DNA of 64,000 nucleotides from Longimicrobiales bacterium (GTDB lineage Bacteria > Gemmatimonadota > Gemmatimonadetes > Longimicrobiales > Gaopeijiaceae). Made by a program: the position numbers and the translations under genes. Below are positions 1-64,000 of this stretch, in pieces. The notes under the pieces are model-generated. The model saw nothing but the letters and a program-made list of their open reading frames with translations. It did no database searches and was not told where the DNA came from. Numbering within the stretch: the stretch's first letter is position 1; each line of letters begins with the position of its first letter. The stretch covers positions 1,920,001 to 1,984,000 of the forward strand of contig CBDBCF010000001.1 of the NCBI GenBank assembly GCA_965202985.1, given 5' to 3'.

Positions 1-858
1 CGCTTCGTCGTTCACGACCAGCCGGGCCACCACGCGCTGGTGGAACTTGAGGTCGCGCAGGAAGCGCCGCAGCACGTCGTGGACTGCGGCCTCGAAGCGC
101 CCTCGGACCCCGGGGTCCTCCAAGATCGTGCCCAGCCGGCGCACGGCCAGGGGCAGGTAGCGGGAGACGGCCTTCTCGAGGGCCGCCGCCACGCCGGAGG
201 GCAGCACGTCCTGGACCGTCGCGCCGGGGGCGAGCAGCTTGGCGGCGCCCTGGTTCACGTAATCCGCCACCGTGTCGCGGAACCCTTCGCCGCCGACCGC
301 TCGTTCCAGCCACTCGTCCAAGCCCGTCCGAATCCGGAGTTCGAGGGCGGGGGTCAGCGCGTCGCCGACAGGGGCGTCCCCGATCGCTTCCGCCAGCCGG
401 CCCGCCCGCCGTCGCACGGCGTCTTCGAACCGGGCGGAGTTCAAGTACGCCTCGAACTGCGGCAGGGCGTGCTCGAAGACCTCGCCGGCCAGCCGGGCCG
501 CCTCGGCCGAGATCTCGGGTCCCAGCAGGTCGCGCAGCGAGCCCCGGTCCGCCTCCAGCAGGTCGCGCAGAAAGTGGTCCAGTCGCTCGTCAAAGACGTC
601 GCGGAACTCGGGCTGGGCCAGGATCCGGGTCAGGTCGTCCGGGGTGAGCAGCCGGTCCCCCACGGTGCGGCCGATCGCCGACGCCAGCCGGGGCTGGTTC
701 TTGGGCACGGCCCCTTGGAGGAAGCGGAGGCGCAGCTTTCCCAGCTTCGGCGGGCGGTACGGGTGGAAGAGCATCCAGATCGCCACCGTGTTGGTGAGGC
801 CGCCGGCCAGGGCGCCGCCGACCACCGTCACCAAGGCCTTCAGGAGGTCCTCGTTCAC
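1..858 (-). CDS. DUF445 family membrane protein (runs off window start)
   Basis: Not in ORF track. The GTG at 858 overlaps the upstream stop and reads MNEDLLKALVTVVGGALAGGLTNTVAIWMLFHPY...FLQGAVPKNQPRLA, the typical DUF445/YheB N-terminus. Confidence 0.75.
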   Translation of the reverse strand, partial: MNEDLLKALVTVVGGALAGGLTNTVAIWMLFHPYRPPKLGKLRLRFLQGAVPKNQPRLASAIGRTVGDRLLTPDDLTRILAQPEFRDVFDERLDHFLRDLLEADRGSLRDLLGPEISAEAARLAGEVFEHALPQFEAYLNSARFEDAVRRRAGRLAEAIGDAPVGDALTPALELRIRTGLDEWLERAVGGEGFRDTVADYVNQGAAKLLAPGATVQDVLPSGVAAALEKAVSRYLPLAVRRLGTILEDPGVRGRFEAAVHDVLRRFLRDLKFHQRVVARLVVNDEA

Positions 859-1874
859 TGCCGGTAGTGGCGAACGAACCCGCGGACGGCGACGACCTCG
901 CCGCCGGTCGAGACCTCGCCCGTCACTTCGTACACGACCAGCACCGGACGGACGGCCCCGGCGCCGCCCAGCGTCCGCACATGCGAACTGGTGGAGGCCA
1001 GCGTGCCCGACAGGCCGCCGGCACGCGAACGGAAGCGCCAGAGCACCGGCACTTCGCGTCGCGCCCGCTCCACGGTCACGGTCTCGTCCCAGGACACGGT
1101 CACTTCGGGCCACGCCAGCTCCCGCCCGTCGCGAAGCGCCCAGGCGCGGTACGGGCCTTCGCCCTCCGGGTCCGCCAGCAGAAGACGGAAGCCGTCGTCG
1201 CCAGCCAGGAGCGCCCACTCCGAGGGCTCGGCCGTGCCGGACCGGGACAGCGTCACGTCCAGCACCAGGCCGTCCGCCTCCACGCCCGACAGCTCGGCGG
1301 TCCCGGCAAGGAGGCGGTAGCGCTCTCGGCGTCGGCCGCTCCACTCCGCAACCAGCTCGCCCAGACGGACGGTCAGGTCCCGGAACCCTTGCTGGTAGTA
1401 CACCTCGCGCAGGGCGCCTCCCGGTCCCATCACCAGGCGGGCCGGCCCCCTGGGCACGATCTGCCAAGGGGCGCGGCTGGCGGCGGAGGTCCACTCGTCG
1501 TCCATGAAGAGCGACCACTGCCCGTCGCGCGCGCCCGTCTCCGAGTTGGTCCAGGTTCGGCCCAGCCATCCTCGCAACGAACGCCGCAGGCTGTCCGGCC
1601 CCGCCGAGTTGCGGAAGTCCCAGGGCACGAACATCGAGGTGTCCCGGAACGTGTCCATGAACAGGATCGTGCGCTGGTAGGTGGCTTCGGCCTCGGCCCG
1701 GACGGCGGTCTCTTCGCCGAGCGCCCCGGCGCCGGCGCCGGTCGGGTCGCCGTTGCCGCGAGGAGCCTCGACGCAAGACGCGGTCGCGATCCAACCCGCC
1801 GCCGCCCATGCCGCCAGAACGACCGCGCCGGGATGGCTGCGCGAGCGGGACGGCGCCGCCGCTGGCCCGGTCAG
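855..1874 (-). CDS. hypothetical exported/lipoprotein (start uncertain)
   Basis: The C-terminal ~310 aa of ORF 855..2267 has normal protein composition and a hydrophobic segment ending in ASC. It is coupled to the neighbouring minus-strand genes. Confidence 0.55.
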   Translation of the reverse strand: MTGPAAAPSRSRSHPGAVVLAAWAAAGWIATASCVEAPRGNGDPTGAGAGALGEETAVRAEAEATYQRTILFMDTFRDTSMFVPWDFRNSAGPDSLRRSLRGWLGRTWTNSETGARDGQWSLFMDDEWTSAASRAPWQIVPRGPARLVMGPGGALREVYYQQGFRDLTVRLGELVAEWSGRRRERYRLLAGTAELSGVEADGLVLDVTLSRSGTAEPSEWALLAGDDGFRLLLADPEGEGPYRAWALRDGRELAWPEVTVSWDETVTVERARREVPVLWRFRSRAGGLSGTLASTSSHVRTLGGAGAVRPVLVVYEVTGEVSTGGEVVAVRGFVRHYRQ

Positions 1875-2344
1875 TGGGTGCGAAGCTGGGGCGGCCACGG
1901 CGCCAGGACTTGCTCCGGCCGGACGGCCAAGTCCCGGTCCAGGGCTCGGAAGAACGACTTGATGCGCCGGGCGCCTCCGCCGAGGACGGGAACGCGAGCG
2001 CTGCTGCGGGCGACGGCGTCCACGCGGGTTTGGGCGTTGGCGTCCAGGGCGACCTGAATGTTGACTTGGATCGACCGCACCGGCCACGAACTCTTGGCCT
2101 GGGCTTCGACTACGCCGTCTTGGTCGTCCCACCGCACGGCCTGCCAGCCTGCCAGCCCGCCGCTCGCCAAGTGCACGGCCGAGTTCCACACCCGCACGAA
2201 GGGAATGGCGTACGTGCGACCTGCCAAGTCCGGATTGGCGGCCCGCGCGTCGGTGCGCGCGTCCCACGGCTGCCGGGATGCCAGGATTGCGGTCTCCGTC
2301 TGCGGCTGGGGCCGGCGCGCAAGCGGGCCGGCGTTCGGCGGCAT
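1871..2344 (-). CDS. DUF1499-like hypothetical protein
   Basis: Sequence 'GRTYAIPFVRVWNSA...GVVEAQAKS...TRVDAVARS...GGGARRIKSF' resembles the DUF1499 pattern. Confidence 0.45.
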   Translation of the reverse strand: MPPNAGPLARRPQPQTETAILASRQPWDARTDARAANPDLAGRTYAIPFVRVWNSAVHLASGGLAGWQAVRWDDQDGVVEAQAKSSWPVRSIQVNIQVALDANAQTRVDAVARSSARVPVLGGGARRIKSFFRALDRDLAVRPEQVLAPWPPQLRTH

Positions 2345-2465
2345 CGGAGGCCGCCCGTGAGCTTCGGCTTGGAGCTTCGGAACATGTGCCCGATACTCAA
2401 AGCTGCCCACGCCCCGCTAGGGGGTCAATGCCTGCCTTCCCCCAAGAAAGGTTCCCGGTCGCCCC

Positions 2466-3470
2466 GTGAAGGCCGTCCTTCTTCTGGCCGGCAAAGGCAC
2501 GCGCCTCCGGCCGCACACGCATGCGACGCCGAAGCCGCTTCTGCGCGTCGCCGGCAAGCCGGTACTGGACTACCTGCTGGACGAGTTGACGGACGCGGGC
2601 GTGTCCGAGGTCGTGTTCGTGGTGGGACACATGGGCGACGCCGTTCGCGACCACGTGGCCCGGCGCTACCCGCCCATCCGGGCGCGGTACGTGGTGCAGG
2701 AGGTCCAGGACGGCACCGCCGGCGCCGTGGCTCTGGCCCGCCCCTGGGCGGACGACGAGCTGCTGATCGTGCTGGCCGACGCGGTCTTCGAGGTGGACCT
2801 GGGCGCCGCGCGGAGGCTGCCCCCGGAGAAGGCGGGGCTCATGTGGGCCATGGACGTGGAGGACTACCAGCGCTTCGGCGTGATCGTGACCGACGACGCC
2901 GGCGACTTGGCGCGGATCGTGGAGAAGCCCAAGGAACCGGTGTCGAAGCGTGCCAACATCGGGCTGTACTACATCCGCGACCACGCGCTTCTCTTCGAGG
3001 GCGTCGCGCACGTCCTGGCCTCGGACCCGGGGCCGTCCGGCGAGTACTACCTGACCGACGCCTTTCAGTACATGGTGGACCGCGGCGCCAAGATCGCGAC
3101 CGCCGTCGTGGACGGATGGCACGACGCCGGCAAGCCGGAGACCCTCCTGGAGACGAGCCGCCACCTGCTGGGCCGGGACCGAGGAGGCGTGGCGGACGAG
3201 GCGAGGGTGCGGCGCTCGCCGGTGTCGCCGGTCGGCCGGATCGAGGCCGGGGCCGTCGTGGAGGGCTCGCGGATCGGCGACAACGTGACGATCGAGACCG
3301 GCGCGCGGGTGGCCGACTCGGACCTGGAAGACGTGATCGTGGGCGCGGAGGCGGTAGTGGAGCGGTGCAGGCTGCGGCGCTCGATCGTGGGGAGCGGGGC
3401 CGTGGTGCGGGGCTTGACGGGCTCCGTTCGGGTCGCCGACCACGCCGAGGTGCTTTCGCAAGAGCCGTAG
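2466..3470 (+). CDS. sugar-phosphate nucleotidyltransferase (glucose-1-P thymidylyltransferase-like) with C-terminal beta-helix
   Basis: LLAGKGTRLRP..PKPL, EKP, GEYYLTDA and WHDAG motifs. Confidence 0.9.
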   Translation: MKAVLLLAGKGTRLRPHTHATPKPLLRVAGKPVLDYLLDELTDAGVSEVVFVVGHMGDAVRDHVARRYPPIRARYVVQEVQDGTAGAVALARPWADDELLIVLADAVFEVDLGAARRLPPEKAGLMWAMDVEDYQRFGVIVTDDAGDLARIVEKPKEPVSKRANIGLYYIRDHALLFEGVAHVLASDPGPSGEYYLTDAFQYMVDRGAKIATAVVDGWHDAGKPETLLETSRHLLGRDRGGVADEARVRRSPVSPVGRIEAGAVVEGSRIGDNVTIETGARVADSDLEDVIVGAEAVVERCRLRRSIVGSGAVVRGLTGSVRVADHAEVLSQEP

Positions 3471-3488
3471 AAGCGGCAATCTGGAGGA

Positions 3489-4757
3489 ATGGAACACGAC
3501 GGGCTGATCCGCGACTGGAACGTGGCGGAGTTCGAGACGCTGGCCTGGGGCCGCCACGTGGAGCTGGACGACGAGACCCTGCGGGACGGTCTCCAGTCGC
3601 CCTCGGTGGTGGACCCGCCCGTCGCGGCCAAGATCCGCCTGATCCACGTGATGGACGCCTTGGGCATACACTCGGCCGACGTGGGTCTTCCCGCCGCGGG
3701 TCCCCGGGCCGTGGCCGACGTGACGCGGCTGTGCGAGGAGATCCGCGACTCCGGGCTGGCGATCGAGCCCAACTGCGCCGCCCGCACCGTGCTGGGCGAC
3801 GTCGAGCCGATCGTGCGCATCTCGCAAGAGACGAGCGTGGAGATCGAGGTGTGCGCGTTCGTGGGCAGTTCGCCGATTCGCCTGTACACCGAGGGCTGGT
3901 CGCTGGACCGGTTGCTTCGGACCGCCGAGAAGTCGGTCGGCTTCTGCGTTCGAGAGGGTCTGCCGGTCATGTTCGTGACCGAAGACACGACGCGCGCGGA
4001 CGGCGAGACACTCAAGTCCCTGTACGGCCACGCCATCGGCTGGGGCGCGCGGCGGATCTGCCTTTCGGACACGGTGGGCCACGCCACGCCGTCGGGCGTG
4101 CGCGCGCTGGTGCGGTTCGTGAAGCGCGAGATCATCGACCCGTCGGGGGCCAACGTGAAGCTGGACTGGCACGGCCACCGCGACCGAGGGCTGGGGCTTG
4201 CCAACGCCTTGGCGGCGATCGAGGCCGGGGCGGATCGCATTCACGGCACCGCCATGGGAATCGGCGAGCGCGTGGGCAACGTCGAGATGGACCTGATCCT
4301 GGTGAACTTGGCGCTGGCCGGGGTGCACGACGCCGATCTGACCCGGCTGGCCGAGTACTGCGAGATCGTGTCGCAAGAGTGCGGCGTGCCTCTGCCGTCC
4401 AACTATCCCGTGCTGGGCGAGGACGCCTTCCGCACCGCCACCGGCGTTCACGCCGCGGCGATCGTCAAGGCCCAGGCCAAGGGCGCGCACTGGCTGGCGG
4501 ACCGGGTCTACTCGGGCGTGCCGGCGTCGATGGTCGGGCGGCGCCAGGAGATCGAGGTGGGTCCGATGTCGGGGCTGTCCAACGTCAAGTACTGGCTGGC
4601 CAGCCGCGGCTACGACGCGGACGACGAGGTGCTCTGCGAACGGGTCTTCGACAAGGCCAAGTCCGTGGACCACACGCTGTCGGAGTCGGAGATCGCGGCG
4701 GTGGTGGAGGCGGGCGGAGACGCCGAACGCGGGGCCGGGGGCAGGACGGCCGGTTGA
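3489..4757 (+). CDS. LeuA/homocitrate synthase family DRE-TIM acyltransferase (no C-terminal regulatory domain)
   Basis: DETLRDGLQ, HGHRDRGLGLAN and GIGERVGN motifs. Confidence 0.85.
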   Translation: MEHDGLIRDWNVAEFETLAWGRHVELDDETLRDGLQSPSVVDPPVAAKIRLIHVMDALGIHSADVGLPAAGPRAVADVTRLCEEIRDSGLAIEPNCAARTVLGDVEPIVRISQETSVEIEVCAFVGSSPIRLYTEGWSLDRLLRTAEKSVGFCVREGLPVMFVTEDTTRADGETLKSLYGHAIGWGARRICLSDTVGHATPSGVRALVRFVKREIIDPSGANVKLDWHGHRDRGLGLANALAAIEAGADRIHGTAMGIGERVGNVEMDLILVNLALAGVHDADLTRLAEYCEIVSQECGVPLPSNYPVLGEDAFRTATGVHAAAIVKAQAKGAHWLADRVYSGVPASMVGRRQEIEVGPMSGLSNVKYWLASRGYDADDEVLCERVFDKAKSVDHTLSESEIAAVVEAGGDAERGAGGRTAG

Positions 4758-5506
4758 GAAAGCCCGTGGTCGAGGGTTTGGACCGGCAAGGCGACCGCCC
4801 CCGCGTGCTGGTGATCGAGGACGACTTCGAGATCGCGGCGCTCGTGGCGTACCAGCTGGCGAAGGAGGGATACCGCGTGGAGACGGCGTCCAGCGGCTCC
4901 GAGGGGCTGACCTCGCTGCACCGGGACATCCCCGACTTGGTGGTGCTCGACCGGATGCTGCCCGGCGTCACCGGCGACGAGGTGCTGAAGGCCGTCCGGC
5001 GCGAGCCGGCCACGCGGGCCGTGCCGGTGCTGATGCTGACGGCCAAGCGCGAGAGGGGCGAGCGGATCGAGGGGCTGGAGATGGGCGCCGACGACTACCT
5101 GACCAAGCCGTTCAGCACGCGGGAGCTGGTGCTGCGAGTGGACGCGATCCTGCGACGGGCGGTGGGCGGGGGCGCGACCGCCGGGCCCGGCGGCCCCGTG
5201 CTCTCCGCCGGCGACCTGCGCGTGAACTTGGGGGCGATGCGGGTCACCGTGCGGGGCAGCGAAGTGCGGATCACGCCGACCGAGCTGCGACTGCTGCGGG
5301 CGCTGCTGGAGCGTCGGGGACGCACGCTCAGCCGTCGACAGCTCCTGGAGCGGGCTTGGGGGCCGGAGCACGGCTTGAAGGACCAGGTGCGGACGCGGAC
5401 GGTGGACATGCACGTCCGGCGGCTCCGCGCGAAGCTGGGGAGCGCAGGCGAGCAGATCGAGACGGTGCGCGGGTTCGGGTACCGCTTTCGCGCCGGAGGG
5501 CAGTAG
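4754..5506 (+). CDS. phoB: OmpR/PhoB-family response regulator
   Basis: C-terminus of ORF 1808..5506: VLVIEDD, LDRMLP, GADDYLTKPFS, RTVDMHVRRLRAKL, IETVRGFGY. Lies upstream of phoR-pst. Confidence 0.88.
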   Translation: MRKPVVEGLDRQGDRPRVLVIEDDFEIAALVAYQLAKEGYRVETASSGSEGLTSLHRDIPDLVVLDRMLPGVTGDEVLKAVRREPATRAVPVLMLTAKRERGERIEGLEMGADDYLTKPFSTRELVLRVDAILRRAVGGGATAGPGGPVLSAGDLRVNLGAMRVTVRGSEVRITPTELRLLRALLERRGRTLSRRQLLERAWGPEHGLKDQVRTRTVDMHVRRLRAKLGSAGEQIETVRGFGYRFRAGGQ

Positions 5507-5510
5507 GCGC

Positions 5511-8381
5511 GTGCGTTTTCCGCTGCGTCCCGCCGCGATGGCCGGGGCGGCGGGGGCGGTCCTGCTGGCGGGCGCCGCCGGCTGGGCGTCGACGCGGGCC
5601 TTGGCGTCGCGGGCGCTTGTGGACGAGGCCGCGCGGCATGTGGAGCAGGTCGCCCGGCTGGGGGCCGCCCGGTTGCGCGCTTCCCAGGAGCTGCCCTTGG
5701 ACAGCGTCGTCCGGTCGCTGGCTCGCTCCACCCGATACCGAGTGAGCGTCTTCGACGGCCAGATGCGGCCCTTGGCCGACTCCAGGCTGGGGCCGGGCGC
5801 GTCCAGCGTCGCGGTGGTCGGGGCCGGTCCGGCGAGCGCGTCGCCCTCCGCGTCGCTTCCCGAGGTTGCGCAGGCGTTGCGAGACGCCCGAGCGCCGGCG
5901 TTCTCCCACCGGGTGGCCGAGGACGGGGGAGGCCCGTACCTGTTCGGCGCCGCTCGCCTGTACTGGCATGGAGAGACCGCGGTGATCCGCTTCGGGGCGC
6001 CGACCGAGCCGATCGAGGAGTCGGCGCAGCGGGCGGCCCGGAACGTGGCGCTGGCGGTGCTGGGAGTCGGCGCGGCGGTCCTTGCGGCTCTCTACTGGGC
6101 GCTGGGCCGACTGGTGCGGTCGCTGAACGCCGTTGGGAACCTGCTGACCCGGATCGGCGCCGGGGGGGCGACCAGTCGCCGGGCGCCCTTGTCGCGGGTG
6201 AGCGAGCTGGCGCGCGCAGGTTCGGCCGCGAATCGGCTGCGGACCGATGTGGAGGCCCGCGCCGTGCGCGCCGCCCGAGAGCGGGACGAGCTGGCCGGGC
6301 TCGTTGACCAAGTCGACGAGGGGCTGATCGCGCTCGACGCCGACGCCCGCGTTCTGCGCATCAACCCGGCGGCCAAGGACTTGCTGGGCCTGACCGCCGT
6401 CCCCCGCTTGGCGCCCGTGGGGTCGGTCGTGCGCGACAAGGACCTGCGCGACCTGCTGGAAGCGTCGGTGGCGCGGCCCGAGGCGCGGTCCGAGGTGGCG
6501 GTGGACGCGCGGAGGCTGGACGTGCGGGCCAAGAGGGGGACGAAGGGCGGCGCGGTGGTTCTGCTCGTGGACGTGACCGCGATCCGGCGGCTGGAGGAGG
6601 TGCGGTCCGACTTCGTGGCCAACGCTTCCCACGAACTCAAGACGCCGTTGACGGTGATTCGGGGGGCGGCGGAGACGGTGATGGACCGGGACCTGCCGGC
6701 GAACCTGCGCGACCAGTTCCTTCGCTCGATCGAGAGCAACACCGTGCGCCTGCAGCGTCTGGTGGACGACCTGCTGGACCTGTCCCGCTACGAATCGGGC
6801 GGCTGGCGGCCGGTGCGGCAGGTCGTTTCTCCCTCCGAGACCGCTTGGCAGGCGTGGGGCGAACTGGAAGAGGGCGGGGCGGCCGGCGGCGCGAAGTTCC
6901 GCGTGGCCGGGGACGGCCGAGCCCAGGGCGACGCCGGAGCGGTGCACCAAGTGTTTCGGAACCTCTTCGAGAACGCGTTGCGGTACGTGGCCCAAGACGG
7001 CGGCCGCGTTTGGGTGGAGGTGCAGGAGGAAGGCGACCAGCTGCGCGTGTCCGTCCGGGACAACGGCGCCGGGATACCCGCGTCGGCCCTGCCGCGCATC
7101 TTCGAGCGGTTCTACAAGATCGACCCGGCCCGGTCCCGCGCAGGCGGCGGAACAGGTCTGGGGCTGGCGATCGTGCGGCACCTGGTCTCCACCATGGGGG
7201 GCGACGTGTCGGCGGAGAGCGCGCTGGGATCGGGCACCACGATCTCGTTCACGTTGCCGCTGGTGCGCGACGCGGATGCGGCGGGGGATGCCGTTCCGGA
7301 GGCGGCCGGGCAGGTGGCTGCCGCGACCTCTCGATCCGGGGGCGACGCCGCGGACTACGACGCCGTTCCGGAGGCGGCGGGCCAGGCGGAGGCCGACGCG
7401 GACGCCGACTTGCCCCCGTCCGTCGGGACGCGACCGGTCGCCGGAGTCGCAGCGGCCCTTGCCTGTGCAGCCAGCTTGGCAGCGGGTTGCGGCGGGACCG
7501 GCTCCGAGTCCGGCGGGTCGGCCGAAGTCGTGGTCGTGGGGGTGTCCGCCAGCCTGAGTCCGCTCGCGGAGGTGGTGGCGGAGGCGTTCGTCGAGCAGCG
7601 CCCCGCGTACAGGGTGGCGGTGAGTCCATCGGGCTCCGGCGGCGCCCTGGGACGGCTGTGCAGGGGCGAAGTGGAGATCGCCGGAGCCTCGCGCGCGATC
7701 TCGGCGGCCGAGGCGGCCTCTTGCCGGCGCGCCGGACGAGACTACTTGGCCGTTCCCGTGGCGCGGGACGGCGTGACGGTCGTGGCGAACGCCGCCAACA
7801 CGGCCGTGATCTGTCTGACGCTGGCCGAACTCGCGCGCATCTGGGAGCCGTCGAGCCGAGTCGCGACGTGGAACGATCTGCGGCCCGGCCTGCCGCGCGA
7901 GAAGGTGCGCCTTTACGGACCGGGTCCCGATTCGGGGACGTTCGACTTCTTCACCATGGTGGTGGCGGGCCGAGCCAAGGCCAGCCGGGCGGACTACCAC
8001 CAGAGCGTGAGCCACCACTTGGTCGCGCGGGGAGTCGCCGGCCACCGCTGGGCGCTGGGCTACTTCGGCTACGCCCACTACGCCGCCAACCGCGAGCGGC
8101 TTCGGGCCGTCGCCGTGGACACCGGCTTCGGCTGCGTCCCGCCGTCTCCGCCCGCCTTCCTGGACGGCCGCTACAGCCCGCTGGCGCGCGACCTGTACAT
8201 CTACGTGGGACGCCGGAGCTTGGCCCGCCCCGAAGTCTACGACTTGGCCCAGTTCTTCGTCGGGGCCGGCGAGACGCTGGCGGTCGAGGTCGGTTACGCC
8301 CCGCTGCCCGCCTCGGAGTATGCGCGCAACCGGGAAGTCCTGGCCCAGGCGCGCGCCGTGGCCGCGAGGGGTACGCCGTGA
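5511..8381 (+). CDS. PhoR-like histidine kinase in frame with a C-terminal PstS-like phosphate-binding domain
   Basis: FVANASHELKTPL (H box), NLFENALRY, DNGAGI and GGTGLGLAIV. After a linker and lipobox LAAGC come SGSGG, ASRAI, VARDGVTVVAN, GPDSGTFDFF and YSPLARDLYIYV (PstS). Confidence 0.85.
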   Translation: MRFPLRPAAMAGAAGAVLLAGAAGWASTRALASRALVDEAARHVEQVARLGAARLRASQELPLDSVVRSLARSTRYRVSVFDGQMRPLADSRLGPGASSVAVVGAGPASASPSASLPEVAQALRDARAPAFSHRVAEDGGGPYLFGAARLYWHGETAVIRFGAPTEPIEESAQRAARNVALAVLGVGAAVLAALYWALGRLVRSLNAVGNLLTRIGAGGATSRRAPLSRVSELARAGSAANRLRTDVEARAVRAARERDELAGLVDQVDEGLIALDADARVLRINPAAKDLLGLTAVPRLAPVGSVVRDKDLRDLLEASVARPEARSEVAVDARRLDVRAKRGTKGGAVVLLVDVTAIRRLEEVRSDFVANASHELKTPLTVIRGAAETVMDRDLPANLRDQFLRSIESNTVRLQRLVDDLLDLSRYESGGWRPVRQVVSPSETAWQAWGELEEGGAAGGAKFRVAGDGRAQGDAGAVHQVFRNLFENALRYVAQDGGRVWVEVQEEGDQLRVSVRDNGAGIPASALPRIFERFYKIDPARSRAGGGTGLGLAIVRHLVSTMGGDVSAESALGSGTTISFTLPLVRDADAAGDAVPEAAGQVAAATSRSGGDAADYDAVPEAAGQAEADADADLPPSVGTRPVAGVAAALACAASLAAGCGGTGSESGGSAEVVVVGVSASLSPLAEVVAEAFVEQRPAYRVAVSPSGSGGALGRLCRGEVEIAGASRAISAAEAASCRRAGRDYLAVPVARDGVTVVANAANTAVICLTLAELARIWEPSSRVATWNDLRPGLPREKVRLYGPGPDSGTFDFFTMVVAGRAKASRADYHQSVSHHLVARGVAGHRWALGYFGYAHYAANRERLRAVAVDTGFGCVPPSPPAFLDGRYSPLARDLYIYVGRRSLARPEVYDLAQFFVGAGETLAVEVGYAPLPASEYARNREVLAQARAVAARGTP
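7290..7386 (+). repeat. short direct repeat (AVPEAAGQ x2) in the PhoR-PstS linker
   Basis: gccgttccggaggcggcNggNcagg occurs at ~7290 and ~7362. Confidence 0.7.
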
Positions 8382-9277
8382 GCTCTGCCCGCGCCGACAG
8401 GCTTGCGCGACGGCTGTTCCTGGCGTGCGCGCTGGTCTCGGGGATTGCTGCGGCGGCGGTGGTCGGCGTCCTGGCAACGGAGACCGCGCGGTTCTTCATG
8501 GAGGCGCCCGCCGGCGGCTTCCTCTTCGGGACCACCTGGGCGCCGTTCGCCGAGGAGCCCCGCTTCGGCGTCCTCCCCCTGCTGGCGGCGACCGCGCAGA
8601 TCACGGCGGGCGCGGCCGTGGTCGCCGTCCCGCTGGGCTTGGCCACCGCCGTCTACCTGGTCCACTACGCCGGCCCTTGGACGGCTCGCGTCGTGGGCGC
8701 GTCGGTGTCGTTGCTGGCCGGGTTGCCGACGGTCGTCTTGGGTTGCTTTGCCCTGCAGTTCGCGACTCCCCTGCTGACGCGCATCTGGCCGGCGACGGAG
8801 GCGTTCAACGGCGCCTCGGCGTGCCTGGTCGTCGGCGTCATGATCGTGCCGACGGTCGCGGCCTTGTCGCGGCAGGCCCTGGATTCGGTCCCCCGGTCCT
8901 TGGTGAACTCGGCCCTGGCGCTCGGCGCAAGCCGCGGCCGGACGGTGGTGCGGGTGGCCGCGCCGGCTGCCCTTCGGGGGTTGGCGGCGGCAGTCTTCCT
9001 GGCGACGGCGCGGGCCGCCGGCGAGACGATGATCGTGACCATGGCCGCCGGCAACCAGGGGCGGCTGGCTTGGAGCCCGCTGGAAGGGTTGCGCACCCTG
9101 ACGACCTTCATCGCCCACGCGAACACGGGCGAAGCCGCCCCCGACGCGACCACGCACCGGGCCGTGTTCGCCGCCGCGGCCGTGTTGTGCGTCTTGACCT
9201 TCGGCTTGCACGCCGCGGGCCGGTCGCTCTACTTGCGCCGGCGTCCGGAGGGGGCCGCAGAATGGGCCTTGCCGTGA
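8378..9277 (+). CDS. pstC: phosphate ABC transporter permease
   Basis: FLFGTTWAP..FGVLPLL, LAGLPTVVLG and ARAAGETMIVTMAAG. GTG overlaps the upstream stop. Confidence 0.88.
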   Translation: MSSARADRLARRLFLACALVSGIAAAAVVGVLATETARFFMEAPAGGFLFGTTWAPFAEEPRFGVLPLLAATAQITAGAAVVAVPLGLATAVYLVHYAGPWTARVVGASVSLLAGLPTVVLGCFALQFATPLLTRIWPATEAFNGASACLVVGVMIVPTVAALSRQALDSVPRSLVNSALALGASRGRTVVRVAAPAALRGLAAAVFLATARAAGETMIVTMAAGNQGRLAWSPLEGLRTLTTFIAHANTGEAAPDATTHRAVFAAAAVLCVLTFGLHAAGRSLYLRRRPEGAAEWALP

Positions 9278-10137
9278 CTTGGCGCAGTCGGGCCGGCGCG
9301 CACTTCCGGCGACTGGGCGCTCTGGGAACGGCGTGCGAGCTGGCTGCGTCGGCGTCGGTCGCGATCCTGCTTCTGGTGGTCGGCGTCCTGGCGGCTCGCG
9401 GATGGCGAGTGCTGGACTGGGGATTCCTTGCGAACCCGACCTCTCCGGATCCGACGATCGCGGGTGTGGGTCCCGCGTTCGCGGCGACGCTGTGGATGGG
9501 CGTCGTGGCCGGGGGCACGGCCGTGCCCGCCGGCGTAGGCTGCGCCGTCTACTTGGAGGAGTATGCGCCCAGAACGCGGTGGACCTCCCTGGCCAAGTCG
9601 GCGCTGGCCAACTTGGCGGGCGTGCCGCCCGTGGTCTACGGCGTAGTGGGGCTGGCGCTGTTCGTCCGGGGCGTCGGGCTCGGGCGGAGCCTTCTGGCCG
9701 GCGCACTGACGCTGGCCGTCTTGGCGCTGCCGCTGGTGATCGCCGCCGCCCGACAAGCGATCCGAACCGTGCCCCGGGACCTGCGCGAAGCCGCCTACGG
9801 CCTGGGGGCGACGCGGTGGCAGGTGATTCGCCACCAAGTCCTTCCCGCCGCCGCGCCCGGGATCGCGACCGGCTCTTGTCTGGCCCTGACGCGCGCAGTG
9901 GGCGAAGCGGCGCCGCTCGTGGTCGTCGGGGCGGTGTCGCTCGCGACGTTCTTCCCGTTGCGCCCCGCGGACCCCCTGACCTCGCTGCCGACCCGCATCT
10001 TCGACTGGAGCGCGCGGTCCGACCCCCAGTTCGGGGCGTTGGCGGCGGGGGCGGCGCTGGCCCTGCTGGCGGCCCTCCTGACGATGAACGCGGCCGCGGC
10101 GCTCGCTCGCGCCCGACTTGAACGGATCGGCCGGTGA
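9262..10137 (+). CDS. pstA: phosphate ABC transporter permease
   Basis: AVYLEEYAP, NLAGVPPVVYG, LREAAYGLGATRWQ and RAVGEAAPL. Confidence 0.9.
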   Translation: MGLAVTWRSRAGAHFRRLGALGTACELAASASVAILLLVVGVLAARGWRVLDWGFLANPTSPDPTIAGVGPAFAATLWMGVVAGGTAVPAGVGCAVYLEEYAPRTRWTSLAKSALANLAGVPPVVYGVVGLALFVRGVGLGRSLLAGALTLAVLALPLVIAAARQAIRTVPRDLREAAYGLGATRWQVIRHQVLPAAAPGIATGSCLALTRAVGEAAPLVVVGAVSLATFFPLRPADPLTSLPTRIFDWSARSDPQFGALAAGAALALLAALLTMNAAAALARARLERIGR

Positions 10138-10901
10138 AGGCGTCCGCGCCCGAAGTCCCGATCCTTTCCGCCAAGGGCCTCTCGGTGAGGTTCGGCAGTC
10201 GAGCCGCGTTGACGGAGATATCCCTGGACGTGCCGCGGGGCCGGATCGTCTCGGTGATCGGGCCGTCGGGCTGCGGCAAGACCACGCTGCTCCGCTGCTT
10301 CAACCGGACGAACGAACTCGTCCCCGGGGCCAAGACCGCAGGCGCGGTGCGCTTCGAGGACATGGAACTTTACGCGGAGGACGTGGATCCGGTGGAGGTG
10401 CGACGGCGGATCGGCATGGTCTTCCAGCGGGCCACGCCCTTTCCCAAGTCGGTCTTCGACAACGTGGCCTTCGGGCCGCGCGCCGGCGGCTTCGGCGGCG
10501 ACCTGCACGGGCTGGTGCAGGAAGTGCTCGAGGCCACCGGGCTCTGGTCCGAAGTCGCAGGAGACTTGGACGCGCCGGCCACGAGCCTTTCGGCGGGCCA
10601 GCAGCAGCGCCTGTGCATTGCGCGCACGCTGGCCGTCAAGCCCGGCGTGCTGCTCATGGACGAACCCACATCGGCCCTGGACCCCACCGCCACGGCGCGG
10701 ATCGAGTCCCTGGTCGATTCCCTCAAGGAGGACTACGCCATCGTGATCGCCACGCACAACTTGCAGCAGGCGGCTCGCCTGTCGGACATGACCGCATACC
10801 TGGACCGGGGCGAACTCGTGGAGTACGGCCCCACCGAAACCCTCTTCACCAACCCCCGCGAACCCCGAACCGAGTCCTACGTGACGGGCCGAGTCCAGTG
10901 A
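10134..10901 (+). CDS. pstB: phosphate ABC transporter ATPase
   Basis: GPSGCGKTT, LSAGQQQRLCIAR, MDEPTSALDP and THNLQQAAR. Confidence 0.93.
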   Translation: MKASAPEVPILSAKGLSVRFGSRAALTEISLDVPRGRIVSVIGPSGCGKTTLLRCFNRTNELVPGAKTAGAVRFEDMELYAEDVDPVEVRRRIGMVFQRATPFPKSVFDNVAFGPRAGGFGGDLHGLVQEVLEATGLWSEVAGDLDAPATSLSAGQQQRLCIARTLAVKPGVLLMDEPTSALDPTATARIESLVDSLKEDYAIVIATHNLQQAARLSDMTAYLDRGELVEYGPTETLFTNPREPRTESYVTGRVQ

Positions 10902-11677
10902 CCGAGCCTTCGACGCCGGAACAGGCGAAGCCGACCGAGGACCGGCCAGGCGCGCCGCCGCCCGAAGGAGGCGTCGACCTTGGGGCTGCCGTTGCCGGCT
11001 CGCCTGTGCCCAGGAGCTTGGTCGAGACCGAGCTCGACCGTCTGCGCGAGGCGCTGCTGGACATGGCGGGTCGGGCCGAGGAACTGGTCCGGCTGGCGAT
11101 GACCGGCTTGTCGGAGCGGGACGCGGGCCGGTCGAAGACGGTGCGGCGCGAGGACGACGGCATCGACGCCCTGGAGGTGGAGATGGACGAGCGCGTGGTC
11201 GAGCTCCTGGCGCGCCACAACCCCAGGGCGGGCGACCTGCGGATGGTGTTCGTGGCCCTGAAGGCGTCCAACGACATCGAGCGGATCGGCGACCACGCGG
11301 TCAACATCGCCAAGGCGAGCCGTCGGATCGTGGCCCACCCGCCGCTGCCGGACATCTTGGAGGTGTGGGAGATGGGCGACCAGGTGCGGGCCATGCTCAG
11401 CGCCGCCTTGAGCGCGCTGGTGAACCGCGACGCGGACGCCGCTCGACAGGTCGTGGTCAAGGACCGGCGCGTGGACGACCTGCGGCGGTCGGCGTTTCGG
11501 ATCATCGTGTCCTACATGCTGGAGCAGCCGCGCTACATCAGCCCCGGGTTGGAGATGATCCTGGTGGTGCAGAACTTGGAACGGATCGGCGACTTGGCCA
11601 CCAACATCGCCGAAGACGTGGTGTTCCTGGTGGAGGGAAAGTCGATCAAGCACACCAAGGTCGAGCCGAGTGGGTAG
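10898..11677 (+). CDS. phoU: phosphate signalling complex protein
   Basis: DIERIGDHAVNIA and NLERIGDLATNIAEDV repeats. Confidence 0.92.
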   Translation: MTEPSTPEQAKPTEDRPGAPPPEGGVDLGAAVAGSPVPRSLVETELDRLREALLDMAGRAEELVRLAMTGLSERDAGRSKTVRREDDGIDALEVEMDERVVELLARHNPRAGDLRMVFVALKASNDIERIGDHAVNIAKASRRIVAHPPLPDILEVWEMGDQVRAMLSAALSALVNRDADAARQVVVKDRRVDDLRRSAFRIIVSYMLEQPRYISPGLEMILVVQNLERIGDLATNIAEDVVFLVEGKSIKHTKVEPSG

Positions 11678-12656
11678 GCGGGAGCGCGGAGCCGGACGCG
11701 GGACGCCGCAGGGCGGGGACAGCGTCGCGCACGTGGAGCGCGGGGACGCGGACGGGCCGCCGCAGCACGGGGACGCCGGCGTCGAGGGCGTCGGCGAGAC
11801 GAGGGCTCCGGGTAGAGTCGCGGAGCCGCCAACGGCGCCGGTTCCGCCGCCCCGGCCCCAGCCGGAGCCCGCGACGGGAGCGCGGTCGTCGAAGGGCCGC
11901 GTCGCCATCGTGACGGGAGGCTCCAGCGGGATCGGACGCGCCACGGCGCTCGCCTTCGCCCGGGGAGGCGCGCACGTGGCGTTCAACTACCTGGAGGCCG
12001 ACGATCCGGGCGCCGACGCGAGCGAGCTTCGCGCCGCCGAGGAGACCGCCGACGAGCTGCGCGCGCACGGAGCCGAGGTTTTCTGGCGCGCCGGCGACGT
12101 TCGCGATCCGAGCGACGTGGAGGCGTTCGTGTCCCAAGCTCGGGATCGGCTGGGCGGCCTGCACATCCTGGTCAACAACGCCGGCGTGGGCCGCGACGGG
12201 GCTCTCTGGCGCATGTCCGACGAGCAATGGCGGACGGTCATCGACACCAACCTGTCGGGCGCGTTCTTCTTCATCCGCGCCGTGGCGCCCCACTTCCGCG
12301 CGCAGGAGTTCGGCAAGATCGTCAACGTGTCGTCCGTTCACGGCTACTCCGCCGAGTTCGGCTTGGCCAACTACTGCTCGTCGAAGGCGGGCTTGGCCGG
12401 CCTGACCCGCAGCGCGGCCGCCGAACTGGGACCCTCCAACGTCAACGTCAACGCCGTGGCCCCCGGCTACATCCGCACGACAGAGCTGACCGACCGCGTG
12501 CCCGCCGAGATCATGGACCGGGCTCGCGAGCGAAGCGTCCTGGGCCGCCTGGGCGATCCCCAGGACGCGGCGTCCGTGATCTTGTTCCTTTGTTCCGAGG
12601 CCGCCCGCCACGTCACGGGCGTCGTGGTTCCGGTCGACGGAGGCTACCTGACGTGA
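11670..12656 (+). CDS. SDR family oxidoreductase (FabG-like); true start may be further downstream
   Basis: [17 protein letters not shown] and VNAVAPG. Confidence 0.88.
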
Positions 12657-13063
12657 CCGACCAGACCACCGGCGACAAGATCGCGAAGTCCGACGCCGAA
12701 TGGCGGGCGCAGCTGACGCCGGAGCAGTACCGCGTGGCGCGGAGGGGCGGCACCGAACCGCCCTTCACGGGCCGACACCTGGACCAGAAGGGACAAGGAG
12801 ACTACTTGTGCGCATGTTGCGGGCAGGTGCTGTTCGAGTCGTCCGCCAAGTTCGACTCGGGAACCGGCTGGCCCAGCTTCTGGTCGGCGGCGGTCGGCAG
12901 CGTGGCAGAGAAGGAAGACCGGAAGCTGTTCGTGCGGCGCACCGAAGTCGTGTGCAACCGTTGCGACGCCCATCTGGGTCACGTCTTCCCGGACGGACCC
13001 GCACCGACCGGGCTGCGGTACTGCATCAACTCGGCGGCGCTGGAGTTTCGGGCCGATGAGTAG
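12653..13063 (+). CDS. msrB: peptide-methionine (R)-S-oxide reductase
   Basis: [27 protein letters not shown] and RYCINS. Confidence 0.95.
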
Positions 13064-14096
13064 CGCCCAAGCCGGCGCGCGGAGCAAGACGATCACCGTC
13101 GTCGCGGGAGACGGCATCGGACCGGAGGTTACCGAGGCCGTGCTTCGCGTGCTGGACGCGGCGGGGACGGGGCTGGACTACGATCGCCAGGACGCCGGCG
13201 TGTCGGCGATTCACGGGCACGGAACGCCCCTGCCCCAGGAGACGCTGGACTCGATCGAGGCCAACGGCGTCGCGTTGAAGGGGCCGCTTGCCACGCCCGC
13301 GGGGTCGGGGTTTCGGTCCGTCAACGTGCAGATCCGCAAGACGTTCGACCTGTACGCCAATGTGCGGCCGGTGCGCACGATCGTGCCCGGCGGACGCTAC
13401 GCCGACATCGACCTGGTGCTCATCCGCGAGAACACGGAAGGCCTGTACGTGGGCGTGGAGCACTTCATCGGCATGGAGGGCGACCCCAAGGCGGCGGCGG
13501 AGTCGGTCATGATCACGACGCGCTTCGGTTCCGAGCGGATCGTGCGCTTCGCCTTCGACTACGCCGTGGACAAGGGCCGCCGCAAGGTGACGCTGGCCCA
13601 CAAGGCCAACATCCTCAAGCACACGCAGGGCCTGTTCCTGGACGTGGGGAAGCGCTTGGCGGGGGCGTACGAAGGCCGCGTCGAGTTCGAGGACCGCATC
13701 ATCGACGCGACGGCGATGTACTTGGTCCTGGACCCGTACCGCTTCGACGTGCTGGTCATGGAGAACATGTTCGGGGACATCCTGTCGGACCTGATGGCCG
13801 GGCTGGTGGGCGGTCTGGGGTTCGCGCCCGCTGGCAACATGGGCGAACGCCACGCCGTCTTCGAGGCCGTCCACGGCTCGGCGCCGGACATTGCGGGGCA
13901 GGGCGTGGCCAACCCGACCGGCCTGCTGTTGTCGGCGTGTCTCCTGCTGGACCACGCCGGGCGAGAGGCGGCGGCGGAGCGGATACGGAACGCCGTTTGG
14001 GACGTGGTGCAGAGCGGCAAGGCGCGAACGCTGGACATGGGCGGATCGGACGGCACCCAGGCGTTCACCGACGCCGTGTTGCGGGCGCTGGGTTGA
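13056..14096 (+). CDS. isocitrate/isopropylmalate dehydrogenase family protein
   Basis: [26 protein letters not shown] and [12 protein letters not shown]. Confidence 0.92.
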
Positions 14097-14131
14097 GCTT
14101 GCGGGGCGGTGACGCCGGCTCGGACGCCGGA

Positions 14132-14488
14132 TTGAGCGCACGCGACGCCGATGTCGGCCCGACCGACGCTGGCTCCGGCCCGGCCGACACGCTGGACTTG
14201 GCGTGCACGAGCTGCGGCTGCGCCAAGCGCGCCTCGGAGCTGGACCGCCTTCTCTGGTGCGAAGGCTGCTTGGCGCGGGCGCGCGAGCGGGCGAAGCGGG
14301 CGGGCTGGGGGGCCGGCGTGGTCTTGGCCGGGGCGCTGGCGCTCTGGATATACTTGGTGCAGCAGCCGTCGCGGCTGGTGATCGGGGGCTGGGCCGGAGC
14401 AGTGGCGGCCACCCTGTGGCTGGGCGCCAAGGCCGCGCGAGAACTTTGCTTCGGGCTGTTGCGCTTGCGCGGCAGGCCGTCGTCGTAG
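14132..14488 (+). CDS. small membrane protein with CxxC...CxxC motif
   Basis: CTSC...WCEGC followed by two hydrophobic helices. Fills the gap between co-oriented genes; start uncertain. Confidence 0.55.
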   Translation: MSARDADVGPTDAGSGPADTLDLACTSCGCAKRASELDRLLWCEGCLARARERAKRAGWGAGVVLAGALALWIYLVQQPSRLVIGGWAGAVAATLWLGAKAARELCFGLLRLRGRPSS

Positions 14489-14537
14489 GCTGCTCCCGAC
14501 ACCTCCAACCCCTCACGCGAAGAGAGACGCCGAACAC

Positions 14538-15725
14538 ATGGCCGCCAAGTTCCAAGGCGTGGACTTCTACGACATCGATTCCCTGCTGTCCGGCGACGAG
14601 CGGATGGTGCGGGACGCGACCCGGGAGTGGGTGGAAGACCGGTTCCTGCCCCTGATCGGCGACGCCTACGTGCAGCACCGCTTCCCCAAGGAGCTTGTCC
14701 CCGAGATCGGCGAGTTGGGCGTGCTGGGCGCCAACCTGCCCGAAGAGTACGGCTGCGCGGGGCTGGGCAACGTGGCCTACGGGCTGATCATGCAGGAGCT
14801 GGAGCGGGGCGACTCGGGGCTGCGGTCGTTCGCGTCGGTGCAAGGAGCGCTGGTCATGTACCCGATACACGCCTTCGGAAGCGAAGAGCAGCGCCGGACG
14901 TGGCTGCGCAAGCTGGCCACGGGCGACAAGATCGGGTGCTTCGGCCTGACCGAGCCCGACTACGGCTCCAACCCCGCCGGCATGGTGACGACCGCCCGGC
15001 AGCAGTCCGACGGCGACTGGCTGCTGAACGGCACGAAGATGTGGATCACCAACGGTTCCATGGCCGACGTGGCCGTCGTCTGGGCGCAGACCGGCGAGGC
15101 CGGCGACGCGAGCGGCATCCGCGGCTTCCTGGTGCCCGCCGACACGCCGGGGTTCTCCGCCCGCGACCAGAAGGGCAAGCTGTCGCTGCTGGCGTCGGAC
15201 ACGAGCGAGCTGGTGCTGGACGACGCGCGCGTGCCGGCGGACGCGCTGTTGCCCGGCTCGTCGGGGCTGCGGAGCCCCCTGATGTGCCTCACGCAGGCGC
15301 GCTACGGGATTGCCTGGGGCGCCGTGGGGGCGGCGATGGCGTGCTTCCACGAGGCGTCCGGATACGCCGGCGAGCGGGTCATGTTCGACGGCCCCATCGC
15401 GGGCAAGCAGATCCAGCAGGTGCGCCTGGCCGACATGCTCACCTCGATCACGCAAGGTCAGCTGCTTTGCCTGCGCCTGGGCCGCTTGAAGGACGCGGGC
15501 GAGATGACGCCGCAGCAGGTCAGCTTGGCGAAGCGCGCCAACGTGGACATGGCGTGCAACGTGGCCCGCGAGGCCCGTCGCCTGCTGGGCGCCAACGGCA
15601 TCCTGGCCGAGTACTCCGCCATGCGTCACATGGCCAACCTGGAATCCGTCTACACCTACGAGGGCACCCACGACATCCACTCCCTGATCCTGGGCCAAGC
15701 GGTCACGGGCGTGGCGGCGTTCTGA
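14538..15725 (+). CDS. acyl-CoA dehydrogenase (glutaryl-CoA dehydrogenase-like)
   Basis: GCFGLTEPDYGS, LNGTKMWITNG and YTYEGTHDIH. Confidence 0.92.
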   Translation: MAAKFQGVDFYDIDSLLSGDERMVRDATREWVEDRFLPLIGDAYVQHRFPKELVPEIGELGVLGANLPEEYGCAGLGNVAYGLIMQELERGDSGLRSFASVQGALVMYPIHAFGSEEQRRTWLRKLATGDKIGCFGLTEPDYGSNPAGMVTTARQQSDGDWLLNGTKMWITNGSMADVAVVWAQTGEAGDASGIRGFLVPADTPGFSARDQKGKLSLLASDTSELVLDDARVPADALLPGSSGLRSPLMCLTQARYGIAWGAVGAAMACFHEASGYAGERVMFDGPIAGKQIQQVRLADMLTSITQGQLLCLRLGRLKDAGEMTPQQVSLAKRANVDMACNVAREARRLLGANGILAEYSAMRHMANLESVYTYEGTHDIHSLILGQAVTGVAAF

Positions 15726-15738
15726 GCGGAGACGGCAC

Positions 15739-16392
15739 GTGAGCCGAAAGAAGCCGGGAGCCGGAAACGCCGGGCGGGAGGACCCGCGCAGCGCGCTTCG
15801 GCGGCGGGACAGGGGCAAGGACGACCAGTGGGTGGCGGCGTTCCTCAAGCGAGCGCCCTACGGCTTCCTGGCCACCGTCGGCCCGGACGCCCAGCCGTTC
15901 CTGAACGCCAATCTGTTCGTGTTCGACGACGGCAACGGGGATGGCCGCCGCATCTACCTGCACACGCACCGGACGGGCCGAACGCGGGACAACATCGAGG
16001 CCGCCGGCGGCAAGCCCGCCCCGAACCTCGGCGCGCTCGCCCCCAAGGTGACTTTCGGCGCCGTGGCCATGGGGCGCCTGCTGCCTGCCCCCGAGGCGCT
16101 GGAGTTCTCGGTGGAGTACGCGGGCGTGATCGCCTTCGGGACGGGACGGGTCGTCGAAGACCCGGTCGAAGCCAAGGCCGCCCTGCAGATGCTGCTGGAC
16201 AAGTACGCCCCGCACCTGCGCCCCGGCGAGGACTACCGCCCCACCACCGACGACGAACTGCGCCGCACGGCCGTCTACCGGATCGACGTGGAGACGTGGA
16301 GCGGCAAGCAGAAGGAAGTGGAGCCGGACTTTCCCGGCGCCTTCGCGCTGCCCGCACTGCCGGTGCCGTTCAGGGGGGCCGGAAACACTTGA
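15739..16392 (+). CDS. pyridoxamine 5'-phosphate oxidase / NimA-like flavin-binding protein
   Basis: LRRRDR..YGFLAT...IYLH...FSVEYAGVIAFG...KYAP...WSGK pattern. Confidence 0.78.
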   Translation: MSRKKPGAGNAGREDPRSALRRRDRGKDDQWVAAFLKRAPYGFLATVGPDAQPFLNANLFVFDDGNGDGRRIYLHTHRTGRTRDNIEAAGGKPAPNLGALAPKVTFGAVAMGRLLPAPEALEFSVEYAGVIAFGTGRVVEDPVEAKAALQMLLDKYAPHLRPGEDYRPTTDDELRRTAVYRIDVETWSGKQKEVEPDFPGAFALPALPVPFRGAGNT

Positions 16393-16415
16393 CCTGCCAG
16401 AGACGGGAGCTCCGC

Positions 16416-16598
16416 ATGAACTGGAAGAGTTGGAAGCTGTGGACGGCAACGGCCATCGCGACGTTGCCCGTGTTGTCCATGGTCCTTTGGTATCAAGTGG
16501 CCATGACGCCGGTCGAGCAACTGGAACGCTGGTTCTTCTACACCGCGTTCTGCACGACCATAATGGCCGCCTTCGGCGTCATGGTCGGCGTCACGTGA
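16416..16598 (+). CDS. small two-helix membrane protein
   Basis: GGGAG RBS before the ATG. Reads MNWKSWKLWTATAIATLPVLSMVLW...FGVMVGVT. Confidence 0.5.
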   Translation: MNWKSWKLWTATAIATLPVLSMVLWYQVAMTPVEQLERWFFYTAFCTTIMAAFGVMVGVT

Positions 16599-16659
16599 GC
16601 CGTCGCCGGCCTCGTCGATCTGTTGCGCAACAGGTCACGTGCCCGGCCCCGTGCGTGCG

Positions 16660-18096
16660 TCAGCCCTGGTGCTTCTGGGCCAGGGCCTCCAGCCGCCGGT
16701 TGATCTCTTCTCGCGCGACCCAGCGGCCCCTCACCATGACGCCGGCCGGGTCCGCCAAGTTGGCCAAGTCGTCCAAGGGGTTGGAGTCGAGCAGCAGCAG
16801 GTCCGCCCGCTGCCCCGCCGCCACGGCGCCGAAGTTCCCGTCCAAGCCCAGGTGGTCGGCCACGTAGCGTCCCACGGCGGCCGTGCCGCTCTTCAGGATC
16901 TCGTAGTTGGACATGCCGGCTTCGGACATCACCGCCATCTCCCGGTGCAGCGCGAAGCCGGGCACGTTGAAGAGCTGGGGCGAGTCGGTACCCATTAGGA
17001 TGGGGGCCCCGCCGTCGGACAGCGCCTTCAGCACCTGCTGTCGGACCTCCAGGAACGCCGCCACCTCTTGCGGGGTTCCGCGCGGCCCGCCTGCGGCCTG
17101 CCTCCGCCACGCCTCGTGCTGTCGCGCGGACACGTAGCGCATCTCGGGCTGCGCCAGCATCGCGTCCGGGTCCGGGCTGCCGAACAGGTTCTCCCACAGG
17201 TACATCGTGGGCACCACGTATACGTCGTGCTCAATGGTGAGGCGCACGATCTCGGCCAGCTTGGTTTCGTCCACACCCGTTGCGAGTCCGGCCAGCTCGA
17301 TGTCGCCGGCGTTGACCTGGGACTGGACCTGGGCGTCCTGGGCCACGGCCCGAACGTAGCCGTCCATGTGGTCCACCGTGGAGATGCCCGTCTCGATGGC
17401 GTGCACCAGCCCGACCGCCGCCGGGACGTGCCCGCCGAATGTGAAGCTCAGCTCCCGCGCCACCTCGGCCATGCGGTCCCAAGCGTCCAGGGGCACGCCG
17501 GGGTGAATCTTCTGGAAGTCGTACCCGGCCTCCTTGGATGTGCGCACCAGCCGCTCGGCAACGTCCGGGTCGGGCGCGGTTCGGCCGTTCAGAGACGGCG
17601 CGCCCACATAGAAGTTGGGACCCAGCACCTCGCCCCGCTCCAACTCCCGCGCCAAGGGGATCTGGTATGCCGAGCCCAACATGCCGCGAATCGTGGTGAT
17701 CCCGTTGGCCACGTACAGGAACAGGATGTCCTCCACCGCCTCTCGGGGCGGATCGTCGCCGGGGGGCACGTGGGCGTGCATCTCGGCCAAGCCGGGCATC
17801 AAGTAGCGTCCGTTGCCCGCCACGACGACGGCGTTCTCGGGCACGGTCACCTGGTTCGCCGGGCCGGCCTGGACGATCGCGCCGTCCTCCACCACGACCG
17901 TCCAGTCGCTCTCCACCGCGTCCGAGGTCATGGGGAGCACGTCGACGCCGACGAAAGCCGTGATGGGGCGCGCGGGGGGCGCTTGGGCGGCGACGGGGGC
18001 GGGACCCGCCGGGTTCGGGAAGCCGCAGGCGGTGAGCACGGCCCAGACGCCAAGGAGCCGTAGGAGAATGTTTCGGCGCGTCGGTCTTGTCGTCAC
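16660..18096 (-). CDS. exported amidohydrolase family protein (lipoprotein-like signal)
   Basis: MPGLAEMHAH, GITTIR, STVDH, MGTDSP and GQRADLLLL. Confidence 0.88.
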   Translation of the reverse strand: MTTRPTRRNILLRLLGVWAVLTACGFPNPAGPAPVAAQAPPARPITAFVGVDVLPMTSDAVESDWTVVVEDGAIVQAGPANQVTVPENAVVVAGNGRYLMPGLAEMHAHVPPGDDPPREAVEDILFLYVANGITTIRGMLGSAYQIPLARELERGEVLGPNFYVGAPSLNGRTAPDPDVAERLVRTSKEAGYDFQKIHPGVPLDAWDRMAEVARELSFTFGGHVPAAVGLVHAIETGISTVDHMDGYVRAVAQDAQVQSQVNAGDIELAGLATGVDETKLAEIVRLTIEHDVYVVPTMYLWENLFGSPDPDAMLAQPEMRYVSARQHEAWRRQAAGGPRGTPQEVAAFLEVRQQVLKALSDGGAPILMGTDSPQLFNVPGFALHREMAVMSEAGMSNYEILKSGTAAVGRYVADHLGLDGNFGAVAAGQRADLLLLDSNPLDDLANLADPAGVMVRGRWVAREEINRRLEALAQKHQG

Positions 18097-18404
18097 TTCC
18101 GAGTACCTTTTCTTCGGAAAGGATCCGCTTTCGGGATGAGGGGCTAGCTACCAAGTGTTGCGCCGACGCCAACCGCGAGTCAAGCACGGCGTAGCTGTGG
18201 GCGATGCTCGAGGCTGACAGTGGATCGAGCCGTGTCGGTCGGCCGACCGTCCCGCACCACCTTCTGTCGACCACAAGACGGCGGAAACCAACCCCAGGGA
18301 ACTCCAAAGAGTTCTCTACCTTGATCGCCCCTGCGGTTTCCTCTTATCCTTCGTCATCGCGGGATTCCTCCTGCGCGCCGACCCAGAGCCAGAAAAGCAG
18401 ACGC

Positions 18405-19823
18405 ATGACCACAACCGCAACCGCAACGATATTCTCCCGGGCGTGGAAGGTGACGAGGCTCGTCGTCGTCCTCCTCCTTTGGGGGATCCAATCCCCGGCC
18501 GGGGCCGCCCAGCGCCCTGATAGTTTGTTGATTCTGGCGATCACATTAGGTGGACGCAGAGGGCGACGGCGGTTGGCCCGGACGCTTGCTGTGTTTGGAG
18601 CGCTAGTGGTAACGCTAAATGGAGCTGGCGGTCAGCAGTTCCAGGAGCGAACTCTTGCATCGTCACCAATATTTGATACCGATACTAGTGAAGACGTCGG
18701 GATCGTTGCACTTGCGGCGGCCTCTCACGCTCTTCTTACCGGAGACACACGATTTGTGGCGACCGGCCCGGAGTATGCTAATGCCATGCTATTTGTTGTG
18801 GATGTCGCCAACGGCTCGGTGACGACAATCACTGCGGAGGAATTGGGAATTTCCAATTTGGGGGGCGTTACACTGGTGCGAGTGGACGTTGATGACCGAA
18901 TTGTCGCTTGGCACAGTGAGTCATCACAGATCATTACCATGTCGTCGACGGGAACGGCGGTCAGGCGCATCCCACTTCGGTTGCCGTACGGTTTTATGGC
19001 GGATTCCTGGGAGTTGGCTACGTATGGTAGTGCAAGTCAACTTCCCGTGTTGCGACAGCTAGCGTATGGACCAGGACGTGGCGGTGAAGATGGAGGATCG
19101 TACCGTCAGATGGTTACCTTTGGCGTTATGCATCGTGATGGAAACTTGGAGCGCATCGCACAAGTGGAAGGAGTCGAACGTGTGTACCTTTCCATTCGTC
19201 AGGACTCAGCTTGGGGCAACGTCGAGGCAGATGTGATTTTTGGCGAGACAGTCTTTGTTGCTCCGCTTGGCGACGACAAGTTGATTGTTGCAGATACGGA
19301 TGCGGATTCGATTCGGGTACTGGACGCGCGGGGTAGCTATGAACCTCTGATGCCGACACCGTTACGGTCAGTTGTTGTGACGGAGGAGGACATTGGGATT
19401 GAGAGAAGCCGACGGAAGCGGCGTAGTGCGATGGATGCGGAGATGGAAGGCTTGATTGACATGGTATCCGGTCGGCATCGAGAGCAATTGATAGCATCTG
19501 ATCGTGCCCGTCGCGTGGCGGTAGACTTTGCGCCAGCGAGTCGGACACCTTCGGCAATTGCAGGGTTGATGGTAGATGGACAGTCCAGGCTGTGGCTGAA
19601 GCGGTTTGTCCCACCGACTGACTCGATTACATATTGGGATGTATGGAACACGACGCGGGCCTTCATCGAGTTTAGCGTGAGGGTGCCCCGCGAGTGGGAT
19701 GTCTTGGATGCCCGCGGTGACCGCGTGTTGTTGCGCGGGAGTAAAGCGAACGGAAGAAGGAGTCGCGACCTTGGTCGGCTGATGCTTCTGGATATGAGAC
19801 AAACGGTGGTTCAGGGCCGTTGA
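18405..19823 (+). CDS. exported hypothetical protein, possibly 6-bladed beta-propeller-like (lower GC; start uncertain)
   Basis: Long ORF with signal-like segments and motifs such as LIVADTDADSIRVLDARG and GLMVDGQSRLWL...WDV. Confidence 0.55.
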   Translation: MTTTATATIFSRAWKVTRLVVVLLLWGIQSPAGAAQRPDSLLILAITLGGRRGRRRLARTLAVFGALVVTLNGAGGQQFQERTLASSPIFDTDTSEDVGIVALAAASHALLTGDTRFVATGPEYANAMLFVVDVANGSVTTITAEELGISNLGGVTLVRVDVDDRIVAWHSESSQIITMSSTGTAVRRIPLRLPYGFMADSWELATYGSASQLPVLRQLAYGPGRGGEDGGSYRQMVTFGVMHRDGNLERIAQVEGVERVYLSIRQDSAWGNVEADVIFGETVFVAPLGDDKLIVADTDADSIRVLDARGSYEPLMPTPLRSVVVTEEDIGIERSRRKRRSAMDAEMEGLIDMVSGRHREQLIASDRARRVAVDFAPASRTPSAIAGLMVDGQSRLWLKRFVPPTDSITYWDVWNTTRAFIEFSVRVPREWDVLDARGDRVLLRGSKANGRRSRDLGRLMLLDMRQTVVQGR

Positions 19824-19897
19824 AGTAGTGCATCATTCGGAAGTTGTCCTTATCCAGGCGATAGCTTCCTTTGTCAACACATGTCTTAGGCTAGCGC

Positions 19898-20100
19898 TTA
19901 CGTGGTCGCCTTGCGGGAACGCCGACCGATCTTGGCCTCTTGCATTCGCGCCGTCACCAGCGACGGCGGCATCGGCCGCTCGAGCGTTCCGGCCAGCGTG
20001 CCGCTGGGCGACACGAGCTTGATCCGGTAGCCGGCAGAGTCCACGACGACGATCCGTCCGTCGTCCAAGACGCCGGCGAGCAAAGGCGATTCGTAGGCTT
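19898..20100 (-). pseudogene. fragment of a beta-propeller-type exported protein
   Basis: AYESPLLAGVLDDGRIVVVDSAGYRIKLVSPSGTLAGTLERP resembles one propeller blade and the neighbouring gene. No full-length ORF. Confidence 0.45.
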
Positions 20101-20348
20101 GCTGACCGCCGCGCACTCGAAGACCGAACCTTGTGTCGCTGGTCGCAGGCGTCAGTGTGGGACTTGGCGGAGACGCCGACCGGCCTTGGGGAGGCTAACT
20201 TTGACCTGGACCTGGTCGCAAGTCAACGCCAGAAATCTGCCCTCGGGCGACGCTAGTGCTCCGGGGGACCGGACATTAAGCGAAGGTCGCGTCCCCGGAT
20301 CGCCCGCATATCCCCCGAAATCGCTCCCCCGAACAGGAAGGACCTCGG

Positions 20349-21596
20349 ATGTCGCCTCCCGACATGGCCGCCACGGAACCGCGTGCTTCCAGCCCCGTCG
20401 CCGCCGGGGAGCGCATCGTGGCGCTGGACGTGTTGCGGGGCGTCGCCGTGCTGGGGATCCTTCTCGTGAACGTCAGGGCGTTCGCCATGGTGTCCGCGGC
20501 CTACGGGAACCCTACCGCCAACGACGGTCTGGAGGGCGCGGGGCTCTGGGTGTGGGCCGCGGTGCACGTGTTCGCCGACACCAAGTTCATCTCGATCTTC
20601 TCGGTGCTCTTCGGCGCCGGCATGGCGATGATGGCGGACCGGGCGGCCCAGCGGCGCGCGAGCGGAGCCGGCATCCACTACCGACGCCAGCTTTGGCTGC
20701 TCGTCTTCGGGCTGGCCCACGCCCACCTGATCTGGTTCGGCGACATCCTGGTGGCCTACGCCCTGTGCGGCTGCCTGCTGTACCCGCTGCGGAACCTGCG
20801 TCCCTGCGCGGCGCTGATCCTGGGCGGGTGCTGGACCGCCGTCGTGGTCCCGCTGTGGCTGGCGGTCGCGGCTTCGGTTCCGTACTGGTCCCCGGAGGAG
20901 CGGGCGGCGCAGGAGGCGGACTGGTCCCCTTCGCCGGAAGCGATGAACGCCGAGATCGCGGCATTTCGCGGGGGCTGGCTGGAGCAGATGCCTTTTCGCG
21001 TCGAAGGCGCCTTGGAGCTGGAGACGATCGTGTTCCTGGTCTACTTCCTGTGGCGCGCGGGGGGACTGATGCTGGTGGGCATGGGGCTGTACCGGCTGGG
21101 GGTGCTGGCGGCGGCTCGTTCGGCTCCGTTCTACAGGCGAATGGCGGCGGTCGGGCTGGCGGCCGGCCTCCCGGTGATCGCGGCGGGGATGGCGTACAAC
21201 TTGAGCGGCGGCTTCGCGTGGGAGCGGTCGATGTTCCAGGGAACGCTGTTCAACTACGTCGGGTCCGTGGGCGTCTTCCTGGCATACATGGGGCTGGTCA
21301 TGCTGGGCGTCAAGGCGGGCCGCTTCCCGCGTGTGCAGCGACGGTTGGCCGCCACGGGACGAATGGCCCTGACCAACTACATCGCCCAGAGCGTGCTCTG
21401 CACCTTCGTCTTCTACGGCCACGGGCTGGGACTCTTCGAGCAGGTGGGGGCGGTGGGGCAGATCGGCGTGGTGCTGGCCGCGTGGGCGGTGCAGCTGGCG
21501 TGGTCGCCCTGGTGGCTGCGCCGGTTCCGGTTCGGGCCGCTGGAATGGCTGTGGCGGATGCTGGTCTACATGAAGCGGCAACCGATGAAGGCGTAG
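20349..21596 (+). CDS. DUF418 (YeiB-like) membrane protein
   Basis: ERIVALDVLRGVAVLGIL, GDILVAYA, GRMALTNYIAQS and FGPLEWLWR. Confidence 0.9.
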   Translation: MSPPDMAATEPRASSPVAAGERIVALDVLRGVAVLGILLVNVRAFAMVSAAYGNPTANDGLEGAGLWVWAAVHVFADTKFISIFSVLFGAGMAMMADRAAQRRASGAGIHYRRQLWLLVFGLAHAHLIWFGDILVAYALCGCLLYPLRNLRPCAALILGGCWTAVVVPLWLAVAASVPYWSPEERAAQEADWSPSPEAMNAEIAAFRGGWLEQMPFRVEGALELETIVFLVYFLWRAGGLMLVGMGLYRLGVLAAARSAPFYRRMAAVGLAAGLPVIAAGMAYNLSGGFAWERSMFQGTLFNYVGSVGVFLAYMGLVMLGVKAGRFPRVQRRLAATGRMALTNYIAQSVLCTFVFYGHGLGLFEQVGAVGQIGVVLAAWAVQLAWSPWWLRRFRFGPLEWLWRMLVYMKRQPMKA

Positions 21597-21609
21597 CGGG
21601 GCGGGGGCC

Positions 21610-24348
21610 GTGGCTTCGAGACCGTTCGCCAGGCTGGCCGTGTGGTCGGGCGTGTTGGTGCTGGTGGTGCTGGCGGGGGCGCGAGGGGCGGGACCGCTTC
21701 CGCCGCTGGGGCCGCTTCTGGACCCCGTCCACGGCGTCTGGGGCGCCGCCTACTCGGCGCGGCTTCCCGGCTCGGCGGAGGCCGCGGTCCCCGGCCTGAG
21801 CGGCCCGGTGCGCGTGGTCTACGACGACCGTCGAGTGCCGCACGTCTTCGCGGCCACCGTGCCCGACGCCCATCGCGCCCTGGGCTACGTGGTGGCGCGG
21901 GACCGGCTCTTCCAGATGGAGCTCCAAGCCCGAGCCACGGCGGGCACGCTGTCCGAGCTTCTGGGCGCGTCCTTGTTGGAGGCCGACAGGGAGGTTCGAC
22001 GCCTGGGACTGGCCTGGGCGGCGGAGCGGGACATGGAACAGATGAAGCGCCAGCCCGAGCGCCGGCCCGAGGTCGCCGAAGCCGTCAACGCCTACGCCGA
22101 CGGGGTCAACGCCTTCGTGTCCAGCCTCTCGGCGGCCGAGCGGCCCTTCGAGTACCACCTGCTGGGCGCGGCGCCCGCCTCTTGGGCGCCCGTGCACACC
22201 TTCTACCTGCTCAAGCGCATGGGGTGGATACTGTCTTTTGCGCCCGTGGAGCTGGCCAAGGCGCGCGTCGAGGCGCTGGTGGGGCGCAGGGCGGCCGACG
22301 CGCTCTTCCCCGCGCGCAGCCCGGCCCAGGAGCCGATCGTCCCGTACCGGGGGTCGCGCTTCCTGGATGCGGCGATCCCGCCGCCGGAACCGCCTGCGTC
22401 CGCGTCCGAGCCGCCGAGCGCTTTGCTGCCGGGGTCGGCTCCGCGTTTGGCGGCGGCGACGGCAGCCGCGACAGTGGCCCGGCTCCAACCGCGCGTCGGC
22501 GGTGGTCCCTCTGTCGGCGGGCGCCCCTCTCCCCAAGCCGGCAGCAACAACTGGGCCGTGGCGCCGTCCCGGTCGGCCTCCGGCAACGCCGTGCTGGCCG
22601 GCGACCCCCACCTGTCCCTGAGCCTGCCCAGCATCTGGTACGAAGTGCACTTGGTGGTGCCCGGCGAGCTGGACGTGTACGGCGTGACCTTGGTCGGGAT
22701 GCCCGGCGTCGTGATCGGCTTCAACCGACACGTGGCGTGGTCGTTCACGAACACCGGCGCCGACGTCATGGACTACTACCGGGAGCGGCTGGACGACCCC
22801 GACGCCCCTTCCCGCTACCTGCTGGACGGTGCTTGGGATCCGCTGGAGACCCGCGTCGAGCGCTTCTACGGCCCGGGCGGACGACTGCTGGCCGTGGACA
22901 CGATCCGCCACACCCACCGAGGCCCGTTGCTGGAGCCGGAAGTTCGCCCGGGAACGCTGGACGGTGGCGACGGCGGGGCGGCGACGGGCGGTTCGGGACC
23001 TCCCGGATCGCGCGGAACGCCACAGGGGGCCATGTCGCTTCGCTGGACGGTCCTTGAAGGCCAGGAAGAGGTGGCGGCGCTGCTGAACGCGGCCCGGGCG
23101 CGCTCCACGGCCGAATGGCTGGACGCCACGTCGAGTTGGCACGCCCCCGCGCAGAACGGGCTCGTAGCCGGCGCCGACGGCCGAATCGCCGTCCACAGTC
23201 CCGCGTACTACCCCCGCCGTCCGCCGGGCGTCAGGGGCGACGCCGTGCTGGACGGCACCACCCGCGCCACGGATTGGCAGGGCCGTCGCGCCTTCTACCC
23301 CCGCGCCGAAGACCCGGAGCAGGGGTTCTTGGCGTCGGCCAACCAGCAGCCCGTGGACCCCGAATCGGACAGCGCCTATCTGGGCGCCGACTGGCCGCCG
23401 CCGTGGCGCGCCATGACGATCAACGAACTCCTTCGGGCCAAGGAACGACACTCGGCGGCGGACTTGGAGGCGTACCAAACCCATCCCGCCAGCGTGCGCG
23501 CGCGACCGTTCGTGGAGGCGTTCCTGGCGGCCGCGGGATCACGCACCGAGGTCGATTCGGGGGCGGCCGTGGACACGGAAGCGCGGGCGGATGCGCAGGC
23601 CGACGCCGCCGAGGCCGCGCGCCTGTTGGCCGAGTGGGACGGCCGCTACGGTCCCGAGAACGAGCGGGCCGTCCTCTTCGAGGCCGCCATGGACGCCCTG
23701 GAAGACGCCCTGTGGGACGAACTGGAGGACGCGGACGGCGAGCGCGCGGCGACGCCCGGCTCGGCGGTGCTGCGGACGCTGCTGGCGGCGCCGGACAGCC
23801 CGTGGTGGGACGACCGGACCACCCCCTTCGTCGAAGACCGGGACGCCCTGCTGACCCGGGCGTTGGCGGAGGCGCTCGTCCAAGTCCGCGCTCGCCTTGG
23901 TCCGGAGGCCGACGGCGGCTGGGCATGGCGCAACGCGGGTCGCCACAACGTCTACCACCTGCTCCGCATCCCGGCGTTGTCGCGCTTGGAGTTGCCGGCC
24001 AGGGGAGGTCCCCATCTGCTCAACCCCGTCTCCGGCGCCGGAACGCACGGGGCCAGCTGGCGCATGGTCGTGGAGCTGGGCGACACGGTCCGGGCGCGGG
24101 GAACCTATCCGGGCGGACAGTCCGGCAACCCCGTGTCCGCGGCGTACGACGACCGGCTCGGCCACTGGGTCCGGGGCGAACTCCAAGACCTGCGCTTCCC
24201 GCGCACCGAAGCCGAACTGCGCGCCGCCGGCCAGGTCCGCGCGGAACTCGTCCTGGTGGGGGCGACGACGGGGGCGGGCGGGGATGCTGCTGGGGCAGGC
24301 ACGGACGCAGCCGGCGGCAGGGCGGCACGGGCGGAGACGCGGCGATGA
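21610..24348 (+). CDS. penicillin acylase family Ntn-hydrolase
   Basis: VPHVFA, DRLFQME, GSNNWAV (catalytic Ser), GDPHL and PGGQSGNP. Confidence 0.92.
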
Positions 24349-24710
24349 TCGGGCGGCTGCTGGCAGGCGCCGTGGCTGTTGCGGCGAGCACTTGGTGGGT
24401 GGGGTGGATTGCCTTGCCGGTGGCGGGGGCCGCGCTCGGGGTTGCGTGGGCGGAAAGGATGCCGGTTCGACGGGCGGCGGCGTGCGGGGCCGGCGGCTGG
24501 GGGCTCTTGCTGCTGGCGGGTGCCGCCCGCGGGCCGGTAGGCCGGCTGGCCGAGGTGGTCGGAGGCGTCTTCGGGGGCTTGCCGGGGGTCGCCTTTGTTG
24601 CCGTGGTCTTGCTGTTCGCCGCCCTGCTGGCGGGCGCTGCCGGGGGCGCGACGGCGGCGATTGCGGACGCGGTGCGGGCAGGCCGGACGGCCAGGCAGGA
24701 TCGGTCCTGA
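24345..24710 (+). CDS. hypothetical membrane protein
   Basis: ATGA overlap with the acylase stop; about four hydrophobic helices. Confidence 0.6.
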
Positions 24711-24712
24711 AG

Positions 24713-26572
24713 GTGTCGCAAAAGGCGCACGACGTGCTGCGGCGCGTCTTCGGCTACACCGAGTTCCGGGGTCAGCAGGAAGAGATCGTCGCCCGCGTGA
24801 CGGCCGGCGAAGACGGCCTGGTCCTCATGCCCACCGGCGGCGGCAAGTCCCTCTGCTACCAGATCCCCGCCATGCTGCGCCCCGGCGTCGGCGTGGTCGT
24901 GTCGCCGCTGATCGCTCTCATGCGCGACCAAGTCGAGTCCCTGCGACAGGCCGGCGTCCGCGCCGCGTGCCTCAACTCCAGCTTGTCGTACCACGAGGTT
25001 CGGAAGGTGGAGTCGGCGCTCCGCGCCCGGCGGCTGGACCTGCTGTACGTCGCGCCCGAGCGCCTGCTGGGCGACCGCACGCTGGACCTTCTGTCCGACA
25101 CGCCCCTTGCCCTGTTCGCCATCGACGAGGCCCACTGCGTGTCCCAATGGGGCCACGACTTCCGGCCCGAGTACCTTCGCCTGTCCGTCCTGCCCGAGCG
25201 CTTCCCGGGCGTGCCCCGAATCGCCCTTACCGCCACGGCCGACGAGCCCACCCGCCGCGAGATCGTGGACCGCCTTGGGCTGGCGGACGCGCACCGGTTC
25301 GTCAGCGGCTTCGACCGCCCCAACATCCGCTACTCGGTTGTCCCCAAGAACAACCCCCGCAAGCAGCTGCGCGACTTCTTGGAGCAGCGGCACCGGGGTC
25401 GCTCGGGGATCGTCTACTGCCTGTCGCGCAACCGAGTGGACAAGACCGCCGAGTGGCTGCAAGGGCTGGGCGTGGACGCGCTTCCCTACCACGCCGGGCT
25501 GGGCAAGGCCGAGCGCCAGTGGAACCAAGATCGATTCCTGCGCGAGGAGGGCGTCGTGATGGCGGCGACGATTGCGTTCGGCATGGGCATCGACAAGCCC
25601 GACGTGCGGTTTGTGGCCCACATGGACCTGCCCAAGAGCATCGAAGCCTACTACCAGGAGACGGGACGCGCGGGGCGCGACGGAGAACCCGCCGACGCGT
25701 GGATGGCCTACGGGCTCCAGGACGTGGTCACGCTGCGCCACATGGTGGAGAACTCCGAAGCCGGGGCCGACCGCAAGCGACTTGAAATCCGCAAGCTGGA
25801 CGCCCTGCTGGGCTACTGCGAACTGACCACCTGCCGCCGTCGCACCCTGCTCTCCTACTTCGGGGAAGAGATGGCCGAGCCGTGCGGCAACTGCGACAAC
25901 TGCCTGACCCCCGTGGAAGCCTGGGACGCCACCGAGGCCGCGCAGAAGGCACTATCGTGCGTGTCGCGGACAGGCCAGCGCTTCGGCGCCGTCTACGTGA
26001 TCAACGTCCTGCGGGGCCGCGACGACGAGCGAATCCGCCGCTTCGGCCACGACGCCCTGTCCACCTACGGCATCGGCCGCGACCTGGGACCGTACGAGTG
26101 GCGGTCCGTCTTCCGGCAACTGGTGGCGCGCGGGCTGCTCAAGGTGGACATGGAGGGCTACGGAACCCTCAGCCTCACCGAAGCCAGTCGTCCGGTGCTG
26201 CGCGGCGAAATCCGAGTCCACATGCGCCGCGACCTGCGCCCCAAGCCGGCCCCCCGTCCTCGCAAGCCGAAGGCCGGGAAGCCCGCCCAAGGTCCGGCCC
26301 ACGCCGGCGCGCTGGTCCCTTCCGAGTCGGGGGCCGAAGGTGCGCCGCCCTGGGACGAAAAGCTGTGGGAAGCCCTGCGGGAGCGCCGCCTGGAGCTGGC
26401 CCGCGAGCAGGGGGTGCCCCCCTACGTCGTCTTCCACGACTCCAGCCTGCGCGAGATGGTGGAGCGGCGACCGCAAACGCCGGAGGAGTTCGCCCAGATC
26501 ACCGGCGTCGGCGACACGAAGCTCGAACGCTACGGCGAGGCGTTCCTGGAGGTGATGCGGAGGCACGAGTGA
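24713..26572 (+). CDS. recQ: ATP-dependent DNA helicase RecQ
   Basis: [42 protein letters not shown] Zn cysteines and an HRDC domain. Confidence 0.96.
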
Positions 26573-26747
26573 AGTGATGCTATGCATCAACGACCATGAG
26601 TTTCACCACTAGGCTGACCAAGCGTCATTCTTCTTCGGCAAGATCCACGCGGCTGCCAAGAGCTGCTCCGGGGTCAACCCGGATCGGTCGATGTGGCTGG
26701 CGAATTCGTGTGTCGCCGAGCTGGCGGAATCCGTTTCGACCGACTAG

Positions 26748-28275
26748 CAGCCCGTGGATAAACGGGTTTGGCGCGTGCGCGACGGAACTTGGCGGGACAC
26801 GGGCGTTTACCGGGCTCTCGACGGCGCGAACGCGCGGAATTCGCGGAATTGGGCTTGAAGCGGCCCGAGGAGGCGCTCGAGCGGCCCGAGAGCGGCCGAT
26901 GGGCGGCAAAATCGGCGCAAAACGGAGGAGGAGGCGCCCGTCGCGCAGGAATCGAGCACAGCTTGCGCTGCGGCGGGGCGGCCCTGCAGGCCCCGAGGCG
27001 TGCCGACGCCGAAGCGCCTTCGCATGAGCAGTCCGAGGTTGAAGGCGGCGACGTGAATCAGCATCCGCTTGCGGATGTCCTCGTGGCCGCGAACGTGCAC
27101 GCGGCGAAGCCCGCCCGTCTCCAGCAGGTGCGCGAACGAGCGCTCGAGCTTCTCGCCCCGCATCCTCAGCAGCGCCTTGCCGCGCTCGCCCCGAATCCGC
27201 CGCCGGTTCGCGTAGACCGGCTTCTGGGCTTCCTTGTTCTGCTTCCAGCTCCGCCGACCGCGCTCGGGCTCGCTCACGTAGCCGCGCAGCCCCCGGTCCT
27301 CCAACTCCGTCATCGTCCTGTTCGAGTGATAGCCTTTGTCGCACACCACTTCCGCCGCCCCAGCACCCAGCTCCGCCAGCCGCCGCTCCGCCTCGTCCAG
27401 CGTCTCCGGCAGCGACGCCGCGTCGCCCCCGTCCGTCGTCTGCACCGTCACGCCCACCACGGCCCCCGACTCCAGGTCCACCGCCTGCTCCAGCTTGTGA
27501 CCAAGCCGCGTGCGCCCGTCCTTCATCTTCGTGATCCGCGCCTCCGGGTCCCCCGGATGCACCCACTCCGCGTTCGACCCCTTCTTCGGACGCTTCCGGT
27601 CCAGCTTCGCCAACTCCGCGCGCGTCGGCGTCTCGATCCCCGACGACCGCGCCAGCTCCCGCAGCCACGCCTCGTAGCCCGTGCCCGCGTCCCGACGCAC
27701 GATCGAGCGCATCGCCGCGTTCGCCTCCAAAGTCGTCGAGTCCACGCCCAGCGTCCCGCCCCCCAGCAGCCCCGAGTCGTCCACCAGCCGCAGCACGCGC
27801 GCGAACACCGCCACGTGCGCCTCCACGCTCAGCCGCTTGCGCGTCTTCGACAGGCTCGAATGGTCCGGCGGGTTCCTCGTCAGCTCGTACCCCAGGAACG
27901 CCCGCACCGAAAACGAGTCCCTGCACCGCCAGGCGATGCCCCGCTCCGACGAGATGCCCTCCAAGTACCCCACCATCAGCGCCCGGAAGTACACACTCGG
28001 AGGAACTCCCGGCCGGCCCACGTTGCCCGCGTAGAACTCGGCGCACACCTCCTCCGCGAACTCGTCGAACCCGTCCTCCCGCAACAGCTTGTCCAGCGCG
28101 CGGTAGACGGGTGCTCGGTCACGCTGATCTCGCTGGTCGCCACGAACAGCGCCTCCTGGCGCACGCTCGGACGCTTGCCCAACGCCATCGCCGTCCTCCT
28201 TCCAGGGAATCGTCGCTTCCCTCCAAGCTAACCCCTATCCCCAACGCCGACCGGAAGGACTTTATCCACGGGCTG
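26748..28275 (-). mobile_element. IS5/IS1182-like insertion sequence with 15-bp terminal IRs and CTAG target duplication
   Basis: CTAG|cagcccgtggataaa at 26744-26762 and tttatccacgggctg|CTAG at 28261-28279 flank a DDE transposase. Confidence 0.9.
26807..28188 (-). pseudogene. DDE transposase, frameshifted near 28107
   Basis: The N-terminus (ATG 28188, AGGAGG RBS) is in a different frame from the body (PDHSSLS, VDSTTLEANA, DKGY, ERSFA). The second copy has the extra base (HPFYRALDKLL). Confidence 0.8.
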
Positions 28276-28387
28276 CTAGGCCACCTTCGGTGCCTGTTTC
28301 CAAGTATTCGCCGACGGCCTCGGACACGAAGGCCGTGACTTCCCGTCGGCGTGGTTGTTCAACGACCCGAAGTTCAATACTGCCCCA

Positions 28388-30184
28388 CTAAGGCCTTGCT
28401 GTCACCTTTTTGATTTCCGAAGACACTCGTTTCGCGCGCGCCTTGATGTACTGGCTGTATCGCTTTTCGATCGTGCCTTTCGTCCACATCGCATCGTAAG
28501 GCACCAAGTGACTCTCAACCCGATCCCGCAGGTCGTCCTCTGAAACTCCTCCCTCCAAGATGTCATCAAAGTAATCGCGAGGATCAGACTTCGCGAGCCT
28601 TCGATTCGTGAATCGACTGAGGAGCACTCCGTTCAGTCCATGCTGGATGCGTGTACGGTCGATTCCTTCCCTCTTGAGAATGTCCCGAGGAAAGACATGA
28701 TGCCTGTCCAGGCGCCTCTTATCTTCCAGTTCTCGAATACGCTCGGCATCAAACTTCTGTCCTGTGGCCCAGTCAAGTGGTCCACGACGGGAGACCAACG
28801 CTGCCACTGCCCGTCCAAGTCTCCCACTCCCAATCCATGGGAGTGATTCCACAAGCTGATCTGTTCCGGGTACGGGATGGACGTCTTCATTGAACACCTC
28901 GGGCAACAAACCTACAACTCTGCCGTGTTCGCTGATCTCCGCAATGCATCGGCAAAGATCGGTGTAGTCACCGAGCAGGCGATCGTTGGCTTGTGCTTCA
29001 TGACGATTGGTGACGAGTGACCGCCAGTAGTATGCAGACATCAGCTTGTCTTGCTGATTAATCTTCAGTGGATCACGAAGCCCATTCGCCTTGCCTTGGA
29101 TGGCCGCAATGACGTGCAGAGGAGGCCAGCTCGGCAACGTCCGCATCGTCGGCGAACCCTGGCGTGCTGCAATGCGCAAAGTAGCTTCCAGATCCTTCAG
29201 CAGGTCATCTAATCCGGCGAGCCCATCATTTACTATCATAGACTCAAAGGCGTCTTCGTAGTTAGATTCCTTTGGTGCCCTCCCCGATTTGAGACAGGCT
29301 ACCCTCAGCATCCATTCGCCTACATCCGGTATCCATTCTTCCGAATCGGGTTTGAAGTAGTGTTCCATTAGATCACTGCTCCGAACCGAGTCGTGGACTT
29401 TTTCCCTCAAGTCTTCACCATACTTGCCCCTCGCCAAAGCCACAACGATGTCGAATCGCTTGATCTGCACGGACGAACTATTTGTTTCAACAAATATATC
29501 TACCGCGACGCTAGTCTTTGTGGATTTGTACAGGTTGCAGTACCATAAATGCCGATTGAACAACAATTCTTCTCTGAGATGGGTCCGAATGGCCTTGTCA
29601 AGCAAGGCGACATCCCGACTTCCACCGTTCCCCTGAGCAGTGTGGCACCAGTGCCATATCTCACCGAGCTCGGTGCCCGTTTCTTTATCCAATTGTGCCT
29701 TTCTATCAAACAGTATGTCTATGGGCACACATTTGTTATCATAAGCAAATCGTGGATCCTCAAGTCTCCTGCCGAATCCCGTTCCCGGCGAGTAGAAGGT
29801 GACACCAGCTACGTTCAGGTCCAATGTTGCTAAGTCGGGCACCTGAAGGTAGAACCGATGTCTCGGGTTAGCCTCCCCGCCAAGTGCCTTCCAAAGCGAA
29901 GTCAGGCGTTGTTGCCCGTCAAGCACCAATTCCTTTGCTCGACCCGTTTGGGTTGACATGCCGTTGAATCGCCTTGATCCAAACTGCGGTTCACGTGCGG
30001 ATTCTAGAATCAAGAACGTACCCGTCGGGCGATTCTTCATAACTGCCATGAGGTACTGTGCAGTTCGGGCCGGATTCCATACCCAGCTTCGCTGAAAATC
30101 GGGCAGCGCCAGTGTACCGTTGTCGGCCATGTCCAACCATTGGTGAATGTGTCTGCTCTTGTACTCAGCCATCTGTGCTGTCAC
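28388..30184 (-). CDS. DUF262 (ParB-like) + HNH/DUF1524-like protein, GmrSD/SspE-type nuclease
   Basis: LPDFQRSWVW, LVLDGQQRLTSL, IFVETNS, and C-terminal DRHHVFPR...NGVLL...TNRRL. GAGGAGG RBS before the GTG at 30184. Confidence 0.85.
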   Translation of the reverse strand: MTAQMAEYKSRHIHQWLDMADNGTLALPDFQRSWVWNPARTAQYLMAVMKNRPTGTFLILESAREPQFGSRRFNGMSTQTGRAKELVLDGQQRLTSLWKALGGEANPRHRFYLQVPDLATLDLNVAGVTFYSPGTGFGRRLEDPRFAYDNKCVPIDILFDRKAQLDKETGTELGEIWHWCHTAQGNGGSRDVALLDKAIRTHLREELLFNRHLWYCNLYKSTKTSVAVDIFVETNSSSVQIKRFDIVVALARGKYGEDLREKVHDSVRSSDLMEHYFKPDSEEWIPDVGEWMLRVACLKSGRAPKESNYEDAFESMIVNDGLAGLDDLLKDLEATLRIAARQGSPTMRTLPSWPPLHVIAAIQGKANGLRDPLKINQQDKLMSAYYWRSLVTNRHEAQANDRLLGDYTDLCRCIAEISEHGRVVGLLPEVFNEDVHPVPGTDQLVESLPWIGSGRLGRAVAALVSRRGPLDWATGQKFDAERIRELEDKRRLDRHHVFPRDILKREGIDRTRIQHGLNGVLLSRFTNRRLAKSDPRDYFDDILEGGVSEDDLRDRVESHLVPYDAMWTKGTIEKRYSQYIKARAKRVSSEIKKVTARP

Positions 30185-30426
30185 TGATGCATCCTCCTCG
30201 TACGAGTGAGCTTCTTTTTGCGAGGACGAAGCCGTAAGGCCTCTAGCAGATCGTCGAGAGCCGACGACCTGTCGCTCGCAGCGTCCACAGGAAGATAGCG
30301 GTTTCTCTGCTTCGATCCAAGTGACTCGGCGGCCACCGCTACACTCCGACGGAGGCGGGTGAAACGGCCGTCGGGCAATGTCGGAAGCGCCGGAGCCGGC
30401 CGACGCGGTGCTCGTCGCTTGGCCAT
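30181..30426 (-). CDS. 81-aa ORF coupled to the DUF262 gene; possibly a remnant of a paralogue of 33665..34537
   Basis: GGGGAGG RBS. Its stop overlaps the DUF262 GTG. 'LPDGRFTRLRRS' resembles 'LDNAAFSRLRRD'. Confidence 0.45.
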   Translation of the reverse strand: MAKRRAPRRPAPALPTLPDGRFTRLRRSVAVAAESLGSKQRNRYLPVDAASDRSSALDDLLEALRLRPRKKKLTRTRRMHQ

Positions 30427-30472
30427 GGCCTGTTCGACCTCCCCTCAGCGGATCTGCTTGCGCCACGGCTAG

Positions 30473-31210
30473 GAGCCCGTGGCGCACAGCGCACGGCGGG
30501 GGAAGCGGAGCCGGGCGTGGCGTGTTGGCGGGAGACGGTGGGGGCGCGCGCGCATGTCCGGGCGTGCGGGGCGGCTAGGTGCCGAACCGATCGGTGGGCC
30601 GTTCGGGGTGCCCGAGGGTGTGGCGAGGGCGCCGAGAGGCCGGATCCGGGTGAGAAAAGGCCGAGTTCGGGCAAGAAAAGGCGCGCAGGGCGTGCGGAGC
30701 GCTTCGTCGGGCGCACGGCCCCCCTGTTGCGGGCGGTTGGAGAACAGCGTCCGGGTTCGTCGGCGGTCGCATCGCCGGCGCTTCGCCCAAGTTCTCCTTG
30801 GCCCGTTCGAGCACTGGCTCCAAGCAGTCGGCCGGCTGGTTCGTCACCCCGTGCACCACGACGACCTGCGCGGCCTCGTCCACCCCCGGCCGCGCGTTGT
30901 ACGCCTGCACGAACCCGTGCGTTCCCAACGCATGACGTGACTCTTCGGATCCGTGAAGTTGCGCTGCGCCCCGTCCCTTCGCCACCGCCGGGTTGCCGTG
31001 GCCCGCCGCCGTTTGCTCCATGCCAGCCGCCTGCGGTCCGCAGCTTGCGCGCCCGCGTCAACCGCGTCGCCTCTTCCAGCCGCGCCTTCGCCTCCCGAAT
31101 CCGCGCCAGCCGGTCCTCGCGCCGACTCAACTTCTCCGGCAACCCGTCGGTGCCGCTCCCCTCCCCTCGCTCCGACTCGGCGCGTCCGCTGCCTCCGCCT
31201 CCGCCAGCAT
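30473..31210 (-). mobile_element. degenerate IS1182-family element (transposase remnant)
   Basis: Fragments in several frames: PEKLSRREDRLARIREAKARLE, RNFTDPKSHVM, GFVQAYNA..VDEAAQVVV. End CTAG|gagcccgtgg at 30469. Confidence 0.7.
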
Positions 31211-32961
31211 CCGCGTCACCCCGAGCCGGTGCGGTACGGACCGCGGCGACGGGTGCCGTCGAAGCTGGACCCGTACAAGGCGATCATCGACGAGCGGCTG
31301 GCGGCGTATCCGAAGCTTTCGGCGACCCGCCTATACTGGGAGGTGTGGGAGTCGGGCTATGCGGGGAGCTGCAGCCAGGTCAAGCGGTACGTGCGGGGGT
31401 TCGTCCTCGTGCCGAGCCGGAGCCGGAGCCGGAGCAGCGGTTCGAGACGCCGCCGAGCTATCAGGGCCAGGTCGACTTTCGCGGACCTCGTGCTGCCATG
31501 GGGCAGGCGGTACGCGCTGGCAGTGGTGCTGGGCTACTTGCGGATGCTGTGGCTCCGGTACTACGAGCGGCAGACGATGGAGACGGTGGTCCGGGGTCTG
31601 GAGGGTGCGTTCGCGTTTTTCGGAGGCGTGCCCGCCAAGCTGCTTTTCGACCAGATGCGGGCGGTCCGCTGCTGGAGAATCGGAGTTCCTGCGGTTCAGC
31701 GCGCACTGGGGCCTCCGCATCCGGGCGTGCAGGGCAGGTCGGGCGAAAACGAAGGGGAAGGTCGAGCGTCCGCGTTCACGGCACGTTGAAGCAGCGTCCC
31801 GTGATCCGCTTCGAGGACGAGCGGGGCTGGCTCCTGCCGCTGGCGCAACGGCCCTATCGCTCGGTCGTCCCGGTCGCGGCTCGGCAGGCGGCACCGGAGT
31901 CGGGCGGTCCCGTCGTGGCGGTGGAGCGGCGGTCTCTGGCCGAGTACGCCAAGACCGCGGAGGCCGCGTCGCGAAAGGCGGTGTCGCGCAGAGACCGGAT
32001 CGAGGAGCTGCTGGCGGACTTGAAGATGCCGGGCGCGCTCGAAGCGCTTGCCGACGTGCTGGCCCGCGTCGACGGCGGCGCAGCGACGGCGGCCGAAGCG
32101 ATCGAGGAGCTGCTGGCGGCGCAGATCGCGTTGCGCAACAGCCGTCGGCTGGCGACGGCGATGCGGTCGAGCCGTTTGCCGTCGGTCAAGACGCTCGAGG
32201 AGTACGACTTCGCGTTCCAGCCGTCGGTGAAGCGGGAGCAGATCGTGTCGCTGCACGAACTGGGGTTCGTGGCACAAAAGGAGAATGTCGTGTTCATGGG
32301 CCCGCCGGGCGTGGGCAAGACGCACCTGGCGATCAGCTTGGCCGTCGCGGCGGCGCAGGGCGGTCGGCGTATCTACTACGGCACGCGCTCCGATCTCGTG
32401 GAGTCGCTCGAGGAGGCTCGGGCGGCCGGCTGCCTCAAGCAGCGGCTCAAGACGCTGACGCACCCGTCGCTGCTGGGGTCGACGAGATCGGCTACTTGCC
32501 GGTGAGCCGGAGCGCGGCGACGCTGTTCTTCCAGCTGATCGCCCGGCGCTACGAGCACGCCTCGACGGTGGTCACCTCCAACAAGGGGTTCGAGGAGTGG
32601 GGACGGATCCTGGGCGACGAAGTGATGGCGGCTGCACTGCTGGACCGGTTGCTGCACCGATGCCACATCGTCAACATCCGAGGCAACAGCTGGCGGACCC
32701 GGCACCATGCCGCCGAGCTGGCCAAGGCGCTGGAAGGTCGGCCGTCGGACGACGGCCCCGGAGACGAAGGGAGCGGATCGTGACCAGGAATTGGGGCCAG
32801 GGCCTCGTCGCCACCAAGAACGCCGTCGCGACCTGGACGATCACGCCGGCACTCCACGTCGCGGGAACCCGCCCCCGGTCGCTCCGCTCCCTACGTTCGG
32901 GTCCCCATGAGTGTGCAATTTTCGACGGCCAAGAAAGTGCAATCTTCGACGGTTGCTGACA
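31210..32961 (+). mobile_element. degenerate IS21-family element (istA truncated/frameshifted, istB frameshifted)
   Basis: IstA-like SKLDPYKAIIDERL, RFETPP..QGQVDF, KGKVER. IstB-like KTLEEYDF, GPPGVGKT, DEIGY, TSNKGF, LLDRLLH. Terminal repeats gtgcaattttcgacgg/gtgcaatcttcgacgg and an end at ...TGACA 32961. Confidence 0.85.
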
Positions 32962-33664
32962 ACCCACTCCGCGTTCGACCCTTCTTCGGACGCTTCCCGT
33001 CCAGCTTCGCCAACTCCGCGCGCGTCGGCGTCTCGATCCCCGACGACCGCGCCAACTCTCGCAACCACGCCTCGTAGCCCGTGCCCCCGTCCCGACGCAC
33101 GATCGAACGCATCGCCGCGTCCGCCTCCAGCGTCGTTGAGTCCACGCCCAACGTCCCGACCCCCAGCAGCCCTAAATCGTCCAGCAGCCTCAGCACGCGG
33201 CCGAACGCCGCGACGTGTGCCTCCACGCTCGACCGCTTGCGCGTCTTCGACAGGCTCGAATGGTCCGGCGCGGGTTCTTCGTCAGCTCGTACCCCAGGAA
33301 CGCGCGCAGCGAAAACGAGTCCCTGCAACGCCAGGCGATGCCTCGCTCCGACGAGATGCCCTCCAAGTACCCCACCATCAGCCCCGGGAAGTACACCCCG
33401 GAGGATTCCTCGGCCGGCCCCCGTTGCCCGCGCAGAACTCCGCGCACACCTCCTCCTCGAACTTGTCGAAGCTGTCCTCCCGCAACAGCTTGTCCAGCGC
33501 CCGATAGAACGGATGCTCGGTCACGCCGAGCTCGCTCGTCGCCACGACCAGCGCCTGCTGGTGCACGCTCGGACGCTCGCCTACCGTCCTTCGAGGGGAT
33601 CGTTCCGTCACTCCAATCTAATCCCAACCAATCGCCGGCTCGTAAGGACTTTATCCACGGGCTG
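32962..33664 (-). mobile_element. truncated second copy of the 26748..28275 IS
   Basis: Diverged copy of ~27560-28275 with the same terminal tttatccacgggctg|CTAG. Cut off by the IS21 end; several frameshifts. Confidence 0.88.
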
Positions 33665-34537
33665 CTAGTCGATAGCACGTATGATCAGATCCATAATATC
33701 TTCCAACTCCTTACGGTTGAGCACACTCAGCTCCCGAACCGCCTGAACCGCACTCAAATTTCTGCACGCACGAACAAGCCACTGAGCATTCGCTAGTCGT
33801 TGATTGCCACTCAACTGGATGGTCTCGGCGAGTCGTGTAACAAAGGCCTCTCTAATCTCATGCGATCCCATCACCGAATTTCGTGATACAATCATAACGA
33901 CCAACTTTTCCCAGTATGTCTTGCTCAACCGGACTAAGTCTCGAACCTTCTTCGTCAGATCGGCGTCGTTTCGACCTACCTGAACCGCAAGGCGCTCTCT
34001 CCACCAAGTTCGGGCAAATGGGCAATCCACGTAAACCGTTCGATTGCCTCTCGCTTCCGGCAGACCACTAAGCCGCCGGAGAGCCGTCCGAACGCAATCA
34101 TCCATCATCTTCGCACGCTTCTTCCCGGCCCTCCGAAGCGCCCGGTCAATTCGTTCGGCACCACCGGCGTACGAGCCATTGGCCGCCAGGTAGGCCGCCT
34201 TGATCCGGCCCTGCCGAATGTGATGACAGGTGATGTTGCCCCAGAAGGACGATCGGCATGCGATCCGCGGAGTGAGCATCTCCCATACGTCGTAGAGCAT
34301 CAGCTGGGTGTCCACGGGAGGCTCCCGGTATTCCGTTTCCGTAAGGGGATGTGGACAGAGGGAAACGGTCCCCTTGCCGGTCACCGGTATACGCCCGATA
34401 AACTCCAGAAATTGGTGGTCTTCCTGCAAAGCATACAAGAATTCTTCTTGAAGCTCGCCACCCTTCTCTCGCAGAAGATCCCTTCGGAGCCTCGAGAACG
34501 CTGCATTGTCAAGCTCCTTGTTTCCCACTTTAGCCAT
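33665..34537 (-). CDS. hypothetical protein (LTP.IA...FW / ARTWW motifs, reminiscent of DUF6339)
   Basis: Clean 290-aa lower-GC ORF in the operon. The family resemblance is recalled and unverified. Confidence 0.7.
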   Translation of the reverse strand: MAKVGNKELDNAAFSRLRRDLLREKGGELQEEFLYALQEDHQFLEFIGRIPVTGKGTVSLCPHPLTETEYREPPVDTQLMLYDVWEMLTPRIACRSSFWGNITCHHIRQGRIKAAYLAANGSYAGGAERIDRALRRAGKKRAKMMDDCVRTALRRLSGLPEARGNRTVYVDCPFARTWWRERLAVQVGRNDADLTKKVRDLVRLSKTYWEKLVVMIVSRNSVMGSHEIREAFVTRLAETIQLSGNQRLANAQWLVRACRNLSAVQAVRELSVLNRKELEDIMDLIIRAID

Positions 34538-34540
34538 TAA

Positions 34541-35386
34541 CTACATTTCTCCGTTGTCGCTACTGTCAAGCTGCTGATGTGGGTACATGGCCGTCGCTAC
34601 CTCTTCAGGCCGGAACTCATCGTCCATCCATCTAGGAAGGTCTTCATCGTCGAGGTATTCTGCCAGTGCAACAAGATGTCGATCCGTCTGCCAGCGCTCT
34701 TCTTCGCGAAAATCACGCTGAAGTAACGCAAAGCAGGCCGTCACTATGTGCGTCATGATATGATTCCGAATATGGCTTCCCGTACTGTATCGTAAAAAAC
34801 GATGCAAATCGGTGCTTAAGGTCACTACAAACCGAAATGGTTGGCTTTCTGCGTCCACCATAAACGTACCATCTGACAAGTCTCCATCCTGTTTGAGATA
34901 CAACAGATGCAATACCGTAGGCTTCATCCGCACGACAGGTCCGATCGCTATACGGGAGCCTTTGTCGATTTTCACCGTTCGACCCGTCCACGAAGGGTGA
35001 ACATCATCCCGATCGGAACACAACGTCAGCGTTCGTGACTGAAATGCTATCACCATTGGAGTAAGCAACGGCGATTCTCCCATGTCGTCAGCACTCCAGG
35101 ACACCTCCTGTGTAGCCTCCGCCGAGAAGTGTACTCTCCGGTAGGACGACACAGGCGATGACACTGCGCAACAATATCTAGCGGCTCCTTCCCTAACTAA
35201 TCGTCGAACCAATTCAGCGTTCTGCATATCATGCTGCAACAAGAACGACGACCGTTCCTTTCCTGGTCTGAAGTCGATAGCATACTGGCCACTCGGATAC
35301 GACATGTTCCCTGCTTCTAGAACGGGATACCGTCTGGATTTCGTTGCGTTCGCCTCGGAATTCGCGAGCGCAACGATCTGAGTCAT
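34541..35386 (-). CDS. hypothetical protein (N-terminal YPVL motif)
   Basis: 281-aa ORF, ATGA-coupled to the GHKL gene, with a GGAGGAGG RBS. Confidence 0.75.
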   Translation of the reverse strand: MTQIVALANSEANATKSRRYPVLEAGNMSYPSGQYAIDFRPGKERSSFLLQHDMQNAELVRRLVREGAARYCCAVSSPVSSYRRVHFSAEATQEVSWSADDMGESPLLTPMVIAFQSRTLTLCSDRDDVHPSWTGRTVKIDKGSRIAIGPVVRMKPTVLHLLYLKQDGDLSDGTFMVDAESQPFRFVVTLSTDLHRFLRYSTGSHIRNHIMTHIVTACFALLQRDFREEERWQTDRHLVALAEYLDDEDLPRWMDDEFRPEEVATAMYPHQQLDSSDNGEM

Positions 35387-37329
35387 CGACCTCCTCCTTC
35401 TTTGATTCCCGGCGCTACCTCAACCACGAGACTGGCGCTAGGCGCCTGGACGGCGTCAAAATATCCTGGTAGCGAGTAGCTTGCTTCCACCGTGACCTTT
35501 TGGCCTTTGGCAAGGGAGCCCAGTTGGACGCCAACGACTTTGCCGTTCTCCATCAGCAGCACGCAGCCGTCCGCGGCCGTACCGTCTACAAGAACATCGC
35601 ACAATTCTACGTCGGCCTTGGCGTCGCGAACTATACGGTCGCATGTTGAATCGATATTCTCGTCCACAAACAGGCGCAACTCCGCGGATCTACACTGGCG
35701 ATGGCATGTGACCTCAATGCGTCGTCGGTCAACTGACACGGGCACCGTGACGGCGCTGAATAGGGACTCGACGCTCCGCCTCCTGCTTCGACCCGATGGA
35801 TCTACCGTGCTATTACTAGGCTCGCGTCTTCTGGATCGCCCTTGCTGTGACCGAACAGGGTTCCTCTCAGGGCTCCTTTGGCCAACAGCCACTGGTGTGG
35901 CCCAAGAGTCACTGCCACCCCCAAAGTCAAGCACGAGAATGTCGTCCGGACTAAAGGCAGTGTCGGAGACTTCATTGGTATTGTCCAGCAGCCAGTCACG
36001 TAACTCTCCAAAGGCTTTTTTGATGGCCACTCTATCCTCTTTGCCTAAATTTTTGACATTGAGCTTGTCGTGAAGGGGGCCTTCGGCCTCTCTGACTAGG
36101 CGATACAGTTCTGTCGTATCGTCATCGAGCAACAAAAGCGCGTGAAATGGTCGACGATCTCGAAATTTGTAATAAAATCCTGGAATGCCGCCCTTCGGCG
36201 TCTTGTCGTCGGTGATCCACATTCCGTTTCTGAGAAGATCGACCCTAGGACTCCCGGATTGCTTCTGGAGCAGCCGTATTCGCAACGAACCGTGCGACGT
36301 CTCGACCGGAAAATAATCTTTCCCTCGTGTGAGAGCGGTGTAGCTGTCATAGGCTTTCGAACCGCTCAGAAACGCCTTCGATCGTGTTTTCTGTCGGTTG
36401 TCGGTTAGCACGCCACCAATATTGCTGTGGTCAAGGGTCCGAATCCCCGAATCGAGGTGGGTGGCATCGCCTGGGTCCTCGACATGTACAACAAGCTGTC
36501 GTTCGGCGATGGCTTGGAAGAAATTGCACGCCGCAGCCTCCGACACCATGTCCCAGAGAGATCGTGACTCTCGAAAGTTGTTGAAGGAAGGAATGATGAC
36601 GACGCTCCCATAATCCGCATCAGCCAGCAAATCGCTTAGTTGATCACGGATGACCTTAGGTATGTTTGAGCCACGAGCGCAATCGAACAGCTTGCCATTA
36701 CGACCGTTGCGAAACCCCTTGATCAGAAACCCGTCGCCGGAACAGACGTGTGTGCTTGCCATATCGTGTGAGGCATGTGAAGCAATGACCGCGTGACCGG
36801 AACCGATTGTCTCGCCTGTATTGAGGAGGCCTCCATAGAGCAGATAACGTAAGTCCGACGCAGGGATAGCAACAGAATGTCCGTTTCCGTACGTGCCGGA
36901 GGCACCGCCACCCTTGGCGCTTACCCCGTCGCTGAGGAGGGCGTTCATGCGTCGGTCGTCAAGCCCTATACCGTTGTCAAAGATCGACAGTACGCTCTGC
37001 GTCTCCTGTCGCAGCGCATGATCAATCGTCCTTATCACTGAAGAGGCTGTTGGAGCCAGACTGCCACCTGCCATTTCCTCCTGCATCTTAACGGCAGCGT
37101 CAAACGCCCCCTCGTAAGCTCTAATGCCCGGAATGTCGTCCGTGGCCACCGTGGCGAGCCGAAAGCGGACTATAGCTTTGTCCCGGCCGGCCTCGCAGGC
37201 TGCGTCGAACGAATTCTGGACAAGCTCCCGTACAACCGCTGCCGGGCGAAGGTCGTCAAACGCCGCAATCCCGGCTGGGTTGAATCCCTTAATGTCGCCG
37301 GCGGGGCCAAACCGCAGACGAACTGCCAC
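35383..37329 (-). CDS. GHKL (HSP90/MORC/MutL-like) ATPase domain protein
   Basis: VVRELVQNSFDA (N box), IFDNGIG (G1), SAKGGGASGTYGNG (G2), followed by a long uncharacterised C-terminus. Confidence 0.8.
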   Translation of the reverse strand: MAVRLRFGPAGDIKGFNPAGIAAFDDLRPAAVVRELVQNSFDAACEAGRDKAIVRFRLATVATDDIPGIRAYEGAFDAAVKMQEEMAGGSLAPTASSVIRTIDHALRQETQSVLSIFDNGIGLDDRRMNALLSDGVSAKGGGASGTYGNGHSVAIPASDLRYLLYGGLLNTGETIGSGHAVIASHASHDMASTHVCSGDGFLIKGFRNGRNGKLFDCARGSNIPKVIRDQLSDLLADADYGSVVIIPSFNNFRESRSLWDMVSEAAACNFFQAIAERQLVVHVEDPGDATHLDSGIRTLDHSNIGGVLTDNRQKTRSKAFLSGSKAYDSYTALTRGKDYFPVETSHGSLRIRLLQKQSGSPRVDLLRNGMWITDDKTPKGGIPGFYYKFRDRRPFHALLLLDDDTTELYRLVREAEGPLHDKLNVKNLGKEDRVAIKKAFGELRDWLLDNTNEVSDTAFSPDDILVLDFGGGSDSWATPVAVGQRSPERNPVRSQQGRSRRREPSNSTVDPSGRSRRRSVESLFSAVTVPVSVDRRRIEVTCHRQCRSAELRLFVDENIDSTCDRIVRDAKADVELCDVLVDGTAADGCVLLMENGKVVGVQLGSLAKGQKVTVEASYSLPGYFDAVQAPSASLVVEVAPGIKEGGGR

Positions 37330-37332
37330 CGG

Positions 37333-38502
37333 CTATGCCCCCACCAAGGTGCTAGCCATCGCAACGGCATCTGTCAACACGGCCGATGCTGTGGCAACAT
37401 CGTCTTCGGTAGTGAAGCGCCCCAAGCTGATTCGTATTCCCGTGGACGCCCGTTCGTAGTCGCAGCCAAGCGCCATGAGTACCCTAGAGGGCTTTGAGGC
37501 TACGGACGTGCAGGCGGCACCAGTCGAAATGGCGATCCTGTGGGAAACAGTGGAGAGTAGCTCCGTACCCCGAAGGCCGGGGAACCCGACATTGAGGTTG
37601 CCGGCTATGCGATGATGTCTGTGGCCGAACAGTCTCATGTCTGGACGACTGTCGCAAAGCTGGTCCGCCAACCAGCGAGAGTAACGAGACATGCGAGCAA
37701 CGTCTGACTGCCACTCGATTGCTGCCAGTTCGCTGGCCTTGCCTAGTCCCACGGCCAGCGGAACAGGAACGGTGCCAGGTCGAAGGCCTCGTTCCTGACC
37801 GCCACCGGCCAGAATGGGAGCGATCGGAGTTCCAGAACGCACGTACAGAGCCCCGATGCCCTTGGGACCGTACATCTTGTGTCCTGAAATACTGAGTAAA
37901 TCCACATTCCAGGCGTCGACGTCAATCTCCATCCGGCCCGCGGCCTGCGTTGCGTCACTGTGGAACAGTACGCCGGCTCGCCGGCACATTTTTCCAATCT
38001 GTTCGACTTCTTGAAGCACGCCAATCTCATTGTTGGCCGCCATCACCGACACGATCAGCACTTGGTCGTCCAAAGCCCGCTCGAGGTCGTCCATGTCGAG
38101 GATGCCGTCACGGTCCACTGGTAGAACGACCGAATCGATGTTGCGTTGATCGAGATGAGCGACCGTCTCCAGCACGGCGGAATGCTCCGTGGCAACAGTG
38201 ACGACCTTACGACGCTGAGGGTACCGATTTGCGTTGACGACTCCCTGGAGGGCGATGTTGCAGGACTCGGTTGCCCCAGCCGTCAACACAATCTCTTCGT
38301 CGTCTGCATTGACAAATCCCGCGACGAGTGCGCGCGCCTTCTCAACTTCGCCGAAAGCATCCCATCCGTAGCCGTGTCCGTTTGAATGCGGATTACCGTA
38401 ACGAGTGCGAAAGAAAGGTAGCATGGCCTCGAGGACACGCGGATCGAGCGGCGTAGTCGCCTGGTTGTCGAGGTAGATCGGATGGCTCGGCACGCTACTC
38501 AC
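37333..38502 (-). CDS. cysteine desulfurase (IscS/NifS/DndA/SspA-like)
   Basis: IYLDNQATTP, HSDATQAAG, SGHKMYGPKG (PLP Lys) and STGAACTS (catalytic Cys). GTG at 38502 overlaps the upstream stop. Confidence 0.93.
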   Translation of the reverse strand: MSSVPSHPIYLDNQATTPLDPRVLEAMLPFFRTRYGNPHSNGHGYGWDAFGEVEKARALVAGFVNADDEEIVLTAGATESCNIALQGVVNANRYPQRRKVVTVATEHSAVLETVAHLDQRNIDSVVLPVDRDGILDMDDLERALDDQVLIVSVMAANNEIGVLQEVEQIGKMCRRAGVLFHSDATQAAGRMEIDVDAWNVDLLSISGHKMYGPKGIGALYVRSGTPIAPILAGGGQERGLRPGTVPVPLAVGLGKASELAAIEWQSDVARMSRYSRWLADQLCDSRPDMRLFGHRHHRIAGNLNVGFPGLRGTELLSTVSHRIAISTGAACTSVASKPSRVLMALGCDYERASTGIRISLGRFTTEDDVATASAVLTDAVAMASTLVGA

Positions 38503-39875
38503 TCCGTGCAGTCGCAGGGCAGGAGGCTCTCCGAGTACTTGGGAAGAACCTTTCCGTTGGACTCCTCCAGCTTCTCGTACGTCATCCCTTTCGCGCCGAA
38601 GAAGCCGATCGTCGTACTCTCGGGGTTCCCGGTGATCTTCCGGCCCTCCTCTTTCAGATCTCGGCCATACCTTTTCTCCATGCGTACCCACCAACGGATA
38701 TCGGACGGCGTGTCTCGTAGCGAACCGAAATCGGCTACGTCTTCTTCCGCAGCTGAATGCATGCGTTCATGCACATCTTGGAGATTGGACATCCCCTTCA
38801 GGAAGCAGTACACGCAGTTGGAAAGGCTTCCTTCGCCTGGTAACGACAGGTTCCATTGCTGCTGGTCCCAAAACGCGTTTACGTCGTCGCGAGCTATTGC
38901 CATGTCTGCCAGGGGCATGTAAACATGCTCGCCTTCGTAGCCGGAGGAACCCGGACCAGAATTGCGGGCTGAGACGCGGTTGACACGCTTTTCTTCATCC
39001 GCCCGAAGGCCGACGAACGCGACATATTCGACACCGCCGCCTCCGAACGAAACGCGATTTCCGTAGGCCTTGCCGTCTAGCAAGGGGTTGGCGAAAGGGA
39101 CCCACGCCGGACAGTAGTCTCTGTACCGCTGCGTAGGACGGACGTGCGGACGACCGCGGGAATAGGCACGCTTCTTCAGGAATATCTTTCTCGGAACCTC
39201 GCCATTGTTATTCTTGTGCCGCTTGTACAATGTGTCATCGTCCAGACGGGACTCGGTCCCATAGTGTCCAAGACGAGGGATCGCATCCGTACCAGCTAGC
39301 CAATCGCGAAGGAAATGTCGTGTGGCTTCAAGTTTCATGCTTTGAGTGCAGATGCGGCTAAAGACGTTCGGAACATAGCCGGAATAAGATATCAGCTCCT
39401 CAAAGACCTCTCCGCGCCAGTGAAAGCCATTCGGGTTGTCTTCGGAACGGGGCTGGTCATTGACTAGGCGGTAGGCTGGGAGACGAGTCCATTCCCCGTG
39501 TCGAGCGTCTTCGTACGTTTGGTATTCGATCCAGAAGAAAGGTATCCCGTACCGATTCGAAGCGCGCATGCAGTCTTGAACGAATCGATACGTGTCGGTG
39601 TGCTCAGCTGAAGTATTATTGAAGACGATCACGTCACCGCGGCTCGGCTGAAGAATCTTGTTCTCCAACAACACAAACAGCAACATGCCGCTAGAGCGCC
39701 CGCCCGAGAACTTCACGACGTGCGGCAAGTCCAGATGTTTCTTGGCACGGTAGCGGAAGCGGTACTCTTTGGTGGGATCGTGCCGTGGGGGCGGCTTCCG
39801 CAACTTGCCGGAGACGACGAGCCGTGGGACGGCCTGGAGCGTGAGCTGCGAATCGCTGCCGTTCCGCTCTCGCAT
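38499..39875 (-). CDS. PP-loop adenine nucleotide alpha-hydrolase / PAPS-reductase-like, Cys-rich (putative Fe-S) protein
   Basis: VKFSGGRSSG (PP-loop variant), FNNTSAEH, RICTQSMK, VGLRADEEKR, SNCVYCFLK and a C-terminal PCDC. ATG at 39875 with GAGG upstream. Confidence 0.8.
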   Translation of the reverse strand: MRERNGSDSQLTLQAVPRLVVSGKLRKPPPRHDPTKEYRFRYRAKKHLDLPHVVKFSGGRSSGMLLFVLLENKILQPSRGDVIVFNNTSAEHTDTYRFVQDCMRASNRYGIPFFWIEYQTYEDARHGEWTRLPAYRLVNDQPRSEDNPNGFHWRGEVFEELISYSGYVPNVFSRICTQSMKLEATRHFLRDWLAGTDAIPRLGHYGTESRLDDDTLYKRHKNNNGEVPRKIFLKKRAYSRGRPHVRPTQRYRDYCPAWVPFANPLLDGKAYGNRVSFGGGGVEYVAFVGLRADEEKRVNRVSARNSGPGSSGYEGEHVYMPLADMAIARDDVNAFWDQQQWNLSLPGEGSLSNCVYCFLKGMSNLQDVHERMHSAAEEDVADFGSLRDTPSDIRWWVRMEKRYGRDLKEEGRKITGNPESTTIGFFGAKGMTYEKLEESNGKVLPKYSESLLPCDCTE

Positions 39876-40091
39876 TAGTCGGCGACCTCGGGTAGGCGTG
39901 GTGGAGAGAAGAGTTCCGCTGCTGGGTCTTTCATGGCGTGCATGGTCACTCGTAGTACGATGGCACGGCGCTCCGTTCGTGGCAAGTGGCGCGAGTGGTA
40001 CCGGTCCTACCGAAGGCCGACCTTCCAAGCTCCCCTTCCAGCGGCTAGCTTCCGAGGTCCCCGCCATCTTCTCCCCGCCGCCAAGTTGCCC

Positions 40092-41297
40092 GTGCCGCCC
40101 ACCCACCCCGGCGTCCCCCTTCCCCGGTCCGCGCCCTTGGACCCCGCCGAGACGGCCCGCTACGCCCGGCACTTGGTGCTGCCCGAGGTGGGCCGCGACG
40201 GCCAGGAGCGCCTCAAGGCCGCCCGCGTGCTGCTGGTGGGGGCCGGCGGGCTGGGGTCGCCGGCGGGACTGTACTTGGCGGCGGCGGGGGTCGGCACGCT
40301 GGGCGTGGTGGACCCGGACGTGGTGGACGCCACCAACCTGCAGCGCCAGATCCTGCACGGCACCTCGGACCTGGGCGCGCCCAAGGTCGATTCCGCCAGG
40401 CGAAGGCTGGCCGAGGCGAACCCGCACGTGGCCGTCGAGACGCTGGCCGCCAAGCTGACGGCGGACAACGCCCTGGGCGTCGTGGCGGAGTACGACGTGG
40501 TGGTGGACGGGAGCGACAACTTCCCCACGCGGTACTTGGTCAACGACGCCTGCGTGCTTTCCGGCAAGCCCAACGTGTACGGGTCGGTCTACCGGTGGGA
40601 GGGGCAGCTGTCGGTCTTCGGCCTGGAAGGGGGACCTTGCTACCGCTGTCTGTTCAGGGAGCCGCCCCCGCCGGGCGCGGTCCCCAACTGCGCGGAGGCC
40701 GGCGTCTTCGGCGCGCTGCCGGGGGTGATCGGCGCGGCACAGGCCATGGAGACGATCAAGCTGGTCCTGGGCGCCGGCGACGTGCTGGCGGGCCGCCTCC
40801 AGCTCTTCGACGCGCTGGCGTATCGGTGGCGGGAGGTGGAGGTGCGCCGGGACCCCGCGTGCCCCGCGTGCGGCGATCGTCCCACCGTGACGGAGCTCGT
40901 CGACTACGACGCGTTCTGCGGCGCGGCCGGCAACGGAGCTGGCGCGAGCGCGGGCGCAGCCGACGACGAAGACCAAGTCGGCCGCGTCCACCCCGGCGAG
41001 CTTGCGGGCGTCATGTCCGGCGAACCCCGGCCCTTCCTCTTGGACGTGAGGGAGCCGTTGGAGTGGAGGGCGATGAACCTGCGGTCGCTGGGCGCGGTGC
41101 TGGTGCCCAAGGGAGAGATCCCCGAACGCCTGCAGGAAATCCCCAAGGACCGCCCGGTGGTGGTCTACTGCCACAGCGGCGTGCGCAGTCTGGACGTGGC
41201 GCGGACCCTGGCCGCCGCAGGCTACGATCACGTGCGGAACCTGGAAGGCGGGATCGCGGCGGTGCTGGAAGAGACGCCCCAGATGGTCGGTTCGTGA
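40092..41297 (+). CDS. moeB: MoeB/ThiF E1-like adenylyltransferase with C-terminal rhodanese (MoeZ-type)
   Basis: RYARHL, GAGGLGS, TNLQRQ, DGSDNF, CYRC, CPAC, and rhodanese YCHSGVRS. Confidence 0.9.
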   Translation: MPPTHPGVPLPRSAPLDPAETARYARHLVLPEVGRDGQERLKAARVLLVGAGGLGSPAGLYLAAAGVGTLGVVDPDVVDATNLQRQILHGTSDLGAPKVDSARRRLAEANPHVAVETLAAKLTADNALGVVAEYDVVVDGSDNFPTRYLVNDACVLSGKPNVYGSVYRWEGQLSVFGLEGGPCYRCLFREPPPPGAVPNCAEAGVFGALPGVIGAAQAMETIKLVLGAGDVLAGRLQLFDALAYRWREVEVRRDPACPACGDRPTVTELVDYDAFCGAAGNGAGASAGAADDEDQVGRVHPGELAGVMSGEPRPFLLDVREPLEWRAMNLRSLGAVLVPKGEIPERLQEIPKDRPVVVYCHSGVRSLDVARTLAAAGYDHVRNLEGGIAAVLEETPQMVGS

Positions 41298-41662
41298 CCG
41301 ACGGCCCGCGCAGCCCGGCCGGCTCGCATCCCGGCATGCCGGCCGCCGACGCCCCCTGGCGCCGGACGCTGGTGCGGCTGGCCCAAGCGATCGACAACCG
41401 CCGCGAGGTGCGGCTGCTCTACGGCTCCAGCCTGAGCGTTCGCTTGGTGCTGCCCCACGCCCTGGGCGTCAGCCGGTCCGGGAACCCGGCCTTGCTGGCC
41501 TGGCAGCAAGGAGGCGGCGCGAAGGAGGCCGAGACCGGCTGGCGGCAGTTCAAGTTGGACAAGATCGCCGCCGTGGACGTGTCGGAATCGACGTTCCGCG
41601 CCCCGGCGCCGGGCTACGACCCCAAGAACCCGGGCCTGTTCGGAGTCGTCAAAGCGATCTGA
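41294..41662 (+). CDS. stand-alone WYL-domain-like protein
   Basis: AIDNRREVRLLY...RLVLPHALG...LLAWQ...GWRQFKLDKI...GYDP. Confidence 0.65.
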   Translation: MTDGPRSPAGSHPGMPAADAPWRRTLVRLAQAIDNRREVRLLYGSSLSVRLVLPHALGVSRSGNPALLAWQQGGGAKEAETGWRQFKLDKIAAVDVSESTFRAPAPGYDPKNPGLFGVVKAI

Positions 41663-43316
41663 AGCGGGACGGGCCTCCGCGCGCCGACCGACCCCCCGTG
41701 CGCCCGGCCCCTCGGCCGCGTGAACTCCCTCGGCTGCCCCTTCCCGCCGGCGCGTCCTCCAGCACCAGCTCGAAGTCTTCCTCGTAACCGACCTTGTCCG
41801 GCGAAGGCAGGTAGCGGGACAGGTCGATCTCCGCCCCGGCCAGCTCCCGGTCGAAGGCGGCCATGTCTCGCCGGGCGGCCTCTTCGCCGGTGTCGGAGGT
41901 CGAGTACACGATGCGGCCCAGCTTCTGGTCGCCCAGAGCCAGCTCGCGGCGCACGAGTTCGGCCTCCACGAACGCCTCGCGAACCGACGGAAAGCGGTAC
42001 CGGAACCCGTCGTCGTCCGTCTTCACGTCGGCCCCGAACTCCGAGGCCAGCGCTTCGAGCTGCCGCTTCGCCGCCGCTTGGTCCGCCCCGCCCCCGCCCA
42101 GCGCGCGGCCGGTCCGGGCCACGGCGTCTCCGGCCCCGACCCAGCGCACCGTTCCCACGCTGTTGCGGCAGACCGCGCCGACCAGAAGCCGACGAGCGTT
42201 GCGCTGCCGCCTGGCCCCGTTCTCGCGGCGCAATCCCAGCGACCGCACGACCGGAACGGCGAAGAACAGCGCGCTGAACGTCACGGGCACCACGCCCAGC
42301 CCCCAGAACCACAGCGGATCGAACGGGACCGCGCTCGGCGTCTGCAGGAACGGCGCAAGTCCCAGCACGGACCCGGCAGCCAAGTTGAAGCCGTTCATGG
42401 CGCCGATGACGACGTTGGAGCCGGCGCTGTTCCCGGTCAGCTTCCTGGGGTACTCCAAGCGCAGCCACGCCGGCTTGGGTTCGCGGGCGCGCACCTTCCC
42501 GTGGGCGCTCTTCATGAGTCCCGAAAAGGCGTAGACGACCTCTCCCTTGGGCGACACCCGGGGATCGCCGCCGTACGCCCCGGTCAGGCGTCCCATCTCC
42601 TCTTCCGCCTCGTCCAGGGGCAGGGCCGTGTGCTCGACCAGCTCGGTCGCGGTGAGGACGCCGTTTCTGGCACGGATCAGCTGCAGCGTGCTCCGGTCCT
42701 TCTGCAGGCGCGTGGGGCGCGGCTCCTCGGGGCCGAAGATGAAGGCGAAGACCTTCTTGTAGAACGGGGGCTGGGCCTCCTTGGGGAGCCGGCGAGCGTG
42801 GCGGTCGCCGTAGTAGAGGCTGCCCCGCCCCCAGCCGCTTCCGCCCATCAGCCAGTGGAGCAGGAACAGGTCGCCCAGGCCGAAGCCGCCGCCGCCCCGC
42901 CGCCCGCCGAAGCCGCCCTCTCGGTCGCCCTCTCGGTTGAGCGCCATCATCGCGGCGATCGCCAGCACCACGAACGTCACGAAGTAGACCACCAGCATGA
43001 CCGCCGTCCACGCCTTGAAGCCCGTCTTGAACGCCGCCCACGCGCCGCGCTTGAAGCGGACCCACGCGCTCTCGCGATCCCGCGTCATGAGGCGCGGATC
43101 GAAGCGGTAGAGAAGGTCGCCCGAGTCCGAGACCTCCAAGTGGCCGCGGTGCGTCTCGAGCAGGCCCTTCAAGCTGGACTCGGCCTGGTGCTCGGGCATC
43201 CCCGTGGCCGAAACCACGTCGCCCAGAGTGGCTCGGCCCTCCAAGCGTCGGAGAGCGGCCAAGAGGTCCGGCGCGGGACCGGGGGCGGTTGGGGCAACTG
43301 CGACTGGGCTGGACAA
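41649..43316 (-). CDS. conserved membrane protein (resembles the At5g03900-like family); start uncertain
   Basis: RATLGDVVSATG...GHLEVSDSGDLLYRF, then TM helices, FAFIFGP and YGGDPRVSPKGEVVYAF. Confidence 0.65.
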   Translation of the reverse strand: MSSPVAVAPTAPGPAPDLLAALRRLEGRATLGDVVSATGMPEHQAESSLKGLLETHRGHLEVSDSGDLLYRFDPRLMTRDRESAWVRFKRGAWAAFKTGFKAWTAVMLVVYFVTFVVLAIAAMMALNREGDREGGFGGRRGGGGFGLGDLFLLHWLMGGSGWGRGSLYYGDRHARRLPKEAQPPFYKKVFAFIFGPEEPRPTRLQKDRSTLQLIRARNGVLTATELVEHTALPLDEAEEEMGRLTGAYGGDPRVSPKGEVVYAFSGLMKSAHGKVRAREPKPAWLRLEYPRKLTGNSAGSNVVIGAMNGFNLAAGSVLGLAPFLQTPSAVPFDPLWFWGLGVVPVTFSALFFAVPVVRSLGLRRENGARRQRNARRLLVGAVCRNSVGTVRWVGAGDAVARTGRALGGGGADQAAAKRQLEALASEFGADVKTDDDGFRYRFPSVREAFVEAELVRRELALGDQKLGRIVYSTSDTGEEAARRDMAAFDRELAGAEIDLSRYLPSPDKVGYEEDFELVLEDAPAGRGSRGSSRGRGAGRTGGRSARGGPSRFRSL

Positions 43317-43616
43317 CGGAATGGCTCCCCGAGGACGGAAGGCGCGAAAACGAGACTCCAAAGCTAAGCCCCGGCGGCGGGCGTCGCACCGGGAAGCGGC
43401 GGACCTCGGCGTTGCGGCGTCGCTCGTCGGGTGGCTGTGGTGGGTGAAAGCCGAGACCCCGGACGCGAAGGCAACGTCGCACCGTTCCGGCAACCCAAAG
43501 GCTCGGGGCCCGCAGGTCTCCGGCGCCCCGGCCCTCAAGTGATGACGAAACGATGATGGAGAAAGGACAGGCTCCTCGGCCCAGTTTCCCCACCACTCCA
43601 CGAGGAGCAAGCGCCC

Positions 43617-44471
43617 ATGTCCGACCGTCCCGTGCTCACTGCGCCTGTATCGCTGATGGGGCCGCCCTATCGCCGGCTCGTATCCGTAGAGCATCCGGAG
43701 GGTGCGCAACCGAGGGGCGGAGGATGGGTGATGGTGTGGAACTTGGGAGCGAAGGAGTGGGCGGAACGCGGCGAACTGGCCGTGGGCCGTCATGCGGGCG
43801 TGGCGCTGGCCCTGGTCCTGCCGGACGAGGACGGGCTGTCGATCACGCAAGTCCTGCGCGCGATCGAGCGGTCGCGGCCGCAGGCGGTGCTGCCCAGTCA
43901 CGAGGCGCCGCGTCCCAGCGACGTGGCTGCGGTGATCCGTCGCCCGCCGGCCTCGCTGTCCACGAGCATCGGCGAGTACATGGAGTGGCGCGGGTTCTCG
44001 CTGGACCCGATCACGAAGAGCGTCATCCGTCGCACGATCGATCTCAGCGCCCACGTCCAGACGATCTCGGCCCTTGCCAAGAACCTGTACGTGTCCAGGC
44101 GCGCTCTGGGACGACGCTTCATCAAGAACGGCTTGCCCGTGCCGTCCCACTGGCTTCACGCCGCCCGCATCCTGCGGGCCGTGATCAAGCTCCAGAACAC
44201 GGACGCCAGCCTGTTCAGCGTCGCGTGTTCGATGGGCTACGCGGACGGGTTCTCCCTGAGCAACCAGATGAGCCGCCTCTGCGGGGTTCGGCCGGCGGAC
44301 ACGCGGACCATGGTCGGATGGGAATGGCTGTTCGAGAGCTGGCTGGCCCGCGAAGCCGAGCAGGGAAACGTGTCCAGAAGCGTCGTCGGAACGCGCCCGT
44401 CGATCGCGCCACTGTCGCGGATTCTGCCAGCCGACGACGAAGAGCGCGCCCCAGCCGCTATGTCGCTCTAG
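43617..44471 (+). CDS. AraC-family HTH transcriptional regulator
   Basis: TISALAKNLYVSRRALGRRF and SVACSMGYADGFSLSNQMSRLCGVRP. GAGGAG RBS. Confidence 0.75.
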   Translation: MSDRPVLTAPVSLMGPPYRRLVSVEHPEGAQPRGGGWVMVWNLGAKEWAERGELAVGRHAGVALALVLPDEDGLSITQVLRAIERSRPQAVLPSHEAPRPSDVAAVIRRPPASLSTSIGEYMEWRGFSLDPITKSVIRRTIDLSAHVQTISALAKNLYVSRRALGRRFIKNGLPVPSHWLHAARILRAVIKLQNTDASLFSVACSMGYADGFSLSNQMSRLCGVRPADTRTMVGWEWLFESWLAREAEQGNVSRSVVGTRPSIAPLSRILPADDEERAPAAMSL

Positions 44472-44505
44472 CTCCAGCTGCCGGACGAGTCCAAGCGGGG
44501 ATCGC

Positions 44506-47500
44506 GTGTCCGAGACCGATCCTGGAGGGGAACGCTCCGGGCTGCTGCTCGAGATGTTCGGCGGACCCGTCCTCAAGCGGGGCGGCCACAAAGTCAAGCT
44601 GTCGCCGTTCCAGCTGGCACTGATGACCGTCGTCTTCGGAGAAGGCGAGGAGCGCACGCCCAAGTCGCTGGTGGAGCGGCTGCTGTGGGAGGCCGGGGGC
44701 GAGCGGGGATCGGGAGGCGACCGGGCCGTGCGGCATCGGACGAGCCAGCTGGTCTACAAGACGAACCGCCGCTGCCAAGCCAGGGTGATCGAACCCGACG
44801 GCGAGTTCCTACGGGCCCGGGCCGACATGGTGCGCTGCGACCTGGACGACTTCCGCGGGAAGGTCGGCGCCTCTCGCCTTCGCGAAGCTGCGAAGCTGCT
44901 CGAGCGAGGGTTTCTTGCGACGCTGCCTCGGCAGACCCCGCCCGCGTTGCTGGACTGGGCCGAAGAACGGAGGCTGAGCCTGCGCGCGCAGTTGCGGCAG
45001 AAGGCCCTGGCGGGATGGGAGGCTTCCGAACGGTTGCAGGAATGGACCACGGCGCGGCAGGCGGCGGAAGTGCTGCTGGGGTTGGCGCCCGCGGACGAGA
45101 CCGTACTGAGGCGGGTCATGCGGGCAAGCGCCATGGGCGGCATGGTCCGGGAAGCCGAAGCCGTGTACTACGCCTTCGCGGAGCGCGCCGAGCCCGCCGG
45201 GGGCTGGGTGCCGGATCCGGCCACGTCCGAACTGCTTGCCACGGTTCGCGCCTCGGCATCTGGGCCGGGCCGCCTGCTTGCCGCAACCATGCCGCCGGAG
45301 CTCCCCTTCGTGGGCCGCTCGGGGGAACTTGCCCGCTTGACGCGCGCCATCGGGGGCTCGGATGCGGGCCGATCTCCTGCGACGATCGTCGTGCAGGGCG
45401 TCCAAGGCATCGGCAAGACGCGGCTCGTTCGGCAGGCGCTCCGGGCGGCCCGGTTCCGCGGCTTCCAGGTTGTGCAGGCTTGCGCCACGGAGCTCGAGCG
45501 GAGCGTCCCGTTCGGCTCGCTGGCCGACGCCCTCCTGGACAAACCACGCCTGAAGCCTGTCCTGCGGCGCATAGGCGATCCGTGGAGGCAAGCCCTATTG
45601 TCGCGGCTGCCCGAATGGCACGAGGAACTTGGCCCACCCGACGACCCCGAGCCCGGCGCGGCCGAGCCTGCCGACGCCGCCCTGTGGCCCGGTGCGTGCA
45701 AGCCCGCCCAAGGCGCCACGCCATCCGGCACGACCACTCCCGACGCCGCCATGTCCTCCCGCCCGGTCCCGTCCCGACTGCTCTGCCAAGCCTTTCTCCG
45801 GTTGTTGGAGGACGCCGTCCGATCGAAGCCGCTCCTCCTGTTCCTGGACGACTTCCACTGGATCGACGCGGAATCCGTGGCCGTCGTTCACTTCGTCCGA
45901 CGTCGCTGGCGAGCCGGCGTGCTGGTGCTCGTCGTGGCCTGCCGGCCCGAGGAGCTGCGACGCAACGGTGCCGCCCGCCAGTTCGTTCTTGAGGTCGAAG
46001 CGACGGCAAGCGACGCGGTCGTCTCCCTGGGACCGATGGACTGCCCATGCGCGTTCGAGCTCGCCAAGTCCGCGGCGCACCCGTCGCTGCCGAGCGACGT
46101 GCTGCAAGAGGTTGTGGACTTGGCCGGAGGGAACCCGCTTCATCTGGCCGAAATCGCGGCACACAACGCACGGCGGGCGGTTCGACTCGGGCCTGGGCCG
46201 ATCAAGGTTCCCGAGTCCGTGCGAAGGGCGGTGTCCGGGCGGGTCGGCACGTTGGACCCCGTCGTGGCCAAGGTGGCTTCGGCGCTGGCCGTCCGCGCCG
46301 TCCCCGTTCCGCTCGAGACGCTGTCGCGGATCGCGGGCTGCAAACCGAGCGCTTGCGCGGAAGCCCTGGAACACCTGGACGAACTGGGGCTGGTCGGGTG
46401 GACCAAGCAGGGGTTCGGTCTCGTCGACGCCGTCGTTCGCCATGTGCTCTACGAGGAAATGCGGCCGGCCCGACGCGCCCTTCTCCACGCCGTGGCGGCC
46501 CAAGTCCTCGTATCAGAAGCCGGCGCGTCGGGGTCGGCCGGAGGACCGCCGCTCGACCAGGTCGCCCGTCACTATCAGCGGGCCGGCGACAAGAAGCGGG
46601 CGCGCGCCTATGCGATCGAGGCGGCCGAACAACCGGCCGCGGACGCCACGAACCTGTTGCGGCTGGCCTACGACGCCAGTCGGGGCGAGGAACGACGAGA
46701 CGTTGCGGCTCGCTTGGCGCGATCCTACTACCAAGCCCGCAACCTGAAGGCGGTCCGCAAGTTCGGGGAAGAGGCCCTCGCCGCCCGGGAGCCGCGGTCT
46801 CCAGCCCACGGCGAAGTCCGTCTGATCGTGGCCGACGCGCGCTTCCTTGCCGGCATGGACGAACCGGATGCCACTCTGGGCGAGCTGACCAAGCTTGATC
46901 ACGTGTTCTCGAAGGCAGGCGACTCCGCCATGGTCCTGCGGGTCCTCGACACGGCTCTCCACGTCATGGAGGGGGCGGACGCCAAGGGGCGGACCGACGC
47001 TCTGTTCCGACGGGTGCGCAAGCTGGCGTCGGCAAGCGACTTCGTAGTGCGGCGCGAGGCGTTGAGCCTACTGACGAGGCAGGCGGTGCACGGTTCTCCC
47101 GAAGCCGGGCTCAAATGGGGACGAGAGGCGGCGCGGCTCGCTCAGGAGCAGGGGGACGCCATGACGGTGCTCCAACGCTTGGTGCAGGCCCTGCGAGCAG
47201 CAGGTCTGCTGGCCACGGAGGAAGGGCGCGCGACCGTGGCGCAGGCTCGGTCCATGGCCGAAACCACCCGAGACGTGCACGCCCGAGGTCTGTTTCTGCA
47301 CGAACTGGCGGCCTGGCACCTGGTGGCTGGAAGTCGCGGGTCCGCAGCACGGGTGCTGGCGGAGTTTCGGACCCTGAATCAAGCCAACGACTGTCCGCGG
47401 TTGCGGCTTCTGGAACTGCTGGGACACGGAACCCTGGCCCTGGAGCAGGGTGCGCTGGCCGACGCTCGGAGCGCCTTCGCCGACGCTCGGAGCCTTCCGG

Positions 47501-47907
47501 CGGCGACGGTGGCCCGCCGACACGTCTGGCGCTTGGCTGGCCTGGAAGGCAGGAGCCTGCTGGAACTGGGCCGGTTGCGCACCGCGGCCGTCCTCGCGGA
47601 AGCCAACCCGCTGCCCGAAGCATCGCGACTGCAGGAGCCGGGCGCGCCCGCCGAACTGGTGCTCTTCCACGCCCGCCTGGCGTCGCGCAACGGAGATATG
47701 CCCGGCGCCTTGGCCATCTTGGAGCGGCATTTGGCCCTCACGGACTCGGTCGGCCCGGTCTGTTCGCTGCGCATCGCGCTGGAGTACGTTCGTCTGGCCC
47801 GTCGGAGCAACCGCCCTTACGGCGACACCGCCCAGCGGGCCCGTGCCACGGCCCGCGCACTGGGCCTGCAGGGACTGGCGCACGACTTCCTGCCGTTCGT
47901 GAAATGA
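44506..47907 (+). CDS. SARP/BTAD-type regulator with AAA (STAND-like) ATPase and helical C-terminus
   Basis: LLEMFGGP, LLWE, CDLDDF, FVGRSGEL, GVQGIGKT (Walker A), LDDFHWID (Walker B) and GGNPL. Confidence 0.75.
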   Translation: MSETDPGGERSGLLLEMFGGPVLKRGGHKVKLSPFQLALMTVVFGEGEERTPKSLVERLLWEAGGERGSGGDRAVRHRTSQLVYKTNRRCQARVIEPDGEFLRARADMVRCDLDDFRGKVGASRLREAAKLLERGFLATLPRQTPPALLDWAEERRLSLRAQLRQKALAGWEASERLQEWTTARQAAEVLLGLAPADETVLRRVMRASAMGGMVREAEAVYYAFAERAEPAGGWVPDPATSELLATVRASASGPGRLLAATMPPELPFVGRSGELARLTRAIGGSDAGRSPATIVVQGVQGIGKTRLVRQALRAARFRGFQVVQACATELERSVPFGSLADALLDKPRLKPVLRRIGDPWRQALLSRLPEWHEELGPPDDPEPGAAEPADAALWPGACKPAQGATPSGTTTPDAAMSSRPVPSRLLCQAFLRLLEDAVRSKPLLLFLDDFHWIDAESVAVVHFVRRRWRAGVLVLVVACRPEELRRNGAARQFVLEVEATASDAVVSLGPMDCPCAFELAKSAAHPSLPSDVLQEVVDLAGGNPLHLAEIAAHNARRAVRLGPGPIKVPESVRRAVSGRVGTLDPVVAKVASALAVRAVPVPLETLSRIAGCKPSACAEALEHLDELGLVGWTKQGFGLVDAVVRHVLYEEMRPARRALLHAVAAQVLVSEAGASGSAGGPPLDQVARHYQRAGDKKRARAYAIEAAEQPAADATNLLRLAYDASRGEERRDVAARLARSYYQARNLKAVRKFGEEALAAREPRSPAHGEVRLIVADARFLAGMDEPDATLGELTKLDHVFSKAGDSAMVLRVLDTALHVMEGADAKGRTDALFRRVRKLASASDFVVRREALSLLTRQAVHGSPEAGLKWGREAARLAQEQGDAMTVLQRLVQALRAAGLLATEEGRATVAQARSMAETTRDVHARGLFLHELAAWHLVAGSRGSAARVLAEFRTLNQANDCPRLRLLELLGHGTLALEQGALADARSAFADARSLPAATVARRHVWRLAGLEGRSLLELGRLRTAAVLAEANPLPEASRLQEPGAPAELVLFHARLASRNGDMPGALAILERHLALTDSVGPVCSLRIALEYVRLARRSNRPYGDTAQRARATARALGLQGLAHDFLPFVK

Positions 47908-47971
47908 CCTGCCGTTCGCGACCGGTCCCGACGGGCCGTGGTCCACGCTTGCCGAAGGGCGTAGATTCACG

Positions 47972-48244
47972 GTGATGACGAACGTCGAAGGAGAGGCTCG
48001 GCGGGCCGTGGGGCGGTTGCGTCGGTCGCTGGAAAAGGCCCGGCGGGAGCTTGGCGTCCTGCGGGCCGCCCTCGAGCGCGCGGAGGGCGGCGACTTCCCG
48101 GGCGGCGACTACGAGGACGCGGGCCGGCGGTTGGACGCCGTGGGCGACTGGCTGAACCAAGAAGAGGCGCGCCTTCGGGCCAAGGTGTTGCAGGCGGGCG
48201 GACTGGAACCGGGGCGGGTGCGGCGTTCGTCCATGAGCCGCTAA
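47972..48244 (+). CDS. small hypothetical coiled-coil protein
   Basis: 90-aa ORF with plausible composition between co-oriented genes. Confidence 0.55.
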   Translation: MMTNVEGEARRAVGRLRRSLEKARRELGVLRAALERAEGGDFPGGDYEDAGRRLDAVGDWLNQEEARLRAKVLQAGGLEPGRVRRSSMSR

Positions 48245-48255
48245 GCGACGCGCCG

Positions 48256-49980
48256 ATGAGGAGGCGCGAGTTCGTGGCCCGCGGGGCGGCGGGGCTGGCA
48301 GGCGCGGCCGCGATCGGAGGCGTTCCCGCCTGCTTGGGCGAGTCGTCCGACGGGTTGGACGGTGCCCAAGCGAACTTGGTGATCCGGGGCGGCACGATCT
48401 ACGACGGCGCCGGCGGCCCGCCCAAGAGCGGGGACGTGGCCGTTGCGGGGGATCGCATCTCGGCGGTGGGGAGCGTGTCGGCCCGGGGGGCCGCCGAGAT
48501 CGACGCCCGCGACATGGCGGTGGCGCCGGGGTTCATCGACATCCACTCCCACGCCGACCTGTCTCTGCTGGTGAACCCCCTGGCCGAGAGCCGCATCAGG
48601 CAGGGCGTGACGCTGGAGATCGTCGGCCAAGACGGCAGCTCGGTCGGCCCCTGGAGCGACGCCGTCTTCGAGTCCACGCGGGACCGCTACCGCCGGAGCT
48701 ACGGCGTCGAAATCGGCTTCCGCGATGTCGGCGGCTTCCTCGACCGCATCAACCAGGAGCGCCCGGCAGTGAGCGTGGCCACCATGGTCGGCCACGGCAC
48801 GATCCGCGGGCGGGTCGTGGGCGGCGCCGACCGGCCCGCCTCGTCGGCCGAGCTAGAGCGCATGCGCGCCCTGCTGCGCGAGGCCTTGTCGCAGGGGGCC
48901 GTCGGCCTGTCCTCGGGGCTGGAGTACGTCCCGGGCAGCTTCGCGGGCGTTGAAGAGCTGGCGTTCCTGGCCGCCGAGCTGCGCGGCACGCCCTATCCCT
49001 ACGCTTCCCATGTGCGCAACGAGGACGACCGCCTGCTGGCCGCGCTGGAAGAGGCCCTCCATGTGGGTCGGACGGCCGGCGTGCCCGTGCAGGTCTCCCA
49101 CCTGAAGGCTCAGGGCGAACGCAACCACTGGAAGGCCGACGCGGCACTGGCCGCCATCGAGGCCGCGCGTCGGGACAGGGTGGATGTGCACTTCGACCGC
49201 TATCCCTACGTGGCCTACGCGACCGGCCTGTCCAACCTGTTCCCCGCGTGGGGCAGGGCCGGCGGTTCGGCGCGCCTCTTGAAGCGGCTCGCGGACCCGG
49301 AGGACGGGCCCGCACTGGAGCGCGCCTGTCGGGACAAAGTGGCGTTGCTGGGCTCCTGGGACGCCGTCCAGGTCACGCGAACCGGCGGCGCCGACGCCCG
49401 CGCCAAGGGGCGTCGCCTGGGCGAACTGGCCCAGCAGCTGGGCGAGGAACCCTACGCGCTGGCAGTTCGGCTGCTGCGGGAGGCCGGCGGCAGCGTGGGA
49501 ATGATCGGCTTCGGCATGTCCGAGGAGAACACGGAGCGCATCTTGTCGCACCCCTTGGGAATGCTTTGCTCCGACGGCGGTGCGTACGCGCCCTACGGTC
49601 CCTTGTCGGGTTCGACGCCGCATCCACGCGGCTACGGCAGCTTCCCCCGCCTGCTGGGGCACTACGTTCGGGAACGCAGGGCCATGCCGTTGGAGACTGC
49701 GGTTCACAAGGCGACCGGCCTTCCCGCGGCCAAGCTGGGCCTTGCGGATCGCGGCGTGCTGGCCGTCGGCGCCGTCGCGGACCTGGTGGTTTTCGACCCG
49801 GATCAGGTAGCGGACCAAGCCACTTTCGAGGCTCCCCACCAGTACCCAACGGGGATGCTCCATGTGGTCGCGCGCGGCGTGCACACGATCCGCGACGGCG
49901 AGCAGACTGGGGAGCGCGGGGGACGAGCAGTGCGGGGCGCGCGCTACGCGCATCGGACCCAAGGCGGTGCCAAGCCGTAA
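48256..49980 (+). CDS. N-acyl-D-amino-acid deacylase (Tat-exported)
   Basis: MRRREFV Tat signal, PGFIDIHSHAD, SHVRNE, SHLK and HPRGYGSFPR. Confidence 0.88.
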   Translation: MRRREFVARGAAGLAGAAAIGGVPACLGESSDGLDGAQANLVIRGGTIYDGAGGPPKSGDVAVAGDRISAVGSVSARGAAEIDARDMAVAPGFIDIHSHADLSLLVNPLAESRIRQGVTLEIVGQDGSSVGPWSDAVFESTRDRYRRSYGVEIGFRDVGGFLDRINQERPAVSVATMVGHGTIRGRVVGGADRPASSAELERMRALLREALSQGAVGLSSGLEYVPGSFAGVEELAFLAAELRGTPYPYASHVRNEDDRLLAALEEALHVGRTAGVPVQVSHLKAQGERNHWKADAALAAIEAARRDRVDVHFDRYPYVAYATGLSNLFPAWGRAGGSARLLKRLADPEDGPALERACRDKVALLGSWDAVQVTRTGGADARAKGRRLGELAQQLGEEPYALAVRLLREAGGSVGMIGFGMSEENTERILSHPLGMLCSDGGAYAPYGPLSGSTPHPRGYGSFPRLLGHYVRERRAMPLETAVHKATGLPAAKLGLADRGVLAVGAVADLVVFDPDQVADQATFEAPHQYPTGMLHVVARGVHTIRDGEQTGERGGRAVRGARYAHRTQGGAKP

Positions 49981-50271
49981 CTCGCTGGTCGGGCAAGGCG
50001 GCGGAGGGGGCTCGGCTGGCCGCCACCTGTCTGCTTGCTTCGGCATCGCCTGGCGACGTAGCGGTTCGGGCGGGCCGGAGCTCCAGCGGGCGACGGCGTT
50101 TTCGCGGTCGCCGAAAGACGGGCCGATCCAGCTATGGAAGCGCCCAATTTTCGTCCCATCTTGCTCCGTATCCGGGACTCGCCCGGTCCTCGCAGGCCGA
50201 GCAGTCATCGTTCGCCCGCGACCCGCCCGCGAGATCCGCCAACTCCCCCGCGCCAACGGAGACCGCAACCC

Positions 50272-50891
50272 ATGACGGAGCGCCCCAAGCGCCCCCGCAG
50301 GCATGACGAGGTCCTCAAGTCGTTCTTCGCCCACCCCCTCGCCGCCCGGTCGCTCGTCCGCGACTTCATGGCCCGCGGCTGGCACCGCGAACTTGACCTC
50401 GACTCGATCCGCGAACTGCCCACCGAGCACGTCTCCCCCGGACCCAAGCTCCGGCGCGGAACCTGGGTCGCGTGACCGAGGCGCTGGCTGCGCGCTACGG
50501 CGGTCTGGAGCACGCGGGCGTGCGTGAGGGCTACGCGATGTGGGCGGAAGAGGCGGCGCGGGCGATGGGCGTGGCGCGGGCGACGAGAGAGCGGATCGTG
50601 GAGCGGATCAGACACCCAAGGGAGGGATGCGGCATGTCCTGGCAGGCGGCGGAAGCAGCGGAGGAGCTCCGGCGAGAAGGCCGAGAGCAGGGGCTGGAAC
50701 AGGGGTTGGCCGAGAAGCGGGCGCTGGTGGTTCGGCTGGCGGCGCGGCGGTTCGGGTCGGGGACGGCGGAGCGGCTGCGTCGCATCTTGGCGGCGTCGGG
50801 TTCGGAGTTGGTGGACGAGGCGGCGGACGCCGTGGTGGACTGCGACACGGGCGACAAGCTGCTGGCGCGGACCGCGAACGGCCGCGGCTAA
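50272..50891 (+). pseudogene. Rpn/YhgA-like (recombination-promoting nuclease/transposase_31) remnant with internal deletion
   Basis: N-terminal HDEVLKSFFAHP...LDLDSIRELPTEHVS...RRG, then a frame change to the C-terminal GREQGLEQG...LAARRFG tail. The central PD-(D/E)XK region is missing. Confidence 0.7.
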
Positions 50892-50959
50892 CTGCGCTTG
50901 GAGCTGCGGCCGGACGAGAAGGCCGTCGGTGCGTGTCCGCGATGCCCCTGGGGTTTGCG

Positions 50960-53278
50960 TCAGCGCCGTCGGCCGATCACCACTAGTGGACAGTCGGTCG
51001 CCTGGGCCACGCGGACCACGAACTGACCGAAGGCTCCCCGCTTCCCGGCGCCGCCGTGCAGTCCCATGACCACCAATCCGGCGTCGTGGGCTTTGAAAGC
51101 GACCTGGACGGCAGCGTCGCTCGCGCCCACCACCTCGACACGCGCCTCGCCCGCAACTTCGTCCTTGGCCAACTCCATAAGCTCTCGGCGCGTGCGCTCC
51201 TGGTCGGCGGTGCCGGTTCCTTCCCCCACGACGCCCAGGAACGTCACCTCGCGGTCCCCCGTTCGCCCCAGGCTTCCGAGCAGGCGCGCCCGCACCGCAC
51301 TCTGGGCCCGACCGCCGCGAGACGGCACTAGGATGCGGCGGACGCGGTCCGGGTTCCAGTTGCCGGGAGCGCGCAGAACCACCACGTCGGCGTCCACGGA
51401 CGCGACCAAGCGCTGCAAGGGTCCCGCCACCGTGGGCTCGTCGGTGCGGCCCATCCCCAGGAGCACCATCTCGCAGCGGCTGGTGCGCGCCACCCGAGCG
51501 ATCTCCGCCCATGGGTCGTCGTGGACGGTGACCAACGCCTCGGGCCGAAGATCCTGCTCCAACGCGGCAGCCAAGGCACCGCCCAAAACCGCCTGGGCGC
51601 GCGCGGCCGCGTCCAAGCGGCGGCTCCCGTCCGCACCCATGACGGACAGTAGACGAACCCGGGAGACGTCGGGCGGCGCCATGGCCTTCGCCATCGTTAC
51701 CAACGCCTGGGCTCGGGCCGGATTGGCGATCGGCACCAGGACCACCGGACGGCGCCCGCGGAGCTTGACCATCTCCGGATCGCGTCCCTCGGCAGAGGCG
51801 TCGACCGATCGCGCCCGCGGCGCCAAGTAGAGGGCGTACAACACCGCCCCGGCCCCTAGCCAAAGCGCCGCCAGCACGCCTGCCGACGGAACCGCCACGG
51901 CCTGGAAGAGGCCGATAGCCAGGCAAGCGCCGCCTCCCGCCGCGGGCGCCAACGGAAACCATGGCGTGCGGAAGCCCTTGCCGGAGCCGGTCCGACGACG
52001 CGCCAGGTAGGCGATCCAGTGCGTCGCGGCGAAGCTGGTCAGGAAGATGAGGCTTGCGACCGCGCCCGCAGCAGCCACGCCGGGCACCGCCACGATCAGG
52101 AGGGCCACGACCCCCGAGGTCAGGCGGACGGCGGCCACTGGGGCGCCCGTGCCGGAGGCCAGTCGGCCGAACCGTTCCGGCAGCGTCCGGTGCGACGCCA
52201 TCGCCGAAGCGAAGCGCGACGACGCCAACAAGTTGGCCTGCAGCGCCGACAGCATGGACAGGAGCCCGGCGACCACGACCAACCAGTAGCCCGCCGGCCC
52301 CATGAAGTTTCGCGCGGCCACGGCCACGAGGATCTCCGGGTTCGCGGCGGCCGTCTCCGCCACGGGTCGATCCGGCGAGCCCACGGCGACGATTAGGAAG
52401 AGGAGCGGCAGGTAGATGGCCAGGGCCGTCCCCAGCGAGAAGAACATGGCGCGGGGCACGTTGCGGCGCGGATGGCGGACCTCTCCGCCCACGGCGGCGA
52501 TCAGGTCGAACCCTTGGAGCGCGATGAACGTGTAGCCCATGGCCTGCGCCAGCCCCACGCCGCCCTCGGCGAAAAACGGCCTGAACCGACTGGCCAAGCC
52601 CTGCGCCGCGACATCTCCCGGAGCCTCCGCGAGCCCGCCGAGCAGCACCCAGGATCCGGCCGCGACAAGCACGGCGAAGACGACGACCTTGCCCACCGTC
52701 GCCCATTGGCCGCCCCCCGCCGCGGACCGGGAAAGGCGCCACGCGTAGAAGGCCACGGCCCCCAGGGCGTAGGCGACAAGCGCGAACCGTCCGCCCAGCC
52801 AAGCCGGAGGCTCGCCGCCGACCGCGCGGACCCCAAGCTCCAAGCAGGGGACCAGAAAGACGGCGAACCCCATGGCGTACAGGACGGCGGCCACCACCGA
52901 CGCGAACCACACCACCCAGCCCGTTGCGAAGGCGGCTTCGACGGTGAGGACCTTCCGGGCGTATGCGTAGGTCCCGCCGGACTGCGGGAAGCGCACTGCA
53001 AGCTCGGCGAACGAGCAGGCCGTCACGAGCGCTATGGTGCCGTTCAGGGCGAAGGCCAGGATGGCGCTGGGCCCCGTGGCGGCGAAGGCCACGCCCGCCA
53101 GCGCCAGGATGCCGCCGCCCACTATCGCGCCCACGCCCACGCCCGTGGCTCCCAGCAGTCCCAAGTGGCGAACCGGCTCGGGGCGGCCGGGCCCGGTTTC
53201 GCCCAACGCGCCCAATCCACCGTCCCCTCGCGACGGGGTTCCCGGCCCCGCGCCCGACGCGCCGCTCAAGCTCTTCAT
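50960..53278 (-). CDS. APC-family amino acid permease with C-terminal USP-like domains
   Basis: LGLLGATGVGVGAIVGGGI, FAELAVRFPQSGG, GFDLIAAVGGEV, VLVPIANP and ILVPSRGG. Confidence 0.85.
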   Translation of the reverse strand: MKSLSGASGAGPGTPSRGDGGLGALGETGPGRPEPVRHLGLLGATGVGVGAIVGGGILALAGVAFAATGPSAILAFALNGTIALVTACSFAELAVRFPQSGGTYAYARKVLTVEAAFATGWVVWFASVVAAVLYAMGFAVFLVPCLELGVRAVGGEPPAWLGGRFALVAYALGAVAFYAWRLSRSAAGGGQWATVGKVVVFAVLVAAGSWVLLGGLAEAPGDVAAQGLASRFRPFFAEGGVGLAQAMGYTFIALQGFDLIAAVGGEVRHPRRNVPRAMFFSLGTALAIYLPLLFLIVAVGSPDRPVAETAAANPEILVAVAARNFMGPAGYWLVVVAGLLSMLSALQANLLASSRFASAMASHRTLPERFGRLASGTGAPVAAVRLTSGVVALLIVAVPGVAAAGAVASLIFLTSFAATHWIAYLARRRTGSGKGFRTPWFPLAPAAGGGACLAIGLFQAVAVPSAGVLAALWLGAGAVLYALYLAPRARSVDASAEGRDPEMVKLRGRRPVVLVPIANPARAQALVTMAKAMAPPDVSRVRLLSVMGADGSRRLDAAARAQAVLGGALAAALEQDLRPEALVTVHDDPWAEIARVARTSRCEMVLLGMGRTDEPTVAGPLQRLVASVDADVVVLRAPGNWNPDRVRRILVPSRGGRAQSAVRARLLGSLGRTGDREVTFLGVVGEGTGTADQERTRRELMELAKDEVAGEARVEVVGASDAAVQVAFKAHDAGLVVMGLHGGAGKRGAFGQFVVRVAQATDCPLVVIGRRR

Positions 53279-53389
53279 GACGTGAACGATAGCCCGTCGG
53301 CGCCGCCCTGGAACTTGCTTGGCCGCCTGTTCCCACGTCCGGTGCCGGCGACGGCCACTTGGCGGTTCAGCGGGCGCTCCTCGTGCTTC

Positions 53390-54934
53390 CTACAAGTACG
53401 TCTCCGGCGGCATCCCGAAAACGTTGTCCACGATCTTCCGGGCTTGGGGCGGGACGCCTTCCACGGACGACGGAATGCCCCTGGCCCGGATCGCTTCCAC
53501 CACGCGCTTCAGCACCATCGCGCCGGTCAGGTCGATGCGGCCCAGTCCGTCCAGGTGGATCACCACCGACGACACCGTCCCCGCCACGGTGAGGCGTCCC
53601 ATCAGGGCCTCCTCCAGCCGCGGCGCCGACGCGAACCACAGGATCCCCATGACCTCCAGGTGGAGCACATCGCCCTCCATCCAGCTGGCGAACCCGGCCC
53701 GGCGCTCCCGCCACACGTGGATCGCCAGCGACAAGAGGATCCCCAGCAGCAGCGCCTGCTCGATGCGCGGCGACAGCAGCAGGCACATCGCCAAGGTGAA
53801 CCAAACGACCAAAGCCTGCACCCGCGACAACGCCCACACCTTGGCCAGCAAGCTCGGGCGCACCAGCCCCACCACGGCGGCGATCACGACCCCGGCCAGC
53901 ACGGCCTTGGGCAACGAGGACAGGACCCCGGCGAAAGGCAGGAAGACCAGGACGACGGCGCCGGTGACAACGCCCGACCAGCGGGAGTTGGCGCCGCAAA
54001 GGTGGTTCAAGTTGCTGCGCGAGAAGGACCCGTCCACGGGCATGCCGCCGAACAGTCCCGAGGCGGCGTTGGCGGCGCCCTGGGCAAGGAACTCGCGGTC
54101 GGGACTCCATCTGACTTGGTCCCGGCCCGCGAAGCTGCGCGCGATCGCCGTGGATTCGGCGAACCCCACCAAGGCGATCACGACGCCCGGAAAGACCAGC
54201 TGGGGCAGCTCGGCCCAAGGCAGCGCAAGCGACGGAAGGGGCGGGGCGCCTGGCACGCGACCGACCACGGGGCCGCCGTAGCCCAGCCAGAGGGAGACCG
54301 CGATGCCGGCGGCCACCGCGATCAGGGCGCCGGGAAGGTGAATGTGGACCTTCCGGGCCGTCAGGGTCACGGCGGCGGTGCCGGCGGCAAGCGCGATCGC
54401 CGCCCAGTTCCACGATCCGGGGCTGGCCAGCAGGCTGAACATGTTGCGCACCGGTCCGTCGCCCGGAGGCGCCGCCACGCCCAGGGCCGACGGCAGCTGC
54501 GACAGGAGGATCAGGATCGCCGCGCCGGAGGTGAAGCCACGCAGCACGGGTTGGGACATGAGGTAGGTGACCTTGCCCGCCTGCATGAAGCCGATGGCGA
54601 CCCGCGTGACGGCCACCACGAGCGCCAGCAAGGCCGCGCCGCCCACGTACTCGGGGCTGCCGGGCACGGCGATCGTCACCAGGGCGCCGTGGGTGAGCAG
54701 GGCCGTGAGGGCGACGGGACCCGTCTGGACGTACGGGCACGACGCCAGAACCCCGGCGAAGAGCAGCGGCAAGGCGGAGGCGTACAGGCCGTGGACGGCG
54801 GGCAGGCCGGCCAGCTCCGCGTAGGCCATGCTCTGCGGGATCAGCAGCATGGCGACGCTGATCCCCGCCACCACGTCCGCGGACGACGCCCGACGCTCGC
54901 GCCACGGATGGTCGCCGACGACGGGGCGCTTCAC
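53390..54934 (-). CDS. SulP-family anion permease with STAS domain
   Basis: DVVAGISVAMLLIPQSMAYAELAG, GLYAS, GSFSRS, and STAS-like GILWFAS..IDLTG. Confidence 0.9.
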   Translation of the reverse strand: MKRPVVGDHPWRERRASSADVVAGISVAMLLIPQSMAYAELAGLPAVHGLYASALPLLFAGVLASCPYVQTGPVALTALLTHGALVTIAVPGSPEYVGGAALLALVVAVTRVAIGFMQAGKVTYLMSQPVLRGFTSGAAILILLSQLPSALGVAAPPGDGPVRNMFSLLASPGSWNWAAIALAAGTAAVTLTARKVHIHLPGALIAVAAGIAVSLWLGYGGPVVGRVPGAPPLPSLALPWAELPQLVFPGVVIALVGFAESTAIARSFAGRDQVRWSPDREFLAQGAANAASGLFGGMPVDGSFSRSNLNHLCGANSRWSGVVTGAVVLVFLPFAGVLSSLPKAVLAGVVIAAVVGLVRPSLLAKVWALSRVQALVVWFTLAMCLLLSPRIEQALLLGILLSLAIHVWRERRAGFASWMEGDVLHLEVMGILWFASAPRLEEALMGRLTVAGTVSSVVIHLDGLGRIDLTGAMVLKRVVEAIRARGIPSSVEGVPPQARKIVDNVFGMPPETYL

Positions 54935-55812
54935 GAAACCGCCACCGTCGCAGCCGAGCGTTCTTCTTGCGCCAGCCGGGCCAGAAGAGCGGCAGCCGCC
55001 GAGGCCCGCCCGGCCCACCACGCCGCGACCGGTTGCGGCCCCCGCCCAGCCAAGCGGTCCGCCCACCGGCGGGCGTGTTCGGCCAGCCAAGCCAGCGTCC
55101 CGGCCGCGTCTTGGGCCAAGAACCCGACCAGGGCGTACCGACGTTCGCCCGCCCGACAGGCCAGCCCCAAGTCGCCCGCCAGCCGGTTCAGGTCGTCGCG
55201 GGTCACGATCATGCCGGCGCGCACCGGCGCCAGCAGGCCGCGGGCGAACGCATCGCCGCCCTGCGCCAGGGGGTCGGGAAGCTCCGGGGCCTCGCGCAGC
55301 GCAATGGGCAGGTAGTCCGGCAGCTCCAAGTCGCCCTCGAAGGCGTCCACGGCCTGCTCAAGCAACGCCGCCCAGGCCTCGTGGAAGGGCGACCCGCAGT
55401 GCTCGAAGCTGGTCAAGTAGGGTCGAATCCAGGGCGACAGGTGTTCCCAAGCCAAAGTGGTCCGCGCCTGAGCCAAGAGGAGCGCCGCCGCCCGATCTCC
55501 GCCGCCGACCTCCTCTTTGCGCCACTCGCCCAGCCCCGCCGCCAGGGCCAGGAGCGACGCCAAGTGGTCCGGCTCGGGACAGGCGTCCAGCTTGAGCGCC
55601 TGCCGAAAGCCGGCGATGCGGTCGCGGACTTCGCCGCCGATCATCCCGTCCGCACCCAGGTAGATCGATGCGCAAGGCCGCCGCTGGAACGCGATCACCC
55701 GCCCGTGAACGGCCGGCGTCGGCGGCGTCGGCAGGTCCAGCGCCGTCGCCACCGCTCCGTGCTCCCCCGAAGGCGCCTCGATCAGCGAGCCGAGCGCGCG
55801 AAGCAGCTCCAT
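54931..55812 (-). CDS. TorD/DmsD-family molybdoenzyme chaperone
   Basis: PCASIYL, EPDHL and WEHLSPW; directly downstream of the molybdoenzyme. Confidence 0.78.
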   Translation of the reverse strand: MELLRALGSLIEAPSGEHGAVATALDLPTPPTPAVHGRVIAFQRRPCASIYLGADGMIGGEVRDRIAGFRQALKLDACPEPDHLASLLALAAGLGEWRKEEVGGGDRAAALLLAQARTTLAWEHLSPWIRPYLTSFEHCGSPFHEAWAALLEQAVDAFEGDLELPDYLPIALREAPELPDPLAQGGDAFARGLLAPVRAGMIVTRDDLNRLAGDLGLACRAGERRYALVGFLAQDAAGTLAWLAEHARRWADRLAGRGPQPVAAWWAGRASAAAALLARLAQEERSAATVAVS

Positions 55813-58800
55813 TCACTCCGCGTCGCCGCGGTCGCCGTCCTCGGGCAGCCGGAACGCCTTTCGCTCGGGCCTCACGGGGCGCAGCAGCCAGTAGGGCCGA
55901 CGATCGCCGTTCGGGGAGTGGTCGCGGGCGGAGCGGGCCAGCTCCAGCCACTGGCGGAACTCGCGCCGGGCCTTGGCGGTGTCCGCCGACACGTCGCCGT
56001 AGCGGTCGCCGGGCCGGGCGCGCCGGATGCGAACGGCCTGGTGCCAGCAGTGGGCGCCGGAAACGGGGTCGGGTTGGACGGGGAAGGTCATGTTCTGGTG
56101 CACGCCCACGTCGGTCCACCAGATGCGCGACGTGTCCTCGTCCGACGACCGAAAGCCCCCCCCTGCGTTCTTGCGCCCCATGCTCCAGCGGCTGTCGTCC
56201 CGGTCCATCGACACCGTGGCCAGCGACTGGCGCGCCGCCCCGCGGGTCGGGCCGGAGTGCGTCTCCGCCCTCGACAGCCGCGCCTCGTCCGGCGAATTGC
56301 CGTTCGGCACGGGGGCCGGTTCGTCCAGCTTCCAGCGCCCCATGTGGTGCGAGCACGCCGCCACCCCGGGATGGATGCCCTCGGTGACCCACGCCTTCGC
56401 CACGAAGTGCCCGATCCGCGTCTCTACACGCACCAGGTCGCCCGTCTCCACGCCCACCCGGGCGGCGTCTCGGGGGTGCAGCCATACGGGGTTGGTGTGG
56501 GCGATCTCGTTGAGCCACTTGGCGTTGGCGCTGCGCGTGTGGATCTGCACCGGCAGGCGGAACGTCGAGATCAGGCACATCTGGTCGCGGTCCATGTTCT
56601 GCCGGTGCACGTGGCTGCGCGCATAGGCCGGCACCGCCATCTCGGGCCACCCCCACTCCGCCAAGGTGCGCGACCAGAACTCCAGCCGCCCCGACGGCGT
56701 GGGGAAGCCGCGCCGAACCGCGCCGCCCACCTCGACGCCGGCCCGACGCCGGCCCTCGCCGTCGCCCTCCACCGGCGGCATCGGCACCACGTTGCTCGAA
56801 GGGCGCGCCGGCGCCCGCGTGAACACCCGGCCCGCCGCGTCCACGCGCGCGTCGTCCAGCTCCTCTTCCGGCACGACGGCCTCGTGCAGGGCGCCCACCT
56901 TGCGGTCGATCTCGAAGGCGCCGTAGCGCCGCATGTACTCAAGGGGCGACAAGCCCTCGCGCGCGGCCCGCTCCGGCAGCCCCGGCACCGAGTGCTCGAA
57001 CAGCCAGCCGTAGTACTCGTCGACGCCCAGCTTCTTGCCGGGCCGCTTCCTGGACTCGAAGAAGCCGCGGATACCCTGCGAGCCGTCCGGGTCGATCCGC
57101 CACGTCAGCTCGATCCAGAACTCGTTCTCTTCCCACACTTCGCCCGGGTTGGCGCCCAAGGTGGCGGTCACGTCCTCTCCCAACCGCTCGCGGGCCGTCC
57201 GGAGCACCGGCTGGCGGAAGCCGATCCACCGCCCGTCGTACTGCTCGTACGAGGTCAGGTCGTGGCGCTCCGCCGAGTGTCCCATGGGAAGCACGTAGTC
57301 GGCGAAGTAGGCGGTCTCGTTCCAGGTGGGCGTCAGCGCCACGTGCAGGCCGATGCGCTCCGGGTCGGCCAGCATCTCGATCCACGAGAAGCCGTCCGGG
57401 TTGGTCCAGACCGGGTTGTAGACGCGCGTGAAGTACACGTCCAGGCGCCCGTCGCGCTCCGCTGTCAGGTGGGGCAGCAGGAACGACATCTCCATCAGGC
57501 TCAGCGGATAGTCGCCGGGCCACGTCAGGTCGTTCCACTCTTCCGGATGCCGGGCCGGCATGCGAATGGGCCGGGGCACGTACTTGTTCCAGGCGTTCGG
57601 GTAGGTGCCGCCGGGGACGGCCACCGCGCCGGTCAGGGCGTTGAGCAGGAACAGGCAGCGGGCGACTTGCCAGCCGCCCAGGTTGCCCGCCGCAGCGCTC
57701 CGCCAGTTGTGCGTGGACAGGCGGGCGCCGGCGCCGGCCACGAGCTCGGCCACGGCCTCGATCGTGGAGGCGGACACGCCGCTCTCCGCCGCCGCGAACT
57801 CGAAGGTGTACTCGTCGTAGAGGCGGCGCAGAGCCTGCTGGAAGGCGGCGAAGTCGGGCGGCTCGTCCGGGTGGTTCTCCTCCATGTACTCGCGCCAGTT
57901 CCACCAGCGCTCCACGAAGGCGGCGTCGTAGCGCTCCGAGCGGATCAGGTAGGCGGCCACGGCCAGGAGCACCGCCGCTTCCGAGCCCGGGTAGGTGGAC
58001 AGCCATTGGTCGGCGTGGGTGGCCGTGTTGGACAGCCGGGTGTCGAAGACCACCAGCTTGGCGCCGTTGCGCTTTCCCTCCATGACCCGCTGGGCGTGCG
58101 GGTTGAAGTAGTGGCCGGCCTCCAGATGGCTGCTGACCAGCAGGATGACGCGGGCGTTGGCGTGGTCCGGGCTGGGACGGTCCATGCCCATCCAGAAGTG
58201 GTACCCGGCGCGCGCCCCCGAGGAACAGATGTTGGTGTGCGAGTTGTGGCCGTCCACGCCCCAGGCGGCCAGCATCCGCTCGGTGAAGCCGTCCTCGCCC
58301 GGCCGTCCCACGTGGTACATGATCTGCCGGCGCCGCCCCTCGTCGATCGCCTTCCGTATGCGGCTGGCGATATCGTCCAGCGCCTCGTCCCAGGTCGTCC
58401 GCTCCCACTTCCCTTCGCCACGGGCGCCGGCCCGCCTGAGCGGATGGAGGATACGATCCGGGTCGGTCAGCTGCGTGACCGTGGCCGGCCCCTTGGCGCA
58501 GTTCCTCCCCCGCGAGCCCGGGTGCTCCGGGTTCCCCTCGAACTTGCGCACTTCCAGCGTCTCGCGGTCCACGTACGCCAGCAACCCGCACGCCGACTCG
58601 CAGTTGAAGCACGTGGTCGGGACCAGCATGTAGCGGCGCTCCACGCGGTCCGGCCAAGCCTTCGAGTCCAGCTCCACCCAGTCGCTCCACCGCTCCTTGG
58701 GCGGGTACGCGGCCAAGTGGACCCGACTGGCGCCGGGGTAGAAGGTCTCGCCGCGCGCCTCGACGTCGGCCTTGGCGGCGGAAACGCGCGCCTCCAAGCG

Positions 58801-58818
58801 GGCCAGGGGCGCGTTCAT
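55813..58818 (-). CDS. DMSO-reductase-family (Mo/W-bisPGD) catalytic subunit, Psr/Ttr/Soe-like, no Tat signal
   Basis: CFNCESAC...GRNCAKG (FS0), HTNICSS, WNETAYFADYVLP, TPSGRLEF and HTRSAN. Confidence 0.88.
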   Translation of the reverse strand: MNAPLARLEARVSAAKADVEARGETFYPGASRVHLAAYPPKERWSDWVELDSKAWPDRVERRYMLVPTTCFNCESACGLLAYVDRETLEVRKFEGNPEHPGSRGRNCAKGPATVTQLTDPDRILHPLRRAGARGEGKWERTTWDEALDDIASRIRKAIDEGRRRQIMYHVGRPGEDGFTERMLAAWGVDGHNSHTNICSSGARAGYHFWMGMDRPSPDHANARVILLVSSHLEAGHYFNPHAQRVMEGKRNGAKLVVFDTRLSNTATHADQWLSTYPGSEAAVLLAVAAYLIRSERYDAAFVERWWNWREYMEENHPDEPPDFAAFQQALRRLYDEYTFEFAAAESGVSASTIEAVAELVAGAGARLSTHNWRSAAAGNLGGWQVARCLFLLNALTGAVAVPGGTYPNAWNKYVPRPIRMPARHPEEWNDLTWPGDYPLSLMEMSFLLPHLTAERDGRLDVYFTRVYNPVWTNPDGFSWIEMLADPERIGLHVALTPTWNETAYFADYVLPMGHSAERHDLTSYEQYDGRWIGFRQPVLRTARERLGEDVTATLGANPGEVWEENEFWIELTWRIDPDGSQGIRGFFESRKRPGKKLGVDEYYGWLFEHSVPGLPERAAREGLSPLEYMRRYGAFEIDRKVGALHEAVVPEEELDDARVDAAGRVFTRAPARPSSNVVPMPPVEGDGEGRRRAGVEVGGAVRRGFPTPSGRLEFWSRTLAEWGWPEMAVPAYARSHVHRQNMDRDQMCLISTFRLPVQIHTRSANAKWLNEIAHTNPVWLHPRDAARVGVETGDLVRVETRIGHFVAKAWVTEGIHPGVAACSHHMGRWKLDEPAPVPNGNSPDEARLSRAETHSGPTRGAARQSLATVSMDRDDSRWSMGRKNAGGGFRSSDEDTSRIWWTDVGVHQNMTFPVQPDPVSGAHCWHQAVRIRRARPGDRYGDVSADTAKARREFRQWLELARSARDHSPNGDRRPYWLLRPVRPERKAFRLPEDGDRGDAE

Positions 58819-60506
58819 GCCAGCGGGACCGATTGGCCGGCCTGCACGTAGGCGTGTTCGTAGGCCAGCAGTCCGACAAGTCCGGCCACTGCGGCGCCCA
58901 AGCCCCACCCCGCGCCCAGTCCCTGCCCGGTCTCCATCCCCAGCCCCACCCCCAACCCAGCCTCCGCCCCCAGTCCCACCCCAACCCACGCCGCCGCCGC
59001 GCCGGCTAGCGCTCCCAAGACGCCGACGCGGAACCACGCGCGGTAGCGCCCGCTCGTCATTTCGCGCTCGGCCTGCTTGGCGTGCGCCGTGGGGGCCGGC
59101 ATGAGCACCTCGCCCGCCAGCATCAGCAGGTGGCCCCCGCTCGCCACGCCGAACACCAGCAGAGCGTGGCCGTACACGCCGCTCCCGACCCCGGCGGCCA
59201 GCGCCAAGAGCGCCGTCGCGGCCCCGCCCGCCAGCAGCGCTTGGACCAGGAAGTGGGCGGGCAGCAAGGGGTTCTGCCATAGGTCGCGGGCCTTGGCCTG
59301 TCCGAAGAGGAACGCCGTGTAGACCGCCGCCAGCACGGCCAAGGGGCCGCCCAGCCAACCCAGCCACGCCGGAGGCGGCGCCGGGCCGGAACCCAGGACG
59401 AAGTGGAGCGCCAGCAGGACGCCGTATGCGCCCAGGACGAACCCGCCCCGCACCAGCCAACTGCGCCATTGAGGCCGCTTGAAGAGCAGCAGGCAGCGCT
59501 TCGGGTGTTCCAGGTCCCAGATCAGAAGGCCGCCGGTCAGGGCCAGAAAGACTGCCGCCACCGCCGGCGCCCAGGCGCGCCACAGAGAACCGTCGGCGGG
59601 CAGCACGCCAAGCAGCACCAGCAGGAGGGGGACCAAGTACGCTCCCGCGGAGATCGACTTCGTCCACGTGTACAGCGAGACGCGAAAGTCCCAAGGGGCC
59701 TTGCGGGGCACGTCGTAGCTGACCACGGCGGCGGCGGACGAGTTCCAGGCGGCGGCTCCCTGGGCGGTTCTTCGGCCGGCAGCCTCCCCGGCGGCGGCGC
59801 GACGCCCAGCTCCTCCTCCGCCCTTGCCCCGGCCGCTGCGCCCGCCCCTAGTCGCCTCTTGTTCGCTCCACATGAACAGCCCGCCGCCGGGGCGCCGGGC
59901 GGCCAGGGGGTCCAGCGCCGCTTGATCCGCGCCCTTGTAGAACAGCTTGGGCCGCGTGCGCTTCTCGGGCCGGCGGACCGTCACCGAGTCCCGGTGAACG
60001 ACCTTGGCCACCTGCGACTCCAGATCGTTCAAGTCGCCCACCAGCAGCGCCTCGGTCGGACAGACCACCACGCACGCCGGCTCGAGTCCCATGTCCAAGC
60101 GATGCGCGCAGAAGTTGCACTTCTCGGCCGAGTGGTCCGCCGGGTTGATGAAGATCGCGTCGTACGGGCACGCCGCGATGCACGCCTTGCACCCGATGCA
60201 CGCGCTCTTGTCGAAGTCCACGATCCCGTCGGCGCGCCGGAACATGGCGGAGGTGGGGCACGCGTCCACGCACGGGGGTTCCTCGCACTGGTTGCACCGG
60301 GTCACCTGGAACGAACGCTTGGCTTCGGGAAAGACGCCGGCGTCCACGTACTTCACGAAGGTGCGCGTGACCGACAGCGGGACTTCGTTCTCCGACTTGC
60401 AGGCCGTGGTGCAGGCGTGGCAGCCGATGCAGCGCGACTGGTCCACCACCTTGGCCCACGAGGGACCTGGCGCGCGAGCGGCGGAATCGAGTTCGGCGGA
60501 CGGCAA
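58815..60506 (-). CDS. 4Fe-4S dicluster protein fused to NrfD/PsrC membrane anchor (start uncertain)
   Basis: CIGCHACTTAC, CNQCEEPPCVDACP, CIGCKACIAACP and KCNFC, then DLEHPKR, SWLVRG and YTAFLFGQAKARDLW. Confidence 0.88.
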   Translation of the reverse strand: MPSAELDSAARAPGPSWAKVVDQSRCIGCHACTTACKSENEVPLSVTRTFVKYVDAGVFPEAKRSFQVTRCNQCEEPPCVDACPTSAMFRRADGIVDFDKSACIGCKACIAACPYDAIFINPADHSAEKCNFCAHRLDMGLEPACVVVCPTEALLVGDLNDLESQVAKVVHRDSVTVRRPEKRTRPKLFYKGADQAALDPLAARRPGGGLFMWSEQEATRGGRSGRGKGGGGAGRRAAAGEAAGRRTAQGAAAWNSSAAAVVSYDVPRKAPWDFRVSLYTWTKSISAGAYLVPLLLVLLGVLPADGSLWRAWAPAVAAVFLALTGGLLIWDLEHPKRCLLLFKRPQWRSWLVRGGFVLGAYGVLLALHFVLGSGPAPPPAWLGWLGGPLAVLAAVYTAFLFGQAKARDLWQNPLLPAHFLVQALLAGGAATALLALAAGVGSGVYGHALLVFGVASGGHLLMLAGEVLMPAPTAHAKQAEREMTSGRYRAWFRVGVLGALAGAAAAWVGVGLGAEAGLGVGLGMETGQGLGAGWGLGAAVAGLVGLLAYEHAYVQAGQSVPLA

Positions 60507-60646
60507 GGCGGAAGGAGGTCGCGGCGGCGGGCGGCTCGGGGGGACGGCCAAGGGTGGCAAGACAATATGACTAGAAGCCGCCGCGGTGCCAGCCTGGAGG
60601 GGCCGACGCTTCGCCCGGCCGGCAGCGCACCGTACCTTCACGGACC

Positions 60647-61450
60647 ATGCACGCCGACACGCCTGGATGCCTCTTCGCCGGAAGCCGACTGGTGCTGGCC
60701 GAAGGCGCGCGGGCGTTGCCCCCGTGGCGTCTTGTGGCGCGCTGGGCCGCGGACGACCCCGCGTGCTTTCCGGTGCGGGCGGGTCGGGGCCGAGCAATGG
60801 CTGGATTGGCCGTCCCCGGCTGGATGCTCCCGCCGGGTTGGACCGCAATCGGGATGCGCAGCGTCTTGAGCCGGTTGGTCCAGCCCGAGCTTGCCCTGGC
60901 CCTCAAGGCCGCCCACTTGGCGCGCTGGCGTCGGACCTCGCGCTTCTGCGGCGAGTGCGGCACGCGGACGGCCCTGGCGGCTCGCCACCAAGCCATGGAG
61001 TGTCCGTCGTGCGGCCGCTTGGCGTTCCCCAAGATATCCCCCGCCGTGATCGTGCAAGTCACCCGAGGCGATCGCCTGCTTCTGGGCCGCTCGCGCCGCC
61101 ATCCGCCCGGCGGCTGGTCCGTGCTGGCCGGCTTCGTGGACCCCGGCGAGAGCCTGGAAGACGCGGTGCGGCGCGAGATCCGAGAAGAGGCCGGGGTGCG
61201 CGTGGGCGATGTGCGCTACTTCGGCAGCCAACCGTGGCCGTTCCCGGACTCGCTCATGGTCGGCTTCACGGCGCAGCACCTGGACGGCGCCCTGCAGCGG
61301 CTGGACGGCGAGCTGGAGGAGCTGGCGTGGTTCGGACCCGGCGAACTGCCTCCCGTGCCCCCACCCCACAGCATCGCGCGGGCCTTAGTGGACGACTTCG
61401 CCCGACGTCGCGGCGGCGACCCGGCGAAGCTGGCAACCTGGGGTCGGTGA
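60647..61450 (+). CDS. nudC: NAD(+)/NADH diphosphatase
   Basis: FCGECG...CPSCG Zn ribbon, Nudix box AGFVDPGESLEDAVRREIREEAG, and SQPWPFPDS. Confidence 0.9.
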   Translation: MHADTPGCLFAGSRLVLAEGARALPPWRLVARWAADDPACFPVRAGRGRAMAGLAVPGWMLPPGWTAIGMRSVLSRLVQPELALALKAAHLARWRRTSRFCGECGTRTALAARHQAMECPSCGRLAFPKISPAVIVQVTRGDRLLLGRSRRHPPGGWSVLAGFVDPGESLEDAVRREIREEAGVRVGDVRYFGSQPWPFPDSLMVGFTAQHLDGALQRLDGELEELAWFGPGELPPVPPPHSIARALVDDFARRRGGDPAKLATWGR

Positions 61451-61541
61451 CCGCGCCTTCTCTTGCGGCCTCTGGGACGCTGTACGATCATGTTCGCGAA
61501 ACCGCAACCGCCGAAGCCGTCCCCGAGGGAGTGAACCGATC

Positions 61542-61913
61542 ATGACCCGACGCCGCCTGACGACCCTGCCCATCGCGCTCCTGCTGGCGGGATGCGCCAG
61601 CGCCCCGCAAGGACCGCCCCCCTTCGACCCCACAGGAACCTACGCGTACAGCGCCAGCGTGGAGGGCATGGCGATCTCCGGCACCATGACGATCGACGGC
61701 GCCGACGGGGCCTACGGAGGGCAGCTGCTCAGCGACATGGCGCCGCCGATTCCCATCAACTCCGTCGTCGTGGACGGCCAAGCCGTCACAATCGAAGCGT
61801 CCGGCCCCCAAGGCCCCCTGACGATCCAAGTCACAGCTAGCGGCAGCAGCGTGGAGGGCACGTGGACCATGGCCGGCATGAGCGGCTCGTTCTCGGGGAC
61901 CAAGACGAATTGA
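61542..61913 (+). CDS. hypothetical lipoprotein
   Basis: Lipobox LLAGC after a hydrophobic signal; beta-rich mature part. Confidence 0.7.
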   Translation: MTRRRLTTLPIALLLAGCASAPQGPPPFDPTGTYAYSASVEGMAISGTMTIDGADGAYGGQLLSDMAPPIPINSVVVDGQAVTIEASGPQGPLTIQVTASGSSVEGTWTMAGMSGSFSGTKTN

Positions 61914-62040
61914 AGCGGATCGCAGGCCTCGCAGCGATCAGGGGCTGAGCCCGCTGGTCCCGCACATGGCCCGGCGGCCTGCGCTCTAGTGCCGGGCACC
62001 GTAGATCCCTGTCGCTAGCCAACGGAGAGGAGCAACCAAG

Positions 62041-63105
62041 ATGATCATGACCGCCACCGACGCTCGAGGCCGACTGCTGGCTTATCTTGACACGCCGTAC
62101 ACGGAACCGCTGTTCGTGCTTGGCGACGCCGCCGGCGTGCTGAGGACTTTTCCATCAAACGTATTCGACTGCTGTATGACAAGCCCCCCGTACTGGGGGA
62201 AACGCGAGTATGCCGACGCTGGCATCGGCCTCGAGAATCACTACGGCGATTTCATCGACAACTTGGTGGCCGTGTGCGCCGAAATCAAGCGGGTCCTTCG
62301 GCCCACCGGCTCGTTCTGGCTCAACATCGGCGACTCCTACTACCGCAGGCAACTGCTTGGGATACCCTGGCGAGTCGCCCTCGAGCTAACGGACAAGCAA
62401 GGCTGGACCCTGCGCAACAACATTGTGTGGAACAAGGTGAAGGGCGGACCCGACAACACCAAGGACCGCCTCCGTAACGTGCACGAGCATATTTTTCACT
62501 TTGTCGCGACGCCCCGTAGATACTACTACAATGCAGACGCGATTCGCAGCACGCCGACGAAGGCGCGGGTGGTTAATGGATCTGTCGTTTCGGCGACCGG
62601 CGTCCGAGGGATTCGTTACAAGCGGCAGATACAGCTGTCCACAGCTCTAGCCGATGGTGAAAAGGACTCCGCCTGTCGGGCGCTTGACGCCATGCTGGAC
62701 CGCGTGCGCAAGAACGAAATCGCGGATTTTCGCATGATCATCCGTGGCCAGCAAAGGACTACGCACTCGGAATCCGAGAAGGTGTCCGGCCGAGCCAGGG
62801 AACTTCGCGACAAGGGCTACTATTTTCTCCGCTACCACCCCAAAGGCAGCAAACCGTCCGACGTATGGGACATACTTCCCGAAGACAGTCAAAATCGGAA
62901 GGGCCATTTTGCCCCTTATCCCAAGGATCTGTGCAAGATACCGATCATGGCTACCTGCCCCGCTGGTGGGCTGGTGCTCGATCCATTCTGCGGAACAGGA
63001 ACCACGATGGCTGTAGCCAGCGACCTAGGCAGAAAATCAGTGGGCGTGGACGTATCTGGCGAGTACCTCGGGATTGCGAAAGAACGGAGCATGACGCTTC
63101 TGTGA
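62041..63105 (+). CDS. beta-class amino DNA methyltransferase (likely N4-cytosine)
   Basis: TSPPY (motif IV) precedes LDPFCGTGTT (motif I); HFAPYP; GAGGAG RBS. Confidence 0.9.
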   Translation: MIMTATDARGRLLAYLDTPYTEPLFVLGDAAGVLRTFPSNVFDCCMTSPPYWGKREYADAGIGLENHYGDFIDNLVAVCAEIKRVLRPTGSFWLNIGDSYYRRQLLGIPWRVALELTDKQGWTLRNNIVWNKVKGGPDNTKDRLRNVHEHIFHFVATPRRYYYNADAIRSTPTKARVVNGSVVSATGVRGIRYKRQIQLSTALADGEKDSACRALDAMLDRVRKNEIADFRMIIRGQQRTTHSESEKVSGRARELRDKGYYFLRYHPKGSKPSDVWDILPEDSQNRKGHFAPYPKDLCKIPIMATCPAGGLVLDPFCGTGTTMAVASDLGRKSVGVDVSGEYLGIAKERSMTLL

Positions 63106-63781
63106 GTGATGTCGTCGAGTTGTTTGGATATCCGACTAACGACTCCGCACGCGTGCCGATTGCCTGCATCTCTTGTCGCGGCATGAGCCCGGAAACGAAA
63201 TCCATGTTGTATCGGAAATGACCGTACCTGGAGGCAGTGTCGATTATGTTCTTGTCTCTGCTCGAAATGGACAGGTAGCAGATTTCGTCGGCATCGAGCT
63301 CCAGACCTTGGACACTACCGGCACGGTGTGGCCTGCGCGACAACACTTTCTTGGTAGTGTGGGCGTTGGCGAAGTTCGAGAAGACGATGTTTGCCGTCGG
63401 GGCTACGGGATGAATTGGAAGATGACAGCCAAGACGATCTTGATCCAGCTCCATCACAAGCTCCGAACGTTCGAAGCGATTGATCAGACACTCGTGCTTG
63501 TTGTTCAGGATCACTTGTTGCAATACCTCCGCAGGGAATTCAACTTCTCTCACGTCGCTGACGTACGGCAGATCGATTCGATGCATTTTCATGCCTATGC
63601 AATGAATCTCGGAGCCGACGGCAGTTTTGAGCTACAACTGGACATGCGAGCAAGCACGGATTCGGAGGGCATTGCCACATGCCTTGGACTTAGAGCAGAA
63701 CCAGACGTTGGATTGGAGAAGATCGTCCGACAGCTTGAGGATAGACTGTCCGACCAGACGCTGTTTCGTCTGGATTCATGA
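63102..63781 (+). pseudogene. NotI/EagI-like restriction endonuclease, N-terminally deleted/frameshifted
   Basis: GTG 63102 (VSDVVELFG) is out of frame with ...DCLHLLSRHEPGNE..GSVDYVL..IELQTLDTTG..MNWKMT..QLHHK. Confidence 0.65.
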
Positions 63782-63782
63782 G

Positions 63783-64000
63783 ATGACGGCCGTGGCGGAG
63801 TCGGGTAGCGCGAAGAAGAACATCCCGCCGGTGTTGGTGCTGAGCACGGGACGGTGCGGTTCCACCATGCTGTCCGATATTCTGAACACGCACCCGCACG
63901 TGCTCAGTTTGTCCGAGACCTTCACGACGGTGGGCCAGGGGCCGTTCCGTCGCCGCTTGTGCAGTGGAAGGCACATCTGGCGGGCTCTAAGCCGCCAGTC
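63783..64000 (+). CDS. sulfotransferase family protein (runs off window end)
   Basis: Not in ORF track. Reads MTAVAES...VLVLSTGRCGSTMLSDILNTHPHVLSLSE, the 5'-PSB loop pattern of PAPS-dependent sulfotransferases. Confidence 0.7.
   Translation, partial: MTAVAESGSAKKNIPPVLVLSTGRCGSTMLSDILNTHPHVLSLSETFTTVGQGPFRRRLCSGRHIWRALSRQ

Follow-up and report, generated by a model that had tools for sequence, protein, structure and literature searches.

A candidate DNA phosphorothioation cassette built on a GHKL ATPase and a NinC-like PP-loop enzyme, widespread in bacteria

Can sulfur be put on self DNA by a machine whose ATPase belongs to neither of the two families described for this task? According to a 2025 review, phosphorothioate (PT) is installed by a PAPS-reductase that is combined with an ATPase from either of two families and with either of two DNA-recognition proteins (PMC12707154). 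In a Longimicrobiales genome, an earlier note on a stretch of 64,000 nucleotides (the window, the whole of the DNA analysed here) pointed out a string of genes in which a PP-loop enzyme and a cysteine desulfurase are followed by a GHKL ATPase, and proposed a distinct anti-phage system based on sulfur marking. We have followed up this proposal, and the reading that we favour, at a probability of roughly 55%, is that of a PT system whose ATPase is of a third class, a putative four-gene machine that would place sulfur, most likely as a backbone phosphorothioate, on the DNA of its host.

The genes occupy a 13.5-kb stretch (~26573-40130) between recQ and moeB, two genes that are only 165-228 bp apart in 3/3 genomes of the same genus, so that the stretch is an inserted island. 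All seven open reading frames, which we call A to G, lie on the minus strand and are as tightly packed as had been described. The PP-loop enzyme of the PAPS-reductase fold (A, 458 aa, 38499..39875) shares a GTGA overlap with the cysteine desulfurase (B, 389 aa, 37333..38502), which is followed after 3 nt by a GHKL ATPase of the MutL/MORC type (C, 648 aa, 35383..37329); an ATGA overlap leads on to D (281 aa, 34541..35386), and 3 nt further comes E (290 aa, 33665..34537). Here, 3.2 kb of insertion sequence (IS) debris (30469..33668), made of a partial DUF772/DDE IS, an IS21 istB piece and others, cuts off E from G, a protein with DUF262 and HNH nuclease domains (598 aa, 28388..30184) that is joined by a GTGA overlap to the 81-aa ORF F (30181..30426). 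The debris has CTAG at both ends, repeats found genome-wide and an IstB Pfam match; contigs of run X1 cross both of its junctions with zero differing letters, and no IS-free E-G joint is found among the joints listed from those contigs. An intact 1.5-kb IS with a DUF772/DDE transposase (26744..28279, minus strand) marks the left end of the island and has four further near-full copies on contig C1. The lower GC content claimed for the string was also borne out (0.51-0.63 in the cassette genes vs ~0.70 in the flanks), and at third codon positions the values are 0.54-0.68 vs 0.90 and 0.93 for recQ and moeB.

Do these genes belong together? Counted per place, A occurs in 151 distinct places, accompanied by C in 142, D in 137 and E in 134 of them, by the desulfurase B in 100 and by the DUF262-HNH gene G in 49. 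When the GHKL gene was taken as the anchor (76 loci with at least 4 kb per side, out of 86 fetched), D was present in 76, E in 75, A in 74, B in 65 and G in 25, which confirms that the genes co-occur elsewhere. This co-occurrence is far above chance, with counts that are inflated because the loci are related and were picked by similarity, and because defence islands cluster genes. The genes follow one another as A-[B]-C-D-E or as C-D-E-A-[B-G], the loci come from many phyla, and gene order is kept in more than 130 places. The core thus comprises A, C, D and E, with B and G as optional genes; from the five-gene core of the earlier proposal only the desulfurase has to be removed. The 51 places that lack B include the paralogue resident in this genome and in 3/3 congeners. 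The cassette is real and widespread in bacteria, and we found no description of it in the mainly openly readable literature, nor any literature on DUF6339 or PDC-M33, two families that appear below. MANTIS, as far as the accessible part of its source describes it, and the system of PMC3387028 were considered as the same thing and rejected as unrelated systems.

The candidate writer, A, matches Pfam PAPS_reduct with an E value of 0.012, under the cut-off, and its best PADLOC match, a weak one, is SspD (E 1e-9, 36.5 bits), a model that gives 35.1 bits to a true DndC and 49-55 bits to NinC-like proteins. The SGGxxS loop is conserved, with invariant S57, G59 and S62, together with four cysteines present in 71/71 rows (C176, C354, C357 and C454) and a fifth, C456, in 70/71. 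Profile comparison aligned A along its full length with NinC-like phage proteins (hhalign probability 99.8, E 4e-29), spanning the PP-loop, RxC and NCxxC motifs, vs a probability of 8.6 with four DndC proteins and 12 bits against TIGR03183, the DndC model with a cut-off of 290. Judged by sequence, A is outside the DndC clade and resembles the phage NinC-like proteins, for which the accessible part of the literature yielded no established function. No close relative of A is encoded on viral contigs, where a search with an A-methylase fusion found matches mostly to the methylase part, and a PDB sequence search with A returned a tag artefact only. The fusion itself, of A to a cytosine methylase, occurs in one clade and ties A to DNA; a quick version of the tree was used solely for the monophyly of this clade.

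What sets A apart from its NinC-like relatives is a set of system-specific inserts, and it is there that a contact with E is predicted. The modelled E-A complex scored 0.84 (best control, 0.01), with at least 97% of the contacts agreeing between runs and a partner pLDDT of at least 83; the mark used for such scores is reached by 116/157 solved pairs and 2/215 mismatched pairs, and is only roughly applicable since our own alignments were used. The inserts involved are absent or partly aligned in NinC-like proteins, and the contact motifs have decayed in three copies of A on ICEs that lack C, D and E. A is therefore a predicted binding partner of E.

The identity of the C-D-E triad could be narrowed down further than the earlier description of D and E as two unrecognised proteins. 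C is a homologue of PDC-M33A (E 5e-29; 99 bits vs 275-538 for canonical members), and 27 rows share without change the residues E35, N39, D42, D118-N-G-x-G122 and G145/G148-N-G150, the N-box, G1 and G2 motifs of GHKL ATPases; in the PDB it found weak matches only, all of them to MutL or MORC3 (E 0.2-1). D, a probable adaptor that has no homology to C, matches PDC-M33B (E 3e-10), and its model (pLDDT 91.6) has an N-terminal Ig/FN3-like beta-sandwich followed by an alpha/beta and helical C-terminal part, the best structural match being a generic FN3 fold (Z 7.3, rmsd 3.0, 95 residues aligned). E occupies the position of PDC-M33C and belongs to a family in which 61/75 members carry the Pfam domain DUF6339. 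The E protein of the window itself reaches 23.0 bits for this domain (gathering score 23.2), aligns weakly by hhalign with one canonical member and has no direct PADLOC M33C match; it is modelled as all-helical (pLDDT 92.7) and resembles no known fold clearly (best Z 6.4). A search of D and E for RHH or wHTH folds of the DndE/SspB kind gave generic matches only (Z <8), Foldseek found no match for either at E 0.001, and the ESM Atlas held unnamed clusters only for D and nothing for E. Taken on these matches, C-D-E is a divergent version of the PDC-M33 triad, a PADLOC candidate from a set offered for future testing (10.1101/2024.01.29.577857). Where the triad occurs without A, cytosine methylases adjoin it in 7/9 cases, twice directly after E in a mirror of the order C-D-E-A, which suggests a swap of writers.

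B is DndA/SspA/IscS-like: it matches PADLOC DndA and SspA at ~E 1e-137, scores under the DndA and IscS equivalog cut-offs, and has the catalytic Lys and Cys of Dnd/Ssp desulfurases (K209 and C331) in 66/66 rows. Its presence goes together with PT companion genes, which flank 43/100 places with B vs 3/51 without it. Four such families recur beside the cassette: TIGR04096 (578 and 611 bits, cut-off 150), the sulfur-binding-domain (SBD) HNH family NF045808 (252-313 bits, cut-off 180), PbeA-like helicases (E 1e-148) with PbeC-like ABC genes, the latter in a minority of 23/151 places, and DGQHR/DndB-like genes. TIGR04096 occurs in 14/50 carrier genomes; in 8/14 a copy lies no more than 10 kb from the GHKL gene, and in 4 of those 8 a DndC-like gene lies elsewhere and TIGR04096 still sits beside the cassette. 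In the other 6/14 it is at least 44 kb away, in one case beside a canonical dndC. DndC over its cut-off is absent from 29/40 carrier genomes. SBD-HNH genes are a common background, with two copies far from the island in this genome, and an A-less triad (L359) has a weak match (66 bits) next to it. Pbe-like cassettes are able to act independently of PT (PMC10853773), and the 64-kb window contains none of the PT companion genes. As a whole, gene neighbourhoods point to phosphorothioation.

G had been likened to both SspE and GmrSD and proposed as the effector of the system. It is closer to GmrSD and BrxU (GmrSD_N, E 3e-16; HEC-05, the BrxU model, E 2e-16; 7p9k, E 1e-12), with no SspE match in PADLOC, and shows the DGQQR (25/25) and HNH signatures of these nucleases (H496 in 24/25, N518 in 25/25). 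PbeA-like helicases and DUF262 proteins never co-occur among the 151 A places: they represent two partner modules that exclude each other, G being one. As a putative effector, G is linked to the core, yet optional and interchangeable, and, given its resemblance to BrxU/GmrSD and not to SspE, may act independently of the core. F, counted earlier as a component, is an ORFan or spurious: it has no family match in profile searches, none of the fetched loci encodes a homologue, and its 5' end recurs at other places in this genome. We also rejected F as the truncated remains of an E paralogue, as it scores against the E profile no better than shuffles.

From the observed gene content, motifs, co-occurrence and island status, together with the predicted contact, we infer the following chemistry, DNA target and anti-phage activity. 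B, or the housekeeping IscS where B is absent, would take sulfur from cysteine and pass it to the conserved cysteines or an Fe-S site of A, whose PP-loop would adenylate the target phosphate and thereby activate it, so that sulfur can be swapped in, as for DndC, SspD and TdpC. E would dock A onto the GHKL-D-E module, and the GHKL dimer would use ATP to clamp, scan or loop DNA, in the role that DndD/E or SspC/B play elsewhere; the loci do indeed conserve a GHKL module in the position of the ATPase, together with a PP-loop enzyme and a desulfurase of the DndA/SspA kind, in support of the original proposal. Invader DNA would then be hit by a linked, exchangeable nuclease module, either the GmrSD/BrxU-like DUF262-HNH protein or a PbeA/PbeC-like helicase-ABC cassette. 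A broader and tentative extension is that the GHKL-D-DUF6339 triad might be a general ATP-driven chassis loading any paired writer, be it a cytosine methylase or a NinC-like sulfur enzyme, with NinC-like PP-loop proteins as one more family of enzymes that write phosphorothioate into DNA.

Other explanations have to be weighed against this one. We consider it unlikely that C-D-E is an effector or guard monitoring a DNA-modifying enzyme, and no loader at all, with A as the guarded or sensing partner and G as an independent type IV nuclease. Such a role would suit a triad that exists without A and the definition of PDCs as genes embedded in other systems (10.1101/2024.01.29.577857), and 76/151 A places have neither G nor PbeA inside the fetched flanks, so that the core may carry its own effector. 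However, family searches with C, D and E revealed no nuclease or toxin, nor did fold searches with D and E, and a guard would be compatible with A still writing PT. A rather improbable reading is that A makes a sulfur-free mark, a stable adenylate or other adduct, and that B builds nothing but the Fe-S cluster of A, for which the five conserved cysteines suffice. B is dispensable in 51/151 places, and no desulfurase is annotated beside the NinC-like genes in two phage regions inspected; but DndA is likewise often absent, with IscS in its place (PMC12914056), and the PT companions track with B.

The same machine could also thiolate a DNA base, in the manner of a 2-thiocytosine-like product of TtcA-type chemistry, instead of the backbone. 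PP-loop enzyme, cysteines and desulfurase are the toolkit of RNA thiolation too (ThiI, MnmA, TtcA; PMC12914056), A is both fused to cytosine methylases and a substitute for them beside the triad, and G resembles nucleases of modified cytosine. We hold this to be quite improbable: the companions, including SBD-HNH and TIGR04096, are PT-associated, and the fold of A is that of PAPS-reductases (Pfam PAPS_reduct, SspD), with no TtcA or ThiI family match in profile searches. As for a chance juxtaposition of metabolic sulfur genes and island debris, suggested by the host ThiF-rhodanese gene (moeB) that adjoins A, its likelihood is close to nil, since it is refuted by the synteny described above and moeB adjoins recQ in the congeners; as a host gene, moeB was also rejected as a sulfur partner of A.

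If confirmed, the GHKL-based PT system would extend phosphorothioation by another ATPase class, the third, and by a writer clade that is new; PDC-M33 and DUF6339 would gain a function, and what NinC-like proteins do in phages could be tested directly. Confirmation would also suggest that PT is under-counted in marine bacteria associated with hosts, among which the cassette is common. In a recent systematic search, a P-loop NTPase had to adjoin the writer (PMC12914056), and a GHKL-based system would therefore be missed. Should the chassis extension be true, phages and conjugative elements in which a NinC-like gene stands alone or is fused to a methylase would be marking their own DNA with sulfur.

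How does the cassette compare with known systems? Like Dnd and Ssp, it combines a PP-loop sulfur enzyme and an optional desulfurase with an ATPase and small partner proteins (PMC12707154, PMC10853773), and keeps the same company: TIGR04096, SBD-HNH, DGQHR, the Pbe/CxC cassette and DUF262-HNH. It differs in its ATPase, which is GHKL where theirs are ABC or ORC/Cdc6, in its NinC-like and not DndC writer, and in a DUF262 protein that is BrxU-like and not SspE. DndD and DndE, obligate in the core of Dnd systems, have no match in the cassette, and DndD over its cut-off is absent from the 92%-complete genome; neither SspB nor SspC has a PADLOC match among the seven proteins at E 0.1, with SspB models that do pick up true SspB at another locus (L306). 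BREX type 4 (BrxP; PMC12914056, PMC12839542) is similar in that a sulfur writer replaces the methylase in a shared scaffold, with an optional desulfurase; in contrast, PglZ, BrxC, BrxL and DUF4007 are missing from the seven proteins and from the annotated recurrent neighbour clusters. The cassette is conserved and, in support of the earlier note, distinct from Dnd, Ssp and BREX type 4. As to TdpABC, considered here as covered in the accessible part of PMC12914056, the family matches include no model of that name. The prokaryotic MORC/paraMORC restriction-modification operons (PMC2292703) also link a GHKL ATPase to DNA methylases, Vsr and nucleases, with DNA looping proposed; the main text of that paper contains 0 occurrences of a PP-loop partner, and C was placed in no paraMORC family as described there. 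The NinC-like proteins of Chi-like and other phages match A by profile over their full length; they are shorter (~280-300 aa), without the long insert (A ~203-283), which forms part of the predicted E interface, and in the two regions inspected have no triad or desulfurase annotated nearby. The closest relative of the triad is PDC-M33, which has three homologous genes in the same order and a similar island location. Its canonical loci sit by methylase restriction-modification genes and have a ~76-aa upstream gene, not found in this clade, which instead carries A, with or without B.

The minus-strand string of seven ORFs proposed in the earlier note was recovered in the window with every position and junction claimed for it. 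It comprises a PP-loop enzyme of the PAPS-reductase fold (A; 39875-38499, 458 aa), a cysteine desulfurase (B; 38502-37333, 389 aa), a GHKL ATPase (C; 37329-35383, 648 aa), a beta-sandwich protein (D; 35386-34541, 281 aa), a DUF6339 protein (E; 34537-33665, 290 aa) and, beyond 3.2 kb of IS pieces with CTAG at each end, a small ORF (F; 30426-30181, 81 aa) and a DUF262-HNH nuclease (G; 30184-28388, 598 aa), followed by an intact multicopy IS. GC3 is 0.54-0.68 for the cassette genes versus 0.90-0.93 for the neighbours recQ and moeB. The latter two lie only 165-228 bp apart in 3/3 same-genus genomes, so the region is an island inserted between them. Contigs of sequencing run X1, which may be the sample of origin, span both junctions of the IS debris with matching sequence, and run X4, labelled as a sponge metagenome, contains short stretches identical to parts of B and D. 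An ARAGORN tRNA-Asn call inside the debris (30695-30789) is probably false. Elsewhere in the window, a low-GC pair of an N6/N4 methylase and a NotI-like nuclease (62041-63781) is an ordinary type II restriction-modification system, and a low-GC ORF of 539 aa (18204-19823) has no Pfam match.

In the alignment of its relatives, A keeps an invariant PP-loop together with RxC176T, C354xxC357 and a terminal CxC; profile comparison places it far from DndC (prob 8.6) and matches it over its full length (prob 99.8) to phage proteins annotated as NinC or PAPS-reductase, present in 65 phage records. B is an intact cysteine desulfurase, C carries the GHKL motifs and matches PDC-M33A, and G has intact DUF262-HNH motifs, with BrxU as nearest relative. 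D and E had been called unrecognised; D in fact matches PDC-M33B and E belongs to DUF6339 (Pfam assignment in 61/75 members), structure searches with confident models of both returning nothing beyond generic fold matches. F, formerly counted in the string, shows no conservation across related loci.

These genes co-occur in other genomes. Among the matches listed, 76 loci anchored on C (flanks of at least 4 kb, 10 of 86 fetched loci left out for short flanks) contain D in 76, E in 75, A in 74, B in 65 and G in 25; 73 anchored on A (80 fetched, at least 8 kb downstream required) contain C and D in 71 each, E and B in 70 each; and 62 anchored on distant A (usable among 78 examined), which show two gene orders, contain C and D in 57 each, E in 56, B in 28 and G in 22. 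Merging 243 loci into 156 distinct places left 151 with A, of which 142 have C, 137 D and 134 E, in sets that are biased and related because the three larger scans took the best 80 of 93, of 300 and of 351 matches. The desulfurase and the nuclease recur at 100 and 49 of these places. Of the nine places out of 151 that lack C, two are on short contigs, four are L114, L159, L294 and L330, and the other three adjoin topB in ICE-like regions, A being fused to a cytosine methylase at two of these. Many related records carry the names of taxa that we take to be sponge symbionts, and relatives also appear, among the matches listed, in Sulfurovum, Sulfurimonas, Campylobacter, Flavobacteriales and Nitrospina records. 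Duplicated D-E, E or entire C-D-E sets adjoin a single cassette at L024, L050, L054, L162, L307 and L355, which hints at exchangeable specificity subunits.

The source genome holds a second A-C-D-E copy, lacking B, on the minus strand (G000:C1:1751629-1756504), with host-like GC and a methylase-like gene nearby. This B-less form is the sole cassette type found in 3/3 congeners; cassette matches occurred in 5/61 genomes searched, the source genome included.

The C-D-E triad also occurs without A, on plasmids of Lactococcus, Ligilactobacillus, Arthrobacter, Paenarthrobacter, Deinococcus and Priestia and in three genomes of a 400-genome class sample. Among nine complete A-less triads, seven have a cytosine methylase nearby (directly after E in two) and the remaining two have other restriction-modification genes; four more M33A-like genes have no detectable partners, three of them with a methylase near. 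At places with A, a cytosine methylase was found in 2/151, both fusions, and in 0/10 A-bearing loci of the 400-genome sample, which cannot be counted as independent of the sets above. The triad therefore accompanies either A or a cytosine methylase as DNA writer. Fusions of a cytosine methylase to an A-type PP-loop domain (L257:8861-11332, L258:5593-8136; P0161, P0162, P0166) lie beside topB, in ICE-like regions where the triad is absent, and are possibly mobile-element DNA-protection enzymes. Directly upstream of canonical PDC-M33A lies a conserved gene of about 76 aa and no Pfam family (L091:8681-8908, L374:7812-8000, L375:7744-7974, L376:7641-7871), probably a fourth, so far unlisted PDC-M33 gene.

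E is predicted to bind A. The modelled complex of E with A(28-458) scored 0.84 (best control 0.01), against a mark that 116/157 solved and 2/215 mismatched pairs reach and that applies only roughly to this pair; contact agreement between runs was at least 97% and partner pLDDT at least 83. The segments of A at the predicted interface (residues 123-129, 203-210 and 268-274) are conserved in the majority of copies linked to the triad; the three ICE copies that lack the triad have them changed, and in NinC-like proteins they are missing or dissimilar. The PDB yielded no similar complex, whether queried with the sequence of A or with the fold of E.

A DNA-modification-linked defence of some kind is highly probable. 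Our main reading, to which we give a probability of roughly 0.55, is a phosphorothioation (PT) machine: sulfur would be supplied by B or IscS, A would activate and then sulfurate the backbone phosphate, a GHKL-D module would clamp or scan DNA with E as the tether holding A to it, and an exchangeable nuclease module would restrict. The chemistry of A is drawn by analogy with DndC, SspD and TdpC (PMC12914056, PMC12707154), and the role of the GHKL protein follows the MORC proposal (PMC2292703). That the triad is instead a guard or effector seems rather unlikely.

As to the mark itself, recurrent neighbours belong to families named for a PT link: by place, TIGR04096 at 20, a PbeA-like helicase at 26 (often with a PbeC-like ABC gene and a gene of about 170 aa), DGQHR/DndB-like at 10 and SBD-HNH (NF045808) at 9. 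At least one stands at 43/100 places with B versus 3/51 without, and PbeA-like genes at 0/49 places with G versus 26/102 without; places being kin rather than independent, Fisher values are not relied on. Of the 54 carriers with a single chromosome, the first 50 in id order were searched; TIGR04096 occurs in 14 of these 50, less than 10 kb from C in eight, beside a canonical dndC in one, 44-96 kb away in three and megabases away in two; DndC exceeds the cut-off in 11/40 carriers, picked mostly for having companions. Counted against PT are that SBD-HNH is a common background gene, that Pbe/CxC cassettes can also function by themselves or together with methylases (PMC10853773) and that none of the four families occurs within the window. 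A sulfur-free mark made by A is unlikely, as is a thio-base. Two NF045808 PT-binding nucleases exceed the cut-off elsewhere in the source genome (G000:C1:2633455-2634339 and 926604-927380), three tandem SBD-HNH-like genes lie immediately downstream of a C-D-E-A-B-G cassette (L292:14077-16866), and a protein of about 650 aa with sigma70 region-4 and RNAP alpha-CTD-like parts (L037:13737-15689 and relatives) is encoded ahead of the PbeA-like helicase at some 23 places.

No published description of the cassette was found in the literature searched, whose supplementary material could hold one. Its triad belongs with PDC-M33, a PADLOC candidate from a set put forward for future testing (10.1101/2024.01.29.577857). 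We regard the cassette as a real, undescribed variant of what, by analogy, would be sulfur-modification defence: it appears to work like Dnd, Ssp and BREX-4, yet differs from all three in writer clade, ATPase class and partners.

What the first reader, a model, noticed from the sequence alone, without database searches (positions are those of the whole stretch)
37333..39875. Atypical PP-loop 'writer' (SGGRSS, RICT, NCVYC, terminal CDC) translationally coupled to its own desulfurase
Seen: the PP-loop reads SGGRSS rather than the SGGKDS of CysH/DndC. The Cys pattern (RICT..K, SNCVYCFLK, C-terminal PCDCTE) differs from the CC...CxxC of assimilatory APS reductases. As I recall, it resembles the mobile/phage-borne PAPS-reductase-like subgroup suspected of nucleic-acid modification. 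Known: PP-loop enzymes with Fe-S clusters (TtcA, TtuA, DndC) adenylate a substrate and then insert sulfur supplied by desulfurases. Inference: the dedicated desulfurase points to sulfur insertion into DNA, possibly a base thiolation rather than backbone PT. No sulfate-assimilation or isc/suf genes are adjacent.
Basis: partly seen in the sequence, partly recalled or inferred. Interest (0 to 1): 0.72.

Follow-up and report, generated by a model that had tools for sequence, protein, structure and literature searches.

The report
Sulfur writer replaces methylase in defence
These two genes are the probable DNA-sulfur-marking enzyme and its sulfur donor of an undescribed bacterial anti-virus gene set, in which they appear to have taken the place of a DNA methylase; the mark is more likely on the DNA backbone than on a base, but nobody has measured it.

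Summary
In detail: motifs, tight coupling to an intact IscS-type desulfurase, no cys/isc/suf neighbours. The pair heads a low-GC operon with the PDC-M33ABC trio (MORC-like GHKL ATPase plus two unknowns); a DUF262/HNH nuclease lies beyond IS debris. The enzyme is not CysH. It belongs with phage NinC-like PAPS-reductase homologues, next to SspD, and its cysteine pattern is SspD's, so it is not atypical for phosphorothioate (PT) writers. Two results favour DNA PT. (1) Writer swap: 0 of 71 enzyme-linked trios have a C5 methyltransferase nearby, against 9 of 15 enzyme-less GHKL loci from genome searches, and the two sets are separate GHKL clades. (2) Effectors: 7 of 71 loci continue into PbeA/PbeC, a module reported to need PT; 13 of 71 carry DUF262 nucleases. 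The desulfurase is optional (24 of 71). Best reading: a GHKL-driven PT defence system, 0.62; base thiolation 0.13. No chemistry is shown, AU tests do not reject other placements, and TdpC was untested. Not found in ten literature searches, but this scan noted the cassette before on other genomes. New variant of a known kind.

The parts
38499..39875 (-). PP-loop PAPS-reductase-like enzyme, 458 aa; long, trio-linked clade of the NinC/phrog_424 group; probable Fe-S sulfur-inserting writer
37333..38493 (-). IscS/DndA/SspA-type cysteine desulfurase, 386 aa (alternative GTG start at 38502); K206 and C328 intact
35383..37329 (-). MORC-like GHKL ATPase, 648 aa, PDC-M33A; ATP motifs E35/N39/D42, D118-G120-G122, G148/G150 and ExxxH (E416/H420)
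34541..35386 (-). PDC-M33B, 281 aa, no Pfam family, function unknown; ATGA overlap with the ATPase
33665..34537 (-). PDC-M33C / DUF6339-like, 290 aa, conserved W99, R150, R163, W179; candidate DNA-recognition subunit (inference only)
30760..33668 (.). High-GC insertion-sequence debris; one IS fragment (32962-33668, five other copies at 88-89%) abuts the PDC-M33C stop and separates the nuclease gene from the operon
28388..30184 (-). DUF262 (DGQQR) + HNH-type (DRHHVFP) GmrSD/BrxU/SspE-like nuclease, about 598 aa, with its own AGGAGG; probable cognate effector
   Evidence: (38-41% identical to genes next to the cassette in L261, L210, L206, L036)

Best explanation
The two genes are the sulfur donor and the writer of an undescribed DNA phosphorothioation (PT) defence system. 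The desulfurase takes sulfur from cysteine (family knowledge). The PP-loop enzyme holds a [4Fe-4S] cluster on C176/C354/C357, uses ATP to adenylate a DNA phosphate and replaces it with sulfur relayed through the cluster and the terminal CxC (inferred from DndC, SspD and Tdp). The GHKL ATPase with PDC-M33B/C finds, clamps or bends the site, in the role held by DndD/E or SspB/C (inferred). An exchangeable effector (DUF262-HNH nuclease here, PbeABCD-like in other loci) acts against unmarked phage DNA (inferred). The system arose when a phage NinC-type enzyme took the place of the C5 methyltransferase in a GHKL restriction-modification cassette. Shown here: anatomy, conservation, gene linkage, clade structure. 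Not shown: any chemistry, site or defence. In this genome the effector is cut off from the operon by IS debris.
For: Profile alignment to SspD, probability 99.1, E 1.2e-18, pairs C176 and C354/C357 with SspD's cysteines; 44 of 47 family members hit the SspD model, 21 BrxP, 6 DndC. Model pLDDT 94.5 with the PAPS-reductase fold, Z 10-11. Best PDB match of the NinC-like and SspD profiles is 21FY chain C 'PptA' (2e-7, 3e-13), an entry that also holds E. coli IscS. The enzyme sits within 4.5 kb of the GHKL in 71 de-duplicated loci, before or after the trio; tree distances correlate over 43 loci (rho 0.71-0.87). C5 methyltransferase nearby in 0 of 71 such loci (0 of 39 with 2.5 kb flanks) against 9 of 15 enzyme-less GHKL loci from family searches; enzyme-linked GHKLs form one clade of 39 rows (SH-aLRT 99) beside a 10-row enzyme-less clade, 7 with a C5 and 2 with adenine methyltransferases. 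PbeA (about 1e-150 when full length) follows co-directionally in 7 of 71 loci, with PbeC in the 5 that reach far enough; PbeABCD is reported to need PT (PMC6459918, passages). DUF262 gene within 4.5 kb in 13 of 71. Optional desulfurase matches Dnd/Ssp/BREX4 (PMC12914056, PMC12839542). Three homologues are fused to C5 methyltransferase sequence, pointing to DNA.
Against: No experimental data. The PP-loop aspartate of CysH/DndC/SspD is S or T. All described PT systems except Tdp use a P-loop ATPase, not a GHKL (PMC12914056, PMC12707154). Many loci show neither DUF262 nor Pbe in the fetched DNA. 320 of 553 pbeAC pairs were reported solitary (PMC6459918) and GmrSD/BrxU nucleases often act alone, so adjacency may reflect defence-island clustering; I did not test whether the Pbe-bearing genomes hold dnd/ssp elsewhere, and PbeB/PbeD matched only by size and position. 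AU tests do not reject joining the clade to CysH (p 0.073), DndC (0.148) or SspD (0.245). PptA was not found directly with the family profile and no paper on its function was found. 8 of 25 supported enzyme-tree splits conflict with the GHKL tree. The 71 loci are related, mostly marine or sponge-associated, and most were collected with the enzyme as query.
Confidence: 0.62

Rival explanations
1. The enzyme thiolates a DNA base (for example cytosine), working like TtcA/TtuA/NcsA on tRNA; it replaced a cytosine methyltransferase because it marks the same base.
For: It occupies the slot of C5 methyltransferases and is fused to them in P0209, P0182, P0179. Fold scores for NcsA (Z 9.8) and TtuA (Z 9.2) are close to those of PAPS reductases. 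Altered PP-loop and an insert of about 80 residues absent from SspD and NinC.
Against: Nearest characterised profile is SspD; no tRNA-thiolase model was hit by 47 members at E<=0.01. Linked PbeA/C are PT-dependent effectors. BREX type 4 and CxC/Dnd systems show methylase-to-PT swaps without base chemistry (PMC12839542, PMC10853773).
Confidence: 0.13
2. The enzyme modifies something other than genomic DNA with sulfur or AMP (a partner protein, a nucleotide signal, or incoming DNA), and the desulfurase mainly matures its Fe-S cluster; the trio is the defence core.
For: The trio exists without the enzyme (15 loci plus 3 plasmids); many loci lack a visible effector; stand-alone copies occur in an ICE (L267) and prophage-like regions (L266, L269); the desulfurase is optional. 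PP-loop defence enzymes that modify proteins exist (Cap9-CdnD entry; rest recalled).
Against: Mutual exclusion with DNA methyltransferases and fusion to them; SspD cysteine skeleton; PT-type effectors next door.
Confidence: 0.15
3. The pair is a prophage-derived anti-restriction passenger that sits beside PDC-M33 through defence-island clustering, without joint function.
For: Origin among phage proteins; low-GC island with IS debris; stand-alone copies exist.
Against: Overlapping or near-zero junctions; linkage kept in three gene orders across several phyla; a single enzyme-linked GHKL clade; correlated trees.
Confidence: 0.07
4. A divergent CysH/APS reductase for sulfate assimilation.
For: PAPS-reductase fold; no other PF01507 match in the genome; AU test p 0.073 does not formally reject it.
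Against: Pfam PF01507 16 bits against cut-off 22.5; profile match to CysH probability 6.6 from a 3-sequence profile; no C-terminal ECGLH, no CC pair; no cys genes nearby; defence context.
Confidence: 0.02

Closest known systems
SspABCD-SspE (single-strand DNA phosphorothioation)
   Same: SspD-like writer with the same cysteine order; optional desulfurase; DUF262-HNH effector type
   Different: No SspB or SspC; GHKL ATPase and two unrelated proteins instead; writer about 180 aa longer, PP-loop D to S, terminal CxC instead of CxxC
BREX type 4 (BrxP)
   Same: A PAPS-reductase-like PT writer replaces the methyltransferase of a methylation-based system; desulfurase in about half of the loci (PMC12839542, PMC12914056)
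   Different: No brxC, brxZ, brxL or DUF4007; the scaffold is a GHKL trio and the replaced enzyme a C5 methyltransferase
DndABCDE with PbeABCD
   Same: Desulfurase plus Fe-S PP-loop enzyme; PbeA/PbeC follow the cassette in 7 of 71 loci
   Different: TIGR03183 score 12 against cut-off 290; no DndC cysteine dyad; no dndD/dndE in the operon
Phage NinC / phrog_424 PAPS-reductase-like proteins and PptA (PDB 21FY, with E. coli IscS)
   Same: Nearest sequence group (E 2.6e-59); SGGR[ST]S loop, CT..LK, NCxxCxK, terminal cysteines; link to IscS
   Different: Those are 240-310 aa and none of the 80 viral loci had the trio; this clade is 380-480 aa, mostly cellular and operonic; PptA matched only through the NinC-like profile
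PADLOC candidate PDC-M33ABC / paraMORC-type GHKL restriction-modification cassettes
   Same: All three genes match; ExxxH motif as described for paraMORC2 (PMC2292703)
   Different: Those carry Dcm, Vsr, EcoRII-like or Z1 genes; here a sulfur writer stands in their place, in a separate GHKL clade with DNG instead of DxT at the G1 box
TdpABC
   Same: PT through an adenylated intermediate by one PP-loop enzyme (seen only as a title and a sentence in PMC12914056)
   Different: Not compared; no TdpC sequence or profile was available

Membership tests
CysH / assimilatory APS-PAPS reductase | C-terminal ECGLH catalytic motif (and CC...CxxC in APS reductases) | tested here: not met
   ends PCDCTE, no CC pair; CysH controls show RECGLH/KECGLH
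CysH / assimilatory APS-PAPS reductase | Profile score over cut-off | tested here: not met
   PF01507 16.1 bits, cut-off 22.5; no CysH model in NCBIfam hit
CysH / assimilatory APS-PAPS reductase | Excluded from the CysH clade by phylogeny | tested here: inconclusive
   best trees separate them but AU p 0.073
Dnd (DndC) | TIGR03183 over cut-off; DndC-specific cysteine dyad | tested here: not met
   12 bits against 290.4; DndC controls have GECP...CG before FGCWTC, absent here
Dnd (DndC) | dndD and dndE in the operon | tested here: not met
   operon genes match PDC-M33, not DndD/E
Ssp (SspD) | RxCT, CxxC and terminal cysteine pair | tested here: met
   C176 and C354/C357 aligned; terminal pair by position only
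Ssp (SspD) | sspB and sspC adjacent | tested here: not met
   no SspB/SspC hit for the six island genes
BREX type 4 (BrxP) | DUF4007 fusion or neighbour; brxC, brxZ, brxL | tested here: not met
   BrxP hit only 66 residues at 1e-4
TdpABC (TdpC) | TdpC homology and tdpAB neighbours | not tested
   no profile or sequence at hand; paper not in the library
DNA phosphorothioation systems in general | PAPS-reductase-domain enzyme plus cysteine desulfurase plus ATPase | tested here: met
   the ATPase is GHKL, not P-loop
DNA phosphorothioation systems in general | Sequence-specific PT linkages in DNA | not testable with these tools
   needs LC-MS/MS or PT-seq
NinC / phrog_424 group | Full-length profile match and shared motifs | tested here: met
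   phrog_424 1.4e-30; hhalign probability 100 over 266 columns; the short viral rows were selected by likeness to the query
tRNA thiolases TtcA/TtuA/NcsA | Family profile match | tested here: not met
   no such model among NCBIfam hits of 47 members at E<=0.01
tRNA thiolases TtcA/TtuA/NcsA | Closer fold than to PAPS reductases | tested here: inconclusive
   Z 9.2-9.8 against 10-11.2, near ties
PADLOC PDC-M33 | Adjacent A, B, C genes | tested here: met
   A 5e-29, B 3e-10; C through 7 of 61 family members and profile match E 8e-10
paraMORC2 GHKL ATPases | GHKL motifs plus ExxxH in the S5 domain | tested here: inconclusive
   motif present in 56 of 57 rows; not compared with the sequences of PMC2292703

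The most novel reading that the evidence does not exclude
A fifth, GHKL/MORC-driven class of DNA sulfur modification, built by recruiting a phage NinC-type enzyme into the methyltransferase slot of a restriction-modification cassette. It supplies the missing mark for some of the 'solitary' Pbe and SspE-like effectors, gives lambda NinC and its many phage relatives a function, and may, with its aspartate-less PP-loop and C5-methyltransferase fusions, write a sulfur mark of new chemistry.
Probability: 0.45. Interest if true: 0.82.

Novelty: new variant of a known kind. Interest (0 to 1): 0.66.

Why it matters
Four PT systems are described and surveys for new ones required a P-loop ATPase neighbour (PMC12914056, section 6), so a GHKL-based class would have been missed by design. 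In one sample of gammaproteobacterial genomes the family was about as common as SspD or DndC (6 of 300, against 6 of 250 and 4 of 201; the centre genome was chosen for carrying it). It would be a third case of a methylase/sulfur-writer swap on one scaffold, offers an explanation for part of the 320 of 553 solitary pbeAC pairs, and ties the abundant phage 'PAPS reductase' genes to DNA modification. It is directly testable: five to six genes, about 8 kb, with a standard LC-MS read-out.

Tried and rejected
Direct PDB sequence searches with the family profiles found nothing meaningful; Foldseek gave no match at E<=0.001 and none of the fold searches listed 21FY, TdpC, DndC or SspD, so the fold does not rank the PT writers. 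The divergent moeB-rhodanese gene (39933-41297) was considered as a sulfur partner and rejected: GC3 0.92 against 0.54-0.68 for the island, and no copy in any other fetched locus. Azaca was considered from recall and rejected (no Zac hit for the island genes). No RNA holder was listed. Contigs of four runs gave no joint across the IS debris, so an IS-free allele was not seen. The careful 80-row tree did not finish; quick trees are reported, without BrxP, TdpC or TtuA rows. Plasmids gave one weak match to the enzyme. Literature searches found no description of the cassette, PDC-M33, DUF6339 or PptA; subscription papers and the supplements of the PADLOC preprint were not visible and may bear on novelty.
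Full report
1. Observation. The minus strand carries a 458-aa ORF at 39875-38499 with SGGRSS, RICT..K, SNCVYCFLK and terminal PCDCTE, followed by a desulfurase whose GTG overlaps the stop or lies 5 nt behind it. In 126 homologues C176, C354 and C357 are invariant, C454/C456 are present in 122 (4 gaps), and the PP-loop aspartate is always S or T. The desulfurase keeps its PLP lysine and catalytic cysteine in 23 of 23 cassette copies; its junction geometry is kept in 21 of 23 scored loci (27 examined). It is 47-60% identical to the other desulfurases of the same gene order (39-46% to those of other orders) and 35% to the genome's own IscS-like protein. No sulfate-assimilation gene is adjacent, and the 92%-complete genome gave no PF01507 match.

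2. The real unit. Three more genes follow with gaps of 3 nt, an ATGA overlap and 3 nt: a 648-aa GHKL ATPase (PDC-M33A, 5e-29), PDC-M33B (3e-10) and a DUF6339-like protein that is PDC-M33C. The ATPase has all GHKL motifs, weak best PDB matches to MORC3/4 and the ExxxH motif described for paraMORC2 (PMC2292703, parts 1-2 of 4 read). The island has GC3 0.54-0.68 against about 0.9 for two host genes. IS debris abuts the last stop codon; beyond it lies a DUF262/HNH nuclease gene 38-41% identical to genes that flank the cassette in L261, L210, L206 and L036, and 25-32% to those inside or behind the operon in L003, L026, L040, L265 and L219. I infer it is the cognate effector; an IS-free allele was not seen.

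3. What the enzyme is. Best library match is phrog_424 (1e-30), then SspD (1e-9), BrxP (1e-4), DndC (0.04). Profile comparisons give NinC-like proteins E 2.6e-59, SspD 1.2e-18, DndC 9e-8 and CysH probability 6.6 (the reference profiles hold only 22, 7, 5 and 3 sequences). SspD has the same cysteine order, which corresponds to the three cluster ligands described for DndC (PMC12193691, passages). Quick trees place the long clade (SH-aLRT 99) among phage NinC-like proteins (92-95), then SspD (90-95), with DndC, CysH and CysD outside. AU tests do not reject joining it to CysH (0.073), DndC (0.148) or SspD (0.245), long branches meet, and BrxP, TdpC and TtuA were not in the trees. The model is confident (pLDDT 94.5) and has the PAPS-reductase fold, Z 10-11.2 with tRNA thiolases close behind. 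The best PDB match of both the NinC-like and SspD profiles is PptA, 21FY, an entry also listed under E. coli IscS; the family profile itself did not reach it. Its phage origin comes only from earlier scan notes, and my reading of its name as phosphorothioation is a guess; no paper was found.

4. Conserved context. Of 18 GTDB loci, 15 have the GHKL next to the enzyme; the other three are broken or at contig ends. With metagenome and genome searches, 71 loci (after dropping 11 near-duplicates) have enzyme and GHKL within 4.5 kb, in three orders: enzyme-desulfurase-trio, enzyme-trio, trio-enzyme. None of 80 viral loci with the short form has the trio. The desulfurase is present in 24 of 71 (16 of 39 with 2.5-kb flanks), as optional as in Dnd, Ssp and BREX type 4 (PMC12914056, passages and section 6; PMC12839542, passages: 56%). 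Tree distances of enzyme and trio correlate over 43 loci (rho 0.71-0.87; shuffled maximum 0.24), 14 of 25 supported splits are shared and 8 conflict; kinship alone would give some of this.

5. Writer swap. Searches with the PDC-M33A profile, which does not depend on the enzyme, hit 15 of 301 genomes of the own phylum, 11 of 300 gamma- and 6 of 301 alphaproteobacteria. Of 15 enzyme-less loci examined (one 1.7-kb contig left out), 9 have a C5 methyltransferase within 4.5 kb, often as the adjacent gene and with Vsr, EcoRII-like or Z1 genes; 2 trio loci and 4 distant GHKL loci do not. Three plasmid trios lie beside dcm-vsr or adenine methyltransferases. None of the 71 enzyme-linked loci has a C5 methyltransferase. 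Enzyme-linked GHKLs form one clade (39 rows, 99) next to a 10-row enzyme-less clade (98), with 8 distant rows outside; since methyltransferases also occur among the distant rows, the methylase state looks older, but the root is not tested. The same swap is described for BREX type 4 and for CxC/Dnd systems (PMC12839542; PMC10853773, passages). Three homologues are fused to C5 methyltransferase sequence.

6. Effectors. A helicase that follows the cassette is PbeA (about 1e-150 when full length), with a 73-77 aa ORF and PbeC behind it: L021, L022, L023, L031, L034, L051, L211 (7 of 71; in L211 it starts within 2 nt of the PDC-M33C stop), plus a convergent copy in L035, and none in the enzyme-less loci. 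PbeABCD was shown to need PT rather than contact with Dnd proteins, and 320 of 553 pbeAC pairs lacked dnd genes (PMC6459918, abstract and passages). DUF262 genes lie within 4.5 kb in 13 of 71; SspE and BrxU are the known DUF262-DUF1524 effectors, the first PT-linked, the second independent (PMC12707154 and 10.1101/2024.01.29.577857, passages). PbeB/D did not match profiles, dnd/ssp genes elsewhere in those genomes were not excluded, and many loci show no effector.

7. Mechanism and verdict. Most likely (0.62): desulfurase supplies sulfur, the Fe-S PP-loop enzyme adenylates and thiolates a backbone phosphate, the GHKL trio targets the site, and an exchangeable effector acts on unmarked DNA. All chemical steps are inferred from DndC, SspD and Tdp (the last seen only as a citation). 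Rivals: base thiolation 0.13, another substrate 0.15, passenger 0.07, CysH 0.02. It works like Ssp or BREX type 4 but is a member of none of Dnd, Ssp or BREX type 4 by their defining partners; Tdp was not tested. Ten literature searches found no description, with the stated gaps in the library; this scan has noted the cassette on other genomes, while a word search found no note on the methylase swap. New variant of a known kind; interest 0.66.

Noticed in passing
G000:C1:1751629-1756507 (L002, L185): Second, intact cassette in the same genome (enzyme 41% identical, open frame of 458 aa, trio, no desulfurase). Both types also co-occur in G061 and in tandem in G246 (L208), where extra PDC-M33C-like genes follow.
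   Followed up: partly
P0209, P0182, P0179: Fusions of C5 methyltransferase sequence to the enzyme (full domain in P0209, 4e-70); they group with gammaproteobacterial copies; context not seen.
   Followed up: partly
L267 8748-10076; L266; L269: Stand-alone copies without the trio in an ICE-like region (integrase, topoisomerase III, ParB-like; read from translations) and in prophage-like regions (VapE-like, Macro; portal, methylase).
   Followed up: partly
L021 6935-9037 and L022, L023, L031, L034, L051: A 660-760 aa protein with RNA polymerase alpha-CTD-like and sigma70 region 4 domains sits between the cassette and pbeA in six loci; a homologue lies at G000:C1:2631962.
   Followed up: no
L024 16464-17723; L024 18549-19544; L031 1122-2141: A DndB-like gene and HNH nucleases (type IV-like) next to two cassettes.
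   Followed up: no
G000:C1:2746802-2748790 (L222), L217, L220, L221: A distant GHKL subfamily of the same phylum with neither sulfur enzyme nor C5 methyltransferase in 19 kb.
   Followed up: partly
L297 3046-12148: C5 methyltransferase, Z1 protein, DUF4420 nuclease and a distant trio in one run, as in MORC-type restriction-modification operons.
   Followed up: partly
window 26744-28280: Full IS copy (four other copies at 98-99%) just past the DUF262 stop, so that gene is bracketed by related IS sequences.
   Followed up: partly
window 39933-41662: Host-like moeB-rhodanese gene and a small stand-alone WYL gene, divergent from the island.
   Followed up: yes
window 17000-21000 and 62000-64000: Two more low-GC stretches (about 0.57-0.63), not examined.
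   Followed up: no
L014 9941-14907; L044 6717-11152: The four-gene cassette sits alone between housekeeping genes (aroA/hisD; rimP/ribD) with no effector in the fetched DNA.
   Followed up: no
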